This document shows, one piece after another, positions 1-64,000 of a DNA stretch of 64,000 nucleotides (its first letter is position 1; each line of letters opens with the position of its first letter). The DNA is taken from the NCBI GenBank assembly GCA_022706785.1, contig JAKJBW010000002.1, positions 33,367 through 97,366 on the forward strand. The letters run 5' to 3'. This DNA comes from Bacillota bacterium (GTDB lineage Bacteria > Bacillota > Clostridia > UBA1381 > UMGS1253). The notes beneath the pieces were generated by a model that saw only the letters and a list, made by a program, of their open reading frames with translations, ran no database searches and had not been told where the DNA came from. Both the position numbers and the translations under genes were made by a program.

Positions 1-173
1 TCCTGCTCCACAGCTACCAGCTGTGGCAGGATATGTTCATATTTTGTGGCCTTATTCTGAGGAGGCAGTATCATATGCCCTTCAATTTGTCCGATAATAG
101 TCAGACAGTGAATGCTGCCTTTGGCATTTGTTGTCGTGGTCGTGCCGGTATCTTCAATCTGTGAGATATCCAC
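1..173 (-). CDS. TepA/ClpP-fold serine protease-like protein, N-terminal part (gene continues past window start)
   Basis: The minus-strand translation from GTG at 173 reads [57 protein letters not shown]. This resembles the N-terminal region of TepA/YmfB-type Clp-fold proteins as I recall them. A GAGG sits 7 nt upstream. Confidence 0.5.
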
Positions 174-298
174 CTTGTCGCCTCGCTTTGCTATAAGAGT
201 AACTGCTTTTGCTTAGTATCCTTTAAAGTCATAAAAATTATGTAAGGATCAAGCGGATTGGGATAAATGCAAGCAGGCGGCACCGTTTTTGACCTGTA

Positions 299-1084
299 TT
301 AGTCTATACTGGTAATATTTTTACTCTTTTGAAACTGACGTCCGGTATGGTCTATATAGTAATTATCTTTGTAAATCATTTCGGTCGCGGTAAGAAAGGT
401 GTAGCCTTCCTGTGTCAGCGTTTCCAAAACCGACGGGAGCGCTTTTGCAGTATTTTTTGTGCCGTTATGGAACAACACAATTGAGCCCGGCTTTGCCTTT
501 TTAGTGACGCGCTCGGTAATTTGGTCGGCCGTCAGATCCTTATAGTCAAGGCTGTCGACATTCCATTGAACAAATTGAAGCCCCATATCACGTATGGTAT
601 TTATCACGCTGTCGTTGTATTCACCATATGGCGCCCTGTAGAGCGGAACAGTTGTACCTGTGAGCGCTTCCAGCTTATTGGCGCATGCAGTGGTATCTGA
701 TTTTAATGCCTCCGGCGACAGCTTATTTGGATGCGGATGCCTGTCGGAGTGATTTGCAATCTCATGGCCTGCGTCATGCAGCGCTTTTACTGATACGGCG
801 CAGCGGTCCGCGAAATCGCCTGTGACGAAGAAAGTAGCCCGGACATTATATTTTTTCAGGATATTTATAATATCGGTAGTATCGGTGTCTTCCCAGGCCG
901 CGTCAAAGGTTATGCAAATCGTTTTACCCTCTCTCTCAACGGAGTAGACAGGCAGACTCTTGCCTGCCTGCGCAGAGGATACTATGCTTTTGTCGCTATT
1001 ATTTGTAAAGAGCAGTGTAACCAGGAGTACGCACATTAAGGCATAAAATATGAGCGTATTTTTTGTGAACACAACGATCCTCAT
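299..1084 (-). CDS. polysaccharide deacetylase (NodB homology domain), membrane anchored
   Basis: NodB-type motifs are present: TFDAAWEDTD, RATFFVTG, HSDRHPHP, LFHNG. There is an N-terminal TM segment. GGAGGG lies upstream of the ATG at 1084, so the ORF-track start at 1126 is probably too long. Confidence 0.85.
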   Translation of the reverse strand: MRIVVFTKNTLIFYALMCVLLVTLLFTNNSDKSIVSSAQAGKSLPVYSVEREGKTICITFDAAWEDTDTTDIINILKKYNVRATFFVTGDFADRCAVSVKALHDAGHEIANHSDRHPHPNKLSPEALKSDTTACANKLEALTGTTVPLYRAPYGEYNDSVINTIRDMGLQFVQWNVDSLDYKDLTADQITERVTKKAKPGSIVLFHNGTKNTAKALPSVLETLTQEGYTFLTATEMIYKDNYYIDHTGRQFQKSKNITSID

Positions 1085-1480
1085 TTTTTCCCTCCAATAA
1101 GCAGGAATTTTCTTTGCCGGTCCCATATCTCGCTTTTACGCTTGTATTGTATGTACTATTTATATATGAAGAAAAAAATGAGGATATGCGCATGCGCCGG
1201 TGAATGGAGCCAAGTGTTTTGTATTATTGGGCAATATCTTGTGATACGGTAAATTGCCGTGCTGGGCGCATGCCATGCCGGGGCCGCTAAAGCATTTTTA
1301 TTTGTGTAAAAACACTGTTACGGCAAGTCCGGTTTTGCATGGCGCAAAGCACATATGGCGATTTGTAAACATATTATGTAACGTATATATTGGCCGGAAG
1401 GGCCCGCCGTCCATAGCTGCCTTCATACCCGGTATGGCAGTAAAGCTTATTCTTAATCAGGAAAGGAAGCAGAATTTAAA

Positions 1481-1669
1481 ATGATGATAGTCGACAAATC
1501 AAATGAAGATGCGGGCATGATGCTGCCTGCGCCACGCGTGGGATACGCATATGTGCCGATGCAGATAATGGGCGAGACATATACACCCGAAAAGGCTCTG
1601 ATGCAGGGGACGATTTTTCCGGAGCTAGACTTGCCTATGGGTACTTATGGTAAACAGTATACGGATTGA
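1481..1669 (+). CDS. cotJA: spore coat-associated protein CotJA
   Basis: Small protein with the GYAYVPMQ...AL.QGTIFPELDLP signature typical of CotJA. It is the first gene of a cotJA-B-C arrangement. Confidence 0.75.
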   Translation: MMIVDKSNEDAGMMLPAPRVGYAYVPMQIMGETYTPEKALMQGTIFPELDLPMGTYGKQYTD

Positions 1670-1682
1670 GGGAGGAAGAAAG

Positions 1683-1958
1683 ATGGAAGTAAGCAGTGTA
1701 AATCCTGTTGTAAGCGAAAGAGAAAAAAAATTAAAGCAGGTTATGAGCTATTCTTTTGCCGCGCTTGATTTGGGCTTATATTTGAATACGCATCCCCATG
1801 ACAAAAAGGCCCTTGATATGTTTTCGGAGATTGTGAAAAAGACTCAAGAGGCAAGGGAAGCATTTGTTAAAGAATTCGGACCGCTCACGACATATGATTG
1901 CACCGGATCGGACAGATGGTGCTGGATTGACGATCCATGGCCGTGGGACGCACAATAG
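1683..1958 (+). CDS. cotJB: spore coat protein CotJB
   Basis: Contains LDLGLYLNTHPHD and a C-terminal WCWIDDPWPWD motif typical of CotJB. GAGGGAGGA RBS lies before the ATG at 1683. Confidence 0.8.
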   Translation: MEVSSVNPVVSEREKKLKQVMSYSFAALDLGLYLNTHPHDKKALDMFSEIVKKTQEAREAFVKEFGPLTTYDCTGSDRWCWIDDPWPWDAQ

Positions 1959-1975
1959 AAGGAGGAAGATAGTAT

Positions 1976-2162
1976 ATGTGGCAATACCAAAAATCGTTGC
2001 AGTTTCCAATCAACATAAAAAATCCAGACCCTAAGCTCGCAAGCTTTATTGTCAGCCAGTATGGTGGGCCGAACGGAGAAATGGGCGCGTCTATGCGCTA
2101 CTTATCGCAGCGCTTTTCTATGCCCGATGAAGTAGTGCGCGCTACGTTAAACGATATAGGTA
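1976..2162 (+). CDS. cotJC: CotJC (Mn-catalase family spore coat protein), 5' segment of a split gene
   Basis: MWQYQKSLQFPINIKNPDPKLASFIVSQYGGPNGEMGASMRYLSQRFSMPDEVVRATLNDIG is colinear with the CotJC N-terminus. After the GG at 2159-2160 the frame runs into 5 unrelated codons and a stop at 2179. The RBS is GAAGGAGGA. Confidence 0.9.
2151..2162 (+). repeat. attL core (ACGATATAGGTA)
   Basis: Exact 12-bp match to 14284..14295. Here it forms part of the perfect palindrome ACGATATA-GG-TATATCGT (2151..2168). Confidence 0.85.
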
Positions 2163-2331
2163 TATCGTGTCCGCAATGAGCCTCACACCCCGCAAGCCCT
2201 TTATTTTCAAGGGTTCCCAAAACCGCATTTTCGGGGGATACCTCGTGTTCCGGGTGAGCCGCACCTCCTGAAACGCCCATATCCCCTGGGTTTTCAGGTG
2301 TTTTCAGCTTTTTTTTGATTTCCTTCAGGTG

Positions 2332-3888
2332 CTAGGTGATAAACACCCATTTTGTGGGCAGCAGATTGAGGGCAACCTCAATGGTATCATCCGGGTAAAC
2401 GGTCATTTTGTTCAGCAGCAGCCCGTAGAAATCCTCCGAGGCTTTGTCCGCGCCGGTTAAAATGTTTTTGATTTTTTCCTTCACATCCTTTTTAATATCC
2501 TCACGGGAATAGACCAGCTTTTGCTTTTGTTTTGCGGCATCCATTTTGCCGGTTACCTCCTGAAGCTGAGCGTCGTATCTTTCGCACATCTGCCGCATCT
2601 CCTCCTTTGTAATCTGTTTTGAAAAGAACGCGTCCAGAACAGCAGCTTTCTTTTCTTTTAAATCCTCTGCCTCCTTTTCCAGCCGTGCCAGGCTCACTTG
2701 CTCCTGCCCCTCACTGCTGGCAATGACCTCGCTCACAATATTCGAAATATTGCCTATCATGACATCCCGGTCAAGCGGAAGACTGTCCACACTTTGTTTT
2801 AAAATGTTCATAGCGATCTCATCCCGAAGCTGCCTGCCCACATTGCAGCCGATTTCATTTCCCGCCTGATCCAGCTTCTTTGTGCCCTCGTAAGCCGCTG
2901 TCCCGCACCGCCAGCATTTGTATATACTGCCATCCCTTCGGGTTTTTTTTCGGGAAACAAAGGTGGCGCTGCACTCGCTGCACTTGATTTTTCCCGATAA
3001 AGGATAGCGGTTGCCGTGCCCTTCCTTCACCTTGCTGTCCACATCCCGCCGCTTCAGTTCACGCTGCGCTTCGTCCCACAGTTCGCGGCTGATGATGGGC
3101 TCATGATGATCCTTAATAAAAACAAACGGTTCCTCACCCTTATTATATTTCTTTTCATGATCCAGATAGTTTGGGGTGTAGGTTTTTTTTTGACACAGGT
3201 CGCCGCAGTATTTTTCATTGCGCAGTATTTTTAATATGACGGTGTTTGTCCATTTGTAATTGCCCGTAAGGGTTTTATACCCAGCCTCGCGCAGCTCCCG
3301 GGCAATCACGGACGTTCCCTTGCGCTGCATCACATACTTTTGATAAATCAGCCTGACAATTTGCGCACCTTCCGGATTGACTGTCATTTTACCGCCATTC
3401 ACGTCATAGCCCAGCATGGAACGCCCGAATACCACACCTTTTTCCATCTGCCTCGTTTGCCCCCATTTCACACGCTGGCTGGTTGCCCGGCTTTCATCCT
3501 GCGCAATGGTGGATTTGATTGACAGAAACAGCTCCGATTCTTCCTTAAGTGTGTTCAGGTTGTCATTTAAGAAAAAGACCCCAACGCCAAGCTTTTTCAG
3601 TTCCCGTGTGTAAGTGATGCTATCGGCCGTATTACGGGCAAAGCGGGAAATTTCCTTTGTGATAATCAAATCGAACCGCCCCAGGTGTGCGTCCGCAATC
3701 ATGCGGTTGAACCCGGCACGTTTTTTGGTGGATGTACCCGACTTTCCCTCGTCGGCGTAGATGTCATAAAGTTCCCAGTCTGGCTGGCGTTCTATGTACG
3801 CCTTAAAATACCACCCCTGACTCTCAAATGAATTTGCCTGATCCTCCTTGTCGGTTGAAACACGGCAATATACCGCTACCTTTAACAT
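2332..3888 (-). CDS. large serine recombinase (resolvase N-domain, recombinase domain, zinc ribbon, coiled coil)
   Basis: The N-terminus MLKVAVYCRVSTDKEDQANSFESQ carries the catalytic-Ser motif. Also present are YADEGKSG, ITKEISRFARN and the Cys cluster CSEC...CWRCG. Size is ~518 aa. AAAGGAGGA RBS precedes the ATG at 3888. Confidence 0.9.
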   Translation of the reverse strand: MLKVAVYCRVSTDKEDQANSFESQGWYFKAYIERQPDWELYDIYADEGKSGTSTKKRAGFNRMIADAHLGRFDLIITKEISRFARNTADSITYTRELKKLGVGVFFLNDNLNTLKEESELFLSIKSTIAQDESRATSQRVKWGQTRQMEKGVVFGRSMLGYDVNGGKMTVNPEGAQIVRLIYQKYVMQRKGTSVIARELREAGYKTLTGNYKWTNTVILKILRNEKYCGDLCQKKTYTPNYLDHEKKYNKGEEPFVFIKDHHEPIISRELWDEAQRELKRRDVDSKVKEGHGNRYPLSGKIKCSECSATFVSRKKTRRDGSIYKCWRCGTAAYEGTKKLDQAGNEIGCNVGRQLRDEIAMNILKQSVDSLPLDRDVMIGNISNIVSEVIASSEGQEQVSLARLEKEAEDLKEKKAAVLDAFFSKQITKEEMRQMCERYDAQLQEVTGKMDAAKQKQKLVYSREDIKKDVKEKIKNILTGADKASEDFYGLLLNKMTVYPDDTIEVALNLLPTKWVFIT

Positions 3889-4022
3889 ATGGATTTCCTC
3901 CTTTCCTCTGGAATTGAACACTGCTTAAAACGAATTACGAATGTGCGGATTGTACTTCTACAAAGGTTGTGTTATTATTAAACGGTATCATAACACTAAA
4001 AGTTTTATATGGAGGCGGAAAT

Positions 4023-4463
4023 ATGAAACGAATTACGCTACATTGCCGGCATACATATAAGCAGGATTTGGAAATATTAAAGCTTCTACATGATGAATGG
4101 AAATACCGCCTTTCTAATTTTTGGTCGCTTATGATAAAAACCATAATAATAAGTTTTATTTTAATTTTCATGCCGTTAATGTATGAGTATTGGGGTGTTA
4201 ATTTTGTTGTAATTGAGGTTCCGCTATACATACTTCCATTAACAGGATTGATTTTTTCAATAGTTATTTGTTTTTTTACATCTATAGAAATCATAAAGAT
4301 AAACAGCATTAAAACAAGTATTAGAAGATCAATAATGGAAATTTCTCCAGGATTCAAGGTGGCTTTTACCAAAAGAAATATATTGCATCAAAATATTCCA
4401 ATAGTGATCTGTATCTTTCAAGTAGTTTTGTCAACAATTATGATAATATTAATAGCGAAATAA
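4023..4463 (+). CDS. hypothetical integral membrane protein
   Basis: GGAGGCGG RBS lies before the ATG at 4023. There are several hydrophobic spans, the region is AT-rich, and I recognise no family. Confidence 0.5.
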   Translation: MKRITLHCRHTYKQDLEILKLLHDEWKYRLSNFWSLMIKTIIISFILIFMPLMYEYWGVNFVVIEVPLYILPLTGLIFSIVICFFTSIEIIKINSIKTSIRRSIMEISPGFKVAFTKRNILHQNIPIVICIFQVVLSTIMIILIAK

Positions 4464-4509
4464 TATATTTATGATTAAAAATATTTCATAACGAAAAAGT
4501 GATTTTATA

Positions 4510-4692
4510 CTATTTAATCTGCCGTGCCAGTTTTTCAATACATTGCTGACATTGAGTACCACTGATCATTTCTTGCTCCGAAAGTATAAGCAGAATGTTT
4601 TTCTGATATTCAAAGAAAAACTCCGTCTGAGAATTTTTATCAATACTGACCGCATTTTCTACTCTGATAAGCCTTGCAGTTTTTTCATCCAT
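4510..4692 (-). CDS. small hypothetical protein (60 aa)
   Basis: GGGAGG sits 8 nt upstream of the ATG at 4692 (MDEKTARLIRVENAV...). I recognise no family. Confidence 0.45.
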   Translation of the reverse strand: MDEKTARLIRVENAVSIDKNSQTEFFFEYQKNILLILSEQEMISGTQCQQCIEKLARQIK

Positions 4693-5069
4693 TCTGCTCA
4701 CCTCCCATTTTCATGTGTATTCCCGCACAGCCCCACTTTTGCATGTCCGAGGAATATCGGGAATAGCCTTTTCATGTTTGCCGTGTTCCCGGATGCAATT
4801 CCTGGCGTTTGCCTTGCTTGACATAACGCCGTATTGCCGCTCTTGGCACGCTTCTGTGAGTTTGTATCCCGTCGGCACATGAAGCACAATGTCTATCCAT
4901 CATCTTCCTTTATTCATTATCACCGTTGAGAACATCTATTTCGGCAGCTTTTCAGGATTTTGAAAAATTAAAAAATCGTGCGATCGCACGATTTTTATGT
5001 TGATTTATGGTTGGTTGTACAGTATAATATTTCTAACTATTTCCAACGAAATTTTCAGAGGTGCTCAAT

Positions 5070-5288
5070 ATGACTGCGAGTTATAAAAAATTGTTTAAAA
5101 TGCTGATTGATCTGGATATGAAAAAGAAAAACCTTTGTGAAAAGGCCGGAATCAGTATCGCTTCCATTACCAAAATAGGTCGCGGCGGCACGGTTACAAC
5201 CGATATTTTAATTAAAATCTGTACGGCTCTGGACTGCACTGTGGATGATATTATGGACATCGTGCCTGATAAGGAAACGTCATGTTAA
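5070..5288 (+). CDS. XRE/Cro-CI family helix-turn-helix protein
   Basis: KKKNLCEKAGISIASITKIGRGGTVTTDILIKICTALDCTVDDI is a typical short HTH_XRE protein. Confidence 0.75.
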   Translation: MTASYKKLFKMLIDLDMKKKNLCEKAGISIASITKIGRGGTVTTDILIKICTALDCTVDDIMDIVPDKETSC

Positions 5289-5342
5289 ATTGCGTATTTT
5301 ATCTGGTAAATAATCAAAGAATGAAAAGGAAAGGTGAAGAAT

Positions 5343-6077
5343 ATGCCTAACCATTATTCCGATATAGGTTTTGAAATAAAAAGTTCTGACGATTTGAATA
5401 GAATTATTGGTCAGTTAATGCCAATAGGCAAAGTGATAAGAAAAGGATTCTGCAAGTACTGGCTTATCACGGTTGACACACATATTGAGTTTTGGCAGCA
5501 CATGAAATCAAAAAATACATTTGATTCATTTGAAATGCACTATAATAGTCAAAACCTAATACCCGTTCGATTTGATCATTGGGTCAATCGTTCAGCAGAT
5601 AAGTCAAATGGTTCTGCTTATGTTTGGTATCATTTCGATGGAGATTTATTCCCGTTTGTGGTAGATATTCCGGATGCAGGTTTTTATAAAAAAGTAAAAG
5701 AGAATCAAATTTTAAACTTACAAGTATCTTGCTTTGCTGAGAAGCTAGAACTTTTCAAAACAGATACTGATTATGAAGCTTCACAAACGAATGAATCAAA
5801 ATTTGCGACAGAGTTTTTTATTCCTACCGGAACCTTTTCTCCAGATGACAATGAAAAAGAGCCAACAGCTTATTCATGGTTTGCTGGTCATATCCTGTCC
5901 TTCGAAAAAAGGACAAACAGTGTGTGCAAAAAAGAATACTATCACTTTGGTGTAACCTGCCAGGAGGCTCTATTTGATATTGTTGCTGATAGCGAGTTAG
6001 TTACAGAAGTGCCTGTCATCGGCGGGATACTAAAAACTTCATGCTGGATGAGCGGCAAAGTGAAGGAAGTTAAGTGA
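5343..6077 (+). CDS. hypothetical protein
   Basis: Long ORF with an RBS-like AGGAAAGG. I recognise no family. Its stop overlaps the next start (TGATG). Confidence 0.55.
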   Translation: MPNHYSDIGFEIKSSDDLNRIIGQLMPIGKVIRKGFCKYWLITVDTHIEFWQHMKSKNTFDSFEMHYNSQNLIPVRFDHWVNRSADKSNGSAYVWYHFDGDLFPFVVDIPDAGFYKKVKENQILNLQVSCFAEKLELFKTDTDYEASQTNESKFATEFFIPTGTFSPDDNEKEPTAYSWFAGHILSFEKRTNSVCKKEYYHFGVTCQEALFDIVADSELVTEVPVIGGILKTSCWMSGKVKEVK

Positions 6078-6382
6078 TGGATTTGCTAATTATGAATCGC
6101 GATGATATCGCCGCCCGTTGGGAAAACGGGTGTTTGACCGTCATAAGAGAAAGCAAATTGCCGCTTTATTTTGCCAAAACGCAAAATGTGGAGCACTGGC
6201 TTGAAACCCGTGCCATTGATTATCACCGGGCAAACTCACGACTCTTAAAAAAAACGCTCCGACTACCGATAACCATTGTTACTGAAGAGATTATAATAGG
6301 CGTTTTAAAAAAGCTGAATATGAAGATCAAATCCAAGGTAATTGTGGACTTTATACTGAACGGATATAAACAAATAGGTTAA
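6077..6382 (+). CDS. hypothetical protein (translationally coupled to the preceding ORF)
   Basis: The ATG at 6077 shares its A with the upstream TGA. I can confidently assign no family. Confidence 0.45.
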   Translation: MDLLIMNRDDIAARWENGCLTVIRESKLPLYFAKTQNVEHWLETRAIDYHRANSRLLKKTLRLPITIVTEEIIIGVLKKLNMKIKSKVIVDFILNGYKQIG

Positions 6383-6402
6383 TTTTTTATAGAAGGTGTG
6401 AA

Positions 6403-6678
6403 ATGATAACACTTACAGTAAAAATAACGTTATATGCTCCGCAGTGTCATTCCTTAAAAGAAAAGCGGATGATACTCCAGCGTATTATTTCGCGGGTAAA
6501 AAACAAATTCAATGTATCCATTGCCGAGGTTGCTTTGCAGGATGTTCACCAAACCGTTGTGCTGGGCATTGCCGTTGTTTCGAGCAGTCACACTCACGCT
6601 CAAAATGTGTTGGATGAAGTGCTGAGGTTTATTGAAAATAATACGGATGCGGACGTTACAAATGTAGAGTTTGAATAG
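6403..6678 (+). CDS. DUF503 (YlxP-like) protein
   Basis: ~91 aa with the SLKEKR...KFNVSIAEV..QD.HQ..VLGIAVVS pattern characteristic of DUF503. Confidence 0.6.
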   Translation: MITLTVKITLYAPQCHSLKEKRMILQRIISRVKNKFNVSIAEVALQDVHQTVVLGIAVVSSSHTHAQNVLDEVLRFIENNTDADVTNVEFE

Positions 6679-6720
6679 TATATAAGCTATCAAACTTAAA
6701 ATGCAAAGGAGTGGCAGTGA

Positions 6721-7179
6721 ATGAAATATGGTGGCGTACTGCTTGCGGCGACTGATATGGAGCGTTCCAAGCGCTTTTATCATGACGTGTTGGGGCTTGA
6801 GGTAATCGAAGATTTCGGTGCAAACGTAGTACTGACCGGGAATATTGCTTTGCAGACCAAAAAAACATGGGAAAGCTTCATTTGCGGAAAGCCCGTTGCT
6901 TTTGCCACCCATGCCTTTGAATTATATTTTGAAGAAGATGATATAGATGGCTTTATGAAAAAGCTGGATAGCATACCGGATATCAAATTTGTTCATTCTC
7001 TGATTGAACACGCCTGGGGCCAGCGTGTTGTGCGGTTTTATGATCCCGATCGTCATATTATAGAGGTTGGTGAAAATATGGATATGGTCGTAAAAAGGTT
7101 TCTCAAAAGCGGGCTTTCCGTTGAAGAAACCGCCAAACGGATGGATGTATCGGTGGAATACGTACAGGCTAAAGCATAG
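6721..7179 (+). CDS. VOC/glyoxalase-bleomycin resistance family protein
   Basis: MERSKRFYHDVLGLEV...FELYFEEDDID...WGQRVVRFYDPDRHIIEVGE is typical of the VOC fold. RBS is AAAGGAG. Confidence 0.75.
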   Translation: MKYGGVLLAATDMERSKRFYHDVLGLEVIEDFGANVVLTGNIALQTKKTWESFICGKPVAFATHAFELYFEEDDIDGFMKKLDSIPDIKFVHSLIEHAWGQRVVRFYDPDRHIIEVGENMDMVVKRFLKSGLSVEETAKRMDVSVEYVQAKA

Positions 7180-7193
7180 AAGGAGGGAACCTT

Positions 7194-7892
7194 ATGACAC
7201 TGTATGAAACAATTTTCAAAAGACGCTCTGTCAGAAAATACGATATGACGCCGCTGGACGAAAAAACACTGGATGATATCCGCGAGTTTATCACAAATAC
7301 CAGGCAGCTACCTGAACAAAACGTGCGCTTTGAAATAGTATCGGGGGACAAAGTAAAGGGCGCTGCCGCGCCGCATTATATTATGAGCTTTTGCTCCCCC
7401 GGCGACGCGGAATATGCGAATGTGGGCTATATACTGGAAAAAGCCGATTTATATATTCAAAGCCTGGGCCTGGGCAGCTTATGGCTTGGTATGGGCAATC
7501 CAAAAGAGAAGGAAGACGATTTTTGTATCATGCTTGCATTCGGAAAAAGCGACGTGCCCTTCAGAGCAGGTGAGCAGGAGTTTAACCGCCTGCCTGTCAA
7601 CGAAATCAGCAATTCAGACAGCGAACTGGCACAGGCGGCGCGTCTGGCTCCGTCGGCGTGCAACTCCCAGCCCTGGAAGCTGTTTTTTGCGGATGGCCGT
7701 GTAACTGTGCGCTATTTTGGACGCGGGCTTATGAAAATGATATTAAAATCCAAAATGAATAAAATTGATATCGGCATTATGACACGCCATGTTGTTACCG
7801 CTCTTGAAAACGAGGGCAAGCAAATCAAATCCATCACACCCAAAACATCCGGTAAGGATTTTGAAATTGAAATTAGTTATGAAAAGGGATAA
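7194..7892 (+). CDS. nitroreductase family protein
   Basis: The N-terminal RRSVRKY motif and APSACNSQPW are typical of the nitroreductase superfamily. Confidence 0.7.
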   Translation: MTLYETIFKRRSVRKYDMTPLDEKTLDDIREFITNTRQLPEQNVRFEIVSGDKVKGAAAPHYIMSFCSPGDAEYANVGYILEKADLYIQSLGLGSLWLGMGNPKEKEDDFCIMLAFGKSDVPFRAGEQEFNRLPVNEISNSDSELAQAARLAPSACNSQPWKLFFADGRVTVRYFGRGLMKMILKSKMNKIDIGIMTRHVVTALENEGKQIKSITPKTSGKDFEIEISYEKG

Positions 7893-7909
7893 ACAAGGGA
7901 GCAGATGAC

Positions 7910-8473
7910 ATGAATGAAACGTTAAACGTAATTGCTAAGCGGTATTCCTGCCGTGATTTTAAAAGCGAGATGCCATCCGATGAGCAGCTTTGGGCAATTG
8001 CCGAAGCCGCCATACAGGCGCCCAGCGGGATGAATCGTCAGGCATGGCGGGTGATCGTTGTAAAAGACAAAATGCTGATGCAGGACATGGAATCCGAAGG
8101 GATGTCTTATCTTGCAAGTATGGAGGACAAGTCCTCTTACAACAGGATCATGGCGCGCGGCGGCAGGCTGTTCTACGGCGCGCCCTGTATAATTGTCGTT
8201 CCGATTGACCCGACGCAATACGGCCCCGCGCTGATTGACTGAGGTATTTTATGCCAGAATATCACACTGGCCGCAACCTCGCTGGGAATCGCCAACATTA
8301 TGTGCGGATTTGCCGGCCTGGCCTTCGCCAGCGGCCTTCGGGCAGAAGAATTCAGCAAACGGTTGGGCTTCCCTGACGGTTATGCCTTTGGCTGTTCGGT
8401 ATTATTGGGATACGCAAACACCATAAAACCGCCCCATGAGCCGGACAGGGATAAAATTTCGTTCATAGGCTGA
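7910..8473 (+). pseudogene. nitroreductase family gene with an in-frame TGA at 8240..8242
   Basis: RYSCRDF and QAPSGMNRQAWR lie upstream of the stop. The same frame continues after the TGA as GILCQNITLAATSLGIANIMCGF...GYANTIKPPHEPDRDKISFIG, giving a normal-length (187 codon) nitroreductase. Confidence 0.6.
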
Positions 8474-8492
8474 TGGGAACAGGAGAAGGCTT

Positions 8493-9062
8493 ATGAGATA
8501 TGCCGTACTTTTAAAAGGGATTAACGTCGGCGGAAAAAACACCGTCAGGATGGATGATTTAAAGCAATTGCTTCTTGATTTGGGCCTTTGCAAGGTGAAG
8601 ACCTATATCCAAAGCGGCAATGCTGTCTTTGAAACCGCACTTGACGAAGCCGTTTTGCGCGAGGCAATCAAGACCGGTTTTATTGACCGCTTTGGCTTTG
8701 AAAGTGATGTGCTGATACGGAGCGAAGACGAAATGCGGCTTCTGATTGAACAGCTCCCCATCACAGCGCCTGAGATAGCGGCAGCTCAGGCCGCTGATCC
8801 GCAGGCCCAGCATCTCTATGTTTATTTTTTAGATCATACGCCGGAGCAGACGCAGATCGGCGCAATATGCAGGGAGTGTGCCGGCGAAGATATCCTGCGG
8901 ACAGGAAAAAGAGAGCTGTATCTCCTTTGCCGGCAGAGCATACGGGGGTCAAAGCTCGCGGCCCGTATTGCAAAAGTGTTCGATTCGACTGCTGCGCGCA
9001 ACTGGAGAACAGTCAATCAATTGTACGATATGATGAGAGATAAGGGTGATGAACATGTTTGA
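8493..9062 (+). CDS. DUF1697 family protein
   Basis: The MRYAVLLKGINVGGKN..V.M.DLK N-terminus is characteristic of DUF1697. Confidence 0.65.
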   Translation: MRYAVLLKGINVGGKNTVRMDDLKQLLLDLGLCKVKTYIQSGNAVFETALDEAVLREAIKTGFIDRFGFESDVLIRSEDEMRLLIEQLPITAPEIAAAQAADPQAQHLYVYFLDHTPEQTQIGAICRECAGEDILRTGKRELYLLCRQSIRGSKLAARIAKVFDSTAARNWRTVNQLYDMMRDKGDEHV

Positions 9063-9732
9063 GGGATTTTCTCCCCGCACCATTGACTTTATGTGGAACC
9101 TCCGCTTCAACAACCGGAAAGCCTGGTTTGAAGAGCACAAAGACGAATACCGGCGCGATTTTCTCTATCCCATGAAGGCGTTAGGGCTTGAGGTGTTTGA
9201 ACGGGTCACCGGTCAATACGGCGACCGCGGTTTTATCCACAAGCTTGCGCGCATTTACAAGGATGCCAGACGCCTGCGCGGTGACGGCCCGTACCGGGAT
9301 CATCTGTGGTTTTCCATTGAACGGCCCAGCGAGGAGTGGACATCCACCCCCGTATTCTGGTTTGAGCTGGAGCCAGAAAGCTGGAGCTACGGACTGGGCT
9401 ATTACCAGGCAAAGCCGCTCACCATGGCAAAGCTGCGGGCGCGCATTGACAAAGCGCCGAAGCAATTTGAAAAACTCGTCGCGCCTTTGGCAAAGCAAGA
9501 GGAATTTATTCTGGAAGGCCCGGAGTACGTAAGGAAAAAGGTAGCGCCTACCCCTAAGACAGCCGTGTGGTACAACAAGAAATCCTTTTCATTGATCCAT
9601 AATCAGCAGAATGGTACGGAGCTCTTTTCACCGGAATTAGCTGACCGCCTTGCAGGCGGTTTTGAATTCCTGATGCCATTATACGACTATTTTGTTACAT
9701 TGGATGCCGATCCTGATCCGCAAATCGGATAA
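9055..9732 (+). CDS. DUF2461 (TIGR02453) family protein
   Basis: F..L..NN.KAWFEEHKDEYRR at the N-terminus is typical of DUF2461. The gene overlaps the preceding stop. Confidence 0.6.
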   Translation: MFEGFSPRTIDFMWNLRFNNRKAWFEEHKDEYRRDFLYPMKALGLEVFERVTGQYGDRGFIHKLARIYKDARRLRGDGPYRDHLWFSIERPSEEWTSTPVFWFELEPESWSYGLGYYQAKPLTMAKLRARIDKAPKQFEKLVAPLAKQEEFILEGPEYVRKKVAPTPKTAVWYNKKSFSLIHNQQNGTELFSPELADRLAGGFEFLMPLYDYFVTLDADPDPQIG

Positions 9733-9814
9733 AATAAATGCGGGCGCTCTTGCTAAAGGTGAGGGGAGCCGAATCACATATGGGGTTCAACTCCCCTCCC
9801 CTCAAATAACCAAG

Positions 9815-10091
9815 GCATATCGGCGTCATTGATCACAAACACATTGCAAGGAGATTAAGACATGTATTATTCGACGAACTATTCATCGCCTGTGGGACAG
9901 ATTACGCTGGCCAGCGACGGCGGCAATCTTGTCGGCTTGTGGCTGGAGGGACAAAAATACTTTGGCGGCACCTTGCCGGGGGCTATGACACAAAGCGATG
10001 ATCTGTCTGTATTCGCCGCCGCAAAGGAATGGCTGGACAAGTATTTCGCGGGCAAAAAGCCTGCAATCTCCGACCTGCCCTTAGCGCCTAT
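9815..10091 (+). repeat. diverged direct repeat copy 1 (ogt 5' region)
   Basis: 277 bp are alignable without gaps to 11981..12257, with most positions identical by eye. Confidence 0.8.
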
Positions 10092-10401
10092 CGGCGGGCA
10101 ATTTCGTCAGACCGTATGGGATATTTTATGCCGGATTCCCTACGGCGAGGTCACAACTTACGGCCAGATCGCAAGAGAGGCAGCGGCCAGAATGAACAGG
10201 CCAAGCATGTCGGGTCAGGCGGTTGGCGGAGCCGTGGGGCATAATCCCATCTCCATTATTATTCCCTGCCATCGGGTAGTGGGTGCAAACGGAAGCCTGA
10301 CGGGTTATGCCGGAGGCATCAACAAAAAAATTCAGTTGCTTGAGTTGGAAGGTGTGGATATCTCTGGGTTATTCATACCGGCGAAAGGCACGGCGCTCTG
10401 A
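9862..10401 (+). CDS. ogt: methylated-DNA--protein-cysteine methyltransferase
   Basis: Active-site motif IIIPCHRVV and the upstream YGEVTTYGQIA helix-turn-helix region are present. Confidence 0.85.
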   Translation: MYYSTNYSSPVGQITLASDGGNLVGLWLEGQKYFGGTLPGAMTQSDDLSVFAAAKEWLDKYFAGKKPAISDLPLAPIGGQFRQTVWDILCRIPYGEVTTYGQIAREAAARMNRPSMSGQAVGGAVGHNPISIIIPCHRVVGANGSLTGYAGGINKKIQLLELEGVDISGLFIPAKGTAL

Positions 10402-10534
10402 TCAATGCCCAAACGGCCAATAAACTGATAGACAATGCTACCAAACTGATAAAAGACGGGCAGCGGATCCGCGTGCATGGAACAGAAGGGTATGTAGAAA
10501 TTCTATAAGGGGAACGGAAGGAAGCATATTATAT

Positions 10535-10825
10535 ATGAACCAAAAAACGTACGAGTTTGAAGCCATCATTCAAAAAGTCCCCGGCATAGACGGCGCATAT
10601 ATTGAATTCCCTTATGATGCGAGAGCAGAGTTCGGCAAAGGCGCAGTAAAAGTCCACGCAACTTTTGAAGGAGAGCCTTATGACGGGAGCATCGTTAATA
10701 TGGGCATAAAGAACGCCGACGGCTCGGTGTGCTATATCATAGGTTTGCGCAAGGATATTCGCGCTAAAATTGGTAAACAGCCGGGCGACAGCGTAAAAGT
10801 TACTATTATGGAGAGGGCGGGGTGA
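10535..10825 (+). CDS. DUF1905 family protein
   Basis: [20 protein letters not shown]...[25 protein letters not shown] matches the DUF1905 pattern. Confidence 0.6.
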
Positions 10826-10832
10826 ACATGAT

Positions 10833-11243
10833 ATGTGGCAATGTCCAAAATGCGGGCGCGTATTCAAGAACCAGAGCCAAGACCACTTTTGCGGCGAACC
10901 GCCGAAAACCATTGACGCATATATTGCCGCCCAACCAGAGAGTGTTCAGCCATTTTTGAATCAGGTCCGGGATACAATCCGCGCCGTGTTGCCGGACGCA
11001 CAGGAGCGCATTTCTTGGAGTATGCCGACCTACTGGAGTAAGCGTAACATTATTCATTTCGCGGCGTTCAAAAAGCATATCGGGTTGTATCCCGGTGATA
11101 AGGCTATTGAGAATTTCGGCGACCGTTTGAAAGAATACAAGACAAGCAAAGGTGCGGTGCAATTGCCGTATGATAAGCCGTTCCCGCTTCCTTTGATTGC
11201 AGAGATTGCGAAATGGTGCTATGAAACAGGGAATCACCACTGA
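10833..11243 (+). CDS. DUF1801 (YdhG-like) protein with an N-terminal CxxC...C zinc-ribbon-like segment
   Basis: IDAYIAAQPESVQPFLNQVRDTIRAVLPDAQERISWSMPTY... is typical of DUF1801. Confidence 0.6.
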   Translation: MWQCPKCGRVFKNQSQDHFCGEPPKTIDAYIAAQPESVQPFLNQVRDTIRAVLPDAQERISWSMPTYWSKRNIIHFAAFKKHIGLYPGDKAIENFGDRLKEYKTSKGAVQLPYDKPFPLPLIAEIAKWCYETGNHH

Positions 11244-11249
11244 TGGAGG

Positions 11250-11783
11250 ATGCGTATGCCAAAAACAAGAAAGATGCTAAGTGACTGGGACGCACCGTAT
11301 ATTCAGTCGCTTGTGAAATTAATTGAAACGCAGAGTAAGGCAACGCTCGCAAATTGGGCAGCCCTTTATTCTGAGCGGGTTATATTGCCGCTGTGGCGCA
11401 AGCACTACCCCGATGACCTGCGTCCGCAAAATGCACTAAATGCCGCTCGGGAGTGGCTATCGGGAGAAATAAAACTGCCGCAGGCGAAACCGATAATCCT
11501 TGAGTGCCATGCGGCTGCCCGCGAAGCAGACGGGAACCCTGCTGCGCAAGCCGCAGCCAGGGCAATCGGTCAATCTGCGTCGACAATTCACTCGGCAAGG
11601 CACTGTATCGGACTTGCGCTATATGGCGCGATAGCGGTTGCGTATGACACGCTCGGGACGAATGCTCCTTGGGCGCAGTTGGAGCAATGTGCCGCCGACG
11701 AGTGCGGACGTATGCTTGACGCGCTGCGCGCCGCCTACGTGGAGAACGAACCAAACCCGGCGAAAATCGACTGGAAATGTTGA
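11250..11783 (+). CDS. hypothetical protein
   Basis: Clean ORF in the same orientation as its neighbours. I can assign no confident family. Confidence 0.5.
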   Translation: MRMPKTRKMLSDWDAPYIQSLVKLIETQSKATLANWAALYSERVILPLWRKHYPDDLRPQNALNAAREWLSGEIKLPQAKPIILECHAAAREADGNPAAQAAARAIGQSASTIHSARHCIGLALYGAIAVAYDTLGTNAPWAQLEQCAADECGRMLDALRAAYVENEPNPAKIDWKC

Positions 11784-11838
11784 TTGTGCCCCGCCGCGGG
11801 GCAGGACATTTTGTGTGAAAATTATCACGGGTGATGTT

Positions 11839-12024
11839 ATGGGTAATTACACAAAGGAAGAATTGGAAGAAGCGCTACGGGCCGTAGCTTCACTGGTCAG
11901 TAAGTGCGAAAAAGCGCAGGAAAGGTTATCGCAGGGTACTTCCCAGTGGACGCTGCTTAAAAACAGGGTCAAAGCGCTCCGCATATCGGCGTCATTGATA
12001 ACAAAAGCATTGCAAGGAGATTAA
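11839..12024 (+). CDS. small helical hypothetical protein
   Basis: The ATG at 11839 gives MGNYTKEELEEALRAVASLVSKCEKAQERL.... The longer track ORF (11638) overlaps the previous gene, so the internal start is preferred. Confidence 0.4.
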   Translation: MGNYTKEELEEALRAVASLVSKCEKAQERLSQGTSQWTLLKNRVKALRISASLITKALQGD

Positions 12025-12257
12025 GACATGTATTATTCGACGAACTGTTCATCGTCTGTGGGACAGATTACGCTGGGGAGTGACGGCGGCAAGCTTGCCG
12101 GCCTGTGGATGGAGGAACAAAAATACTTCGGCGGCACCGTACCGGGGGTGATGACACAAAGCGATGGTCTTCCGGTGTTTGCCGCCTCAAAGGAATGGCC
12201 GGACAGGCATTTTGCGGGCAAAAAGCCTGCAATCTCCGACCTGCCTTTAGCTCCCAT
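11981..12257 (+). repeat. diverged direct repeat copy 2 (ogt 5' fragment)
   Basis: Alignable to 9815..10091, including 47 bp upstream of the ATG and the first ~76 codons. Confidence 0.8.
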
Positions 12258-12273
12258 TAGTATAAACCGATAG
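12028..12273 (+). pseudogene. truncated ogt N-terminal fragment (no catalytic domain)
   Basis: MYYSTNCSSSVGQITLGSDGGKLAGLW...KKPAISDLPLAPI parallels residues 1-76 of the Ogt at 9862, then ends after SINR. The PCHR motif is absent. Confidence 0.7.
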
Positions 12274-12312
12274 GAGCGAAACGCAGAACGAAAATCCGGA
12301 GGCAAACCAAGC

Positions 12313-13482
12313 ATGACATCATTACTATTAGTGGTAATTTACATGGCATTTATCAGCCTGGGACTGCCGGACTCTATACTGGGCTCGGCATGGCCGTCCA
12401 TGTACGGAGCGTTAAACGTACCCGTATCCTATGCGGGCATCATAAGCATGATTATTGCCGGAGGGACGATCATTTCCAGCCTTTTCAGCGATAAGTTTAT
12501 CCGAAAATACAGCACCGGCCTTGTAACGACTCTAAGCGTGGCAATGACAGCTGTGGCGCTTTTGGGATTTTCATTTTCAGGGCCTTTCTGGCAGTTATGC
12601 CTATGGGGAATTCCCTATGGATTAGGCGCGGGAAGCGTGGATGCGGCGTTAAATAATTTTGTGGCGCTGCATTATCAATCACGCCATATGAGCTGGCTGC
12701 ATTGTTTTTGGGGAATCGGCGCAACAGCCGGGGCATATATGATGGGCTTATGCCTGACCAATGGGCTGCAGTGGAATTTGGGGTATCAGGCAATAGGCGT
12801 CATTCAAATCATTTTAGTGCTTTGTCTGCTATTTTCTTTGCCCTTATGGAAAACAAAGCAGGGAAAAGTAGAAACAAAAGCGGAAGAACTAAAAAGCCTC
12901 AGTCTGAGAGAAACATGGAGGCTTTCAGGCGCAAAAGCAGTTTTGACAGCCTTTTTCTGTTACTGTGCGCTGGAATCGACTACAGGCCTTTGGGCAAGCA
13001 GTTACATGGTCTTAAATAAAGGTATCCATAAAGAAACAGCGGCGCAATGGGCGTCTTTGTTTTATTTCGGAATAACGGCGGGCAGATTTTTGAGCGGTTT
13101 TATTACCGGAAAGCTCGGCAATAAAACGATAATCCGCATAGGACAGATAACAGCGGGAATCGGTATCGTGTTTATGCTGCTTCCGCTTGGAAATATATCA
13201 ATGCTTATAGGTTTGGGCCTTATAGGATTAGGATGCGCGCCCATTTATCCAAGTCTGCTGCATGAGACGCCCGGCAATTTTGGCGCAGAAAACTCACAGT
13301 CAATTATGGGGCTGCAAATGGCGTGCGCATATATAGGAGCTACATTTATGTCTCCGTTTTTCGGATTTTTGGCTGACAAAATCAGTATCAGCCTATATCC
13401 GTTTTACCTGATGGTATTTATTGCGCTGATGGTGGTAATGACGGAAATGATGAACAATATTCGTGGTAAAAGAATTCAGTGA
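12313..13482 (+). CDS. MFS transporter
   Basis: 389 aa with about 12 hydrophobic spans and MFS-like loops. Confidence 0.7.
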   Translation: MTSLLLVVIYMAFISLGLPDSILGSAWPSMYGALNVPVSYAGIISMIIAGGTIISSLFSDKFIRKYSTGLVTTLSVAMTAVALLGFSFSGPFWQLCLWGIPYGLGAGSVDAALNNFVALHYQSRHMSWLHCFWGIGATAGAYMMGLCLTNGLQWNLGYQAIGVIQIILVLCLLFSLPLWKTKQGKVETKAEELKSLSLRETWRLSGAKAVLTAFFCYCALESTTGLWASSYMVLNKGIHKETAAQWASLFYFGITAGRFLSGFITGKLGNKTIIRIGQITAGIGIVFMLLPLGNISMLIGLGLIGLGCAPIYPSLLHETPGNFGAENSQSIMGLQMACAYIGATFMSPFFGFLADKISISLYPFYLMVFIALMVVMTEMMNNIRGKRIQ

Positions 13483-13575
13483 TGCTGTTCGATAGCCCTT
13501 TTGCGGGCATCTTTACTTACCTCCGGCATATTTATGATGAATTTTAATTAAAAAAAACAATGAGAAGGTGTTTAC

Positions 13576-13923
13576 ATGTTATTTATCTGCTATCCCAAAT
13601 GCACGACCTGTCAAAAGGCGCAAAACTGGCTTAATGACAACAATTTGGAATATAAGATGCGAAACATAAAAGAAGAAAATCCGTCCTATGACGAATTAAA
13701 AGCATGGTTTGAGATGAGCGGACACCCGCTTACAAAACTCTTTAATGCCAGCGGGCTCTTATATAAATCCATGGGCTTAAAGGACAAGCTTCCTTCCATG
13801 AGCGAGGATGAGCAGTTGAAGCTGCTTGCCACTGACGGCATGCTGGTAAAAAGACCGATTGTGGTGAAGGATGATACTGTTTTGGTTGGGTTTAAAGAAT
13901 CGGATTGGGAAGCTTTGAAATGA
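13576..13923 (+). CDS. ArsC/Spx-family (YffB-like) thioredoxin-fold protein
   Basis: An N-terminal C..C motif (CYPKCTTCQKAQNWL) and a C-terminal LVKRPIVV are typical of the ArsC family. Confidence 0.65.
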   Translation: MLFICYPKCTTCQKAQNWLNDNNLEYKMRNIKEENPSYDELKAWFEMSGHPLTKLFNASGLLYKSMGLKDKLPSMSEDEQLKLLATDGMLVKRPIVVKDDTVLVGFKESDWEALK

Positions 13924-14283
13924 ATAGACGCTATTATTGCTAAAACTTGTTCTTACTTCGTGAGCTTAAAAGAAACTCGTTGGCTATCACTAAGTTGAGG
14001 ATGGACTGAAAAAGAAATCAGCTTATTGATTTCAATGGAGATAATCTTATCGTTCACTCGTTATCACATCCCTTCGGGAGCGATAACAGGACGTTTACTT
14101 CATACTGAGGATCGTCCGTTGGGACGAACTGGCTTTGATTTACGAAGCCGAAACGTTGAAATCTTCCATAAATACTGATATGTTTCAATAAAGGCAAAAA
14201 CCGCACATCCGGCTTTTCGGGCTTGTCCATGCCTGAAAAACCAGTATTTTCAGGGGTTTCCAAGTCTGCGGTACACCCCGGAT

Positions 14284-14295
14284 ACGATATAGGTA
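14284..14295 (+). repeat. attR core (ACGATATAGGTA)
   Basis: Exact 12-bp match to 2151..2162, and the cotJC reading frame resumes through it (GAT ATA GGT ACA GAA GAA). Confidence 0.85.
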
Positions 14296-14705
14296 CAGAA
14301 GAATTGGCTCATCTTGAAATGGTAGGCACGCTGGTACGCCAGCTTGCCAAAAACGCGACAACAAGCCAGATAGAAAAAAGCCCGATGGGGGCTTACTTTA
14401 TTGACCACGATAGGGGCGTATACCCACAAGCCGCAGGCGGGACACCCTTCAGCGCCTCAACATTTGCCGTGACAGGCGACCCCATTGCAGACCTTGTTGA
14501 AGATCTTGCGGCCGAACAAAAAGCCAGAGCCGTTTACGACAATATCCTGCGCGTATCCAATGACGCTGATGTAAATACTGTTATTAAGTTCTTGCGTGAG
14601 CGCGAAGTCGTACATTTCCAGCGTTTCGGCGAAGCATTAAACTACATCCAAAACCGCCGCCCGTCTAAGAAATACATGATAGGCGACATGGACAGCAAGA
14701 AATAA
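14284..14705 (+). CDS. cotJC: CotJC, 3' segment of the split gene
   Basis: From 14295 the frame reads TEELAHLEMVGTLV...GDPIADLVEDLAAEQKARAVY...FLREREVVHFQRF, which are Mn-catalase/CotJC metal-binding helices. The upstream part of track ORF 14223.. is element sequence. Confidence 0.9.
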
Positions 14706-15181
14706 GCACATACCTTATTAAAAAGACAGCCTAAATAGGGCTGATTGTTTTGAATGTGTATAGGACTGCCAAAGGCCGTTTATATGCGGGCTTTGGCAGT
14801 TTGGTGTGTAACGGGAGGCGGCGAATTGCGCAGTATGAGTAAAAGTGATATCATGGGCATAGGCGGATGGAAAACTATGCTGTCAAAGCGATAGCCGGTA
14901 AGTACAGGACAAGTTAAATTTGTTATTTGCCGGAGCCTGTATGCATTTTTTGAAAATTCAAGCCCGGGCTTGGATAAACGTCTCCGGAATGTTTTGCAGG
15001 GCGGAGGGTGCATCTATCTGCTTCGGGCTTTTTTGACACAATACGGATGCCAAACAAACACTTAGAAAAAATATCCATAAATGGGCTCAAATATTTATTG
15101 ACTTTTTGTTAAATATGTGATAGCCTATAACACAGTAACGGAAATGCGTTACGCAATAAATAATTTGGAGGAACAACAAAC

Positions 15182-15382
15182 ATGCAAAAAGGAACAGTAA
15201 AATGGTTCAATGGCGAAAAGGGCTATGGATTTATCCAGAGCGAGAGCGGAGAAGATGTATTTGTGCATTTCTCGGCTATCCAGAGCGAAGGCTACAAAAC
15301 TCTTGAAGAGGGTTCAGCTGTACAATTTGAAGTTATAAGCGGCGCAAAAGGACCTCAGGCTGCCAATGTAACGAAGATCTAA
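15182..15382 (+). CDS. cold-shock protein (CspA family)
   Basis: [15 protein letters not shown] and DVFVHFSAI are the RNP1/RNP2 motifs. Confidence 0.95.
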
Positions 15383-15434
15383 TGCGGCGACTTGAGTTTT
15401 AATATAGCAGTCGATATTTCGTAATTGGATAATT

Positions 15435-15467
15435 AAACTGTTTTGGCTAATGCCAAAACAGTTTTTT
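15435..15467 (+). terminator. intrinsic terminator after csp
   Basis: AAACTGTTTTGGC-TAAT-GCCAAAACAGTTT followed by a T run. Confidence 0.8.
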
Positions 15468-15611
15468 TGTGTAAACGAAAATTCCCGACATAAGCGGGTG
15501 GTCATGACTGTACCCGCTTTGTTAATAAAGCTCCAAACATCCAGGGCCGGCAGGGTATGCCGGCAATGGTATGAAAGATGAGCTCCGCACATAATGCCGG
15601 TTGCAGGGCGC

Positions 15612-15986
15612 TTAGTCGGGCAACGACTCTTTGCCTATCCCGATTATTTTGTTTGCGTGATTGACAAAAACTACCTTAGGCAGATACTTTTCCGCTTCTG
15701 CCGGTTCCATTAGAGCATATGCAATGATAATGACAGAGTCGCCCTTTTGCACCATACGCGCCGCCGCACCGTTTAAGCACACGGCGCCGCTGTCTGCTTT
15801 TCCTTCAATAACATATGTTTCAAAACGGGCGCCGTTATTGTTGTTGACAACCTGGACCTTCTGACCGGGCAGCATGCCTGCCGCGTGTAAAAGCGCGGCA
15901 TCTATGGTAATAGAGCCCATATAATTCAGGTCTGCATCGGTCACCGTTGCCCGATGTATTTTTCCAATCATCATTTCAATCATCAT
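15612..15986 (-). CDS. panD: aspartate 1-decarboxylase
   Basis: [22 protein letters not shown] contains the self-processing Gly-Ser site. Confidence 0.9.
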
Positions 15987-15991
15987 TTGTG

Positions 15992-16837
15992 CTATACCTC
16001 CAAAACAATATTATCAATGAGCCGTGTTTGCCCGAACCTGACAGCCAGAGCGATCAAAACACGGCCGGCCAAAAGCTCAACCGGCTGCAAGGTGTCAGCA
16101 TTCACAATTTCTACATAGTCTATTAAGTCGGGCGAAGCTTCTTTTAATGTCTGAATCATTGCGTCGTGAATAATCCCGGCGTTGCGCTGCCCGGCCTGCA
16201 CCATTTCCTGCGCCCGGTAAAGCGACCTGCAGAGCGCAGCGGCACGTTTGCGCTCATCACTGCTTAAATATGTGTTGCGTGAGCTTTTTGCCAGGCCGTC
16301 CTCTTCACGGATAATGGGGCACCCTATGATTTTTACGCCCATATTCAAGTCCCTGGCCATTTTTCCTATAATAACGAGCTGCTGGGCATCCTTTTGCCCG
16401 AAGTAAGCACGATCCGGAGTGACAATGTTAAACAGCTTGCACACCACCGAAGCGACACCACGGAAGTGGTCCGGGCGGCTTTTGCCGCACAGCAGGTCCG
16501 ACAGCCCTTCGACATAAACGTAGGTACCATATCCGTCAGGATACATCTCATCCGGGGGCGGCGCGAATAATATATCGGCGCCTGCGTTGCGGGCCGCCTG
16601 TGAATCGGCCTCAAAATCACGCGGATAGGTTTCGTAGTCCTCATTGGGGCCGAACTGCGTGGGATTAACGAATATACTGACGACGGTCAGATCGTTTTCC
16701 GAAGCGCTCTTTTCAATAAGAGATACATGCCCTTCGTGCAAAAAGCCCATGGTGGGCACCAAGCCGACCGACCGCCATTTTGCCTTTTGAAAAGCGATAT
16801 ATTCCTTTAATTCCGGGATTTTATGATATATACGCAA
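15992..16837 (-). CDS. panC: pantoate--beta-alanine ligase
   Basis: [21 protein letters not shown] and YFGQKDAQQ motifs are present. Confidence 0.9.
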
Positions 16838-16891
16838 TATTTTCTGTCCTCCTGTGTGATATTTGCCGCATATAGCGGGATTTGCAATACG

Positions 16892-17689
16892 TCAGAAAGA
16901 ATGTGCTTCATCCGGGAAAGATCCGTCTTTCACCTCTGAAATATAGGCCTTTACCCCGGCCGCATACTGTTCACCAAGGTTTGCGTATGGCTTTACAAAC
17001 TTGGCCACCCGGCCCTGATACATGCCGAGCATATCGTGGCTGACCAGCACCTGCCCGTCGCACAGGTTGCCCGCGCCTATTCCGATAGTGGGTATGCGCA
17101 GCTTAGCCGTAAGTTCACCGGCCAGCTGCCGGGGCACGCATTCTAAAACCAAGGCAAATACGCCCGCCTCCTGCAGCGCCAGCGCATCGGCCATGATCTG
17201 CTCTGCGTCCTTCTGAGTTTTGCCCTGCACAAAGTGTCCGCCGAATTTGTGCACCGACTGAGGCGTAAGGCCGAGATGGCCGCAAACCGGAATACCCGCC
17301 CTTACAATGGCTCTGACCTCGTCGGCAAATGCCGCGCCGCCTTCGAGCTTAACGGCGCCTGCTCCCCCCTCCCGTATAATCCTGCCGGCGTTTTGCACGG
17401 CGTCCGCTACGCCGGCGTGGTAGGATAAAAACGGCATATCGCCCATAACCATAGCGTTGGTATCGGCGCGCGACACCGCACGGATATGATGGAGCATATC
17501 GTCCATGGTGACGCGGGTTGTATCCTTGTAGCCCAGCACTACGTTGCCAAGGGAGTCGCCCACAAGAATGATGTCCATCCCTGCCTGATCCGCAAGCCTG
17601 GCGGTCGGGTAATCATATGCGGTGAGCATCACTATTTTTTCGGCGTCAAGCTTTTTTTTCCGTATGGTTGCTGTAGTAACCTTAGCCAT
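16892..17689 (-). CDS. panB: 3-methyl-2-oxobutanoate hydroxymethyltransferase
   Basis: LTAYDYPTARL, ILVGDSLGNV and VKLEGG motifs are present. Confidence 0.9.
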   Translation of the reverse strand: MAKVTTATIRKKKLDAEKIVMLTAYDYPTARLADQAGMDIILVGDSLGNVVLGYKDTTRVTMDDMLHHIRAVSRADTNAMVMGDMPFLSYHAGVADAVQNAGRIIREGGAGAVKLEGGAAFADEVRAIVRAGIPVCGHLGLTPQSVHKFGGHFVQGKTQKDAEQIMADALALQEAGVFALVLECVPRQLAGELTAKLRIPTIGIGAGNLCDGQVLVSHDMLGMYQGRVAKFVKPYANLGEQYAAGVKAYISEVKDGSFPDEAHSF

Positions 17690-17745
17690 ATTTCAGCCCT
17701 CTTTTCATAATTTATTGCGGACTTTGGAAAGGACAAAAGCACAAA

Positions 17746-17803
17746 CCCCTTTTGTCGCAGAGACAAAAGGGGCATAAAACTACCTCCCATTACGCTGTCT
17801 CTG
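17746..17803 (-). promoter_or_regulatory. terminator-like hairpin plus alternative pairing in the panB 5' leader (candidate attenuator/riboswitch expression platform)
   Basis: On the minus strand, CCCCTTTTGTC-TCTGC-GACAAAAGGGG is followed by TTTGTGCTTTTG and lies 57-83 nt upstream of the panB ATG. An upstream CAGAGACA (17796..17803) is complementary to TGTCTCTG of the 5' arm and loop. Confidence 0.45.
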
Positions 17804-18109
17804 ACCGAAAACCGCTGTTTTACAGTGCGCGGCGCTCAGAAAATATCAACGGCGCCGGCGACTGTCAGGAATCTGGTTCAAAGCAGAAATCCATATGTAA
17901 ATAAATCGTAACATGAATAAAGGAACATTTCCTTTTGATACTGCGTCAAAACCTATAATACAGCCCAAGAAACGGTGCTGTTTACAAGACGCATGCGCGG
18001 GCAATACGCGAAACTACGGTCTGCCACATTGAAAGCGCCCGAGCTTATGCCAATAAAATAACATATTTTCGTGAAAATAGCAAGATGCAAATAGCAAGTA
18101 AAAATTTTC

Positions 18110-18138
18110 TTGACAATATTGTTACAAAACGATAAAAT
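18110..18138 (+). promoter_or_regulatory. sigma-A-type promoter upstream of pyrG
   Basis: TTGACA, 17-nt spacer, TAAAAT. Confidence 0.55.
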
Positions 18139-18179
18139 GGTACAGATATATTTTAGGGTTTTCGGGGAGGCTTCTTTAA

Positions 18180-19814
<1,635 letters not shown>

Positions 19815-19863
19815 CATATCCTGTTACATTTTTTACAGTTTTATTACAACTCTATATTCTGCA

Positions 19864-19892
19864 TTGACGGCAAAATATTGGGATGGTATAAT
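19864..19892 (+). promoter_or_regulatory. sigma-A-type promoter of the SLH-protein gene
   Basis: TTGACG, 17-nt spacer, TATAAT, about 130 nt upstream of the ATG at 20024. Confidence 0.6.
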
Positions 19893-20023
19893 CAGTGCAG
19901 GAAGGTGGAGGTAGTCTTTTCCACCTACGGGCGGGTCGCAAGAGAAAGAGGTGTGACCGCGGCCTGCTTGGAACCGAACTCTTTCAAAAACAAAAAAATA
20001 TTTATAAGGGAGGATTTGAGAGT

Positions 20024-23000
20024 ATGAAAAATCTCAAAAAGGCTTTAGCATTAGTGCTTTCATGTGCAATGGTCTTTGGTATGGTTGTTACCGCAGCCGT
20101 TACCAATTATCCTGATGTATCAAAAGACGCTACATATGCTGAAGCGGTAAATGTTCTGTCAGCGCTCGGCGCTATTCAGGGCGATGAAAACGGCAATTTC
20201 AATCCTGACTCCGCGGTTACCAGAGCTGAAATGGCGAAGCTTCTTTACACCATGGTCAGCACAGGCAGCGTGAGCAACACAGCGACACAGTTTGCTGATG
20301 TTGCTTCGGAGCACTGGGCTTCCGGTTATATTCAGTATTCCAAGCAGCTCGGTTTTATCGACGGCTATGATGCTGTTACCTATGGCCCGGAAGATTCCGT
20401 AACGTATGAGCAGGTATTAAAGCTCGTGCTTTGCGCTATGGGCTACAAGAATGCGGCAGAGTATGCCGGCGGATTCCCGACAGGTTATCTCCTCGTTGCT
20501 GCTGACATCGGCCTGACCAAAGGCATTAAGGTCAACAGTCCTTCCGAACCTGCTCCCAGAAGCGTTGTTGCCAGCGTTATATACAACGGCATGAACCTTC
20601 CGATCATGAAGCAGACCAAGTTCGGCAGCGAGCCTGAATTCAAGGCTATGGACGGCTCGGATGATGCTAACGGCGTATTCCTCACCCTGCTCAACAAGAC
20701 ATACGGCACATACAAGGTTGAAGGCAAGGTAGTTGCAACTTCCAAGACCGCTCTTACAGGCAGATCACAGGAAGACAAAGTTGGTTACATCGCTTTTGAT
20801 GTTACAAATGCATTGAAAGTTGATCTTGCAGATTTAGACAGCAGCCGCGATACGGTTTCAGTCAGCGATCCTTATACTATGCCTTCAATCAATGCTGCAG
20901 GCACGGGTGCGGATGCACTTCTCGGCTATGAGAGCGTTGCTTATCTGAAGTCAGATGACGGCGAGTTCGCGCTTGTTGCTATTGTTTCTAAGGCTAACAG
21001 AAACATTGAAACAAAAATCATCAATTCTACATTGGTATACAACCCCAGCAAGGATTCCGCAGTAAAAGACGCTGATGCGTTTAATCTTGTTGGAGACGAT
21101 GATCTTGTTTACTCCTATTGGAACGACAGAGATGAGGACACTAAGATCACTGTTAAAGATGTATACAGTGGAGATGCTGCTGGCAAAAAGGTCTATGTTA
21201 TCTGGAACGGCGTAGTGAAGGGTACCCTGTCAACGCTTTTGGATTCCGAGAAGTCACCGTATATCTTGGAGAACAATGCATATAAGTTCAACACTGCCAA
21301 CGTTGTTTGTCCCAAAATGGGCAGCGTTAAGCTGGTTGACACCGACAACGACGGCAATATCGACATCATCAGCTCTACGGCTTATGAGACCGCTTTGGTT
21401 ACCGGTGTGAATGCATCCAAGCAGCAGATCAAGCTCAGCACTACTTACACAACAAACAGAAGTGCTCTGGGCAATTCTCTTACACTTGACACCGATGAGA
21501 ACACTGAGTTGAAAGAGTGGACGGTTGTAATGGATGATGGCACTGCAATTGACCTTGAAGACATTGAAATAAATGATGTTATCAGTGTTTCCACAGACAA
21601 TTTTACTGATCCTACCTTCTATGACATCATTGTAACCAGGAAGACTGCTACCGGTACGGTAAACGAAGCAGGCACTGATGAGTACACCATTGAAGGCAGC
21701 ACATATGAAATAGCCGATGGCATTACTTCTATCACCCTGAAAGTCGGTTCGGAAGGTATTTTCTATCTTGATATGAACGGCAGAATTATTGGTATGGATG
21801 CCACTAATCCCGTTGGCGATTATGCTTATCTTGTGAAGATGGGCGGCAACAACTATGAAGAGCTTCAGATGAAGATGTTTACTGCTGACGGAACCAAGAC
21901 CTTTGAAGTAGCTGAAAAGATCAAGATAAACGGCAAATATCTGGATGATTACGCAGCAAAGGTTTATACAAAGAAGGATATAAATGATATATTCGAAAAC
22001 AGCACCGAATACACCGCATTTGCTACGGGGCTTACTGATGAGGTAACGATTGCTGACATTATGGAAAGCGGCGAATATGGCGGCTATGTCGGAACGGATA
22101 AGGTTACCCCTGCTGTCCTGTTGCATGCGCTTACAAACAACAGCTATGATGGCAAAGTTGCTCCGGCACTCAACGACAATCTTACCAAAGCATTAGCCGG
22201 CAGCGCTAAGGCAAACGCATTCGTGTCCTATAAGGTTACTGACAATACCTTAAAGGAGATCAACCTTGCTCTTAAGACGGATGATGACAAGTACTTCAAC
22301 TGTGTATACGCAGCTACCGGAGCAGACCAGGAGTGGAAAGAAGATTACAGCAGCTTTGGCTCCACTAATATTGCTGTAATGGATAATGCGAAAGTCTTTA
22401 TGGTTAAAGGCGATGATGCATCGGATTATCAGGTAAAAGACATCACTGCCCTGAAAGACGGTAAAGCGTATCAGCCTATATTGTTTGAAAGTGTAGACGA
22501 TAGCGTAGCTGCTGTACTGATTCTTAACGATGGTAGCGGTATAGATTCCGAATCTGCGCTGGCTGTATTTGACAGCAAAATAGACGCTCTGTATAATGAC
22601 GACGAAGTGATCGCTATTACTGCTTACCAGAACGGTGAAAAGATGGAGAAGAAGTTAATTGCTACATCTACCACCAGCGTGAATGGCTGTGGTTACCAGA
22701 ACGCAAGTGTCGATGATTTACAGTTCGGTGATACATTCATATACGACGAAGACTCTGACGGCTATGTGACGGAAATTAAGGTTGTGTTCTCTCCTGGCAG
22801 TACGGCGCCGGCATTTGCCGATACTACAGATTTCACGGCGGGCAATGAATATATGTCTTTGCCGGACGACAACTGGGCATTTATCAGCAACGGATCAGAC
22901 AATGACCAGGATTCGCAGATATTCTTTGGATATCTTGCAAGTGTTAACGAGAGAAGCAACGGATCGTTTACTGTAAAGGCGTTTACGGGTGACGGCAAGA

Positions 23001-23257
23001 AGGGGAATATGGTTCCGTTCATTGTTCCTTCAGATGTAAAGGTTACAGTCATTAATCCCAAATATGTTTCATCTGCAGGCAAGAGAATAAAGCCTGCGGA
23101 GACAATGGGGGATGCTGAAGTGGTAGAATCCGATTATACTGAGTTGTCTAACGGCTCTATCGACTTCGCAAATACAGACGCTGAGGATATGCGTTATGTA
23201 TTTATCAGAATGTATGATGAAACGCCTATAGAAGTAATCTATGTCAATTACTTTTAA
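20024..23257 (+). CDS. SLH-domain cell-surface (S-layer-like) protein
   Basis: Signal peptide MKNLKKALALVLSCAMVFGMVV. N-terminal SLH repeats are present (YPDV..DATYAEAVNVLSALGAIQGDENGNFNPDSAVTRAEMAKLLY; FADV...HWASGYI). RBS GGGAGG. The track ORF start at 19895 is rejected. Confidence 0.85.
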   Translation: MKNLKKALALVLSCAMVFGMVVTAAVTNYPDVSKDATYAEAVNVLSALGAIQGDENGNFNPDSAVTRAEMAKLLYTMVSTGSVSNTATQFADVASEHWASGYIQYSKQLGFIDGYDAVTYGPEDSVTYEQVLKLVLCAMGYKNAAEYAGGFPTGYLLVAADIGLTKGIKVNSPSEPAPRSVVASVIYNGMNLPIMKQTKFGSEPEFKAMDGSDDANGVFLTLLNKTYGTYKVEGKVVATSKTALTGRSQEDKVGYIAFDVTNALKVDLADLDSSRDTVSVSDPYTMPSINAAGTGADALLGYESVAYLKSDDGEFALVAIVSKANRNIETKIINSTLVYNPSKDSAVKDADAFNLVGDDDLVYSYWNDRDEDTKITVKDVYSGDAAGKKVYVIWNGVVKGTLSTLLDSEKSPYILENNAYKFNTANVVCPKMGSVKLVDTDNDGNIDIISSTAYETALVTGVNASKQQIKLSTTYTTNRSALGNSLTLDTDENTELKEWTVVMDDGTAIDLEDIEINDVISVSTDNFTDPTFYDIIVTRKTATGTVNEAGTDEYTIEGSTYEIADGITSITLKVGSEGIFYLDMNGRIIGMDATNPVGDYAYLVKMGGNNYEELQMKMFTADGTKTFEVAEKIKINGKYLDDYAAKVYTKKDINDIFENSTEYTAFATGLTDEVTIADIMESGEYGGYVGTDKVTPAVLLHALTNNSYDGKVAPALNDNLTKALAGSAKANAFVSYKVTDNTLKEINLALKTDDDKYFNCVYAATGADQEWKEDYSSFGSTNIAVMDNAKVFMVKGDDASDYQVKDITALKDGKAYQPILFESVDDSVAAVLILNDGSGIDSESALAVFDSKIDALYNDDEVIAITAYQNGEKMEKKLIATSTTSVNGCGYQNASVDDLQFGDTFIYDEDSDGYVTEIKVVFSPGSTAPAFADTTDFTAGNEYMSLPDDNWAFISNGSDNDQDSQIFFGYLASVNERSNGSFTVKAFTGDGKKGNMVPFIVPSDVKVTVINPKYVSSAGKRIKPAETMGDAEVVESDYTELSNGSIDFANTDAEDMRYVFIRMYDETPIEVIYVNYF

Positions 23258-23280
23258 TTGAACTTTGGTAACGTAAAAAA

Positions 23281-23310
23281 AGCCCGGCACATCTTGTGCC
23301 GGGCTTTTTG
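23281..23310 (+). terminator. intrinsic terminator
   Basis: AGCCCGGCAC-ATCT-TGTGCCGGGCT followed by TTTTT. Confidence 0.85.
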
Positions 23311-23432
23311 CTTGTGTCTGCCGATGAAATATTTTTGTTGCATATGGATAAGATATCTGATAGAATAGTAGCGATAGCTCTTGGCGACTTGGCAATTTAT
23401 TTGTAATGGAACGGAATATGGAGGTATTTTGT

Positions 23433-24149
23433 ATGGACAGACTGGTACTGATTGTAGACGACGAGAGGCCAATTGTTGAAATATTAAAATACAACCTGGA
23501 AAAAGAGGGCTACACCACTATTGAGGCATATGACGGGCAACAGGGACTGGAACTTGCGCTTAATAGGAATCCGGATATCATACTGCTTGATGTTATGCTC
23601 CCCAGAATGGATGGCTTTGAAGTCTGTAAAAAAATACGTGAGAAATCATCCACGCCTGTTCTCATGCTGACTGCACGTGAAGAGGAAGTAGATAAGGTGC
23701 TTGGCCTAGAGCTTGGCGCCGACGACTATATTACCAAGCCTTTTTCTGTACGTGAGCTGATGGCACGTGTTAAGGCTAACTTGAGACGTATGAACCAAGA
23801 GCCGCCTGCTTCTGAGGTTTCGACAAAAAATATTATCGGGATTGGCAGGGTATCGCTTAATCTGGATAGATACGAAGTGAAAAAAGACGGGCATATTGTG
23901 GACTTGACGCTTCGTGAGTTTGAACTGCTCAAGTTCTTGGCGTTGCAGCCGGATAGGGTATTTAGCAGAGAGGTACTGTTGGAAAAGGTTTGGGGCTATG
24001 AATATTATGGGGATGTGCGAACGGTGGATGTGACCATTCGCCGCTTGCGTGAAAAAATCGAAGACGATGCGGGCCTGCCCAGCCTTATTGTGACCAAACG
24101 CGGCGTAGGGTATTACTTTAACAAAGATCATCCTGTTGTCGTAGACTAG
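23433..24149 (+). CDS. OmpR/PhoB-family response regulator
   Basis: Receiver domain (LIVDDERPI, DIILLDVMLP, TAR) and a winged-helix output domain (LT.REFELLKFL, VDVTIRRLREKIE). GGAGG RBS. Confidence 0.9.
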   Translation: MDRLVLIVDDERPIVEILKYNLEKEGYTTIEAYDGQQGLELALNRNPDIILLDVMLPRMDGFEVCKKIREKSSTPVLMLTAREEEVDKVLGLELGADDYITKPFSVRELMARVKANLRRMNQEPPASEVSTKNIIGIGRVSLNLDRYEVKKDGHIVDLTLREFELLKFLALQPDRVFSREVLLEKVWGYEYYGDVRTVDVTIRRLREKIEDDAGLPSLIVTKRGVGYYFNKDHPVVVD

Positions 24150-24301
24150 GCTGCTTTATTTTCAGGAGATAATTGCTTATATGAAATTTCATGCCGCAAA
24201 CGCTGCCTTGCGTTTGCGGCAGCATACTAAGTCGCTGAAAGATACATTTGCGTCAGATTGATATATTTTATTAACGGCATTAAAATTATTGGGTGGGAAA
24301 T

Positions 24302-26128
24302 ATGTTTAAAAGCCTGCAGTGGAGAATTGTTTTGATGTTTGTATTGCTTGTGTTGTCGGTTATGATCATTGCCGGCACTTTTTTGCTGACGCGTGTGGGA
24401 GAGTTTTATTCTCACCGTTTTTCATATGACATGGCGCTGATTTTTACGGATGAGCAAATCACGGATGAGTTGACTGTTGCGGCAGGACAGGCCACGCCGG
24501 AATACAGGCTTAAACAGATCATAGACGCCTATTCAGGGGCGGGCCGTCTTGGCATCAATCAAAGCCGTAATTATTACATATTGGACGGCACAACCGGGGA
24601 GTATCTTAATGGTTCAGAGGAAGTAGACAGCGCAACGCTTGAAAAGACATCAAATCTAATCAGTGCAATGAACGGCCGTATCGGGAATGCGGTTACGTTA
24701 CGCAATTCATTTATGGATTATGCCTTTCCGGTTCGTGGTTTGGACGGACATAGCTACGTTATCTATATTAAGGATGACAAAAATGAGGTTCAAAGCATTA
24801 TACAGAGTATTTTTTGGATTATTCTGCAGGCACTTGGCTGGGGCATCGTTATTTCATTGATTTTCGGATTTTTCTTATCCCGCAACATCACTAAACCCAT
24901 TGTCAGCCTAACACGCAGGGCAGAGCGCCTTGCCGTCGGAGAACCGTCTGATACCGGGGCAAGCGCAAAGAAAGCAGAGGATGAGATTGGTATACTTTCG
25001 GACACCTTTGCCTTTATGTCCCGCGAGCTGCTTCACACTTTAAATCAGATTGAAAGCGAAAAGACCAAGATGGAAACTATTTTGGTTAATCTCACCGACG
25101 GGGTAATCGCCTTCGGGCTTGACGGGAAGATCATCCATATCAATCCTGCGGCAAAACGTATGTTGTCGATATGCAATGCCCGGACGGTGGAGTTTGATTT
25201 GCTTTTTTCCGATATCGGCGCCAAGATATATCTCGGCGATATTCTGTATTTGGAGCAGAATAAGCCATTTGAACGGGTAATTACGTTAAACGGACAGGTC
25301 ATAAGGGCATATTTTGCGGCGTTTAGGGCCGAGAGTGAGAAGGCGGCCGAAAAGGTGGGCGGCGTGGTGGTGGCGCTGCAGGATATCACAACGCAGCAGA
25401 AGCTGGATGATTCTCGCCGTGAATTTGTAGCGAATGTGTCGCATGAGCTGCGCACTCCGCTTACCACCATTAAGTCATACACGGAAACGCTTATGGATAC
25501 GCTTCCGGACGCTTCGGGAGACAACATGACGGGTCATTTCCTCAGCGTTATCAATTCCGAAACGGACCGGATGGCGCGTATTGTCAAAGACCTCCTGACA
25601 CTTTCCCATCTTGACCACGGTAAGAATGTTTTAAAACAAAATGAAATAGATATGGCAAAGCTTTTGAGTGGCGTGACGGAAAAGCTGAGCTTAGATGCAA
25701 AAGCGCATAAACACACGCTGCTGTTCTCCCCCACCACAACCCTGCCGCTCTACCATGGCGACCGCGACAGGCTGGAACAGGTTATCATCAATATTGTTTC
25801 CAACGCAATTAAATATACACCCGACGGCGGAAGGATTGAAATCTTCGCAGGCCGGGTGTATAACGGACTGTATATTAAGGTTAAGGATAACGGCATCGGT
25901 ATTCCGAAGCCTGATCTGGAACGTATTTTTGAGCGTTTCTACCGTGTGGACAAGGCCCGGACGCGTCAGGCGGGCGGCACCGGTCTGGGGCTTGCCATTG
26001 CCAAGGAGATTGTAGAGGCTCATGGCGGCAAGATCGTAATCACTTCTAAACCCGGCAACGGCAGTGAGGTCATCATTACGCTTCCCATAGAGCCGGAGAA
26101 TTCACACCCAGAGGCGACAGAGTCGTGA
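24302..26128 (+). CDS. sensor histidine kinase (TM-sensor-TM, HAMP, PAS, HisKA, HATPase_c)
   Basis: H-box FVANVSHELRTPLTTI, N-box NAIKYTP, G-boxes DNGIGIP and GGTGLGLAI, and two TM segments flanking a ~150-aa extracytoplasmic region. Confidence 0.9.
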   Translation: MFKSLQWRIVLMFVLLVLSVMIIAGTFLLTRVGEFYSHRFSYDMALIFTDEQITDELTVAAGQATPEYRLKQIIDAYSGAGRLGINQSRNYYILDGTTGEYLNGSEEVDSATLEKTSNLISAMNGRIGNAVTLRNSFMDYAFPVRGLDGHSYVIYIKDDKNEVQSIIQSIFWIILQALGWGIVISLIFGFFLSRNITKPIVSLTRRAERLAVGEPSDTGASAKKAEDEIGILSDTFAFMSRELLHTLNQIESEKTKMETILVNLTDGVIAFGLDGKIIHINPAAKRMLSICNARTVEFDLLFSDIGAKIYLGDILYLEQNKPFERVITLNGQVIRAYFAAFRAESEKAAEKVGGVVVALQDITTQQKLDDSRREFVANVSHELRTPLTTIKSYTETLMDTLPDASGDNMTGHFLSVINSETDRMARIVKDLLTLSHLDHGKNVLKQNEIDMAKLLSGVTEKLSLDAKAHKHTLLFSPTTTLPLYHGDRDRLEQVIINIVSNAIKYTPDGGRIEIFAGRVYNGLYIKVKDNGIGIPKPDLERIFERFYRVDKARTRQAGGTGLGLAIAKEIVEAHGGKIVITSKPGNGSEVIITLPIEPENSHPEATES

Positions 26129-26156
26129 GCATCTTAAAGGATGTACAGACCCAGGA

Positions 26157-27279
26157 CTATTTTAAATTTAACTGCCCAAGACTTGCAGCGCGCAGGAACG
26201 CATTGATAAAGCCATCCAGATCACCGTCCATCACTGCGCCGATATTTCCTACCTCGTAGCCTGTGCGGTGATCTTTCACCATGTTGTAGGGGTGGAACAC
26301 ATACGACCGGATCTGGCTGCCCCAGCCTATTTCTTTCTGCACACCTTTAATGTCTTCAATTTTATCCTTCTGCTGCTGTTCAGCGATTTCAATCAGCTTG
26401 GCCTTTAGCATTTTCATGGCGGTATCGCGGTTTTTATGTTGTGACCGCTCGTTTTGGCACGCAACTATCACGCCTGTAGGAATATGTGTGATACGAATAG
26501 CCGATTCGGTTTTGTTGACGTGCTGGCCACCCGCCCCGCTGGAGCGATATGTATCCACTTTTAGATCATCGGGCTTGATGGTGATCTCGATTTCATCGTC
26601 AATTTCAGGCATGACCTCCACCGAAGCAAAGGATGTGTGGCGCCTGCCGGATGCATCGAACGGAGAAATACGCACCAAACGATGTACGCCCTTTTCCGAC
26701 TTTGCGTAACCGTAGGCGTTTAAACCCGAGATGAGGATAGTAGCGCTTTTATACCCTGCCTCGTCGCCGTCGAGAAAATCCAGCATCTCACAGCCGAAAC
26801 CGCGTTTGGACGCCCACATCTGATACATACGCAGCAGCATTGCAGCCCAATCCTGCGCCTCGGTTCCGCCTGCGCCGGCGTGCAGTGTTAAAATAGCGTT
26901 GTATTTGTCATACTTACCCGACAAGAGCGTTTCGAGCGTCATGCTTTGCAAGCTTTCCATAAGCTCGCTATGCTCTTGCCTGACTTCGGGCAATAAGGAA
27001 TCGTCATTTTCTTCTATTGCGAGCTGGACTAATGTCTTTGCGTCCTCCCACTTGTTTTCAAAGGCCTCGAATCGCGCTACCTTATCTTTTTTTTGTTTAA
27101 TACTTTGCAATATCTTTTGCGACTTTTCCATATCGGCATAAAAGTCGGCAAGCATTGTCTGCGCTTCAAGGTCTTCTATCGACAAAAGCGTTGCCGCAAT
27201 GTCAAAGTGAATCCCTCAGTTCGTTTATCTTATCCTTCATCGCGTCCAGTTCAAGGCGGTACTGCTCATATTCCAGCAT
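26157..27279 (-). CDS. prfB: peptide chain release factor 2 (requires programmed +1 frameshift)
   Basis: The 25-codon frame-0 leader MLEYEQYRLELDAMKDKINELRDSL ends at CTT TGA C. The +1 frame continues DIAATLLSIEDLEA... into ORF 26157..27185, which carries SGAGGQHVNKTESA (GGQ). Confidence 0.9.
27201..27207 (-). other. prfB +1 frameshift site CTT TGA C
   Basis: This is the canonical RF2 autoregulatory slippery site, with an SD-like GAGGGA a few nt upstream. Confidence 0.85.
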
Positions 27280-27335
27280 AAATCTCACGTCCTTTTAAGT
27301 TTATTGTAATAAACGTATGCTGCTGCTTTGCAAGG

Positions 27336-30071
27336 TTATTCCTCACTGCCGCAGCACTTTTTATATTTTTTCCCGCTGCCGCAGGGGCATGGGTAGTTTC
27401 TGCCGACCTTTTCTTTTTTGACAACCGGCTTTTTAGGTTCCGGCTCTCCGCTGCTGCTGTGGGAAGCCATAGTGGGTTTAGCCACCTGTTCGCGCTCAAG
27501 CGTCTTGGGCGCAGGGGCTGCGCCAAGTATAAATTTTATCGTATCATGAGAAATATTTTGCAGCATTTCATCGTACATATCGGAGCCGACAAGGCGGTAC
27601 TCGACCACAGGATCGCGCTGTGCATAGGCATTCAGGCCGATGCCGCTTTTGAGCTGCTCCATGTCGTCAAGGTGATCCATCCATTTGGTATCCACTACCC
27701 GAAGCAGCACAACGCGCTCAAGCTCGGGCAGATCATCGCCGAAGATTTCCTGCTGATGTGCCATGCGCGCATCGGCAAGCTCCCTTAAGCTATCCGCTAT
27801 ATCGTCCTTGGTAAGCCGGTTCAGCTCATCTGTAGTAAACCGGAAGCTGTTTTCAGGCGCATAAAACATTTCGCTTGCAAAGGCCGACAGGCTTTCAAAA
27901 TCCCAGTCTTCCGGAGACGCCGCGCCCGTATACATGGTTACGGCATTGTCTATGGTCTCATACATCATGCGCAAAACAGCTTCGTGCAGATTCTCCCCGT
28001 CAAGCACCTTTTGGCGCTGCGAGTAAATCATTTTGCGCTGCAGATTCATGACCTCGTCGTACTGCAGGACATGCTTTCTGGCGTCAAAGTTTCTGCCCTC
28101 AACCCGCTTTTGCGCATTTTCAATCGCGCCCGACAGCATTTTTGCCTCAATGGGCTGATCGTCCTCCAGACCCAGCCGCTCCACCATGCCGCTTATGCGC
28201 TCAGAGCCGAACAGCCGCATCAGGTCATCCTCAAGCGATATATAAAACCGGGATGTGCCAGGGTCGCCCTGACGGCCCGAACGGCCGCGCAGCTGGTTGT
28301 CGATACGCCGCGATTCGTGCCGCTCAGTACCGATGATGTACAGTCCCCCCGCAGCCACCACAGCCTCCGCTTCGGCAGCGATCTGCTCTTTATATTTTTG
28401 CAGAAGCTGCACAAAGGTTTCGCGTGCGGTGATGATTTCCTGATTATCGGTATCGCCGAAGCCGGTCGCCTCGCTGATCATTTCATCCGAGAATCCCATG
28501 CGCTGCATTTCGGTCTTGGCCATGTATTCCTCGTTGCCGCCAAGCTTGATGTCGGTACCGCGGCCCGCCATGTTCGTCGCAATGGTGACGGCGCCCTTTT
28601 TGCCTGCCTGCGCTACAATTCCGGCTTCTTTTTCGTGGAACTTGGCATTCAAAACCTCGTGCTTTATGCCTCTTCTTTTAAGCAGCTCAGCCAGTTCCTC
28701 CGATTTCTCAATTGAAACGGTACCCACTAAAACCGGCTGCCCTTTTTCGTGGCACTCGGCGATTTGATTGGCCACTGCGTCAAATTTGCTTCTCTCATTT
28801 TTATACACGACATCGGGCAGATCTTTTCTGATCATCTCACGGTTGGTGGGGATCACCACAACATCGAGCTTGTAGATCTGCTGAAACTCCTGCTCTTCTG
28901 TCTGAGCGGTGCCCGTCATACCCGAAAGCTTTTCATATAGCCTGAAGAAATTCTGGAAGGTGATGGTCGCAAGCGTTTTGCTCTCGCGCTCCACCTTGAC
29001 ATGCTCTTTGGCCTCAATCGCCTGATGCAGGCCGTCGGAGTAACGTCTGCCAAACATCAGTCTGCCGGTAAACTCGTCGACAATGATTACCTCACCGTCT
29101 TTGACCACGTATTCGCGGTCACGCTTCATATTGCCGTGTGCCTTGATCGCCTGGTTGACGTGGTGGTTGATGAGCATATTTGAAGGATCGGAAAGATTTT
29201 CTACCGAGAAAAACTCCTCGGCTTTTCTAATACCGCTTTGGGTCAAGGTGGCGGTGTGTGCTTTTTCGTCTACGATATAATCAGCGTCTACGTTATCGTC
29301 TAACTCTTTATCGTCTGTTTTAGCTACGAATTTTGGTTTGAGCTTTTTAGCAAAGCTGTCGGCAAGCTGGTAGAGCTGAGTGGATTTGCCGCTTGCGCCC
29401 GAAATAATAAGCGGCGTTCTCGCTTCGTCAATCAGGATGGAGTCCACTTCGTCCACGATGGCGTAATTCTGGCCCCGCTGTACCATCTGCTCTTTGTAAA
29501 TCACCATGTTGTCACGCAGGTAGTCAAAGCCCAGCTCATTATTGGTGGCATAGGTGATATCCGCGTTATACGCTTCCTTGCGCTCTGTGCTGTCCTTGTC
29601 GTGGACAATAAGTCCCACGGAAAGGCCCAGGAATCTGTAGATTTTGCCCATCCACTCACTGTCGCGCTTGGCAAGGTAATCGTTAACCGTAACGATATGT
29701 ACGCCCTTGCCTGTGAGCGCGTTTAAGTATGCAGGAAGGGTAGACACCAGGGTTTTTCCTTCACCGGTTTTCATTTCCGCTATTCTGCCCTGATGCAAAA
29801 CAATACCGCCCAAGATCTGTACGAAGAACGGCTTCATGCCAAGCACTCGCCAGGCCGCCTCACGCACTACGGCAAACGCTTCGGGCAGCAGGTCGTCTAA
29901 GGTTTCGTCTTCCGCCAGCCTTTTTTTAAACAAATCCGTTTTGCCACGAAGCTCGGCGTCGGACAATGAGCGCATCTGCTCATCGTAGCTTTCTACCTTT
30001 CTGGCAAGCGGTGTGATTCTTTTTATCTCGTGATCCGAGTAGCTTCCGAATATTTTTTCAAGAAACCCCAT
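27336..30071 (-). CDS. secA: preprotein translocase ATPase SecA
   Basis: MKTGEGKTL Walker [30 protein letters not shown] and a C-terminal zinc motif [14 protein letters not shown]. The start is chosen at MGFLEKIFG with an AGAGG RBS. Confidence 0.95.
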
Positions 30072-30336
30072 ATCAAACACCTCTGTTTTCTGTCCGGCAC
30101 AGCCGGCATTTCTCTTTTTAACCTTCTGTGCCAAATCAAACTAACCAATATTATACCACCAAATGGTCTGTATTACTACTGTTTTTTATGAATATACTGT
30201 GAATTTACCATACTATGCCATACCCTGTTAAAGCAGTGCTGAATAAAACCGGCAAAAAAACCGTACAATACAGTATCGCCACTTTGAAATTAAAAACCAG
30301 CTGCGCTTACATGGCTCGTGATTCCAATACATATAC

Positions 30337-30364
30337 TGGACAACGGCGCGCAATGTGGTATAAT
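30337..30364 (+). promoter_or_regulatory. candidate extended -10 promoter upstream of the AI-2E transporter gene
   Basis: TGGACA, 16-nt spacer, TGgTATAAT. Confidence 0.4.
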
Positions 30365-30489
30365 AAATGCAATCCATAATACAAAGCCTTTCGGCTTTGC
30401 TTTACGCATTTATTGTATCGGTGTTCGGCCCTGATATTTTATTTTAGAGAATATGTTATCCTAATAGAAACGGAGATGAGGATAAGCAG

Positions 30490-31659
30490 ATGCAAGACGG
30501 AAAAAACAACCTGCTCCCCACGAAAAAGGATGTGGATTCGGCGCCCAAGGGGACATTACTCCTTGTGACCTATGCCGTTATTTTGATTGTGGCGCTTTTA
30601 AACCTGAACGCCACGCTGTCGTTTATAGGCTGGCTTACGGCTATGTTCACCCCGTTTTTGGTAGGCCTTTTTATTGCTTTTATCCTTAATATTATCATCA
30701 TGCGGCTTGAAAATCATGTTTTTAAATTTTTAAACAAGCCGAAATATAAATTATGGCGTAAAATAAAACGGCCGGTGTGTCTTTTGGCGGCAATCATTTT
30801 GGTGTCTCTGATCATTTCGGCGCTCTTGTTTTTTATCGTGCCGCAGTTGGGAAAAAGCCTTGATCTGCTGGCCAAAAATATTCCGGCTTATGTGGGATAC
30901 ATGCAGGAAAAGGCATATCGTTTTTTTGACGGTTTAAAGCTGTCGGAGCATGGGCTGGGCAATCTCGAGCTTGACTGGAATGCCATGATTGCGCGAGCCG
31001 GCGACTGGGCGGCAGGAATATCGCCTAAGGTGTTCACATTTGCTAGTGGGCTTACCTCAGGGCTGTTCAATTTTATCATGGGTGTGGTCTTTGCGGTCTA
31101 CCTGCTGCTCAGCAAGGAAAGTCTGCTCTATAGCCTGAAAAAGGCACTGTATGCGTTTTTGCCCAGACGCTTCGTTGTGCGGGTGTATGAAGTGGGTGCG
31201 CTTTCGAATAAAATATTTTCCAGCTTTGTGGTGGGCCAGCTTACCGAAGCGGTGATATTGGGGACTATGTACTTTATCGGCACAAGCATTTTCGGTATGC
31301 CGTATGCGTCGCTGATCAGCACGCTGATGGCGGTGTGCAGCCTTATTCCTCTGTTCGGGCCCTTGCTTGGCGCCCTGCCGTCTGTACTTATTCTGGTGAT
31401 GGGCAGCCCCAAAGACGCCATCATTTTCGCTATCATGGCAATTGTGTTTCAGCAGATTGAGGGGAATTTCATATATCCTAAGATAGTAGGCAATTCTGTG
31501 GGGCTGCCGGGCATGTGGGTGCTATTGGCGCTGCTGGCGGGCGGCTATCTTTTCGGAGCTGTAGGCATGATCCTTTCGGTGCCGATCTGCTCCGTGCTCT
31601 ACTCCATTTTCCGCACAATGGTGGACAAACGGCTGGAGGAAAGAAAAATTAATTTATAG
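30490..31659 (+). CDS. AI-2E family (PerM/UPF0118) transporter
   Basis: Multi-TM protein with the C-terminal pattern QQIEGNFIYPKIVGNSVGLPGMWVLLALL..G..FG..GMILSVP typical of AI-2E. Confidence 0.75.
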   Translation: MQDGKNNLLPTKKDVDSAPKGTLLLVTYAVILIVALLNLNATLSFIGWLTAMFTPFLVGLFIAFILNIIIMRLENHVFKFLNKPKYKLWRKIKRPVCLLAAIILVSLIISALLFFIVPQLGKSLDLLAKNIPAYVGYMQEKAYRFFDGLKLSEHGLGNLELDWNAMIARAGDWAAGISPKVFTFASGLTSGLFNFIMGVVFAVYLLLSKESLLYSLKKALYAFLPRRFVVRVYEVGALSNKIFSSFVVGQLTEAVILGTMYFIGTSIFGMPYASLISTLMAVCSLIPLFGPLLGALPSVLILVMGSPKDAIIFAIMAIVFQQIEGNFIYPKIVGNSVGLPGMWVLLALLAGGYLFGAVGMILSVPICSVLYSIFRTMVDKRLEERKINL

Positions 31660-31725
31660 CTTATCATGACAGGACAAAAAAGCGCGCCGTTTGGTCAAAC
31701 GGCGCGCTTGCTTATCATACAGCTA

Positions 31726-33153
31726 TCATTTACTTTCCTTCCAGACGTATATTGCCCAGTCCTCCGCTCCGGCAGGGCGCTCAAAGCTGCGCACAGCACC
31801 GCCCTTTACCGTTTGCTTGGGACCAAACTCTCCCGTTTTGGTATTGTATGTCTGATAAGACAGCTTACCTTTGGTTTCCTTTAAGTTTAAGGTAATACTT
31901 TCATCGTTGAGAATGTAGGCGAAGCAGGACGAGCCTTTTTCATACAGGCAGGAATTTTTGCCGCTGTTGCTCACAATATCGCGGTCAGGCGGCATCTGCC
32001 AGAACTTGATACCCGATGTGCTTATAAAATCGGACAGATATTTATAGTATGTCATTTTTTGCTGGTCAGGCGCGTTCTTCCAATAATCGCCCGTGAATCC
32101 GGTCCAGCCTCCGCTGCCGCCTGCAAAAGCGTACCACACCGCTTTGCGATTGTCATCGGCGCCTTTGCTCATCAGTTCGGGGCCGTCGGTGTCTTCCCAA
32201 TAAACGTAATTTTTCCCCACATTACCGCCCGTTAAGCGCTTAACCTCATCATAGGTGTCGGCGGCATGGGTTGTGAGTCCGTCAAGGGTCGTACCGGGTG
32301 TCTCTTTCCACTGCACCTGGGAAATTGCTCGCGGGCTTTTTTCCCTGATATATCCTGCCATGGCATCGGCCCACGCGGTTGGGGCATTAATTTCATTGCC
32401 CAGCTCATAAAACACATTGTCGTAAGGCGCGCATTCCTCAATGGTTTTATCGATCAACTTCTTTTGATAATATCCTACGCCGGTGTTATTGTTGAAATCG
32501 TCTAAACGGAAAAAGCCGCTTGCTTCATTGACATTGTTATCCATGTCCAGATCCAGATCCCCATAAAAATCCCTGACCTGATTATCAATGTTCCAAAAAG
32601 ATATGGGCCAGGCTTGAGCCGGCGCCGCTATAAACCATCCGTCAAATATGGCAACATGTACTATTACGCCTCTGTCTTTTGCATATTGCAAATGGTAACG
32701 CAACCCTTCCCAGAATTTGGGATCCCACTGGTCCAGATCGGCTTTGCCGTTGACATAGGCAAAGGGGGTGCGTCTTACGCCGGTATAGTTTTTGGAACTG
32801 GTTGAAGAATCGGCATAAGTCTCACCGAGGCTGATCCGGATATAGTTCAGATGATTGGCGTAGGCATCGTCGATCATCCTGACATATGTGGCCGCAGGCG
32901 CTTCATAACCATCAGTATTGACCGCCGCCCAGGCATAATAGCCGAGCAAAAATACGGGATTGCCCTGCGCATCCTGGAAATAGCGGCCGGACGCGTGTTT
33001 TGTGATATTTCCGGTTGCGGGCGAGGAAAGCTGCTGCTGCGGCGCCTCAGCGGGCCGCGCAAAAAACAATACGGTGAGTGTAATAAGCGCTATTAGAAGC
33101 AAAACCCAAACAAAGATTGCCCATTTAAAGCTGCGTTTTTTTTCAGATGCCAT
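31726..33153 (-). CDS. membrane-anchored putative glycoside hydrolase (GH5-like TIM barrel)
   Basis: N-terminal TM anchor after the ATG at 33153 (RBS AAGGGGGG). FYELGNEINAP resembles the GH clan-A acid/base NE motif. The assignment is tentative. Confidence 0.45.
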   Translation of the reverse strand: MASEKKRSFKWAIFVWVLLLIALITLTVLFFARPAEAPQQQLSSPATGNITKHASGRYFQDAQGNPVFLLGYYAWAAVNTDGYEAPAATYVRMIDDAYANHLNYIRISLGETYADSSTSSKNYTGVRRTPFAYVNGKADLDQWDPKFWEGLRYHLQYAKDRGVIVHVAIFDGWFIAAPAQAWPISFWNIDNQVRDFYGDLDLDMDNNVNEASGFFRLDDFNNNTGVGYYQKKLIDKTIEECAPYDNVFYELGNEINAPTAWADAMAGYIREKSPRAISQVQWKETPGTTLDGLTTHAADTYDEVKRLTGGNVGKNYVYWEDTDGPELMSKGADDNRKAVWYAFAGGSGGWTGFTGDYWKNAPDQQKMTYYKYLSDFISTSGIKFWQMPPDRDIVSNSGKNSCLYEKGSSCFAYILNDESITLNLKETKGKLSYQTYNTKTGEFGPKQTVKGGAVRSFERPAGAEDWAIYVWKESK

Positions 33154-33260
33154 ATGTAATACCCCCCTTGTGAAACAGAATAATATGATACAGGCGCCGA
33201 AAACGGCGCCTAATCTCACAAGACAAATTTTCAATATTAAAAGCAACCGTAAGAGACCCG

Positions 33261-33437
33261 TTATTTAAATTTGCGCTTCCGGGCCGCCTCAGATTTTTTC
33301 TTACGCTTAACGCTGGGCTTTTCATAATGTTCCCTTTTTCTCATTTCGGTTAAAATCCCCGATTTAGCACACTGGCGTTTGAATCTGCGCAACGCATTAT
33401 CTAAAGATTCGTTGTCTTTAACTCTGATTTCAGACAT
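33261..33437 (-). CDS. rpsU: 30S ribosomal protein S21
   Basis: Manual translation gives [58 protein letters not shown] (58 aa, below the track cut-off). RBS GGAGGGAGGGG. Confidence 0.9.
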
Positions 33438-33747
33438 TTTATTCCCCTCCCTCCACTACTATGTACATAATAGTGTTACCTTGTCTGACTATGGGGACAA
33501 GATATAACAAAATCTACCCTAGATTATAACCTATGCTTATGCATTATGTCAATAACAAAATCCATATTTCTTTTTTTTAAGTGCCGCCGGAGTGACAAAA
33601 CACATAAACGGCGCTCACCATTTATTATACAAAAAGGAATGGTATTCTATTCCACAAAAATTTTAATATACGATGTTGCGCGGGCAGGTGGTACGGTATA
33701 TAATGCTGGTATAACAAGCGGCATACAGCCGCGGAGGAGAGAAGCGC

Positions 33748-34353
33748 TTGATTAAGATAAAAGAAGCCATTGTTGTTGAAGGCGTGTATGATAAGATAAG
33801 GCTGGGCTCGGTTGTGGATACGCTCATTTTAACAACAGAAGGTTTCGGTATTTTCCGGGATAAAGAAAAGGTGCAGCTTTTGCGCAAGCTTGCCAAGGAA
33901 ACGGGCTTGATCATTTTTACCGACCCCGATAGGGCGGGCTTTGCCATCCGCAGCTATATCAAGCAGGGACTTGACGCCGATGGCGTCAGGCATGCGTTTA
34001 TACCGGATATATACGGCAAGGAAAGGCGTAAGCAGGCAGCGTCAAAGGAGGGCAAGCTGGGGGTAGAGGGCGCAGACGGGGAGCTGATCGTAAGCGCACT
34101 GTTAAAATCGGGCGCTACGGTGATTTCCCAGAAAAGTGGCAGCGCAGCCGCCCGGCAAAAAGAAAAAGGCGCCATAACCAAAGCGGATTTTTATGCGGAT
34201 GGACTGACAGGAAGAGGCGGAAGCGCGCAGAAACGGCGCAGGCTTGCGGCCTGTCTTGAGCTTCCGCAGCGTATCTCGGCAAATATGCTTTTGGATGTGG
34301 TAAACCTGCTGCTCACCCCGGAGGCTTATAAGGAAATGGTACGCCGGCTCTAA
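33748..34353 (+). CDS. Toprim-domain protein (RNase M5-like N-terminus)
   Basis: IKIKEAIVVEGVYDKIRL and IIFTDPDRAG are Toprim-like acidic motifs. Starts at TTG. Confidence 0.55.
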   Translation: MIKIKEAIVVEGVYDKIRLGSVVDTLILTTEGFGIFRDKEKVQLLRKLAKETGLIIFTDPDRAGFAIRSYIKQGLDADGVRHAFIPDIYGKERRKQAASKEGKLGVEGADGELIVSALLKSGATVISQKSGSAAARQKEKGAITKADFYADGLTGRGGSAQKRRRLAACLELPQRISANMLLDVVNLLLTPEAYKEMVRRL

Positions 34354-34410
34354 GCCCAATATGTCTCACACAGCGCCTGTATCCGTGAAGGAAGTCAAAA
34401 TGCCGGGCAC

Positions 34411-35178
34411 TTAAATATTTTCAATCTGCCAGTCAACAGGAGAATAGCCCATATCTTTGAGAAGCGCATTGGTGCGTGAAAAGTGACGGCAGCCGAAAAA
34501 GCCTCTGCTTGCGGACAACGGGCTGGGATGCGGGGCGACAAGAACGGCGTGCTTGGGATTTGTGATCAATGCCGCTTTTTCCTTTGCATTTGCGCCCCAA
34601 AGCAGAAAAACAATGCCCTTATCGTTTTTCACGGCAGCTTTAGGCGGCTGGGGTGAGGGGGGTGCGTCAAACAGGGTGAACGCCCCGCCTTCGTCATGAG
34701 CCTCGGCCAGCGCGGGTCTGTCGTTTAAAAGCTGTATGATCCTGCTTGTGAACAGCTCCCAGCCCTTATTGCGGTGGGAATTGGCCTCGCCTGCCCGCAC
34801 GGTAAGGGAGGCATTCAGAAGCAGAACGCCCTGCCTTGCCCATTTCTCAAGAAAACCGTTATTGGGGATATAACAACCGCAGTCGCTGTGCAGCTCTGAA
34901 AACATGTTCATGAGTGAGGGGGGAATATCTATTCCTTTTTGTACTGAGAAAGCGAGGCCGTGCGCCTGGTTCGGACCATGATACGGATCCTGGCCCAGGA
35001 TAACCACCTTCACATCACTAAAGGCTGTAAGCTCTAATGCGTGAAATATGGCGTACATATCAGGATAAATCTTATGTGTGCGGTATTCGGCCGCCAGAAA
35101 GCCGCGAAGCTGCTGGTAGTACGGCTTATCAAATTCACCCGCCAGCACAGCATCCCAGTCATTTCTAAAGTTTACCAC
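34411..35178 (-). CDS. ung: uracil-DNA glycosylase (family 1)
   Basis: GQDPYHGPNQAHGLAFSV and HPSPLSASRGFFGC motifs are present. It contains an extra ~28-aa segment before GIVFLLWG. Confidence 0.9.
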   Translation of the reverse strand: MVNFRNDWDAVLAGEFDKPYYQQLRGFLAAEYRTHKIYPDMYAIFHALELTAFSDVKVVILGQDPYHGPNQAHGLAFSVQKGIDIPPSLMNMFSELHSDCGCYIPNNGFLEKWARQGVLLLNASLTVRAGEANSHRNKGWELFTSRIIQLLNDRPALAEAHDEGGAFTLFDAPPSPQPPKAAVKNDKGIVFLLWGANAKEKAALITNPKHAVLVAPHPSPLSASRGFFGCRHFSRTNALLKDMGYSPVDWQIENI

Positions 35179-35227
35179 AGCTCATCACTCCAATCTGTTA
35201 TTTTTATGGCGCCAACTGAACACACCA

Positions 35228-36421
35228 TCAAATGCCGTTATATACGCTGACGTTTAAAATGATATCCGCCTGCGCGGCTTTTTCATCCATAACCGCGTTG
35301 TAGCGGTCGTTTCTGATGATATTGTATATGTCATTCTTTACGCTTTCAAACGGCTGATATACCGTCATCTTATCCACGACATATACAATATGGTAGCCAA
35401 GCTCACTTTCAAACACCGGCGACATTTCGCCGGGCTTAAGCGAAAACGCAGTATCTTCGAAAACCTTTGCAAATTCGCCGCGGGCGAACAGATAGCCGTC
35501 GGGATTGGTTTTAAGGCCGGGGTCCTCGGAATATTTAAACATCTGTTCATCGAATGTTTTGGCGCCGGATTTGATTTCGGCTAAAATATCATTCATCTTC
35601 TCCTTCAGTTTGGCCTTTGCGGAATCGGGCAGGGGGTAGCCGGCTTCGTCAGTGGTTTTAAGCAGGATATGCTTTGCTTTCACCTTTTCTACAAGATAGG
35701 CGTCCTTATGCGCGTCATAGTACTCGCGGATGGTATCTTCGGAAACCAGGTCTGTCATCACATCCATAAGTTTAGAGCGAAGCGCGTAATATTCTTGGAG
35801 TGAATAGTAAACGTCGTAGCTGATCCCGTTTTTCTCAAGCTCTGCGGTAAATTTGTCCAGACCGCCGTAATTGCTTGCGAAGACATTGATCTTATCCTCA
35901 ATCATGGTTTTGTCCGAGGCGCTGAGCGTAATGCGCAGATCCTCACAGAATTGCTGTGTGACACAAATTTTGACGACCTCGTTTTTTACAAATTCCTTGA
36001 ACTGATTCTTTTGAGAACCGGAAAGCTCACGTATGCCGGAATTCAGTTTGTACCAGTTAATCATCTGTGTGAAATAGTTTAGGCGTACCGGCTGGCCGTT
36101 GACCAAAAAGGCAACTTCCTTGCTCATCATCTGGACAGCTTCTTTATCATCGATATGTATTTCATTGACGTTGCTGTCGTAGCGCACCGCTTTGCCCAGC
36201 AGCCCGGCAAAGTGACGCAAGGGCACATATGTCCGGTTGTCATAGAGCATGCTTTCCATATCTACCTGCTCGCCGTCTATAAATATTTTTGCGGAGCCTG
36301 TCTGCACAGTGATAGTTTGATACAGATCATCAGCGTATGCAAATGTGGCAGTCAGAACGGCACAGGCCAAAAAGCCTGCCAGGAATCCTTTAATATTATG
36401 AAACCTCTTCATATCCATCAC
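35228..36421 (-). CDS. secreted parvulin-type peptidyl-prolyl isomerase (PrsA-like) with an N-terminal stalk-like domain
   Basis: Signal peptide. The region DGEQVDMESMLYDNRTYVPLRHFAGLLG resembles a copper-amine-oxidase N-terminal-like domain. PPIC motifs are KAKHILLKT...FSLKPGEMSPVFESELGYHIVYV. Confidence 0.7.
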   Translation of the reverse strand: MMDMKRFHNIKGFLAGFLACAVLTATFAYADDLYQTITVQTGSAKIFIDGEQVDMESMLYDNRTYVPLRHFAGLLGKAVRYDSNVNEIHIDDKEAVQMMSKEVAFLVNGQPVRLNYFTQMINWYKLNSGIRELSGSQKNQFKEFVKNEVVKICVTQQFCEDLRITLSASDKTMIEDKINVFASNYGGLDKFTAELEKNGISYDVYYSLQEYYALRSKLMDVMTDLVSEDTIREYYDAHKDAYLVEKVKAKHILLKTTDEAGYPLPDSAKAKLKEKMNDILAEIKSGAKTFDEQMFKYSEDPGLKTNPDGYLFARGEFAKVFEDTAFSLKPGEMSPVFESELGYHIVYVVDKMTVYQPFESVKNDIYNIIRNDRYNAVMDEKAAQADIILNVSVYNGI

Positions 36422-36663
36422 CCTGACATAGGTATTTTAATTCAATCCTATTATAACACGAGGCGCGCTTTCTGCAAAGAGGGGTCACCGGGCGGGTTTC
36501 GCCGTAAAAGCGGAAAAAATGGCACAGCGGCGGCGTTTTTTACGATATTTTACAGTTTGGTTACGCAAATCAAACAATATGATGTAAAGCAAAAAACTTG
36601 CAAATTTTAATATTATGTAAATGAGGTTTTTGTGTATAATTGCCTGGGTTTTTCAGGAATTCA

Positions 36664-36798
36664 TGTGGATAACCATGTGAATATGTGTCTAAACGCAGGG
36701 TTTGGAGCGGGATTTTATAAAACAGGTGTGGAAAAGCATGTGGATAAGTGGATAAACAAATGTTTTGTAATAAATTCGTAAAGATATTATGTGAACAA
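36664..36798 (+). promoter_or_regulatory. cluster of same-orientation DnaA boxes (TGTGGATAA)
   Basis: Perfect 9-mers at 36664..36672 and 36739..36747. One-mismatch boxes at 36727..36735 (TGTGGAAAA) and 36747..36755 (AGTGGATAA). Two-mismatch boxes at 36676..36684 and 36790..36798. Confidence 0.65.
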
Positions 36799-36890
36799 AA
36801 TCCGCTGTATTTTTTACCGGACTGCGCAGACTGTGCAAACGTCGTCACCAGGTGTATCCAAAATGTAACACAGTTACAATATAATAAAAC

Positions 36891-36920
36891 TTGACGGAAT
36901 TTGTCATAGCGTGTTATAGT
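36891..36920 (+). promoter_or_regulatory. candidate sigma-A-type promoter of the second SLH-protein gene
   Basis: TTGACG, 18-nt spacer, TATAGT. Confidence 0.4.
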
Positions 36921-37012
36921 ATTACCTAGGAATGCGGCACAGCTATGGTAATTGGGAAGCATTAAGGGACAGGCCGCCTGATTGTGAAAACTTTACATAG
37001 GAGGAAATGAAT

Positions 37013-39889
37013 ATGAAGCTTTTCAGAAGACTGCTTGCGGGATGCCTATCGGTTATGATGACGCTTGCTGTGACAACAACAAGCATAACGGCCGCATCTT
37101 TTTCGGATGTGGCGGACAACTCGCAGTATAAACAGGCAGTTGATTCGTTGGTATCTTTAGGACTGCTTGTGGGCTACGAAGACGGGACCTTCCGTCCGGA
37201 TGCCACAATCACCCGGGCCGAATTTGCTGCGGTTATGACAAGGGCAATGGGGCAGGAGGAGGTCGCTAAAAATGTTAACTCTGCCGGGCTGTTTACTGAT
37301 ATGGCAACAGCAAGCGGCGAGGCTCACTGGGCTACGGGTTACGTTCGTGTTGCTTATAATTTAGGTATCATTGTGGGAATGGGCGACGGCACCTTTGCTC
37401 CGGATGCGCCTGTTACATATGAGCAGGCTGTAAAAATGATCGTGTGCGCTCTTGGTTATGAACAGATGTGCATAGACAGAGGCGGTTGGCCGAACGGATA
37501 TTTGACGGTTGCCAACGAAATAGGCGTGACAAAGGCAGCTATTATCCAGCCTTCCACTGATCCCGCTCCCCGCGGTATGGTGGCAAAACTGCTGTATAAT
37601 TCACTCACGCTGCAAATTATGGAAAAAACCTCTTCGGGCAACTATGGTTTGACCGACAAAACGCTTTTGACTTCCAAAATAAAGACCACGGAACTCAAAA
37701 ATGCTATGGTTGTGGCAGTTGACGGGGTTGTTTCATTAAGTACCGAAGCCAATAGCCTGAGAGCAGGCGAGATGGTTTTGGAGGCATCGGGTGAAAGCGC
37801 TAAATATAAATACGGCAATGTTTTGACATCGGTTGCGGCAAAAAACCTGCTGGGTTATTATGTTAATGTTTACTATCGCTATGACGAAGATACCGATGAG
37901 CGCATTCTGGTGTCCATAGATTCTTCTCAGTCGAGGAACAAGGCAGTGGTCGTCAAATCCCAGGATATTGACGATTATTCACCGGCCGGCAGGATCCTGA
38001 GTTACTTTGAGAATGAAGATGACACCAAAGCCGAGGATATCACCATCGCTTCCAACGCTAAGTTCATATATAACGGCGCCGCGTTTGATTACGGCAAGGA
38101 CGAGAACTCAGCGAACATGAAGAATCTGTCCTACTGGCTTTCACCTTCCAGCGGCAGCTTTTTTGACGGGGAGGCAACCCTTCTGGATTCGGGCAGCGAC
38201 GGCGATATTGACGTTATCTTTATGTACGACTACCAGACATTTGTCGTCAAAGAGTCCGTCAGAACCACTGACACCGTTGACTCGAAAAATTATATTGTGA
38301 ATGACTATTACACCTCCGGCTATAATATCCGCTTAGACCCGAACGAAAGGGATGTCAGCCTGAGTATCATCAATGCCAGTAATAACGCCGAAATGAGTGT
38401 AAGCAGCCTGCAGGCGTATGATATCCTGTCTGTGGCCAAGAGCATGGATGGAAAAAGCATCACATGTTACGTGTCCAGAAAAACCATCAGCGGGACGATT
38501 AAAGAGATCCTTGACGATAGGGAAACTTACACGATAAACAACACCCAATATAAGCTTACGCCGGAGTTCCTGGCACTTGTTAAAGACGGTAAAGAGAACA
38601 TGACGCTCGGCATGTCGGCAACGTTTTATCTTGACCGTTCAGGCAGGATTGCCGCTACATCCAATGTATCCGCGCAGCAGGTTGGCAACTATGCTTATCT
38701 CGTGAACGTAACAGAAAAGTCAGGTGCTAACGGCGGCGTTTCCGTAAAGCTTATGCGGCTTGATACGCTTCAGGTTGAAACAAAGTCTGCAGCGGAGAAG
38801 ATAAAGATCAACGGAAATTCTATGAATTCCACTACCGATTCCCAAGGTATTTTAAATGCGATTGAGGCAGCTGCCGATAAGCTGGACTCCAATTCTGCAG
38901 ACGACGTAAGCTCGGCAACCTATACGCAGTTGGTGAGATATACACTCGATTCCAGTCAGAATATCAACGCTATCACCACCACAGATACTCTGACAGACGG
39001 GGCTCTGGACATGGGGAGCACGGCTAGCAAAACCGGGCTTAAGCTTATGCAGCAGGCGGCCAGCCTCACTTATGTCGACGCAAACAACTTTGCACACAAA
39101 ATAAGACTGAACAGTGATACAAAGATTATCTCAGTTCCCAATGACCGCAAACAGACGGGCGAGTACAAGATGCTGCAGGCATCGGCGTTTGAAGTGGGAA
39201 ACGCTTATTCAATTGAAGGCTACAACGTCGATGCGAACGCCGTGGCTACTGTGCTTTTGGTTTACGGCGGGGTGGATTCCTCCGGTATCAGTGCGGATAC
39301 GCCGTTATGTTTGGTTAAGGCTGTGGGAACCCAAAAGACAAGCGAACTTGATCCTGACGGCGGGGTTGTATACGAAATATCGGTGTATCAGGGCAACGAA
39401 TCGGGCCTGATCGATTATGAAACGGCGGATGCTAATGCCGGTTCAGCGTACAACCAGGTGAAGGTAGGCGATATCGTAAGATTCGGCTTTAATAATCTTG
39501 GTCAGATCAATGATGTTGAGGTAGTGCTTGATTCTGCGAACCGGGCTGCAAGCAAACACGCTGAGGGCGTATATGAAAGCACAGACCGGCTCAAGTGGAT
39601 GTTCGGCACAGTTAATACCAAGGCGCCTAACGGGGCTATACATCTTGCGCCGGCGTTGCTTGACACCACTGTAACTCCGCCTGTACTGAGCAACACGGAT
39701 CAGGCAGAATACTGGAATATACTCTCCAACACTAAGGTATATCAGGTTCAGCTAGGTTCTTCCAACCCCGTGACCGAATCGGACGATGGCAGTATCATCG
39801 CTTTTGACGGTAAAAACGCCAATGCTTCAACAGTGTTTGCGTATATGTATAAGAAAGAGCTCAAGATGATTGTCATCTATGTTAACTGA
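37013..39889 (+). CDS. SLH-domain cell-surface (S-layer-like) protein, paralog of 20024..23257
   Basis: Signal peptide. SLH repeats (FSDV..NSQYKQAVDSLVSLGLLVGYEDGTFRPDATITRAEFAAVM; HWATGYV). It shares blocks with the first protein (GNYAYLVN/GDYAYLVK, AEKIKING, C-terminal IYVN). AGGAGG RBS. Confidence 0.85.
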   Translation: MKLFRRLLAGCLSVMMTLAVTTTSITAASFSDVADNSQYKQAVDSLVSLGLLVGYEDGTFRPDATITRAEFAAVMTRAMGQEEVAKNVNSAGLFTDMATASGEAHWATGYVRVAYNLGIIVGMGDGTFAPDAPVTYEQAVKMIVCALGYEQMCIDRGGWPNGYLTVANEIGVTKAAIIQPSTDPAPRGMVAKLLYNSLTLQIMEKTSSGNYGLTDKTLLTSKIKTTELKNAMVVAVDGVVSLSTEANSLRAGEMVLEASGESAKYKYGNVLTSVAAKNLLGYYVNVYYRYDEDTDERILVSIDSSQSRNKAVVVKSQDIDDYSPAGRILSYFENEDDTKAEDITIASNAKFIYNGAAFDYGKDENSANMKNLSYWLSPSSGSFFDGEATLLDSGSDGDIDVIFMYDYQTFVVKESVRTTDTVDSKNYIVNDYYTSGYNIRLDPNERDVSLSIINASNNAEMSVSSLQAYDILSVAKSMDGKSITCYVSRKTISGTIKEILDDRETYTINNTQYKLTPEFLALVKDGKENMTLGMSATFYLDRSGRIAATSNVSAQQVGNYAYLVNVTEKSGANGGVSVKLMRLDTLQVETKSAAEKIKINGNSMNSTTDSQGILNAIEAAADKLDSNSADDVSSATYTQLVRYTLDSSQNINAITTTDTLTDGALDMGSTASKTGLKLMQQAASLTYVDANNFAHKIRLNSDTKIISVPNDRKQTGEYKMLQASAFEVGNAYSIEGYNVDANAVATVLLVYGGVDSSGISADTPLCLVKAVGTQKTSELDPDGGVVYEISVYQGNESGLIDYETADANAGSAYNQVKVGDIVRFGFNNLGQINDVEVVLDSANRAASKHAEGVYESTDRLKWMFGTVNTKAPNGAIHLAPALLDTTVTPPVLSNTDQAEYWNILSNTKVYQVQLGSSNPVTESDDGSIIAFDGKNANASTVFAYMYKKELKMIVIYVN

Positions 39890-39914
39890 TAACGTTTATA
39901 AGGCATAAAAGCGT

Positions 39915-39945
39915 AACAGGAGCGGGCAGGCTGCCCGCTCCTGTT
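39915..39945 (+). terminator. terminator hairpin after the SLH gene
   Basis: AACAGGAGCGGGCAG/CTGCCCGCTCCTGTT inverted repeat with a weak T tract. Confidence 0.6.
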
Positions 39946-40054
39946 GCTTTATAAACGCGAAAATATGTGCCGACCGACTGCGGATGGTAGTATAAACCCC
40001 CGCACATGTCTGGCGGGGGCCGGATTTATATTATGCGCGAAATAATATATCACA

Positions 40055-40693
40055 TTATTTGTATCTGTCCGCCAGTTCACCGTATATATCCTGCCAGGAA
40101 AGGCCGCGCTCGCACAGCATCACCGTAAGATGATACATCAGGTCGGCCACTTCGTACTGTATTTCGCCTTTATCGGCGTTTTTTGCCCCGATGATCACTT
40201 CGGCGGTTTCCTCGCCCACTTTTTTCAGTATCTTATCAATGCCTTTGTCAAACAGGTAATTGGTATATGAGCCTTCCTTGGGATTGTCTCGCCTGTTTTC
40301 CACCACTTTGTAAACGTCATTTAAAATGCCGGCGTCCGGCATATGGGTTGTGGCTATTGGCTTTAAAATCTGATCTTCCAGCCTTCTGAAAAAACAACTG
40401 GTATTGCCTGTGTGACAGGCAGGTCCGTCAGGCACCACGCGCAGCAGCAGGCAATCGGCGTCACAGTCGCACAGGATTTCGCGCACATGCAGAAAATTGC
40501 CGGAGGTTTCTCCCTTTACCCACAGCTTTTGGCGGCTGCGTGAATAGAACGTGGCCTTGCCGCTCTGAAGCGTTGCCTGTGCAGCCTCTTTATTCATATA
40601 TGCCACCATCAGCACACGTCCGCCGGCATAATCCTGCACTACAGCGGGTATCAGGCCCTTTTCATCAAACTTAAGCTCGTCTGTAAAATTCAT
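40055..40693 (-). CDS. hisI: bifunctional phosphoribosyl-AMP cyclohydrolase / phosphoribosyl-ATP pyrophosphatase
   Basis: HisI block [10 protein letters not shown]...C.CD.D.LL..V...GPACHTG..SCF, and a HisE-like C-terminus [16 protein letters not shown]...EVADLMYHL. Confidence 0.9.
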
Positions 40694-40730
40694 GCTAAAA
40701 CCTTCCTCACTATTTTAAGTATTAACCGAC

Positions 40731-41444
40731 TCATCGCGCGGCGGCGATCGCTTCTTTTAGATCAATGTTATGGGTATAGAGCGCCTTACCTACAATAACG
40801 CCCTCCACCCCTGTTGTTTTAAGCGCCGTGATATCTTCAAGCGAGCCGACGCCGCCTGAGGCGATGATGCCGGCGTCTACGCTTTGCGCCATATGCGCCA
40901 TAGCCTGTGTGTTGGGGCCTGAAAGCATGCCGTCTGTGGCAATGTCTGTGTATATGATGGTCTGCACGCCAAGCGCTGCCATCTCGCCCGCAAACGCCAC
41001 AGCCTGCCTGCCGCTCACACGCTCCCAGCCGTGTGTTGCCACATAACCGTCTTTGGCATCTATGCCCACGGCGATTTTACTGCCGTAACGTTCTATAGCC
41101 TGAGCCACCAGATCGGGCTCGGAAACGGCAACAGTACCGAGGATGACGCGGCTGACCCCCCAGGCCAGGCGTTTTTCGATGTCTGCCATGCTGCGGATGC
41201 CGCCGCCAGTCTGCACGGGAATGTCTGCGGCGGCACAGATGGCGGCAATCGCGTCGCCGCTCATGCCCTTCCCTTTAAGCGCCCCGTCCAAATCCACGAT
41301 ATGGAGATATTCTGCGCCTAAACTGCGCCATTTTCTGGCCATTTGCACAGGATCGTCACCGTAAACGCTGACAGCATCAAACCTTCCCTGAACTAAACGC
41401 ACGCATTTGCCGTCTTTAATATCAATTGCCGGATAAAGTCTAAT
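40731..41444 (-). CDS. hisA: ProFAR isomerase HisA (apparent ATT start)
   Basis: The conserved N-terminus (I)[19 protein letters not shown] is encoded upstream of the first GTG. The frame is closed by TAG at 41450..41448, leaving only ATT 41444 as a plausible initiator, preceded by GAAGGGGG. Confidence 0.8.
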
Positions 41445-42093
41445 TTTCTACGCCCCCTTCGGCTAAAACGCCTTTAAGCTTTTGCACGATATCCAATATT
41501 CTTTCGCGTTCCATCTTCATGCTTACCCGGTTGACCACAAACCGTGCCGAAATATCGCAAATGGTTTCAAGCACGTCAAGGCCGTTTTCCCGTAAGGTTT
41601 TGCCGGTTTCCACAATATCCACAATAACCTCCGAGAGGCCGACAAGCGGCGCCAGCTCAACAGAGCCTTGCAAGGTTATGATCTCCACCGTGCGGCCCTT
41701 CTCGTTAAAGAAATAGCTGCGGGCTACGTTGGTAAATTTCGACGCGACACGAAGGTCGTTGATGCTGTCAAGCTTATCCTTCATTGCAAGCGGCCCGCAC
41801 ACGCACATGCGGCACTGGCCGAAGCCCAGGTCGATCATTTCATAGAGGTTGCGGCCTTCCTGCAGGAGCGTGTCTTTGCCCACAATGCCGATATCCGCCG
41901 CACCATATTCCACATAAGTCGGGACATCCGCCGCTTTAACCAGAATAAACTTGATTTTATTTTTTTCGTCCGCAAAGATCAGCTTTCGGGTTTTTTCCTT
42001 CATTTCGGAACAGTCAAGGCCTATTTTCAGAAATAAATCCATAGATATTTCCGCCAGCCGTCCTTTTGCCAGGGCGATTGTGAGGTACTTCAC
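41440..42093 (-). CDS. hisG: ATP phosphoribosyltransferase, short form
   Basis: 217 aa. [29 protein letters not shown] and [13 protein letters not shown] are present. Confidence 0.9.
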
Positions 42094-43349
42094 AGCAGGT
42101 CACCCCCTTCAAGCTCTGCCGCGGTAATGATACGCCTGCGGCCGTCACAGTACAGCATCTGCAGGCTGCCGCCGGGCAATGGCGCCGCAACAGCGCCGAT
42201 ACCGTGTGCATTTGCATAGGCCAGGGCCGCTTCGGTATCCCCCTCGCCCAGATAATTTTCCACAATCAGCCCTGCCCTGCGCAGCTTTTGGCCGGTATCG
42301 TAGGATGCGGCGTTTGCCGTGTCTGTCCAGAGCAGAATATGCGTTATGGGAGAGGCGAGCGGCTTTTTTTGTCTCTGCATGGCGGCCAGTACACGGTTGA
42401 CGCTTATCGCCAGGCCGACGGCTGCCATATCCGCGCCGAAATTCTCTATCAATGCATCATATCGGCCGCCGCCGCAGATGGCGAAGCCTACGCCGTAAGT
42501 AAAGCCCTTGAATATCACGCCTGTGTAGTAGTCGATGCTTTGCAGCATACCGAGATCCAGCGAAATGTACGTTTCCAGTCCGCAACCCTTTATGATATCA
42601 TACACCTGTCTTAGATTGCTTAGCGCCGAGCGCGACAAGGCGTTTAATCGCGGTGAATCCGCGCACGACAATACCTCTTCGCCGCCGAACAAATCGGGAA
42701 TGCTTAGCATCAGGTCTTTTATTTCGCTGTCCGCACTGTATTTTGCAATTACCTCTGCAATGCCCACCGAATCCTTATGGTCGATCAGCGTACACATTTT
42801 TTCGGTATCTTCGGCACTAAGGCCGATCTGACCGGCAAGCCCCTTAAAAAAGCTTACTTGCCCGATATCGATTTGAAATTCGCTTATGCCGGCGTCCAGC
42901 AAAGCCGTAATGGCCACAATAATGATCTCAGCATCCGCCGCCGCGCCCCCTGCGCCGATAAGCTCAATGCCCGCCTGCGTAAATTCGGAAGGCAAGGAAG
43001 AAGACGAGCCGTTATAGCGGAAGGCCTCCGCCACATAGCAAAGCCGAGCAGGCAAAGGCGCAGCGCCCCACTTGGTACCCATCATCCGGGCGATTGAGGT
43101 GGTGATATCGCCTCTGAGCGCCAGAATACGTCCCTGAGGGTCAAAAAACTTAAACAGCTTTTCCGAGGAAATATCGCCGGAGGCTGCCGCATAGATGTCA
43201 TGATATTCGATCACGGGCGTCTGTACGCGGCGGTAGCCATAGCTGTAAAATGTCGTTTGCAGCGATTGTTCTATTTGGTTTTTTGCCATGCACTCGTCAG
43301 GCAGGTAATCTGTGACCCCTTCGGGGGTATGGCATTTGTAATCCGGCAT
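42090..43349 (-). CDS. hisZ: ATP phosphoribosyltransferase regulatory subunit (HisRS-like)
   Basis: It has the class II aaRS-like fold without an anticodon-binding role in context (P.G..D.LP....., RYNG, GGGRYD). It overlaps the hisG start by 4 nt. Confidence 0.85.
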
Positions 43350-43469
43350 GTTCTCACTTCCTCATAATAGTCTCGATAAAAATCTATCATCCTAATAATC
43401 ATTCTGTTCCAAACTAATCGCGGCAAAAGGCCGGACGAACATCTGTCTGTGCAGCCAAACAACAAAACC

Positions 43470-43498
43470 ATTATAGGCTAAAAGCCCGTCTGTGTCAA
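43470..43498 (-). promoter_or_regulatory. sigma-A-type promoter of hisZ-G-A-IE
   Basis: On the minus strand: TTGACA, 17-nt spacer, TATAAT, about 115 nt upstream of the hisZ ATG. Confidence 0.65.
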
Positions 43499-43520
43499 GC
43501 AAGCCTGCGGCAGGTGCCAC

Positions 43521-43808
43521 GGCTGACGCATACCGATAAAGAGCAAAACCTTACTTTCTTTTTCTATCGCAAAAAGAAAGCAACAAGGGTGTGGGTTCCA
43601 ATAGGCGAAGCGCACAAAAGTGAGAAGTTTTTTCGCCAGGCGAGGCGGAAGGAAGCGCAAATACTTTGTGTATTTAAGCTTTCGCAGGCGAAGCATGACG
43701 GAAAAACGGCCGCTTAGGGGCGTTTTGCCTATTGGAATCCGCACCCTAGGGAAAAAAGTGCTCATACGATTAGAATTTCGCCGTCTGCGGACGGCAATTT
43801 GTGCGCCC
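43521..43808 (-). repeat. promoter-proximal composite repeat, copy A (with nested palindrome)
   Basis: It shares GGCTGACG(C/T)AT, CAAAACCTTACTTTCTTTTT-N-AAAAAGAAAG and TTTCGCCGTCTGCGGACGGC blocks with 58515..58629 (reverse) and 63320..63438. Confidence 0.75.
43587..43746 (+). repeat. 160-bp palindromic insertion inside repeat copy A
   Basis: The arms GGGTGTGGGTTCCAATAGGCGAAGCGC (43587..43613) and GCGTTTTGCCTATTGGAATCCGCACCC (43720..43746) are inverted repeats. All four mismatches would be G-U pairs in a plus-strand RNA. Confidence 0.7.
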
Positions 43809-43976
43809 AGCCCTTCCCACATCCCCGATTCTTATCCTATAGGCAGTTACGCTAAAATTAGGATACCGGGCGAAAGACTAAAATGACCGTTAAGCTATTT
43901 GCGCAGGTGCATGCGGGCGCTGCCCGCTTTAAAAAAGTCCCGCCAAAACTTTGTCTTTTTGCTGCGCAAAAAGTTT

Positions 43977-45425
43977 CTAGCTTAGCTTTTGTATGGCTTT
44001 TTTCAGTCTTTTTATGCTTTCGTCCTTGCCCAGCAGGGCCGCAAGCTCCACGCCGCCGCCCGGCGTAAACTTTTTGCCCGACATAGCCACGCGCAGCGGG
44101 AACAAAATCTGTCCGTTTTTTACACCCATCTGCTCAATAAGCGCGGACAGCGCGTCGTGAAGCTGCGCCTGATCCCACTCGCCAATGCGTTCCATGACGG
44201 GCAAAACAGCCTCAAGCGCCGATTTTGACGACTCGGCAGTGGTTTTCATCTTTTTATTGACATACAGCTCATTGTCATATTCCGGCAGTGCATCAATAAA
44301 GTCAACCGCTTCGGGGATATCCGAAAACTTTTCAGTGCGGTCGTGCAAAAGTGCACTCAGCGCATTATAATTCACCTCACGTTTTACCGCCTCACGGTAA
44401 TACGGCATGGCCATGGCGGTGAATTCATCTAAAGACAGCTTTCGAATATATTCGCCGTTCATCCAGTTTAGCTTGTTGATATCAAAAATAGCGGGCGACT
44501 TGCTGATGCCGGAAATATCGAAAAGCGCGGCCAGCTCGTCCAAAGTAAAAATATCCTGCTCAAGTCCCGGGCTCCAGCCCAAAAGCGCAATATAATTGAT
44601 GATGGCATCCTTCAAATAGCCCTTGCCTATAAAATCTTCATAGGAAGCATCGCCTTCACGCTTAGAAAGCTTTCTGCCCGCTTCCTTCATCACAGGCGAC
44701 ACATGGATATACACAGGCAGCGCCCAGCCAAAAGCTTGATAAAGCAGATTGTACTTGGGCGTTGAGGAAAGATATTCACTGCCGCGTATCACATGCGTGA
44801 TATGCATCAGGTGATCGTCTACCACATTGGCGAAATTATAGGTGGGCAGCCCGTCTGATTTTAGCAGGACATTGTCGTCCAGCGTAGCGTTGTCCACTGT
44901 GATATCGCCAAACACCTCGTCGTGAAAGGAGGTCGTCCCTTCCCGCGGGATCTTCTGGCGTATGACATACGGGACACCGGCGGCAAGCTTTGCTTCCACC
45001 TCTTCTGCAGAAAGACGCGAGCAGTGCCCGTCGTACTTGGGCGGCACCTTGGACGCTTCCTGAACGGCACGCAGCTGGTCAAGCCTTTCCTTATCGCAAA
45101 AGCAGTAATACGCACCGCCGCGCTCCACCAGGTCCTTTGCGTACTTGGCATAAATGTTGCGGCGCTGGCTTTGGATATAAGAGCCGTAATCCCCGCCGAT
45201 ATCGGGGCCTTCATCGTGCGTCAGGCCGGTGTCGGCAAGCGTTTTATAGATCAGCTCCACCGCCCCTTCCACATAGCGTTCCTGATCGGTATCCTCTATT
45301 CTTAAAACAAACTCGCCGCCGTTTTTGCGTGCCAGAAGCCACGCATAAAGCGCGGTGCGCAAATTTCCGATGTGCATATACCCTGTAGGACTTGGGGCAA
45401 ACCTTGTCCTGACCTTATTGGCCAT
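43977..45425 (-). CDS. gltX: glutamate--tRNA ligase
   Basis: HIGH-type motif [11 protein letters not shown] and KMSKS-type KLSKR are present. Confidence 0.95.
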
Positions 45426-45523
45426 GATTTTTCCTCCTCATTATGCATAATAAAGCTTTGTCTCCTGTTTTGGCACAATTCATGCAATCAAACATGACAT
45501 AGCATTTGTACCCGGCGTTTCTT

Positions 45524-46420
45524 TTATTTATGTTTTAACACAGCCTGCTTGATGGCTTTGATATGCTCAGGCGTAGTTCCGCAGCAGCCGCCAATGATAT
45601 TTGCGCCCGCTTTGATCAGATCCCCTGTCTTTGCCGCCATCATTTCGGGTGTTTCGGGGAAAACGTCTGTGCCGTCAATATTTTGCGGCAGTCCCGCGTT
45701 TGCGTGAACCAGAATCGGCGCCGTCGGTACAGCACTTCTGATTTCCTTAACAATGTCTATCATCCCGTCAATGCCGTTTCCGCAGTTTGCGCCAATAATA
45801 TCAGCGCCGGCCTCCAAAGCAGCCGCCGCGGCGTCTGCAGGCGAAACGCCCATCATGGTCCTGTAATCGCCCCGAACCGTCTTTTCAAACGTAAAGGTAC
45901 AAATGATTTCGCAAGCCGTGTTTTCCTTTGCGGCTTTAACGGCAATGGCTGCCTCATCCATATCGCTCATGGTTTCTATGCAAACGGCGTCCGCACCGCC
46001 CTTTTCTAGCGCGACAACCTGCTCTTTGAAAGCGTCATACAGTTCTGCTTCGGTGACTTCTTCTGTTATCAGCATTTTTCCGGTAGGCCCCACAGAGGCG
46101 ATCACCCATTTGTCGTCGCCCGCCGCTGCCCGCGACGCCCTTGCAGCAGCCTCATTGATTTCGGCTGCCCGACCGGAAAGGCCGAAATATTCAAGCTTAT
46201 AGCGCGTCCCGCCAAAGCTGTTTGTTTCCACCATATCCGCGCCTGCGTCAATATAGCTTTTGGCAATGTCTATCACATCCTGTGGACTGTCTGCGCACCA
46301 AAGCTCGGGGCACTCCCCGGGCTTTAAGCCCTTTTTATGCAGAAAGGTGCCCCACGCACCGTCGGATACCAAAATCCTCCCGCTTTTTAAAACATCAACA
46401 ATTTTTGGTCTTAACATCAT
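45524..46420 (-). CDS. homocysteine S-methyltransferase-domain protein
   Basis: DGAWGT, ETNSFG and the C-terminal GGCCGTTPEHI zinc-binding motif of the Hcy-binding domain are present. The start is set at MMLRPK with an AAGAGGA RBS. Confidence 0.75.
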   Translation of the reverse strand: MMLRPKIVDVLKSGRILVSDGAWGTFLHKKGLKPGECPELWCADSPQDVIDIAKSYIDAGADMVETNSFGGTRYKLEYFGLSGRAAEINEAAARASRAAAGDDKWVIASVGPTGKMLITEEVTEAELYDAFKEQVVALEKGGADAVCIETMSDMDEAAIAVKAAKENTACEIICTFTFEKTVRGDYRTMMGVSPADAAAAALEAGADIIGANCGNGIDGMIDIVKEIRSAVPTAPILVHANAGLPQNIDGTDVFPETPEMMAAKTGDLIKAGANIIGGCCGTTPEHIKAIKQAVLKHK

Positions 46421-46569
46421 ACATTCCTCTTTTCCATGGCTGATGAGCACAACAGCTTTCACCCTTGCACAAGCAGGGCATATCCTGTTTTAAGCAATAT
46501 GGTCATCTGCCCGTAAATATCTGTTTACTAGGTAGTATTGTACTATATTTTCAAAACAAAGCAATATGT

Positions 46570-47847
46570 TTACGATTTTTTGTGTTTAATAGCCTCCCAA
46601 TAAGCCGCCAGTGCGTTTTCGTTTTTATTGTCGCCATGACGGTAATATACCGCATCCTTGATATTATCGGGCAGGTACTGCTGCGCCACATAATTGCCCT
46701 CAAAATCGTGCGGGTATTTGTAGCCTTGCCCGCGACCCAGCGACTTTGCGCCGCTGTAGTGGGCATCCTTTAAATGGGCGGGAATATCGCCTGTGTCCAT
46801 CATTTCGATATCGCGCATCGCCGCGTTAATGGCGCAAACGGCTGAATTGGATTTGGGTGCGCACGACAGCAGTATGACAGCCTGGGCCAGCGGGATCTGC
46901 GCTTCGGGCAGCCCCAGCTGGAGCGCGCAGTCCACGCATGATTTAACAATACTCACCGCCTGGGGGTAGGCAAGCCCCACATCCTCCGCCGCCATGACCA
47001 TAAGGCGGCGGCAGGCCGAAATCAGGTCGCCCGCAGACAGCAGGCGGGCCAGATAGTGCAGCGCTGCGTCGGGATCCGAGCCGCGGACAGACTTTTGAAA
47101 CGCGCTTAGAATATCATAATGGCTGTCGCCGTCCCGGTCATAGCGCATTGCCTTGCGCTGCGTCGCAGCGCCGGCGTCCTGCAGTGAAACCGACAGGTTG
47201 CCGTTTTTATCAGGAGTGGCCGCCATCACGCACAGCTCCAGTGAGTTAAGCGCCTTGCGCACGTCCCCGCCGCTTACCCGTGCCAGGTGGTCTGGCACAC
47301 CGTCTGCAAGTGTGATGCGCACACCGCCCATCTCAGCGGAGAGCATAACCACCGCACGCCCAAGCGCCCTTACAATATCCGGCGCTTCCACCGGCTTGAA
47401 CTCAAAAACGTTGGCACGGGATAGGATAGCGTTGTAGATATAAAAATACGGGTTTTCAGTCGTTGAGGCGATCAGCGTGATCCGACCGTTTTCGATGAAC
47501 TCCAAAAGCGACTGCTGCTGCTTTTTATTGAAGTTTTGTATCTCGTCCAGATACAAAAGCACGCCGTTCATGGTGGTAAGGCTGTCAAGCTCGCCCACAA
47601 TAGAGCGGATATCGCCCACGGACGCGGTGGTGGCGTTTAGCTTGTAGAGCTTTTTGCCGGTTCCGGCGGCGATGATGTTGGCAATCGTGGTTTTGCCCGT
47701 TCCGCTTGGGCCATAGAAGATCAGGTTGGGGATATTGCCGCTTTTTATCAGGTTATAAAGGATTTGCCCCTTGCCTAAAATATGCCCTTGCCCCACCACC
47801 TCGTCCAGGGCGGAAGGCCTTATGCGGTCTGCCAGCGGCGTATGCAT
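46570..47847 (-). CDS. rarA: replication-associated recombination protein A (AAA+ ATPase)
   Basis: PLADRIRP..LDEVVGQ.H, GPSGTGKTT, LYLDEIQNFNK, and the C-terminal MgsA domain YDILSAFQKSVRGSD. Confidence 0.9.
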   Translation of the reverse strand: MHTPLADRIRPSALDEVVGQGHILGKGQILYNLIKSGNIPNLIFYGPSGTGKTTIANIIAAGTGKKLYKLNATTASVGDIRSIVGELDSLTTMNGVLLYLDEIQNFNKKQQQSLLEFIENGRITLIASTTENPYFYIYNAILSRANVFEFKPVEAPDIVRALGRAVVMLSAEMGGVRITLADGVPDHLARVSGGDVRKALNSLELCVMAATPDKNGNLSVSLQDAGAATQRKAMRYDRDGDSHYDILSAFQKSVRGSDPDAALHYLARLLSAGDLISACRRLMVMAAEDVGLAYPQAVSIVKSCVDCALQLGLPEAQIPLAQAVILLSCAPKSNSAVCAINAAMRDIEMMDTGDIPAHLKDAHYSGAKSLGRGQGYKYPHDFEGNYVAQQYLPDNIKDAVYYRHGDNKNENALAAYWEAIKHKKS

Positions 47848-47871
47848 GCCTAATGCCTCCTTTTGTTTTTA

Positions 47872-47889
47872 GTCGATCCACGCTAAAAC
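47872..47889 (+). repeat. 18-nt motif GTCGATCCACGCTAAAAC (inverted partner of 48006..48023)
   Basis: Its reverse complement matches 48006..48023 at 16 of 18 positions and 63184..63201 at 16 of 18. Confidence 0.7.
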
Positions 47890-48005
47890 AGTCTGGTCTT
47901 TGAGGCCTTTTTCCCACCATGCTGCGTTGTCGTCCCAGGCGGGCGCCAGCCCGCCGTCGTCCTTCGCCTTGCCTGGCGGGAAAAATTCTCGCAAATCTTC
48001 AGACC

Positions 48006-48023
48006 CTTTTGGCGTGGATCAAC
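48006..48023 (+). repeat. 18-nt motif CTTTTGGCGTGGATCAAC
   Basis: Near-identical to 63184..63201 (CTTTTGGCGTGGATCGAC). Confidence 0.7.
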
Positions 48024-48196
48024 ATACAAAGCGGATAAAAATACTCAAATTTCTGGCCGGAACAAAAAAAATTCTATATCAGTTGCAGCCGCGTCCATGG
48101 CCAGGTGATTGTAAAATCAAAAAACTGCGACACAAAGGCCGCAGCTTCTGCAGGACAAGGCCTGCATAAACCGTACGTTTATAAGGTGCTCACAAG

Positions 48197-48490
48197 CTAG
48201 CTCTGAGCCTTTGTAGGCTTATAGACGACAATTTCAACAGACTTTGTCAAAACGTCGGTATAACTGAAAGACACCCGCCTGTTTTCACAATCCTCGGGGG
48301 AAGGGTTGTCCAGACGGATAATAAATATGCTGGGGTACGTACTTTCTATTATACCCTGGCGTACGACCGCCTTTTTACGGCCTTTTTTGGATGTCAGACG
48401 CACCTTTTTTCCAATGTGACTTTGCAGGCTGCGTTTGAGCAGCAGCAGATCATTTTTCTCAATCACCGGTATCACCCTCTGCTTTACCAT
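48197..48490 (-). CDS. veg: Veg family protein
   Basis: LLLLKRSLQSHIGKKVRLTSKKGRKKAVVRQGIIESTYPSIFIIRLD...VSFSYTDVLTKSVEI is colinear with Veg. Confidence 0.8.
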   Translation of the reverse strand: MVKQRVIPVIEKNDLLLLKRSLQSHIGKKVRLTSKKGRKKAVVRQGIIESTYPSIFIIRLDNPSPEDCENRRVSFSYTDVLTKSVEIVVYKPTKAQS

Positions 48491-48595
48491 TGATAAGTCC
48501 AGTATACCACAATATAGTAAAGCTGTCAAGAAAATTTACGCCTGCGCAAAGCCCTGCCAGTTCGGGAAAAACTTGGGCGGGCGAATGGTGTGCGT

Positions 48596-48808
48596 TTAAT
48601 TTATTTTCTTGCTGTTGGTCAATCCTGCGATATAATCAAGGCTCACTTTGTAATATTTGGCAAGTGATATCGCAATATCCAATGGAATTTCACTTTCCCC
48701 TGCTTCATATCTGATGTATGTGGTTTTATGCATATACATCATTTCTGAAATTTGTCTCTGACTTAAGTTCGCGTCTTCTCTTAAATCCCTTATTCGTTTA
48801 TATGGCAC
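48596..48808 (-). CDS. XRE-family helix-turn-helix protein
   Basis: IRDLREDANLSQRQISEMM...TYIRYEAGESEIPLDIAISLAKYY. The GTG start at 48808 lies 7 nt after AGGAGG. Confidence 0.7.
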   Translation of the reverse strand: MPYKRIRDLREDANLSQRQISEMMYMHKTTYIRYEAGESEIPLDIAISLAKYYKVSLDYIAGLTNSKKIN

Positions 48809-48924
48809 ATGAATTCCTCCTGTCAACATAAATACACACAGACATTCTACACCAAATGATGTAATATAACTGATTTTAGGCACCGTGCGGTGTACAAAAT
48901 TAATATAAATGGAGGATATCATGC

Positions 48925-49101
48925 ATGGAAATCAGGATTTGTAAAAATTGCAAAAATTTTAGATTGCATTACATTAAATATTCGAGAGGAAATTATTGCG
49001 CGTTACAATACGGGCATTGCGTAAAACCCCGGCTTAAAAAGCGGTATGCTGATGAAAAAGCGTGTTCATACTGGCAGGAGAGAGATGAAAACTATCATTA
49101 A
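48925..49101 (+). CDS. small Cys-rich hypothetical protein (58 aa, not in the ORF track)
   Basis: Manual translation gives MEIRICKNCKNFRLHYIKYSRGNYCALQYGHCVKPRLKKRYADEKACSYWQERDENYH. GGAGGA sits 8 nt upstream. It is divergent from the XRE gene, and the hairpin 49154..49189 lies downstream. Confidence 0.4.
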   Translation: MEIRICKNCKNFRLHYIKYSRGNYCALQYGHCVKPRLKKRYADEKACSYWQERDENYH

Positions 49102-49334
49102 AAAATATATGCGTAGACAATATGAATACTGCTGCCTTAAATCAATCCAAAATACCAGCCGCAAAAAGAGAAGCGCATTTTGCGGCTGGTAAAATTGCAG
49201 CGTGAGCCTATGGATAATTAAAATTTGGCATATCAAATCCGGCGCCGGCTAATACGCTTTCAAAACGCACGTTTCCTCACAGACAGCACCGTTTTTGCAG
49301 TTGCTTTTTAAAAGACAAACCGAAAGAACGCTTT

Positions 49335-49775
49335 TTAAATTTTTTTGGGCAGAAGCGGCACCATAAATCCGTTGATGGCAACCGTGCTTAAGTCGCCGCC
49401 GATTATCTTGCCGTCATAGCACAAAAGATTTGCCCGCACGCCTTCAATATTATCGGCAAAATTGGTTACACTATAGGTATATCGCGTTACTCTTCGGCCG
49501 CGGTACGGCTTTAGATTCATTCCCGCTTTTTTTTGAAGATCGTTATAATTTTGGTAGACCTTGTCAAAAACTACGGGAATGACTATCGGAACCTGTTCAA
49601 GCATTCCGCCGTTCTCATAGCCCAGGCTTTTCAGATACTGTTCGCACAAGGCAGTTTCACACATGTCGTTTGAAGCCGGAGCAGCGGGCGCGCCCTGCGC
49701 CATAAAGACAAGCGTAATGCCCATGATTATGCATATGCCTATGGCATAGTAAAACATAACCGGATTTCTCATCAT
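49335..49775 (-). CDS. membrane-anchored hypothetical protein (DUF4830-like)
   Basis: It has an N-terminal TM. The C-terminal pattern YRGRRVTRYTY.V.N......VRANLLCYDGKIIGGD resembles DUF4830 as I recall it. Confidence 0.45.
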   Translation of the reverse strand: MMRNPVMFYYAIGICIIMGITLVFMAQGAPAAPASNDMCETALCEQYLKSLGYENGGMLEQVPIVIPVVFDKVYQNYNDLQKKAGMNLKPYRGRRVTRYTYSVTNFADNIEGVRANLLCYDGKIIGGDLSTVAINGFMVPLLPKKI

Positions 49776-50008
49776 CCGTCATCCCCCCCTATTATATTAA
49801 ATATGCATAATTTTCCATGTTTATTATCCGTAAAAATGCAAAAACTCTATGTAGGTGGCATACTGGATATTAACAGCGTCATTGCGCCGCCTCAGCTTGT
49901 TTTTATCATTAGCATAGATAAAACACATGTGTGGCTGCAAACAGCAGTTATGCAAAGTAAAAATTACGTGGAGTTTTGCTATTGTCTAATAGCAGAAAGA
50001 ACGTAGGA

Positions 50009-50245
50009 ATGGAGGAAGACATGACGGTAATTGATACAATTGCATTGGTACTCGTGATCATCGGTGGACTTAACTGGGGATCTGTGGGTATCTTTGGCGT
50101 CGATTTTGTGGCGGCGCTGTTTGGCGGAACAGATGCAGTGTTCTCCAGAATCATTTATGCGTTAGTCGGTCTTGGCGCGCTTTGGTCGATTACACTGTTG
50201 TTTAAGGAAAAGGTACCTGAAGCGTCGGAACGCGACGTAAGGTAG
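50009..50245 (+). CDS. DUF378 family small membrane protein
   Basis: IALVLVIIGGLNWGSVGIFGVDFVAALFG is the DUF378 signature. The start is either 50009 or 50021. Confidence 0.7.
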   Translation: MEEDMTVIDTIALVLVIIGGLNWGSVGIFGVDFVAALFGGTDAVFSRIIYALVGLGALWSITLLFKEKVPEASERDVR

Positions 50246-50304
50246 GTTTAGTCCACATAGCAAGAGCGAACAAAGCCGGAAGGACTTCGGCGCATAACAG
50301 AGCA

Positions 50305-50349
50305 AAAGGACTGATTTTCGCATATCACAAATCAGTCCTTTTTGTTTTG
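50305..50349 (+). terminator. intrinsic terminator
   Basis: AAAGGACTGAT...ATCAGTCCTTT followed by TTGTTTTG. Confidence 0.7.
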
Positions 50350-50417
50350 TCCTGCCCAAAGCAGACAGCGTGACGGATCATTCATAAAAAGTTCAAATTT
50401 ATTTTTAAAAATACATA

Positions 50418-50465
50418 TTGACAAGTCGTATCGGAAAGACTATACTAAGGTCAAAGAAGGTCAAA
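50418..50465 (+). promoter_or_regulatory. ctsR operon promoter with overlapping CtsR operator
   Basis: TTGACA, 17-nt spacer, TATACT, followed immediately by the direct heptad repeat GGTCAAA-GAA-GGTCAAA (50449..50465). This matches the published CtsR box. Confidence 0.8.
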
Positions 50466-50518
50466 GTCTAATTTAAAGTTTTTTTAATTTATTTTGACCG
50501 CTAAGAGGTGGGATCCAA

Positions 50519-50962
50519 ATGAAGCTTAGTGACGTTATTGAAAATTTTTTGCTTGAGCTTTTAGGGCAGGATACCGATATTATCTTAAAACGCAATGAAC
50601 TGGCAACGCAGTTTAACTGCGCCCCCTCACAGATAAATTATGTAATAGACACGCGCTTTACCGGCCAGCGCGGCTACATTGTGGAAAGTCAGCGCGGCGG
50701 CGGCGGTTATATCCGCATCCACCGCGTCAATATAGATCAAAGCAACTACCTCATGCATGTGATAAATTCAGTCGGCACACATATCAGCTTTGCATCTGTT
50801 CAGGCATTTTTGGCAAACATGGCAGGCCAAAGCGTCATTACAGACAGGGAGATGCGCCTTATTCTGACCGCGCTTTCCGACAGGTCGATAGGGCCAAACC
50901 ACCCTGACCGTGACGCGGCAAGGGCGGAGATCTTTAAAAACATGCTGCTGCGGCTGATATGA
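50519..50962 (+). CDS. ctsR: class III stress-gene repressor CtsR
   Basis: MKLSDVIENFLLELL...RNELA..F.CAPSQINYVI.TRFT...GY.VES.RGGGGYIRI. Confidence 0.9.
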   Translation: MKLSDVIENFLLELLGQDTDIILKRNELATQFNCAPSQINYVIDTRFTGQRGYIVESQRGGGGYIRIHRVNIDQSNYLMHVINSVGTHISFASVQAFLANMAGQSVITDREMRLILTALSDRSIGPNHPDRDAARAEIFKNMLLRLI

Positions 50963-51013
50963 TTTTGTTTTGCAAACCTCGTACACTGTTTGCAGGAAAG
51001 GAGCCTTTTTATT

Positions 51014-51391
51014 ATGTTTTTTGATTTGTTTTCAGATTTTTTTGAAAGCGGCGTCAATGTATTTGTGCCTGCGCCCGCTTCACTGCCTAATATCACTTGC
51101 CCTACCTGCCACATGACGCTGGGTGAGTTTGCAAAAACGGGTAAGCTCGGCTGCAGTGATTGCTACGAAGCCTTCAGGCCGCAACTGGTGCAGGTGTTAA
51201 AAAGCGTTCATGGCAACGCCGAGCATATCGGGAAAACGCCTGAAAACGTCAGCGAAAAGCTCAAAATAAAGCGTGAGCACAGCAGGCTGAAGTCGGCGCT
51301 TGACGCCGCGGTCGCCGCAGAAAATTTTGAGGAGGCCGCCGCTTTGCGCGACCGGGTCAGGGACCTTGAACGGCAGGAGGGAATGGTATGA
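51014..51391 (+). CDS. mcsA: McsA-like protein arginine kinase activator (single zinc ribbon plus UVR motif)
   Basis: CPTC...CSDCYEAF zinc ribbon and a C-terminal UVR-like EENFEEAAALRDRVRDLE. It lies between ctsR and mcsB. Confidence 0.75.
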   Translation: MFFDLFSDFFESGVNVFVPAPASLPNITCPTCHMTLGEFAKTGKLGCSDCYEAFRPQLVQVLKSVHGNAEHIGKTPENVSEKLKIKREHSRLKSALDAAVAAENFEEAAALRDRVRDLERQEGMV

Positions 51392-52422
51392 CGGCATGGT
51401 ATGAAAACAGCGGCGCGCAGGGCGATGTGGTGCTCAGCACTCGTGTGCGCCTGGCACGCAATATAGCCAGTCTGCCGTTTGCCGCAAGCTGGAGCGATGC
51501 GTCGGCGGCAATGGTGATCGGCGCCGTGCGCGATGCTGTCATGGGCAGTGCAAAGAAGCTGGGCAGAAAATTTGAGTTTTTGAACCTGGACAACGCCATG
51601 CAAAACGACAAGCTGGTTTTGGTGGAGGATCATCTTATCAGTCACGAAATGCTGCAGGGAAAAAACAAGGCTCTCCTGCTAAGCAAGGAGCAGGACATCA
51701 GCATCATGCTTGGGGAAGAGGATCACATCCGGCTTCAGGTCATACTGCCGGGGCTTGCGATTAAAGAGGCGCTTGCCCTTGCCGACAGGGTCGACGACGC
51801 GATAGGCGGGAAAGTGGAATATGCCTTTGATGAAACGTTCGGTTACCTCACGCGCTGCCCGACAAACGTCGGGACAGGACTTCGCGCATCGCTGATGCTC
51901 CATGTCCCCGCGCTTAAAATGACTGGCCGGATGAATGTTTTAGCCGGCAGCGCCGGCAAGCTGGGGCTTACTATCCGCGGCATGTACGGCGAGGGCAGCG
52001 ATGCTAAGGGCGATCTGTTCCAGCTTTCCAACCAGATCACGCTGGGCATAAGTGAAGGGCAGGCCGCCGAAAAGCTTGAAAAGGTAGCTATGCAGATGAT
52101 AAGCGCCGAGCGCCAGCTGCGTCAAAAGCTAAGGGACGAAAACCCTATCCCAATGGCCGACAGGCTGTACCGTGCCTTGGGTACCCTGCGTTACGCCCGC
52201 ACAATGTCCTCCGACGAATGCAAGCATCTTTTATCCGAGGTTAAGCTGGGCATTCATATGGGTATAATAAATGATATAGCGCCTGAAGTGATCACCAGGC
52301 TTATGGTGGGTACCGAGCCAGCGCATATCAACCGGGTGGCAGGCGAAGTCCTTGCGCCGGAAAAGCGGGACGAGCTGCGCGGCGAAATGGTGCGCAAGGC
52401 GCTAGAAGCTTCGCCAAATTAA
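51388..52422 (+). CDS. mcsB: protein arginine kinase McsB
   Basis: Phosphagen-kinase-like core: SRVRLARN, EEDHIR.Q, CPTNVGTGLRAS, RG..GEGS. Confidence 0.9.
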   Translation: MTAWYENSGAQGDVVLSTRVRLARNIASLPFAASWSDASAAMVIGAVRDAVMGSAKKLGRKFEFLNLDNAMQNDKLVLVEDHLISHEMLQGKNKALLLSKEQDISIMLGEEDHIRLQVILPGLAIKEALALADRVDDAIGGKVEYAFDETFGYLTRCPTNVGTGLRASLMLHVPALKMTGRMNVLAGSAGKLGLTIRGMYGEGSDAKGDLFQLSNQITLGISEGQAAEKLEKVAMQMISAERQLRQKLRDENPIPMADRLYRALGTLRYARTMSSDECKHLLSEVKLGIHMGIINDIAPEVITRLMVGTEPAHINRVAGEVLAPEKRDELRGEMVRKALEASPN

Positions 52423-52501
52423 ATTTTACCATAACGTATATTTTGTTTTTAAGATAAAGCGCAGGCTTTGGTCCTGCCCAAGATGAAAGGAGATGTCTGT
52501 T

Positions 52502-54973
52502 ATGACGTTTGATAACCGTTTCACCCAAAAAGCGCAGGATGCCCTGCGGCTGGCACATAGCGCCGCATGTGAGCTTGGGCACAATTACATCGGAAGTGAG
52601 CATCTGTTAGTCGGTCTGACCAGGGAAAACTCCGGTGTTGCCGGTAAAATGCTTGAGGCAAAGGGGCTCCAAGCAGACGCGGTGCTGCAAAAAATCGTGG
52701 AGCTTACCGGAAGCGGCGAGCCGCTTGATGCGAATTCACAGCTTCTTATGACGCCCCGCACCAAGCGGATAGTTGAGCTTAGCTTTGCCGAGTCGCGCAG
52801 GCTGGGGCATAACTTTATCGGCACCGAGCATATCCTGATGGCTATTATCCGGGAAGGTGAGAGCGTAGCGGTCAAGATCATGCTGGATATGGGCATCAAC
52901 CTTCAGAGCTTCTACTCCGAGATCATCACCTCACTGTCCAGTTATGGCACCGGTGGTACGGAAAACAAAGCGGGTATGGGCCAGCCTGCCAAAAACCCAA
53001 AAACACCTACCCTAAATCAGTTCGGCCGCGACTTTTCCCAAATGGCAAAGGAGGGTAAATTTGACCCTGTTATTGGCCGAAACAAGGAAATCTCGCGTGT
53101 GATTCAGATATTGTCGCGCCGTACCAAAAATAATCCCTGTCTTATCGGCGAGCCCGGCGTGGGCAAAACCGCGATCGCCGAAGGGCTCGCCCAGAAGATA
53201 GTGGACGGTGATGTACCTGAAATCCTTAAAAACAAGCGTTTGTTTACGCTTGATCTTTCTTCCATGGTGGCAGGGGCAAAGTATCGCGGAGAATTTGAGG
53301 AAAGGCTTAAAACAGCCATAGAAGAGGTCATCAAATCCGGCGATGTCATTTTGTTCATAGACGAAATCCATACGCTTATTGGCGCCGGCGCTGCCGAAGG
53401 CGCGATTGACGCCGCCAATATTTTAAAGCCGTCGCTGGCGCGTGGTGAAATACAGGTGATAGGCGCAACGACGCTGGATGAATACCGCAAACATATAGAG
53501 AAGGACGCGGCCTTAGAGCGCCGTTTCCAGCCCATCACCGTCGGTGAGCCCACAGAGGAGGAAGCGCTTGAAATATTAAAGGGTATCCGTGATAAATATG
53601 AGGCCCATCACGGTGTGAAGATCACCGACGAGGCGCTCAAATCGGCGGTCGAGCTGTCAGCACGCTATATCACCGACCGCTTCCTGCCCGACAAAGCCAT
53701 TGATCTGATCGACGAGGCTGCCTCCAAGGTGCGGCTCGGCAAGCTTACCGCACCGCCCAAGCTCAAAGCGCTGGAGGATCAGTTTGCCGCGATCACAGCG
53801 GAAAAGGAGTCGGCTATAACGACACAGGACTTTGAACGTGCCGCGTCGCTGCGTGACGAAGAGATGACGCTTAAAAAACAGCTGGAGGATGAGCAGGCCT
53901 CCTGGAAGCATAAAAATACCACAAACTATGCCTGTGTGGACTCCGACCAGGTAGCAGCCATCATCTCCGACTGGACCAATATTCCGGTTTCGCGGCTCAC
54001 CACATCTGAGTCCGACCGTCTTTTGAATCTGGAAGAGGCGCTGCACAAGCGCGTTATCGGTCAGCAGGAGGCGGTAAATACCCTGGCGCGCGCTATCCGC
54101 CGCGGCCGCGTAGGGCTTTCCGACCCTAAGCGCCCAATAGGCTCGTTTATCTTTTTAGGTCCCACAGGCGTGGGCAAGACAGAGCTTTCAAAAGCGCTTG
54201 CCGAGGTTATGTTCGGATCGGAAAACGACATGATCCGTATTGATATGTCGGAATACATGGAAAAGCATTCGGTATCGCGCATGGTTGGGTCGCCTCCGGG
54301 ATATGTGGGCTACGACGATGCGGGCCAGCTCACCGAAAAAGTGCGCCGCAAGCCGTACAGCGTTATTTTGTTCGACGAGATCGAAAAGGCGCATCCGGAT
54401 GTGTTCAATATCCTTTTGCAAATCCTGGAGGACGGTATTCTGACGGATTCTCAGGGGCGGCGTGTGGATTTTAGGAATACGGTTATCATCATGACCTCCA
54501 ACACAGGTGCGCGGCTGATTACCGATACCGCCAAGCGGCTCGGATTCGACACCAGTGCGGACAAAAAGGCAAGCGACTACAACACCATTAAGGAGAATGT
54601 GCTCGGTGAGCTTAAAAAGCACTTCCGGCCCGAATTCCTAAACAGGGTTGACGACACGATTGTGTTCCACCAGCTGTCCGAAGCCGAGATTGAGCAGATT
54701 GCGGGGCTGATGTTTGAAAACCTTCAAAAACGGCTTGCCAACAACGGTATTATCGCTTCGTTTACCGATGCGGCTGTTGGCGCCATTGCTAAAGAAGGCT
54801 TTGACCCCATCTATGGTGCAAGACCTTTGCGGCGTGCGATCCAGGCTAAGGTGGAGGATGTGCTTGCCGAAAAAATGCTGGACGGGACCGTTAAGCAGGG
54901 TGATACGGTTACAATTGATATAGTTGATGGTAAGGTTATAGTAAAGCCTTCTGTTTTGGAAGCGAGTGTATAA
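52502..54973 (+). CDS. clpC: ATP-dependent Clp protease ATP-binding subunit ClpC
   Basis: Clp_N repeats, two AAA modules (GEPGVGKTA; GPTGVGKTE), an internal UVR motif ([13 protein letters not shown]) and the C-terminal D2-small domain. Confidence 0.95.
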
Positions 54974-55000
54974 GAAAGCATGACAGGTAAAGAAGTGTCA

Positions 55001-55030
55001 GAAAAGTCCGGCTGCGCCGGACTTTTCTTT
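55001..55030 (+). terminator. intrinsic terminator after clpC
   Basis: GAAAAGTCCGG-CTGCG-CCGGACTTTTC followed by TTT. Confidence 0.75.
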
Positions 55031-55155
55031 ATGCCTTTTTATATCATGTAAAAATGGCCTTTAAGCCAGGCAGGATAAAACACAAATTCACTCATAATAT
55101 TTTGTTTATGGTGTAAACTACCTATATGTATATTTTTAAATAACGGAGCGGTAAT

Positions 55156-55629
55156 ATGAATATAAATGTGTTGATTTTGGGCATAGCCTGGATCCTGACA
55201 ATCACAATGCTGATTGTCTTTGTCCCCAAGAATAAAGTGAGAGAAGCACAGGTCATCTTCTTTTTCAAGCAGATGATTACCTGGATTTCAGGTCTTGTTG
55301 TAGCGCAATATGGTCTGGTTGAATATCCCGTACGTGAATTTGCCAATGCCACTAAAGCAAGCTTTTGCTTTGAGTATTTCGTCTACCCTTCCATTTGTGT
55401 TGTTTTCAATCTGTATTATCCTGAACACAGAAGCCGGATAAAACAGTTTTTGTACTATATTTACTATTGTACGGTGATGACCATTATAGAAGTCTTGTGT
55501 GAAAAATATACAAACCTGGTCGCTTATATCCACTGGACATGGTATGTCACATGGCTTACTTTTTTCGTCACCTTTTATATCTCCAGAAAATATTATGTCT
55601 GGTTTTTCAGAAAGTATCGCAGCGTCTGA
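55156..55629 (+). CDS. small multi-pass membrane protein (CBO0543-family-like)
   Basis: 157 aa with about 4-5 TM segments. The family name is from memory of similar clostridial proteins. Confidence 0.5.
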   Translation: MNINVLILGIAWILTITMLIVFVPKNKVREAQVIFFFKQMITWISGLVVAQYGLVEYPVREFANATKASFCFEYFVYPSICVVFNLYYPEHRSRIKQFLYYIYYCTVMTIIEVLCEKYTNLVAYIHWTWYVTWLTFFVTFYISRKYYVWFFRKYRSV

Positions 55630-55640
55630 CGAACAGGCGT

Positions 55641-55680
55641 GCAAAAGTCCCTGCGGCTGTATGGCCGCAGGGACTTTTGC
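55641..55680. terminator. bidirectional terminator hairpin between convergent genes
   Basis: GCAAAAGTCCCTGCGGC-TGTATG-GCCGCAGGGACTTTTGC, a 17-bp stem. Confidence 0.7.
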
Positions 55681-55800
55681 ACTGATACAGTCTTTTATAA
55701 CGATAGGAAATTACGCCGTTTTGGCGCACTTCCTGAGTTTCAAGAAAGTTTACTTTGAAAAGGTGAGCACAGCGAACATTTGTTGCCGAAGGCAACTTTT

Positions 55801-57369
55801 TTATTTTGCGGCCTGTTTTTTTCTTCTTGAATTGGGGATCAGCAGTTGGCAGCCTTTTTTCGGCCTGCTTTCCTCTTCCAGCTTATTGAGCTCCTTTAGC
55901 TCCTCAACCGTTATTTGATACTTCTTGGCAATGTCCCAGAGCTCATCTGAGCCGGAGGCGAAATAGATAATGATTCCATGGCGCATTTGCTCCTGTGCTT
56001 CATCGTCAATGCGGGCGTCAGTCAGCATATGGACGGTTTTGCTTCTTACTGCCTTGGCGCTCAAAATCAGGGAAGCGCGCACCTCAACTTCTCCGCTCAT
56101 GGTGAGGTTATAACCCGCGTGGGCCACTTCCACCTTCACGTCGCAGTCCATGTTTTCCTCAAGGCCGTCAATGTCTATGTTGCAGGTGAACTCCATCTGT
56201 TTCTTGTAGCTGTTAAGCGGCATTATGGCGGACGACGACATGTAGAGCACATAGCAGTCGATGGTTCCGGTCACCACAGCCTTGCCCTTCTGCGCTTTGG
56301 TATCGCTGATATAAGGTTTTGTGATGATATTGTATACCGTGACAATTTCGGGCATATCCTCCGAAAGGCTGATGATTTCACGAAGCGCATGCTGGCACAT
56401 ACCCTGTCCGGCGATTTCGTCAAACTGGAAGTCCTTTCTTTCGCAAACCATGTTGCGTCCCGGGCAAAAACAGTCCGACACCACTTCCATTACGGAATCC
56501 TGCGTCACCGTCACATTTACGCCAAACGTCAATTCAATGTCAATGAGCCTCATATCGCCGTCAACATCCACTCTGGGGTCAAATTCGCACTGGCATATCC
56601 ACATATCCATGTCGCAGACGGCGTTTTCTCTGGCGCCGTCCACATCAATGACCTCGGTGAAGGGCACCTCATGCTCCATAAACTCTATCATATTTTCGGT
56701 TGAAATATACAGCGTGCATAGCGTAACCGTGCCTTTGATCACGATTTTGCCCGTCACCATACGGGTATCCTTATCGGTTATTTTGGCGTCCATCTTCAAA
56801 ACGCTGACGGCCGACGGCTTCCCTGCCGGGAAGTCTAACGTTTCCTTGAGCATAAACTTTGTGTGGCCGGAAGAAACGATGTTATAAAGGCTTATATTGT
56901 CCTTGCGCATCTCTACGGGCTGCGTATCCTCAATATCCTTTACCAGCTCCAGCATATTTTCATGCATGCATCTGCTTTGGACCTCCACCACAACACGCAC
57001 GGACATCTTGCGGGAGTTGAGCATGTTAAAATCTACGCGGCCTACGTCAACCTCCACTATGCATTTGCTGTCGGGCGTAATGGCGGAATTTTCGATCTGG
57101 CTGTTAAACTCCATCACAGAAGAAATGCTTGCCACAGGCTGCTCCGACTCCTCGGGCACATAAAGGATCTTTAAATTGACCTTTCCTGAGATGTCTGCAA
57201 CGCCGTTGCCCGTCATCACATTGTCAGCCATTGCAGTAGCGTCTATCTGGAGGATTTTAGCCATATCCGGACGGATATCGGGTACGATAATATCCCCTTC
57301 CACCAAAAACTGTGAGAAGTCGCGCATGACCGTTTCATTTATAGATACTGCTTCCTTATTAAGCTGCAT
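55801..57369 (-). CDS. DUF3794-repeat protein with a C-terminal LysM domain (SipL-like sporulation protein)
   Basis: The repeated beta-rich modules begin like DUF3794 proteins (FLVEGDIIVPDIRPDMAKILQ). The C-terminus IIIYFASGSDELWDIAKKYQITVEELKELNKL is LysM-like. C. difficile SipL has this architecture. Confidence 0.6.
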   Translation of the reverse strand: MQLNKEAVSINETVMRDFSQFLVEGDIIVPDIRPDMAKILQIDATAMADNVMTGNGVADISGKVNLKILYVPEESEQPVASISSVMEFNSQIENSAITPDSKCIVEVDVGRVDFNMLNSRKMSVRVVVEVQSRCMHENMLELVKDIEDTQPVEMRKDNISLYNIVSSGHTKFMLKETLDFPAGKPSAVSVLKMDAKITDKDTRMVTGKIVIKGTVTLCTLYISTENMIEFMEHEVPFTEVIDVDGARENAVCDMDMWICQCEFDPRVDVDGDMRLIDIELTFGVNVTVTQDSVMEVVSDCFCPGRNMVCERKDFQFDEIAGQGMCQHALREIISLSEDMPEIVTVYNIITKPYISDTKAQKGKAVVTGTIDCYVLYMSSSAIMPLNSYKKQMEFTCNIDIDGLEENMDCDVKVEVAHAGYNLTMSGEVEVRASLILSAKAVRSKTVHMLTDARIDDEAQEQMRHGIIIYFASGSDELWDIAKKYQITVEELKELNKLEEESRPKKGCQLLIPNSRRKKQAAK

Positions 57370-57685
57370 TGCCTTGCCCCCTCCTTATTCTGCCCAAATG
57401 CAGGTACCGCTTTGGGCATGGTTTTAAAAATAACAGGCTGTTTTCGTTGCTGCCGGCAGACATAAAGGCTATCGTTTGCCCTTAAAACCGGCAGTACTGG
57501 ACTTGCCTTTTGTAGATTTATATGAAGGCGTAGGGACAATTATGACTTTATAGTTTATTTTTTATATCATAAGGCCCGGTTTTTATTTCTCTCCCACTTT
57601 AAAAAGTATGTGTTATATAGTATAATAGACGCAGTTTATAAGATTGGTTTGGCCCGGCCGTCCGGAACAACAAAGGAGATTGCAT

Positions 57686-58411
57686 ATGCTTAGAATTACT
57701 GTTTACAATGAGTTTATTCATGAACGCAAACACGAAAGATGCAAAGCCGTTTATCCCGACGGCATCCATGCGGTCATTGCCGATTTTGTCAGCAAAGGCC
57801 TTGACTGCTCGGTTCGCACCTTTACCGTGGACAATGTCAATACCGAACTGACAGAAGAAGTCCTGGCGCAGACCGATGTGCTTATCTGGTGGGGACATGT
57901 GGCACATAATAAAGTATCCGACGAAGTGGCGCAGATGGTTAAGCTGCAGGTGCTTTCAGGCATGGGTGCCATATTTTTGCACTCGGCGCATCTGGCAAAA
58001 CCATTTGTGCAGCTGATGGGCACTACGTGCTTCCTCAGATGGCGTGAAGCGGATGAGAGCGAACGTTTATGGGTATGCAATCCGGGTCATCCTATTGCAA
58101 ACGGTATCGGGCCCTGTATTGAGCTTGCCTGTGAGGAAACCTATGGCGAGCACTTTGACATCCCCACACCCGACGATTTGGTGTTTATCGGGTGGTTTAA
58201 GGGCGGCAATGTCTTTCGCAGCGGCTGCGCTTACCGGCGCGGTATGGGCAAGATATTTTATTTTCAGCCGGGCCACGAAACGTATCCCACCTATAAAAAT
58301 CCTGAAATTCAGAAGGTCATTTTAAATGCCATCGGGTGGGCCGCTCCTGTGCGCAGGGCCGATAAGCTGGAATGCCCCCATGAGGTCATTGCGCCGGAGG
58401 CACAAAGCTGA
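57686..58411 (+). CDS. ThuA-domain (trehalose utilisation-like) protein
   Basis: MLRITVYNEF.HE..., DVLIWWGH..H..V, and FYFQPGHETYP resemble ThuA-like class I glutamine amidotransferase-fold proteins. AAGGAG RBS. Confidence 0.6.
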   Translation: MLRITVYNEFIHERKHERCKAVYPDGIHAVIADFVSKGLDCSVRTFTVDNVNTELTEEVLAQTDVLIWWGHVAHNKVSDEVAQMVKLQVLSGMGAIFLHSAHLAKPFVQLMGTTCFLRWREADESERLWVCNPGHPIANGIGPCIELACEETYGEHFDIPTPDDLVFIGWFKGGNVFRSGCAYRRGMGKIFYFQPGHETYPTYKNPEIQKVILNAIGWAAPVRRADKLECPHEVIAPEAQS

Positions 58412-58514
58412 GCTTTTCACGGCCATCTGCTTTTCAAAGACCATATCTGACGCATGGAACATGGTAAATACATAAAAACCAAAGGGAAAGCTTGCGGGGT
58501 TTTTAGGGCCTTGG

Positions 58515-58629
58515 GCCGCTGAATAGCCGCCCTCAGACGGCGAAATTTTAAACGTTCACACGGTTTTTTCCTGGTTACTTTCTTTTTGCGACAAAAAGAA
58601 AGTAAGGTTTTGTTTTTATACGTCAGCCG
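58515..58629 (+). repeat. promoter-proximal composite repeat, copy B
   Basis: It reads GCCGCCCTCAGACGGCGAAATTT...CTTTCTTTTTGCGACAAAAAGAAAGTAAGGTTTTG...ACGTCAGCCG, the reverse complement of the copy A/C blocks. Confidence 0.75.
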
Positions 58630-58649
58630 TACTGCTGCCCCTGTATTTA

Positions 58650-58679
58650 TTGACAGTGCGTCCGCTTTTATGTGATAAT
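58650..58679 (+). promoter_or_regulatory. sigma-A-type promoter upstream of recD2
   Basis: TTGACA, 18-nt spacer, TGtGATAAT (extended -10). Confidence 0.55.
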
Positions 58680-58692
58680 ATAGGCGGATGCT

Positions 58693-60960
58693 ATGTTATT
58701 TGAAAGGACGACGGTTTTCGTGCAGGTTGTGACTATTGAAGGCGTGGTAGAGGAAATCATATATTGCAATTATCAAAACGGTTATACCGTTTGCGCCGTC
58801 GATACCGCGCAGGAGGTGGTGACCGTTACGGGCTATATCCCCTATCTTTGTGAGGGTGAGAATGTTAAGCTGGCCGGCCGTTTTACCAATCATCCTGAAT
58901 ATGGCAGACAGTTTGCCGCGCAGTATTACGAAAAGACCCTGCCCACCACGTCCGCCGCAATTTTGCGGTACCTGGCCTCAGGGGTTGTAAAAGGCATACG
59001 CCTTGCCACAGCAAAAAAAATAGTAGATACCTTTGGCGATGATTCGCTGACCGTGCTGATGGCCGCCCCTGAAAGGCTTGCGCAAATCAAAGGCATCAGC
59101 AAGGCAAAGGCGCTTGAAATAGGGGAAGCATATGCAAAGCAGCAGGGCGCGCAAAGCATTATCATGTTTTTGCAGCAATACGGCGTCAGTCCTTCGGTTG
59201 CACTCAAGGTGTTCCGCCGGTTTGGCGCGGACGCCGTGAATTATATCAAGGACAACCCTTTCCTTTTGGCGGACGAAATAGGCGGAGTCAGCTTTCAGAC
59301 CGCCGACAGGATCGCTTTGGCCATGGGGGTTGAAAAAAACAGCATAAGCCGCATCAAGGCCGGCGTGAAATATATCCTCGCCCATAATGCCATGACAAAC
59401 GGGCACACCTATGTTCCGTTTGACGATCTTGTCTATACGGCGGTGTCCATGCTGGGGGTGGACATTGCTGAAGCGGAGCGCGCCATACGCAGATTGAGCC
59501 TTGAGCAGCAAACGCATACCGAAACCATTGACGGCAACGAGGCAGTGTTTTTGATGCCCGTTTATATGGCCGAGGGCATTGTGGCAAAAAAGCTGTGCGC
59601 GCTTGCCCTGGCCGGGCCGCTTTGCAGTCCGGACCAGGCGGAAAGCCTGATCGGTGAAGCGCTTGACAACATGGCGCTCGAGCTGGCCTGCGAGCAAAAA
59701 AAAGCGGTGCTGGCCGCACTGCAAAACGGCGTTATAGTATTGACGGGCGGTCCGGGTACCGGAAAAACCACAATCGTCAATACCATCATTCAAATCATGC
59801 AAAAAATGGGGTTTTCAGTTGCTTTGGCCGCGCCTACGGGCCGGGCGGCAAAGCGTGCGCGTGAGCTGACGGGCGCCTGCGCAAAGACCATCCACAGGCT
59901 TTTGGAAATAGGCTACACCGACGATGAAAACGTGCAGAACTTTATGCGCGACGAAACCAATCCTTTAGATGAAGACGTTATTATTATTGATGAAGCCAGC
60001 ATGCTGGATATTCCCCTGGCGGGCTCGCTTATGCGTGCCATACGCCCGGACGCAAGACTTATTCTGGTAGGCGATAACGACCAGCTTGCGCCTGTGGGGC
60101 CGGGTAATCTACTGGGGGACGTTATTGCCAGCGGCGCAGTTGCCACCATACGGCTTACCCAGATTTACCGTCAGGCGGCCGAAAGCGATATCGTGCAAAA
60201 CGCGCACCGGATCATCCACGGGGAAAGGCCAAGGTGGGGCAGCCGGGATTCGGATTTCTTTTTCATGCCCCGCCCGGATGCCGCCTGCGCCGCCGCTGAG
60301 GTTACCCGGCTGTGCCAAACCCGCCTGCCGTCGTCCTACGGCTACGACCCTCTGCGCCAGATACAGGTGCTTTCCGCTATGAAAAAGGGTCCGGCCGGGG
60401 TGAAAAACTTAAATAAGCTCCTGCAGCAGGCCTTAAACCCCGCCGCTTCCGGCAAAGCGGAAAGGGCGTTTGGCGATACCGTCTATCGTGAGGGCGATAA
60501 GGTGATGCAGATAAAGAACAACTACGACATCAGGTGGGAAAGCATGGCGGGGAGCGAGGCGGGGACAGGGGTTTTCAACGGGGATATGGGGTTTATAGAG
60601 CGGCTTGATGCGGAAAATAAACAGATAACAGTGGTTTATGACGAGGAACGCCGCGTTACCTATGACTTTGCCCAGCTCGAAGAGCTTGACCTTGCCTATG
60701 CCGTCACCGTCCATAAAAGCCAGGGCAGTGAGTTTGACGCGGTGGTCATGCCCGTCTACCACGCAGCGCCCATGCTGATGCGGCGCAAGCTACTCTACAC
60801 TGCTGTAACGCGTGCCAAAAAGCTTGTTGTCCTTGTGGGCAGTGAGTCCGGTATGAACGCCTGTGTGGAAAACGCCGGCGAGCAGGGCAGATTCACCGGA
60901 CTTAAAGCAAGGCTCCAAAACCGGGAGGCCGCTGGCGCCTTACCCGGCCCAGCACAGTAA
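58693..60960 (+). CDS. recD2: RecD2-type SF1B ATP-dependent DNA helicase
   Basis: Walker A LTGGPGTGKTT, DEASMLD, LILVGDNDQLAPVGPG, and C-terminal YAVTVHKSQGSEF. Because the promoter is so close, the true start may be the GTG at 58720. Confidence 0.85.
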   Translation: MLFERTTVFVQVVTIEGVVEEIIYCNYQNGYTVCAVDTAQEVVTVTGYIPYLCEGENVKLAGRFTNHPEYGRQFAAQYYEKTLPTTSAAILRYLASGVVKGIRLATAKKIVDTFGDDSLTVLMAAPERLAQIKGISKAKALEIGEAYAKQQGAQSIIMFLQQYGVSPSVALKVFRRFGADAVNYIKDNPFLLADEIGGVSFQTADRIALAMGVEKNSISRIKAGVKYILAHNAMTNGHTYVPFDDLVYTAVSMLGVDIAEAERAIRRLSLEQQTHTETIDGNEAVFLMPVYMAEGIVAKKLCALALAGPLCSPDQAESLIGEALDNMALELACEQKKAVLAALQNGVIVLTGGPGTGKTTIVNTIIQIMQKMGFSVALAAPTGRAAKRARELTGACAKTIHRLLEIGYTDDENVQNFMRDETNPLDEDVIIIDEASMLDIPLAGSLMRAIRPDARLILVGDNDQLAPVGPGNLLGDVIASGAVATIRLTQIYRQAAESDIVQNAHRIIHGERPRWGSRDSDFFFMPRPDAACAAAEVTRLCQTRLPSSYGYDPLRQIQVLSAMKKGPAGVKNLNKLLQQALNPAASGKAERAFGDTVYREGDKVMQIKNNYDIRWESMAGSEAGTGVFNGDMGFIERLDAENKQITVVYDEERRVTYDFAQLEELDLAYAVTVHKSQGSEFDAVVMPVYHAAPMLMRRKLLYTAVTRAKKLVVLVGSESGMNACVENAGEQGRFTGLKARLQNREAAGALPGPAQ

Positions 60961-60968
60961 AGGAGGCT

Positions 60969-61682
60969 GTGATACCGTTGAAATGGCTCAATATCCTTGC
61001 CGATATGTTTTTCCCGCCCAAGTGCATGTTCTGCCGCTGCGATCTGCCCGCGCCAAGCAAGCTCCTGGCTTGTGAGCGCTGCCTTAGAACCCTGCCCTTT
61101 ACCCAAAACGACGGTTGCTTTGGGGGCGTAGGCGATATTTCCTATGTGATCGCTCCCTTTTTCTACACAGATCCGGTCAAGACCGCTGTCAGGCGCTATA
61201 AATTTCACCCTTGCAAGGTGTATTCGGACAGTCTTTCGTTTTTCCTTGGCAGCTATCTTGCAAAAGTGGCGGATATGAAAGCCATAGACATAGTGACTTG
61301 TGTCCCGGTCGGTGCAAGACGCAGACGGCAGCGCGGTTTTGATCAGTCCGAGCTGATAGCCAGACACGTAGCGGATATGCTTGATCTTAAGTGCGATACG
61401 GATATGTTGATACGCTTGCGCAATACCAGAAGGCAGAGCCGCCTCTCGCGTTTTGACCGCGCTTTAAACGTGGCCGATGCGTTTGGCTGTGTGCAGGCCG
61501 CAGAAGACATGACCGTTCTTTTGATAGACGACATTTACACAACGGGCGCGACAGCCTTAAATTGTGCCAAGGCGCTTAAAAGAGCGGGGGCGAAGAAGAT
61601 TATCCTCGGTGTGCTGGCAACTGCTTCCAAACAGACGGAATATGAGAAAATGAGTAATAAGATTCCATTAATCCGAGCATAA
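60969..61682 (+). CDS. comFC: ComF family protein (zinc ribbon plus phosphoribosyltransferase domain)
   Basis: CMFCRC...CERC double zinc ribbon and the PRTase motif VLLIDDIYTTGAT. Confidence 0.8.
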   Translation: MIPLKWLNILADMFFPPKCMFCRCDLPAPSKLLACERCLRTLPFTQNDGCFGGVGDISYVIAPFFYTDPVKTAVRRYKFHPCKVYSDSLSFFLGSYLAKVADMKAIDIVTCVPVGARRRRQRGFDQSELIARHVADMLDLKCDTDMLIRLRNTRRQSRLSRFDRALNVADAFGCVQAAEDMTVLLIDDIYTTGATALNCAKALKRAGAKKIILGVLATASKQTEYEKMSNKIPLIRA

Positions 61683-61702
61683 TATCATCGAGGTGATAAA
61701 AT

Positions 61703-61933
61703 ATGTCAAAAAATTATAGGAAAAGCAGACTTCTGGTTCCGCAGGCTTATGATACCATGACAAAATTCAAGCTGGAGGTTGCTGGTGAAATCGGCCGGTT
61801 AGATTTCTGCAAAGAAAACAACGATCATTATAAGGGCGATCAGACCGCCCGGCAGAACGGCTCTGAGGGCGGCCCTATCGGCGGAGAGATGGTACGGCGT
61901 ATGATCGCTCAGTATCAAAACCAGATGCAATAG
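61703..61933 (+). CDS. alpha/beta-type small acid-soluble spore protein
   Basis: LVPQA...M.KFKLEVAGEIG and QNGSEGGPIGGEMVRRMI match the two conserved SASP blocks, with a longer linker than usual. Confidence 0.7.
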   Translation: MSKNYRKSRLLVPQAYDTMTKFKLEVAGEIGRLDFCKENNDHYKGDQTARQNGSEGGPIGGEMVRRMIAQYQNQMQ

Positions 61934-61977
61934 TAAAAAAACCGGCAAAGCCGGTGCCCATCTTGTCTACAGACACA

Positions 61978-62012
61978 GCAAAGCCGCAGGAATCTGTGCC
62001 CTGCGGCTTTGC
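61978..62012. terminator. hairpin between the convergent SASP and metA genes
   Basis: GCAAAGCCGCAGG-AATCTGTGC-CCTGCGGCTTTGC. Confidence 0.5.
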
Positions 62013-62184
62013 TGTGCCCTGATACTATCTCCAACAGAAAGTGCGATAAGCTTTCCGAGGATTTTCCCAGCCGGGCAAGGCTGACAATGCAGGCGGGCTG
62101 TCGCCCGCCAAAGAGGAGAACGCCGCCCGGTGCAAAAAGGCCCCGGAAGATATTGTGATTTCTATTGGATATTAGTATGAAATA

Positions 62185-63102
62185 TTATTTAATATCGTTA
62201 ATATTGTACGGGGTTATCTGATAGACAAAATAATTCAGCCAGTTTGAATACAAAAGGCTTGCATGCGAACGCCAGCGCATGATGGGCGGCCGTGCCGGGT
62301 CGTCGCCCGGATAATAGTTCTTAGGCATTTCGATAGGCAGCCCCCTTTGTCTGTCGCGCATATACTCCTTGTGCAGGGTGTCGGCATCGTATTCTGAGTG
62401 GCCTGTCACAAAGATCTGCTTGCCCGCCTTGGTGAAAACGATATAAACGCCCGCCTCGTCGGACTCTGAAAGTATCTCAAGCTCGTCTACCTTTTCTATA
62501 TCTTCACGGCGCACTGTGGTATGCCTTGAATGCGGCACATAAAACGCACCGTCGAATCCGCGCATAAGCTTGGAGGTTGTGCGGTTAACGCTATGCTCAA
62601 AAACGCCGAACATCTTTTTGTCGAGCGGATACTTAGGTATGCCGTAATGATAATAAAGTCCGGCCTGCGCCCCCCAGCAGATATGGTAAGTAGACGTCAC
62701 GTTAGCAAGCGACCACGCCATGATATCGCACAGCTCGCCCCAATAATCCACTTCTTCAAACGCCATGTTTTCCACAGGCGCGCCGGTGATGATCATACCG
62801 TCGAACTTCTGGTGCTTAATATCGTCAAACGTTTTATAAAAGTTGAGCAGATGCTCCTCGGATGTGTTTTTGGACTTATGGGTACTCATATGGACAAATT
62901 CGATTTCCACCTGCAGCGGCGAATTACTCAAATAGCGCAGAACCTGCGTTTCCGTGACGATTTTTTCAGGCATCAGGTTCACAAACGCCAGCCTCAGCGG
63001 ACGTATGTCCTGCCTGGCCGCCACGGTTTCTGTCATAACAAATATATTTTCACTTTCCAGCTGACTGACAGCAGGCAGCTTATCTGGTATCTTAATCGGC
63101 AT
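62185..63102 (-). CDS. metA: homoserine O-acyltransferase MetA
   Basis: [11 protein letters not shown]...[23 protein letters not shown], and HSRH are the MetA family signature. The start is at 63102 with an AGAGGTGG RBS. Confidence 0.9.
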
Positions 63103-63183
63103 ACGGCCACCTCTTTTCAAAAATACTGCGCGGTAAAACGGCCTTGCGGCTTTATGCTTTCATCAGGACAAACCGCACAGCCC

Positions 63184-63201
63184 CTTTTGGCGTGGATCGA
63201 C
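63184..63201 (+). repeat. 18-nt motif CTTTTGGCGTGGATCGAC in the metA leader
   Basis: Matches 48006..48023 at 17 of 18 positions, and is the inverse of 47872..47889. Confidence 0.7.
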
Positions 63202-63267
63202 TATAACCACCAATGCAATAAACGCAGAAAAAATAAATGCGATAAGGCGTATCACCCTACCTCATTC

Positions 63268-63297
63268 ATTATAGCAGAATACTATAGTCTTAATCAA
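63268..63297 (-). promoter_or_regulatory. sigma-A-type promoter of metA
   Basis: On the minus strand: TTGATT, 18-nt spacer, TATAAT. It lies about 165 nt upstream of the ATG. Confidence 0.55.
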
Positions 63298-63319
63298 GTG
63301 ATAGTTTCCTAAGCGCACA

Positions 63320-63438
63320 GCTGACGTGTGAAAAAGAAGGCAAAACCTTATTTTTTTTATAGAAAAGAAAATAACAAAGTAAAAGCACTCAAATGTTTAA
63401 GCTTTCGCTGTCTGCGGACAGCGTCAAAGGGCGCTGCC
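63320..63438 (-). repeat. promoter-proximal composite repeat, copy C (most diverged)
   Basis: GCTGACGTGTG...CAAAACCTTATTTTTTTTATAGAAAAGAAAATAACAA...TTTAAGCTTTCGCTGTCTGCGGACAGCG. The hairpin-2 stem carries a compensatory change relative to copy A. Confidence 0.65.
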
Positions 63439-63598
63439 ACCCCAGCACCTGAGATTTAAAAAAATCGGCTGAAAAGTGGGATAATCTTACAAAATATCAA
63501 AAACAGAACCGCTTAAATCAGCGCATTGCACAATTGACGCATCTGCACAGCTGTGTTAAGATAATAGTTAAATAGTAGGCAGGAAGGGAAAATAAGGT

Positions 63599-64000
63599 AT
63601 GGCACGCATAAAAAGCAAAGCTTTGCAGGGGCGCCGTATTTGCAGAATCTTCAGGGCCCGCTGCCGGGTTTATTTCAAAAAAACATGTTTGCTGAGTCTT
63701 GCGCTCATTATTTTAACATGCGCTTTTGCGACGGCGTATACCAGTCCGTATCTTGAGACGCTTACGCCTGATTTATCCGCCGGTGGGGTGGACGTTTATT
63801 CCGCCACATATGCAGGCTCACGGTATTTCATCTGCAAGGACGCGGGCGGTTTGCTGTCCTCTGAAGACGGCGTTTCATGGCACGAGGTTGCCGGCATGGA
63901 CGATGCCTATATTGTGGGCGACGGCAAAACAGAGTCGGAAAAGCTGGTGGTCTTTTCGGGCGATACACTGTATGCCTGCGCTGACGGGCAGACGTTTGAG
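63599..64000 (+). CDS. hypothetical secreted/membrane-anchored protein, N-terminal part (runs off window end)
   Basis: The ATG at 63599 opens a frame to the window end: MARIKSKALQ...LLSLALIILTCAFATAYTSPY... It has a basic N-terminus followed by a hydrophobic segment. Confidence 0.45.
   Translation, partial: MARIKSKALQGRRICRIFRARCRVYFKKTCLLSLALIILTCAFATAYTSPYLETLTPDLSAGGVDVYSATYAGSRYFICKDAGGLLSSEDGVSWHEVAGMDDAYIVGDGKTESEKLVVFSGDTLYACADGQTFE

Follow-up and report, generated by a model that had tools for sequence, protein, structure and literature searches.

A cotJC gene that breaks off after codon 62 and continues 12.1 kb downstream raises the question of whether the gene is simply disrupted or can be rebuilt when the cell sporulates. 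The host is a clostridial spore-former, and the window, i.e. the whole stretch of 64 kb that was analysed, encodes SipL (SPOCS plus LysM) and cotJABC. In Bacillus subtilis, the cotJ genes are expressed in the mother cell under the control of sigma-E.

The two halves of cotJC and their junctions

The operon starts on the forward strand with cotJA (1481..1669; Pfam CotJA, E=2e-15) and cotJB (1647..1958; Pfam CotJB, E=3e-28). The true start of cotJB is likely the ATG at 1683, which is preceded by GGGAGGAAG. Together with codons 1-62 of cotJC the two genes span 1481-2162. The 5' segment of cotJC (1976..2162, forward strand) comprises codons 1-62 and the first base of codon 63 and is colinear with intact orthologues. 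As had been predicted, the likeness to CotJC ends after codon 62: the open reading frame 1976-2179 covers positions 1-63 of the Pfam Mn_catalase profile and continues past ...RATLNDIG with five unrelated codons (ISCPQ) into a stop codon at 2177-2179. The remainder was found in the same orientation at 14295..14705, where codons 63-198 (TEELAHLEM...) and the stop codon are recognised by the Mn_catalase profile and by alignment; in Pfam, 14283-14705 matched profile positions 60-198.

Both break points carry the 12-mer ACGATATAGGTA, at 2151..2162 (attL core) and at 14284..14295 (attR core). When both strands of the 64-kb window were searched, it occurred exactly twice, at the two junctions. The identity is exactly 12 nt with no further matching base on either side, and the probability that break points fixed beforehand share such a match by chance is about 4^-12. 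Joining 1976-2162 to 14296-14705 gives an in-frame reading frame of 597 nt that encodes a CotJC of the Mn-catalase type with 198 residues. The original prediction had given 199 residues, which is the number of codons including the stop, and had set the in-frame rebuild as a test. This test was passed when the rebuilt protein was aligned with intact orthologues of 193-198 residues: the alignment runs from end to end with 75-80% identity and is gap-free at the junction. The residues D60, I61, G62, E64, E65 and H68 (E64-E65-x-x-H68) are invariant among the CotJC orthologues aligned. Both halves in the window keep all invariant residues and are devoid of stop codons and frameshifts. Excision of the island would restore cotJC precisely and in frame, as the joined sequence demonstrates. 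We consider this structural part, with the island in cotJC, its att sites and the rebuilt gene, to be very nearly certain.

A large serine recombinase borders the left junction

The inserted element between the two 12-mer junctions (2163..14295) is 12,133 bp long. Its large serine recombinase (LSR) gene lies on the reverse strand at 2332..3888, encodes 518 residues from the ATG and has its stop codon 170 bp from attL, in agreement with the prediction. The reading frame is intact. The N-terminus MLKVAVYCRVSTDKEDQ contains the serine motif, with YCRVST. Pfam identified the Resolvase domain (E=2e-31, residues 15-163 of the 529-residue reading frame), the Recombinase domain (E=1e-22) and Zn_ribbon_recom, the last with 25.8 bits barely over the cut-off of 25.3. 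The protein belongs to the integrase family PHROG 95 (E=5e-123), and the best solved structure was 3g13, a recombinase of a conjugative transposon (E=3e-39). SprA, whose PDB entries are named YokA, was matched weakly (E=5e-10).

When the att sites were rebuilt from the junctions, attP read CGGATACGATATA-GG-TATATCGTGTCCG. Its arms are symmetric at 12 of the 13 inner positions, counted by hand from the alignment, and at 14 of 20 overall, compared with 5 of 20 for attB. The attB site lies inside cotJC and corresponds to the codons N59-D-I-G-T-E-E65. In all 11 complete relatives described below, a GG is the sole position common to attL and attR. We infer that strand exchange takes place at this GG of the Gly62 codon, at 2159-2160 in attL and 14292-14293 in attR. 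By its catalytic domain, its C-terminal domains and the symmetry of its att sites, the predicted protein has the features of a serine integrase. The element interrupts a sporulation gene within its coding sequence, and recombination between the repeats gives an in-frame rebuild. The predicted architecture of an intervening element, the type of skin, SPbeta, vfbin, vrin, gin and yin, was therefore found, with an LSR-bounded insert in a spore-coat gene that is removable precisely and in frame.

The element carries a non-phage cargo

The GC content of the element is 45.6%, compared with 48.1% for the window, and is mosaic, ranging from 29 to 56%. A regulator of the Cro/C1 type with a helix-turn-helix (HTH) motif (5061..5288, forward strand; Pfam HTH_26, E=1e-15) is preceded by a sigma-70-like TTGATT-17-TATAAT at 5000-5028. 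The cargo genes follow at 5334..13923, all on the forward strand. They encode a DUF3881-like protein, DUF503, a glyoxalase/bleomycin-resistance protein, two nitroreductases, DUF1697, DUF2461, an O6-methylguanine methyltransferase (Ogt/MGMT), DUF1905, DUF1801, an Imm5-like protein, an MFS transporter and a protein of the ArsC/Spx family. The second nitroreductase gene is disrupted (7910-8473), and a 277-nt duplication has left an additional fragment of Ogt/MGMT. As far as the families predict, the cargo functions are exclusively those of stress and detoxification.

Phage structural, packaging, lysis and replication genes were absent when 24 reading frames of the element were compared with Pfam and 10 with PHROGs; the only phage-type matches were the integrase, the HTH regulator and two PHROGs of unknown function. 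Since these phage genes are lacking, we rejected a prophage or defective prophage. Likewise, no relaxase, coupling protein or type IV secretion family was detected in the element with Pfam, and an integrative conjugative or mobilizable element was rejected on this ground.

Relatives of the element use the same cotJC codon

The surroundings of related LSRs (53-68% identity) were inspected in 80 species-level genomes. In 74 of them, including isolates and complete chromosomes, the LSR was followed by the N-terminal part of cotJC up to residue 62 and then by cotJB and usually cotJA. Yeguia hominis NSJ-40 and Ructibacterium gallinarum DSM 107454 are carriers in culture. The N-half aligned without gaps over residues 1-62 in 63 loci, and all 16 C-halves that were found start at residue 63. 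The 11 complete elements are 3.8-12.4 kb long, and those of 3.8-4.5 kb persist without transfer genes. The cargo is hardly common to the family: 2 of 20 queried reading frames matched, each in 1-3 loci. The element belongs to a large LSR clade of Clostridia that uses one position in cotJC, with only a module of the LSR and a reading frame of about 60 codons in common.

Apart from this clade, a second, unrelated LSR family also targets cotJC. In some Lachnospiraceae, cotJC is found in three pieces, separated by two unrelated LSR elements, and rebuilding the gene would need two excisions.

A conserved small reading frame is a candidate directionality factor

The small reading frame of the module encodes 60 residues at 4510..4692 on the reverse strand and is transcribed divergently from the HTH regulator. 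Of the 80 loci, 68 have a homologue immediately before the LSR, with both genes on the same strand. No match was obtained in Pfam, PHROG, PDB or Foldseek; AF2 predicted a three-helix fold (pLDDT 83). We propose from the conserved position and the small size that the product is the recombination directionality factor (RDF). In the window, the frame is intact and placed behind a strong ribosome-binding site (RBS). It is separated from the LSR by 622 bp, whereas the gap is mostly 30-330 bp in the relatives and the two genes overlap by 3 bp in two of them. The gap contains an insert of about 600 bp with 29% GC (3930..4500) that is absent from the relatives and includes an orphan reading frame for a membrane-like protein of 164 residues (3969-4463, forward strand).

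A CATAnnnT box, which is typical of sporulation sigma factors, was observed upstream of the small reading frame in 20 of 34 clusters of upstream sequences. It occupies a fixed position about 10-20 nt before the RBS. Shuffled sequences gave a mean of 0.97 clusters and a maximum of 5 in 1000 shuffles. GG(C/T)AAA or GTTATA was read by eye 16-17 nt upstream of the box. To our knowledge, a CATA-type -10 box cannot distinguish sigma-E or sigma-K from the forespore sigma-G. The promoter-like region of the window (4699..4748, reverse strand) was assigned by its layout in comparison with the relatives' box and with the relative L055, which has GGACAGGCAAA-N16-CATACACA. In the window, GGACATGCAAA (4738-4748) is followed by 16 nt, AATACACAT (4713-4721) and the RBS GGGAGGTG (4699-4706). 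The box itself is degenerate: it reads AATACACA and not CATAnnnT, the first base being A instead of C. The closest relatives (L001-L004) also have no clean CATA box.

Selection and mobility among the relatives

Two relatives, L010 and L014, share one collinear block of 4.1 kb across the junction with 85% identity. The LSR, the small reading frame, the cotJC N-half and cotJB have diverged to a similar extent (dS 0.49-0.53). For the N-half, omega was about 0.07, with 5 of 22 changes nonsynonymous (binomial p=2.6e-7), over 62 codons in this one lineage; omega of the small reading frame was 0.30. The values indicate purifying selection on a split cotJC half in one lineage with vertical inheritance of the element, and the relatives lend indirect support to a functional split gene.

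A different picture was seen with L072 and L077, where the LSRs are 99.6% identical and the cotJC N-halves of the hosts 80%, which points to a mobile-element lifestyle alongside any developmental role. Elements from different genera share identical P' arms, e.g. L027-L030, L036, L040 and L046. By these comparisons, some of the elements have clearly moved between species.

Discussion

How could a cell live with a split cotJC? We propose that the LSR inserted the non-phage cargo island of 12.1 kb into attB in cotJC, with the crossover at the GG of Gly62. The LSR alone would catalyse the integration between attP and attB, and the excision between attL and attR would need the product of the small reading frame as RDF. 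Since this frame would be transcribed from a promoter of the sporulation-sigma type with a CATA box, excision would take place during sporulation in the mother cell, which expresses the cotJ operon, and would rebuild the CotJC of 198 residues. The chromosome of the forespore would retain the island. Excision during sporulation appears plausible because the family targets one codon, the small reading frame is conserved, the CATA box is present in relatives and omega is about 0.07 for the split half. The degenerate box of the window and the AT-rich insert, which uncouples the small reading frame from the LSR, count against it. In the metagenome contigs searched, neither an empty site of the same species nor an attP circle was found, and the best intact CotJC was only 80% identical. 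We infer the RDF function, the sigma factor involved and the timing in the mother cell, with particular caution for the window copy because its box is degenerate. For the whole explanation including developmental excision, we estimate a probability of about 60%.

Instead of being excised during sporulation, the island could be an ordinary integrative one that has knocked out cotJC and used the conserved stretch coding for DIGTEE as a convenient attB. The gene would then be dispensable or backed by a paralogue, and excision would be rare or triggered by signals for transfer, unlinked to sporulation. According to a report cited in PMC12122855, the spores of B. subtilis cotJC mutants have no apparent defects, and cotJC paralogues are frequent in Clostridia and present in C. 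difficile (PMC11222575). A second cotJC copy may lie elsewhere in the genome, of which the window covers 64 kb. The recent horizontal spread, the variable accessory cargo, the degenerate box and the module split by the AT-rich insert also fit an ordinary island, and the use of cotJC by the second LSR family suits a safe-harbour target. Such an island would hardly explain why the split N-half has kept an omega of 0.07 after diverging together with the element to a dS of about 0.5, or why residues 1-62 align gap-free in 63 loci. Nor does it account for a non-sigma-A box of the CATA type at a fixed position before the small reading frame across diverged sequences, or for the persistence of small elements without transfer genes. 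We regard this alternative as rather unlikely.

The element might also be an immobilised relic that has lost excision, with the cotJC pieces as young pseudogene fragments whose decay is pending. The decayed and rearranged cargo, the foreign AT-rich insert within the recombination module and the degenerate promoter box would agree with this. It is made improbable by a complete LSR that has kept its serine motif and every domain, an intact small reading frame with its strong RBS, identical att cores, the symmetry of the inner attP arms and two cotJC halves that have kept every invariant residue. That unrelated contigs were wrongly joined inside cotJC during assembly or binning has a negligible chance. 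The 74 independent genomes have this architecture at the same codon. The junctions form a proper attL/attR pair from which a palindromic attP is restored, and two contigs at NCBI, up to 118 kb long, encode the identical LSR protein.

Returning to excision in the mother cell, one can extend it to the clade: the islands would be specialised on one cotJC codon, carry a conserved orphan RDF of about 60 residues with a sporulation-sigma promoter and have their excision restricted to the mother cell. We advance this extension tentatively and would not yet bet on it. If it is true, cotJC is a developmental safe harbour where accessory genes are carried and exchanged by gut and environmental Clostridia at no cost to the spore.

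Comparison with known systems

One of the closest known systems is gin, which interrupts gerE in B. cereus ATCC 10987. Like the island of the window, it is not a phage, lies in a sporulation gene of the mother cell and has a short direct repeat at its junctions. Its LSR GirC acts together with the 42-residue GirX (PMC5595907), a tiny RDF without known motif, and the gene is rebuilt precisely; the window has an LSR and a candidate RDF. The small reading frame has no detectable similarity to anything named. The two differ in the gene (gerE and cotJC), the host class (Bacilli and Clostridia), the number of recombinases (three and one) and the size (28.6 kb and 12.1 kb), and excision, shown for gin, is proposed for the window. 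The skinCd element of Clostridioides difficile has a constitutive LSR, CD1231, and a 72-residue RDF, CD1234, which is dependent on both sigma-E and SpoIIID (PMC5025042). It resembles the window as a clostridial LSR element in a mother-cell gene with a small orphan gene near the LSR, the RDF in skinCd and the candidate RDF here. The RDF gene of skinCd has a sigma-E-type promoter and a SpoIIID box, and we propose the same regulatory logic for the window from motifs. The target of skinCd is sigK and the element is prophage-like, whereas the window LSR is nearest to a conjugative-transposon recombinase (3g13). The SPbeta prophage in spsM of B. subtilis likewise combines an LSR, SprA, with a small RDF, SprB (PMC4191935), of which the window has a candidate counterpart. 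SPbeta is an active phage of 134 kb, whereas the element of the window lacks phage genes and its LSR matches SprA weakly.

The novelty of a split cotJC had been overestimated. Laceyella sacchari has been reported to carry a cotJC gene split by a skin-like element (bioRxiv 10.1101/2022.02.25.481979, Table S3), and cotJC is listed as a target of phage or transposon integration with reference to Abe et al. 2013 (bioRxiv 10.1101/2021.11.22.469490). These are one-line survey entries with the named example in Bacilli. They report recombinase-bearing elements in the same host gene, and we compare them with the window by host gene only. No excision experiment on a cotJC element was found in the literature searched. 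In conclusion, elements that interrupt cotJC are already in the literature, and the window is a clear further example of the known switch in sporulation genes.

The interrupted cotJC gene and its rebuilt product

The cotJ operon was located on the plus strand by Pfam family matches to cotJA (1481-1669) and cotJB (1647-1958), followed by an ORF from 1976 that matches the Mn_catalase (CotJC) profile over its positions 1-63. This 5' piece of cotJC reads ...RATLNDIG, continues through five unrelated codons and ends at a stop at 2177-2179. The 3' piece, covering profile positions 60-198, was found at 14283-14705 on the same strand. When both strands of the 64-kb window were searched for the 12-mer ACGATATAGGTA, only two copies were found, at 2151-2162 and 14284-14295, and the identity between the two junctions ended exactly at the edges of the 12-mer. 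Joining 1976-2162 to 14296-14705 gave an ORF of 597 nt. The rebuilt CotJC aligned over its full length with intact orthologues of 193-198 aa at 75-80% identity, without a gap at the junction, and was colinear in an alignment with solved Mn-catalases. The junction falls within the invariant stretch D60-I61-G62 / E64-E65-x-x-H68. No second cotJC copy was present within the window. The original prediction of a cotJC split into two pieces on the same strand, with the 12-mer at both breaks and an in-frame rebuild, was borne out by the profiles, the repeat search and the orthologue alignment, and only the length of the product had to be corrected from 199 to 198 aa. We give this structural reading, comprising the split gene, the att sites and the exact rebuild, a probability of about 0.95. 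Annotation of the carrier genomes is likely to list cotJC as a pseudogene or as a pair of fragments.

In B. subtilis, the cotJ operon is transcribed by sigma-E in the mother cell. A CATATTAT box at 1370-1377, some 100 nt ahead of cotJA, is a possible -10 element of the sigma-E/K type for the operon; its spacing from an ATA further upstream falls short of the consensus. The window also encodes a spore-coat morphogenetic protein with SipL (SPOCS) and LysM domains (55801-57369, minus strand) as well as a pair of very large surface proteins with SLH domains (19895-23257 and 37007-39889, both plus strand), which indicates that the host is a clostridial spore-former with an S-layer.

Attachment sites and crossover

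The element spans 2163-14295 (12,133 bp). When its junctions were recombined on paper, the window gave an attB junction of ...TTAAACGATATAGGTACAGAAGAATTGG... and an attP junction of ...CCGGATACGATATAGGTATATCGTGTCC..., with attP taking the form CGGATACGATATA-GG-TATATCGTGTCCG. The attP site is symmetric at 14/20 positions overall and, by our count from the alignment, at 12/13 inner positions. The attB site, which codes for N-D-I-G-T-E-E, is symmetric at 5/20 positions only. Among 11 related elements of which both ends were captured, the only bases common to every attL/attR pair were the GG of the Gly62 codon, and their attP arms were palindromic around this GG. The crossover dinucleotide is therefore placed at GG (2159-2160 and 14292-14293). 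Judged from the sequence, this layout is the standard site anatomy of a large serine recombinase (LSR).

Metagenomes were scanned with degenerate attB, attP, attL and attR patterns. Apart from chance matches, the scan returned intact cotJC genes from other taxa, and blastn gave no similarity to the window; neither an empty site of the same species nor a circle junction was among the matches. Uninterrupted cotJC genes with identical site DNA exist in other taxa, for example at loci L084 and L088-L090.

The recombinase and the cargo

The element has a GC content of 45.6%, compared with 48.1% for the window, and is a mosaic of 29-56% GC. An intact LSR gene of 518 aa occupies the left end on the minus strand, 170 bp away from attL; its product combines the Resolvase, Recombinase and zinc-ribbon domains with the serine motif YCRVST. 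By sequence, its catalytic domain was nearest to 3g13, a C. difficile-type 'conjugative transposon recombinase' (E=3e-39), and SprA of SPbeta (PDB entries named YokA) gave a weak match (E=5e-10). The element further encodes an HTH_26 regulator, identified by a profile match, and about 8.6 kb of plus-strand cargo with a glyoxalase, two nitroreductases (one disrupted), the O6-methylguanine methyltransferase Ogt/MGMT with a duplicated fragment, an MFS transporter, an ArsC/Spx-family protein, an Imm5-like protein and several DUFs. The second nitroreductase (7910-8473) is interrupted, its ORFs 7910-8242 and 8300-8473 being parted by a stop or frameshift. A direct duplication of 277 nt with 88% identity (9815-10091 and 11981-12257) leaves an 81-aa N-terminal Ogt/MGMT fragment at 12028-12273, which points to a rearrangement inside the cargo. 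Between the LSR and a small ORF upstream of it, the stretch 3930-4500 has a GC content of 29% and an orphan membrane-like ORF of 164 aa (3969-4463, plus strand). On the LSR strand, it matches sigma-70-like promoters in several places, and it had no homologue in any related locus. Across the window, no Rfam family matched at the gathering threshold.

Among the element genes, no phage, relaxase or T4SS families were detected, and the element is not a prophage. The best matches in a phage database were unannotated 4-7-kb human faecal contigs named 'Bacteriophage sp.', with named phages at most 42% identical. In the IMG/VR contigs that carry members of the clade, a cotJC N-fragment again adjoins the LSR.

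A family of elements at one codon of cotJC

An LSR scan of one genome per species yielded 80 loci with 53-68% identity, spanning Oscillospiraceae, Lachnospiraceae, Peptococcaceae and many Clostridia MAGs. Isolates among them include Yeguia hominis, Ructibacterium gallinarum, Pseudoflavonifractor phocaeensis, Dysosmobacter and Roseburia. At 74/80 loci, a cotJC N-fragment encoded on the opposite strand lies beyond the LSR, usually at a distance of 22-400 bp. The last residue of this fragment is exactly residue 62, and it is succeeded by cotJB and usually cotJA; four of the other six loci had the C-half. All C-halves found (16/16) begin at residue 63. The complete related elements (n=11) measure 3.8-12.4 kb. 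Almost no cargo is common to different loci, 2/20 queried window ORFs matching 1-3 loci. The elements of L004 (3.8 kb) and L051 (4.5 kb) carry the recombination genes, one or two cargo genes and little else.

Several variations on this arrangement were observed. In L047 (5586-5653) and L100 (2662-2747), the 3' end of the LSR abuts the C-half junction in the same orientation, and not the N-half junction. The recombination module appears to be flipped relative to the att arms, an arrangement that the nearly palindromic attP allows. A further split of the cotJC N-piece, at ...SQYGG|PDGE (codons ~30-32), was seen in several Lachnospiraceae and related genomes, where a second element of 3.1-4.6 kb with its own unrelated LSR (~28% identity) leaves cotJC in three pieces (L054:11590-15272, L068:2650-5973, L074:3405-8181; also L036, L057, L070, L079, L097 and L099). 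The L054 junctions of this second element have AGTACGGTGGTC in common. In L097 and L099, which are IMG/VR contigs, a second, distant LSR follows the cotJC N-fragment, and we suspect a second element behind their viral label. In 17 related elements (L035:9008-9646 and 16 others), there is a toxin gene, which we take from its sequence motifs to be PemK/MazF-like, at a median distance of ~450 bp on the upstream side of the LSR, and small sigma-70 region-4-like regulators recur ~1.4 kb upstream of the LSR. The window element has neither gene.

A small ORF upstream of the recombinase

At 68/80 loci, the LSR has a small ORF, typically of 53-82 aa, immediately upstream and in the same orientation; besides the LSR, this ORF is the only gene common across the family. 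The window copy (4510-4692, minus strand) encodes 60 aa behind a strong RBS, GGGAGGTG. With an omega of 0.30 between loci L010 and L014, it evolves as a protein, and single-sequence AF2 predicted three helices (pLDDT 83). With the window copy, Pfam gave no match at E<=0.01; 26 family members gave matches at chance level only. There was no PDB sequence match, no PHROG, and no Foldseek PDB match of the AF2 model below E=0.4. A word-indexed protein search returned the self-match only, and exhaustive searching with phmmer gave 13 representative clusters, each of small unnamed proteins (61-123 aa). Known recombination directionality factors (RDFs) of sporulation elements are likewise small orphans within the same element as their LSR, namely GirX of gin with 42 aa (PMC5595907) and CD1234 of the C. 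difficile skin with 72 aa (PMC5025042). On account of this likeness and its conserved position, we propose the small ORF as a candidate RDF, its own evidence being the position.

Upstream of the small ORF, the stretch 4770-4900 (minus strand, …AGCGTGCCAAGA…TATGTCAAGCAAG…ACGGCAAA…) has conserved counterparts in L002 and, in part, in L024. The conservation falls in different reading frames and the stretch had no Rfam match; its function may be regulatory and not coding.

When the upstream sequences were grouped into 34 clusters, a CATAnnnT box was found at a fixed position, ~10-20 nt upstream of the small-ORF RBS, in 20 of them, compared with a mean of 0.97 and a maximum of 5 in 1000 shuffles. 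Most other clusters had a one-base variant in the same place. In our reading of the sequences, GG(C/T)AAA or GTTATA lies 16-17 nt further upstream, and GGACAGG or GGTACAAG boxes lie near the CATAnnnT box. A -10 element of the CATA type is characteristic of sigma-E (CATACAnT) and sigma-K (CATAnnnTA) and, in part, of sigma-G (CATnnTA). Those boxes that contain ACA resemble SpoIIID sites. The SpoIIID consensus in C. difficile is KRTAACARK (PMC5025042).

Selection on the interrupted half

L010 (a sheep rumen Oscillospiraceae MAG) and L014 (a water-buffalo MAG) share one collinear block of 4,128 nt at 85.3% identity, running from the small ORF through the LSR, attL, cotJC-N (the half before the insertion) and cotJB to cotJA. 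The dS values were 0.487 for the LSR, 0.519 for the small ORF, 0.523 for cotJC-N and 0.526 for cotJB. Since they are equal over the four genes, the element was already present in the common ancestor. The omega of cotJC-N was 0.07, from 17 synonymous and 5 nonsynonymous changes over 62 codons in one lineage (binomial p=2.6e-7), a tighter constraint than on the LSR (0.13) or cotJB (0.33). For these 62 codons in this lineage, the substitution pattern indicates that the interrupted half does not behave as a dead gene fragment. Five independent locus pairs gave a pooled pN/pS of 0.21, which we set aside because, in the more diverged pairs, the element may have been inserted after most of the divergence.

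Proposed excision during sporulation, or a hotspot for mobile islands

For integration, the LSR alone would recombine attP with the cotJC attB at GG, the known behaviour of this enzyme family. The forespore chromosome would pass the island on. For excision, the LSR and the small protein would together recombine attL with attR, giving a 12.1-kb circle and a restored cotJC; its timing would follow from the small ORF being transcribed specifically during sporulation, in the mother cell, the site of cotJ expression. If excision is unlinked to sporulation, the codon is a well-defined integration hotspot for mobile islands and no more. The family is, on comparative evidence, also horizontally mobile, which we count against the link to sporulation: the LSRs of L072 and L077 are 99.6% identical with host cotJC-N halves 80% identical, and identical P' arms occur across different genera. 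Further counter-evidence comes from the window itself, where the box reads AATACACA within GGACATGCAAA-N16-AATACACAT (4713-4748) and a 29%-GC insert of ~600 bp with an orphan ORF parts the small ORF from the LSR, and from its four closest relatives (L001-L004), which also have no clean box. We consider developmental excision slightly favoured for the family, at a little better than even odds, and somewhat less probable for the window copy.

If excision is tied to sporulation, cotJC would join sigK, spsM, spoVFB, spoVR, gerE and yabG as a target of programmed DNA rearrangement, and the phenomenon would be common in gut Oscillospiraceae and Lachnospiraceae, beyond a few model Bacilli and C. difficile. 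The related LSRs with their attB/attP pairs and a candidate RDF family are raw material for serine-integrase engineering.

Comparison with known intervening elements

In the literature searched, we came across no experiments on a cotJC element and no earlier account of this LSR clade of Clostridia, of its fixed codon or of the small ORF that partners it. The phi027 prophage of C. difficile was rejected as the same phenomenon, as it adjoins a cotJC-like gene and does not lie inside it. According to bioRxiv 10.1101/2021.11.22.469490, which cites Abe et al. 2013, cotJC had been flagged earlier as an element target, and a skin-like element in cotJC has been reported for Laceyella sacchari (bioRxiv 10.1101/2022.02.25.481979). 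The finding is conceptually what specialists would expect and belongs to a widespread family; the kind of element is well established and the finding was partly noted before. The family-level picture is a modest addition. The known elements intervening in sporulation genes are skin, SPbeta, vfbin, vrin, gin and yin (gin, PMC5595907; skin, PMC5025042). In content, the window element is like gin, a non-phage element in gerE of B. cereus (PMC5595907). In the C. difficile skin, the LSR is constitutive and the RDF is driven by sigma-E and SpoIIID (PMC5025042), a logic that the promoter motif of the small ORF matches.

What the first reader, a model, noticed from the sequence alone, without database searches (positions are those of the whole stretch)
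43470..43808. A ~115-bp composite repeat sits at a fixed distance upstream of three unrelated sigma-A promoters (hisZ, recD2, metA)
Seen in sequence: three copies (43521..43808 minus, 58515..58629 plus, 63320..63438 minus) share the same blocks. Read toward the adjacent gene, the order is as follows. First comes hairpin 2, GCCGTC-(TGCG)-GACGGC flanked by TTTCGC/AAATT. In copy C both stem positions have changed together (GCTGTC/GACAGC), which is a compensatory pair. Next is an A-rich spacer. Then comes hairpin 1, CTTTCTTTTT-N5-7-AAAAAGAAAG, followed by TAAGGTTTTG. Last is the block A(C/T)(G/A)CGTCAGC(C/T)GT. In all three cases the C of CGTCAGC lies 29-30 nt upstream of a good -35 hexamer (TTGACA, TTGACA, TTGATT). 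That hexamer is spaced 17-18 nt from TATAAT, GATAAT and TATAAT respectively, and drives hisZ-G-A-IE, recD2 and metA. The element always points toward the promoter, whichever chromosome strand it is on. Inference: there are several possibilities. It could be a dispersed terminator-plus-promoter cassette, with two hairpins each followed by U-rich tracts insulating the promoter it delivers. It could be a REP/MITE-like element that has repeatedly supplied or been recruited next to promoters. It could carry a binding site (CGTCAGCCGT at about -60 to -70) for a common regulator or an UP-like module. I do not recognise it as a described repeat family.
Basis: seen in the sequence. Interest (0 to 1): 0.62.

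Follow-up and report, generated by a model that had tools for sequence, protein, structure and literature searches.

The report
Promoter-homing miniature transposon (ISAs1-type MITE)
The repeat is a gene-less miniature transposon whose ends match those of ISAs1-family insertion sequences, and this group of elements lands 18-19 bases upstream of existing promoters in one orientation, which explains the constant spacing without a carried promoter or a regulator site.

Summary
The three copies belong to a family I call F1, with about 23 loci in this 2.04-Mb assembly.

A full F1 copy is about 215 bp:
- It has 18-bp terminal inverted repeats, left CACGGTAAACGCATGAAA and right TTTCATGCGTCAGCCGTG.
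- It encloses a chain of six hairpins.
- It is flanked by 10-bp target-site duplications.

Of 16 recognisable right ends, 15 are followed 18-19 nt later by a sigma-70-type -35/-10 pair, always in the same orientation. The intervening bases are unrelated between copies and include the target duplication. The promoters are therefore host DNA and are not cargo.

The same 18-nt end bounds 1.18-kb metagenomic insertion sequences that encode ISAs1-family transposases and also make 10-bp duplications. Seven of seven resolvable ISAs1 elements in other Clostridia genomes show the same 18-19-nt spacing to a promoter.

Oriented promoter homing is published only for the unrelated Mutator-like TnGBS/ISLre2/ISKra4 elements. 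I found nothing published for ISAs1. No transposase for F1 is present in this assembly.

How the target is recognised, and whether the hairpins act as terminators, remains inferred.

The parts
43518..43993 (-). F1 copy A (about 476 bp, composite). It lies between the gltX stop codon (43977-43979) and the hisZ promoter. The left inverted repeat is degenerate and overlaps the gltX stop.
43518..43535 (-). Right inverted repeat of copy A (...GGTATGCGTCAGCCGTG). It is the promoter-proximal tip.
43499..43517 (-). 19-nt host spacer of copy A. It consists of the 10-bp target-duplication position (GCACCTGCCG) followed by 9 nt.
43470..43498 (-). hisZ sigma-70-type promoter: TTGACA (43493-43498), 17-nt spacer, TATAAT (43470-43475). 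It is host DNA.
43587..43751 (-). Nested 165-bp palindromic repeat (family F2) inserted in F1 between hairpin H3 and hairpin H4. The same composite occurs at two other loci in the genome.
43780..43795 (-). Hairpin H2 of copy A, GCCGTC-CGCA-GACGGC.
43554..43580 (-). Hairpin H4 of copy A, CTTTCTTTTT-GCGATAG-AAAAAGAAAG, followed by TAAGGTTTTG.
58442..58631 (+). F1 copy B (about 172-190 bp). Two adjacent left-repeat-like sequences lie at 58442-58459 and 58460-58477. H2 is at 58526-58541 and H4 at 58578-58602.
58614..58631 (+). Right inverted repeat of copy B (...TATACGTCAGCCGTA).
58650..58679 (+). recD2 promoter, TTGACA-18-GATAAT with TG before the -10. It starts 18 nt after the repeat tip. The recD2 ATG is at 58693.
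63316..63484 (-). F1 copy C. It is the most diverged copy and its left end is degenerate. H2 at 63407-63422 carries the compensatory GCTGTC/GACAGC change.
63316..63333 (-). Right inverted repeat of copy C (TTTCACACGTCAGCTGTG).
63268..63297 (-). metA promoter, TTGATT-18-TATAAT. It starts 18 nt after the repeat tip.

Best explanation
The repeat (F1) is a non-autonomous DDE transposon, a MITE. Its 18-bp ends are those of an ISAs1-family insertion sequence.

What is shown:
- Its architecture is inverted repeats (IRs), 10-bp target duplications and no coding capacity.
- About 23 loci carry it in this genome.
- Its end is identical over 18 nt (CACGGCTGACGCATGAAA) to the ends of 1.18-kb metagenomic insertion sequences (ISs) that encode ISAs1 transposases and also make 10-bp duplications.
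- Both F1 and ISAs1 elements in other Clostridia sit so that a sigma-70 -35 hexamer begins 9 nt beyond the target duplication. That is 19 nt from the tip with a 10-bp duplication and 18 nt with a 9-bp one.
- F1 always has the same end next to the promoter.

What is inferred:
- F1 is moved in trans by such a transposase, which is absent from this assembly.
- The transposase chooses its target by reading the -35 hexamer or promoter-bound RNA polymerase.
- The fixed orientation comes from the conserved 3-nt difference between the two repeats. At positions 6-8 the left repeat has TAA, while the right repeat has CTG, the canonical IS sequence.
- The hairpin cargo, read in the direction of the promoter, may terminate read-through from the upstream gene.

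On this reading the fixed distance to three unrelated promoters is a footprint of insertion-site choice. It is not a shared regulatory module.
For: - Anatomy. The full copies C12:8227-8441 and C39:2084-2300 are 215-217 bp with 18-bp IRs.
- Target duplications. They are perfect over 10 bp at C39 (ACCGGCGCAT), C16:28871-29164 (CCGCTTTGCC) and C20:27617-27796 (AAAAAAACAA), and 9 of 10 at C32.
- Spacing. 13 right ends have a promoter scoring at least 10 of 12 at +18 or +19, against 0-1 at other offsets and a background of 2.7e-4. Two further ends score 9-10. No outward promoter lies at the left ends.
- Parent type. Complete ISs bounded by CACGGCTGACGCATGAAAAA were found in L173, L177, L199 and L204. 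L164 and L192 are complete ISs of a second group that shares only the 14-nt tip CACGGCTGACGCAT. The L173 and L164 transposases score 382 and 401 bits on NCBIfam NF033564 ISAs1 (cut-off 70). L173 also matches Pfam PF13808 and PF01609.
- Duplications in the metagenomic elements. They are 10 bp in L164, L192 and two L188 MITEs. The far end of complete ISs has no promoter.
- Unbiased check. ISAs1 elements were found by protein model in same-order and same-class genomes. L209, L218, L221 and L222 have a promoter at 19 nt. L210, L211 and L224 have one at 18 nt, the last two with 9-bp duplications. That is 7 of 7 resolvable elements.
- Precedent for the behaviour. TnGBS/ISLre2/ISKra4 insert in one orientation 15-17 bp upstream of -35, and IR dissymmetry sets the orientation (PMC3942029).
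Against: - No ISAs1 transposase is present in this 90.7%-complete, 52-contig assembly. Trans-mobilisation is therefore unproven here, and the family may be dead in this lineage.
- No empty-site allele was recovered from the two wastewater DNA runs.
- Only 4-5 copies keep a clear duplication. Older copies do not.
- One metagenomic MITE with a perfect 10-bp duplication has no promoter beside it (L188:7114-7308). One F1 right end (C33) also has none.
- The metagenome scan itself required TTGA at +19, so those sites are only partly independent.
- Two ISAs1 copies (L210, L218) have promoters on both flanks and no duplication. I can explain this only by recombination between copies.
- Promoters are predicted from consensus. 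No transcription start sites are mapped.
Confidence: 0.85

Rival explanations
1. Mobile promoter cassette. On this reading the element carries the -35/-10 pair and delivers a promoter, with upstream terminators, to new genes.
For: Nearly every copy is followed by a good promoter at a constant distance. Hairpins with T-runs lie upstream.
Against: The target duplications abut the CCGTG tip, so the promoter lies outside the mobile unit. The 19-nt spacer and the 16-18-nt spacer between -35 and -10 share no similarity between copies, while the element body is 75-97% identical. One of the promoters drives a tRNA gene.
Confidence: 0.03
2. Shared regulatory module. On this reading CGTCAGCCGT at about -60 to -70 is a binding site for a common activator or an UP-like element, and copies are kept only where they help transcription.
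For: The position upstream of -35 is where activators and the alpha C-terminal domain (alpha-CTD) bind. The block is the best-conserved part of the 3' end.
Against: The block is the tip of an inverted repeat that is mirrored at the other end of the element, and it is identical to IS ends in unrelated metagenomes. The genes served are functionally unrelated: hisZ, recD2, metA, gatC and a tRNA. Selection on random insertions would not give 18-19 nt in 15 of 16 ends. A secondary effect on promoter strength is not excluded.
Confidence: 0.05
3. A MITE of the Mutator-like ISLre2/TnGBS family, the published promoter-targeting transposons of Firmicutes.
For: The behaviour is the same: oriented insertion just upstream of -35. 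The IRs end in C. ISLre2 elements exist in the same order.
Against: The geometry differs. F1 has a 10-bp duplication and 19 nt, against 8-9 bp and 15-17 nt for that family. An ISLre2 copy from the same order (L159) shows 8-9 bp and 16-17 nt. The ISLre2 IRs found (CATAGTGTAAAATATTAATTGGCA) are unlike F1's. F1's IR is identical to the ends of ISs encoding ISAs1 transposases. No ISLre2 or ISKra4 transposase is in the genome.
Confidence: 0.02
4. Structured RNA or REP-like element spread by recombination. On this reading the promoter association is secondary, for example because 3'-UTR terminators naturally lie before the next promoter.
For: - The hairpins keep pairing through compensatory changes.
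- The inner hairpin chain is shared by many Oscillospirales genomes.
- A metatranscriptome contig covers the 5' 135 nt of one copy.
- G-U mismatches outnumber A-C mismatches 22 to 6 on the promoter-directed strand (my count).
Against: This reading does not explain the IRs, the 10-bp duplications, the exact 18-19 nt or the identity to IS ends. There is no Rfam match. Both strands fold equally well. In other species the shared hairpins have no fixed relation to promoters. It may be true of the cargo, but not of the positioning.
Confidence: 0.05

Closest known systems
ISAs1-family insertion sequences (NCBIfam NF033564; Pfam DDE_Tnp_1_assoc plus DDE_Tnp_1) and MITEs derived from them
   Same: F1's 18-nt end is identical to the ends of 1.18-kb ISs that encode this transposase. 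The target duplication is the same at 9-10 bp, and so is the spacing to promoters.
   Different: F1 has no transposase gene and none is in its genome. Its interior is a chain of hairpins unrelated to the IS interior. Its two repeats differ at positions 6-8 and it inserts in one orientation only, whereas the symmetric full-length ISs are found in both orientations. I found no publication that describes promoter targeting for this family.
TnGBS ICEs, the ISLre2 family and the ISKra4 group (prokaryotic Mutator-like transposases; Guerillot et al. 2014, PMC3942029)
   Same: [quoted passage not shown] Their orientation is attributed to IR dissymmetry. The behaviour is what is seen here.
   Different: The transposase superfamily is unrelated: Mutator-like there, IS4-like DDE_Tnp_1 here. 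The geometry also differs: 8-9-bp duplication and -35 at 15-17 nt there, 9-10 bp and 18-19 nt here. Membership is rejected, but the mode of action looks alike.
Classical bacterial MITEs and mosaic repeats (Correia elements, BOX, bcr1, REP/BIME)
   Same: They are short, intergenic, multi-copy and hairpin-rich, and some are modular or nested.
   Different: From my own knowledge, those families are not described as having a fixed position relative to promoters. Correia elements carry promoters rather than home to them. REPs are moved by RAYT tyrosine transposases, without IRs plus long duplications.
Putative mobile promoters (homologous promoter sequences upstream of unrelated genes)
   Same: A repeated sequence sits in front of unrelated genes.
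   Different: Here the promoter sequences themselves are not homologous. Only the neighbouring transposon is.

Membership tests
MITE (non-autonomous DDE transposon) | Terminal inverted repeats | tested here: met
   The left repeat CACGGTAAACGCATGAAA and the right repeat TTTCATGCGTCAGCCGTG match at 15 of 18 positions.
MITE (non-autonomous DDE transposon) | Target-site duplication flanking the repeats | tested here: met
   The duplication is 10 of 10 at three copies and 9 of 10 at a fourth. It is decayed at older copies.
MITE (non-autonomous DDE transposon) | Too small to encode a transposase, and present in multiple dispersed copies | tested here: met
   Full copies are 215-217 bp. About 23 loci lie on 17 contigs. 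The one short reading frame seen by eye is broken by indels in other copies.
MITE (non-autonomous DDE transposon) | A cognate autonomous element with the same ends | tested here: met
   Metagenomic 1.18-kb ISs are bounded by CACGGCTGACGCATGAAAAA. None is in the same genome.
ISAs1 family (as source of the ends) | The ends belong to elements that encode an ISAs1 transposase | tested here: met
   The L173 and L164 transposases score 382 and 401 bits on NF033564 (cut-off 70). L173 also matches PF13808 and PF01609.
ISAs1 family (as source of the ends) | Duplication of 8-10 bp (ISfinder figure, from memory) | tested here: met
   The duplication is 10 bp in F1, L164, L188 and L192, and 9 bp in L211 and L224.
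ISAs1 family (as source of the ends) | Transposase present to move the copies in this genome | tested here: not met
   There is no NF033564 match in G000. The assembly is 90.7% complete in 52 contigs, so absence is not proven.
TnGBS/ISLre2/ISKra4 (p-MULT 3/4) | Oriented insertion with -35 at 15-17 bp from the right repeat | tested here: not met
   The spacing is 18-19 nt in 15 of 16 right ends. The behaviour is similar but the geometry differs.
TnGBS/ISLre2/ISKra4 (p-MULT 3/4) | Direct repeats of 8-9 bp | tested here: not met
   The duplication is 10 bp in the best-preserved F1 copies.
TnGBS/ISLre2/ISKra4 (p-MULT 3/4) | Mutator-like transposase cognate to the ends | tested here: not met
   The ends match ISAs1 ISs. 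There is no ISLre2 or ISKra4 gene in the genome. The one IS256-type gene (C47) has unrelated ends.
Mobile promoter cassette | Promoter sequence homologous between copies and inside the mobile unit | tested here: not met
   The spacers are unrelated, and the duplication lies between the repeat tip and the -35 hexamer.
Described RNA family (Rfam 15) | Match at gathering score | tested here: not met
   There are no matches in the 64-kb window. Only chance-level hits appear at E of 1.5 or more on copy B.
REP/BIME | Short palindromic units associated with a RAYT (Y1) transposase, without long inverted repeats or duplications | not tested
   RAYT genes were not searched. F1's IRs and duplications argue for DDE transposition of the unit as a whole. 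The inner hairpin modules do resemble a mosaic.
Intrinsic terminator | Stable hairpin followed by a U-run that stops transcription | tested here: inconclusive
   H4 plus GGTTTTGTTT is flagged by the consensus scan, but its stem is A/U-rich. An RNA contig ends before the T-run after H3, but contigs break at repeats.

The most novel reading that the evidence does not exclude
A clade of ordinary one-gene ISAs1-family transposases (IS4-like DDE fold) has independently evolved landmark-directed integration. It places the element so that a sigma-70 -35 hexamer begins 9 bp beyond the target duplication. This is convergent with the unrelated Mutator-like TnGBS/ISLre2 elements and appears to be undescribed in the literature.

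F1 would add two things:
- A natural experiment in which a 3-nt difference between the two repeats converts either-orientation insertion into strictly one-orientation insertion.
- A hairpin cargo that is thereby always delivered between an upstream gene and the next promoter in terminator-sense. In effect it would be a mobile insulator.
Probability: 0.5. Interest if true: 0.72.

Novelty: new variant of a known kind. Interest (0 to 1): 0.55.

Why it matters
Promoter-directed integration is rare in bacteria. It has been attributed to one transposase superfamily, and no structure or mechanism is known for it. A second, unrelated and very small transposase family with the same habit would have several consequences:
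- It would give a simple comparative system for asking how a transposase reads a promoter, either through the -35 sequence or through bound RNA polymerase.
- It would explain why these MITEs accumulate without breaking genes.
- It would warn annotators that conserved blocks at about -55 to -72 in such genomes are transposon ends and not regulator sites.
- It could suggest a compact tool for placing DNA just upstream of promoters.

For this genome, it shows that at least 15 promoters now have a hairpin-rich element between them and the upstream gene. These include the promoters of hisZ, recD2, metA, gatC and a tRNA gene.

Tried and rejected
- Rfam at gathering and permissive thresholds gave nothing.
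- A small ORF on the reverse strand of one copy is broken by indels in others.
- A search of the assembly for an autonomous parent, using pairs of IR-like sequences 60-4000 bp apart, returned only the MITEs.
- Searches for ISLre2 (PF06782, NF033529) and ISKra4 (NF033572) transposases in the genome found none. The IS256-type gene at C47 has unrelated ends.
- I looked for empty-site alleles and strain polymorphism in two wastewater DNA runs. The contigs break at the repeats and no joints were seen.
- RNA evidence is limited to metatranscriptome contigs, which cannot map 5' or 3' ends.
- Tests of strand asymmetry of folding were not decisive. On 117 cross-species hairpin chains the energy difference was not significant (p = 0.13), and G-U counts favoured the forward strand 227 to 115. 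Whole-element folds are equal on both strands.
- A MAFFT/alifold run on the cross-species set was too gappy to use.
- I tested whether the widely shared inner hairpins carry the promoter association in other species. There was no F1 repeat and no fixed offset.
- The first metagenome pattern, H4 plus TAAGGTTTT, gave zero hits.
- F1 was sought in 40 relatives and in all 19 genomes of the family. It is present only in this genome.

Full report
**Observation**

- Copy A carries a 165-bp insertion between two of the blocks.
- The downstream genes are hisZ, recD2 and metA. The gene upstream of copy A is gltX.
- The window is C16:33367-97366 of a 2.04-Mb, 52-contig, 48.8% G+C assembly. It is 90.7% complete.
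- The window's sequence occurs in wastewater and activated-sludge runs.
- Related hairpin modules occur in Oscillospiraceae, Ruminococcus and Acutalibacteraceae MAGs.

**The repeat is a family**

BLASTN and iterated nhmmer find about 23 loci of the element, here called F1. Read toward the promoter, a full copy (C12:8227-8441, C39:2084-2300; 215-217 bp) contains the following parts in order:
1. CACGGTAAACGCATGAAA, the left inverted repeat.
2. Hairpin CTTTTTGC-GAAG-GCAAAAAG, followed by AAAGTTTT.
3. Hairpin H0 (CGATTTTTT/AAAAAATCG, with variants CAAACTTTT/AAAAGTTTG and GCAATTTTTT/AAAAAATTGC).
4. Hairpin H1 (AGGGGC-loop-GCCCCT and covarying variants).
5. Hairpin H2 (GCCGTC-CGCA-GACGGC).
6. Hairpin H3 and a T-run.
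7. Hairpin H4 (CTTTCTTTTT-loop-AAAAAGAAAG), followed by TAAGGTTTTG.
8. A variable T-rich stretch.
9. TTTCATGCGTCAGCCGTG, the right inverted repeat.

The last 18 nt are the reverse complement of the first 18 except at positions 6-8. There the left repeat has TAA and the right has CTG, a difference kept in most copies.

**It is a transposon**

- The 10 nt immediately outside the two repeats are identical at C39 (ACCGGCGCAT), C16:28871-29164 (CCGCTTTGCC) and C20:27617-27796 (AAAAAAACAA). They match at 9 of 10 at C32.
- Three loci (copy A, C3, C44) carry the same nested 165-bp palindromic repeat at the same internal point. Either the composite moved as a unit by its F1 ends or the site is a hotspot.
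- Two other copies are interrupted at exactly the same base after H4 by an IS110-family element.
- F1 was not found in 40 relatives or in any other genome of its 19-genome family.

**The promoter association**

- Of 16 recognisable right ends, 13 are followed by a -35/-10 pair matching at least 10 of 12 consensus positions. The -35 starts 19 nt (10 cases) or 18 nt (3 cases) after the tip. Every other offset from 0 to 59 has 0-1 such matches, and the genome-wide background is 2.7e-4 per position.
- Two more ends score 10 and 9 at the same offsets. One end (C33) has no promoter.
- A 65-bp remnant in front of gatC (C35:100-164) obeys the rule, and so does a copy in front of a tRNA gene.
- All 15 associated copies point the same way, and no outward promoter lies beyond the left repeat.
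- The 19 nt consist of the 10-bp duplicated target plus 9 further bases. Neither this stretch nor the spacer between -35 and -10 is similar between copies. The promoter is therefore host DNA that was already there.
- In about half the loci the upstream gene is co-oriented and its stop codon lies within 30 nt of the left repeat. The element has been dropped into very short gaps between a gene and the next promoter.

**What moves it**

The behaviour matches a published phenomenon. TnGBS elements, ISLre2 and part of the ISKra4 group use Mutator-like transposases. They insert in one orientation with the -35 hexamer 15-17 bp from the right repeat and make 8-9-bp duplications. Dissymmetry of their repeats is proposed to set the orientation (PMC3942029).

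I tested membership of that family and rejected it:
- The genome has no ISLre2 or ISKra4 transposase.
- ISLre2 elements from the same order have unrelated repeats. One of them (L159) shows the published 8-9 bp and 16-17 nt geometry.
- F1's numbers are 10 bp and 19 nt.

A metagenome scan for the F1 right tip followed by 19 free bases and TTGA returned 45 loci. Ten of them are one conserved coding sequence and are chance matches. The rest are ends of mobile elements.
- Complete copies of 1.18-1.21 kb bounded on both sides by CACGGCTGACGCAT were found in L173, L177, L199, L204, L164 and L192. In the first four the shared end extends to 17-20 nt (CACGGCTGACGCATGAA...), the same as the F1 right repeat over up to 18 nt.
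- They encode 360-380-aa proteins. The two scored (L173, L164) are ISAs1-family transposases (NF033564, 382 and 401 bits against a cut-off of 70). L173 also matches PF13808 and PF01609.
- They make perfect 10-bp duplications (L164, L192). Short MITE derivatives do the same (L188, two copies).
- Only TTGA was imposed, yet 14 of about 30 distinct sites carry a full promoter scoring at least 10 of 12. From my own arithmetic, about 0.4 would be expected by chance.
- The other end of each complete IS has no promoter.
- With their symmetric repeats, these ISs are found with the transposase gene pointing either toward or away from the promoter.

**Unbiased check**

I located ISAs1 elements by protein model alone in 239 same-order and 401 same-class genomes. 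Wherever both repeats could be defined, the same signature appeared:
- L209, L218, L221 and L222 have the -35 hexamer 19 nt from a tip.
- L210, L211 and L224 have it at 18 nt. L211 and L224 have 9-bp duplications.

That is seven of seven resolvable elements. The rule is that the -35 hexamer begins 9 nt beyond the duplication. L210 and L218 have promoters on both flanks and no duplication. I attribute this, without proof, to recombination between copies inserted in opposite orientations.

**Interpretation**

F1 is an ISAs1-type MITE, and its constant distance from unrelated promoters is the footprint of its transposase's target choice. The following points remain inferred:
- Which transposase moved F1. 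None is in the assembly.
- How the promoter is recognised.
- Whether the 3-nt repeat asymmetry causes the one-way orientation.

The hairpins are maintained. However, whole-element folding is equally good on both strands, and a cross-species energy test was not significant.

A terminator or insulator role is plausible but not shown:
- One hairpin with a T-run is flagged as terminator-like.
- A metatranscriptome contig runs from the upstream gene into the first 135 nt of the C12 copy.

**Comparison and novelty**

The kind of thing (a MITE), the family of its ends (ISAs1) and the type of behaviour (promoter homing) are each known. The combination is not, as far as I could find. Searches of the held literature for ISAs1 with target, promoter, insertion specificity or TnGBS gave nothing relevant.

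After reaching this reading I looked at earlier notes of this scan. Several agents report the same habit for ISAs1-type MITEs in other phyla. Those are unchecked AI notes and are not independent evidence, but they agree with this reading. I rate the finding as a new variant of a known kind, of moderate to good interest.

Noticed in passing
window 43587-43751 (also G000 C3:about 1870-2030 and C44:about 42880-43200): A 165-bp palindromic repeat (family F2) has inverted ends GGGTGCGGATTCCAATAGGC...GCCTATTGGAACCCACACCC. It is nested at the same point of F1 in three loci and has about 15 further copies of its own in the genome. Either the composite moved by the F1 ends or F2 has a hotspot in F1.
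   Followed up: partly
G000 C30:92365 and C36:84 (outside the window): An IS110-family element is inserted at exactly the same base after hairpin H4 in two different F1 copies. Its transposase begins MFYCGIDIAKHKHEASV... and is 394 aa. This suggests that it targets this hairpin sequence-specifically.
   Followed up: partly
loci L013-L130 (many Oscillospirales MAGs): The inner chain AAAGTTTT - H0 - H1 - GTCGCCGTCCGCAGACGGCGAAA occurs in more than 118 loci of Oscillospiraceae, Ruminococcus, Acutalibacteraceae and Butyricicoccus MAGs, often at contig ends. H0 and H1 covary freely, and other hairpin modules follow. These loci lack the F1 repeats and have no fixed relation to promoters. The nature of this widespread mosaic repeat is unexplained.
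   Followed up: partly
G000 C13:116100-116600, C31:1400-2100, C44:49650-50350; window about 43830-43950: The genome holds dense intergenic mosaics of further hairpin modules. Examples are GCGGGCAGCGCCCGCTGGCATTACGCGGGTAGTCTTGCGGCAGTTTCGCCCTTGCGCCCGGATCC and GGGGAAACCCTCGCCGGGGGTTTCCCC. One such module is inserted in the 5' part of several F1 copies, together with a duplication of neighbouring hairpins.
   Followed up: no
window 58442-58477: Copy B has two adjacent left-repeat-like sequences, CATATCTGACGCATGGAA and CATGGTAAATACATAAAA. The first is of the CTG type. They may be the trace of two successive insertions.
   Followed up: no
loci L165, L175, L176, L192, L208 (metagenomes): A second group of ISAs1 elements has the same 14-nt tip. 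Their flanks carry TAnnTTTG motifs about 23 nt after the TTGA, which resembles Bacteroidota-type promoters. If real, the homing habit crosses phyla with different promoter consensus. The TTGA was imposed by my search pattern.
   Followed up: no
loci L210, L218: Two ISAs1 copies have outward-facing promoters at 18-19 nt on both flanks and no target duplication. This was not expected from a single insertion.
   Followed up: no
locus L188:7114-7308: A 195-bp ISAs1-type MITE with a perfect 10-bp duplication has no sigma-70-like promoter on either side. It is a counterexample showing that the homing is not absolute.
   Followed up: no
G000 C47:3-572: An IS256-type (Transposase_mut) gene is cut by the contig end. 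It is the only Mutator-like transposase found in the assembly, and its end is unrelated to F1.
   Followed up: yes
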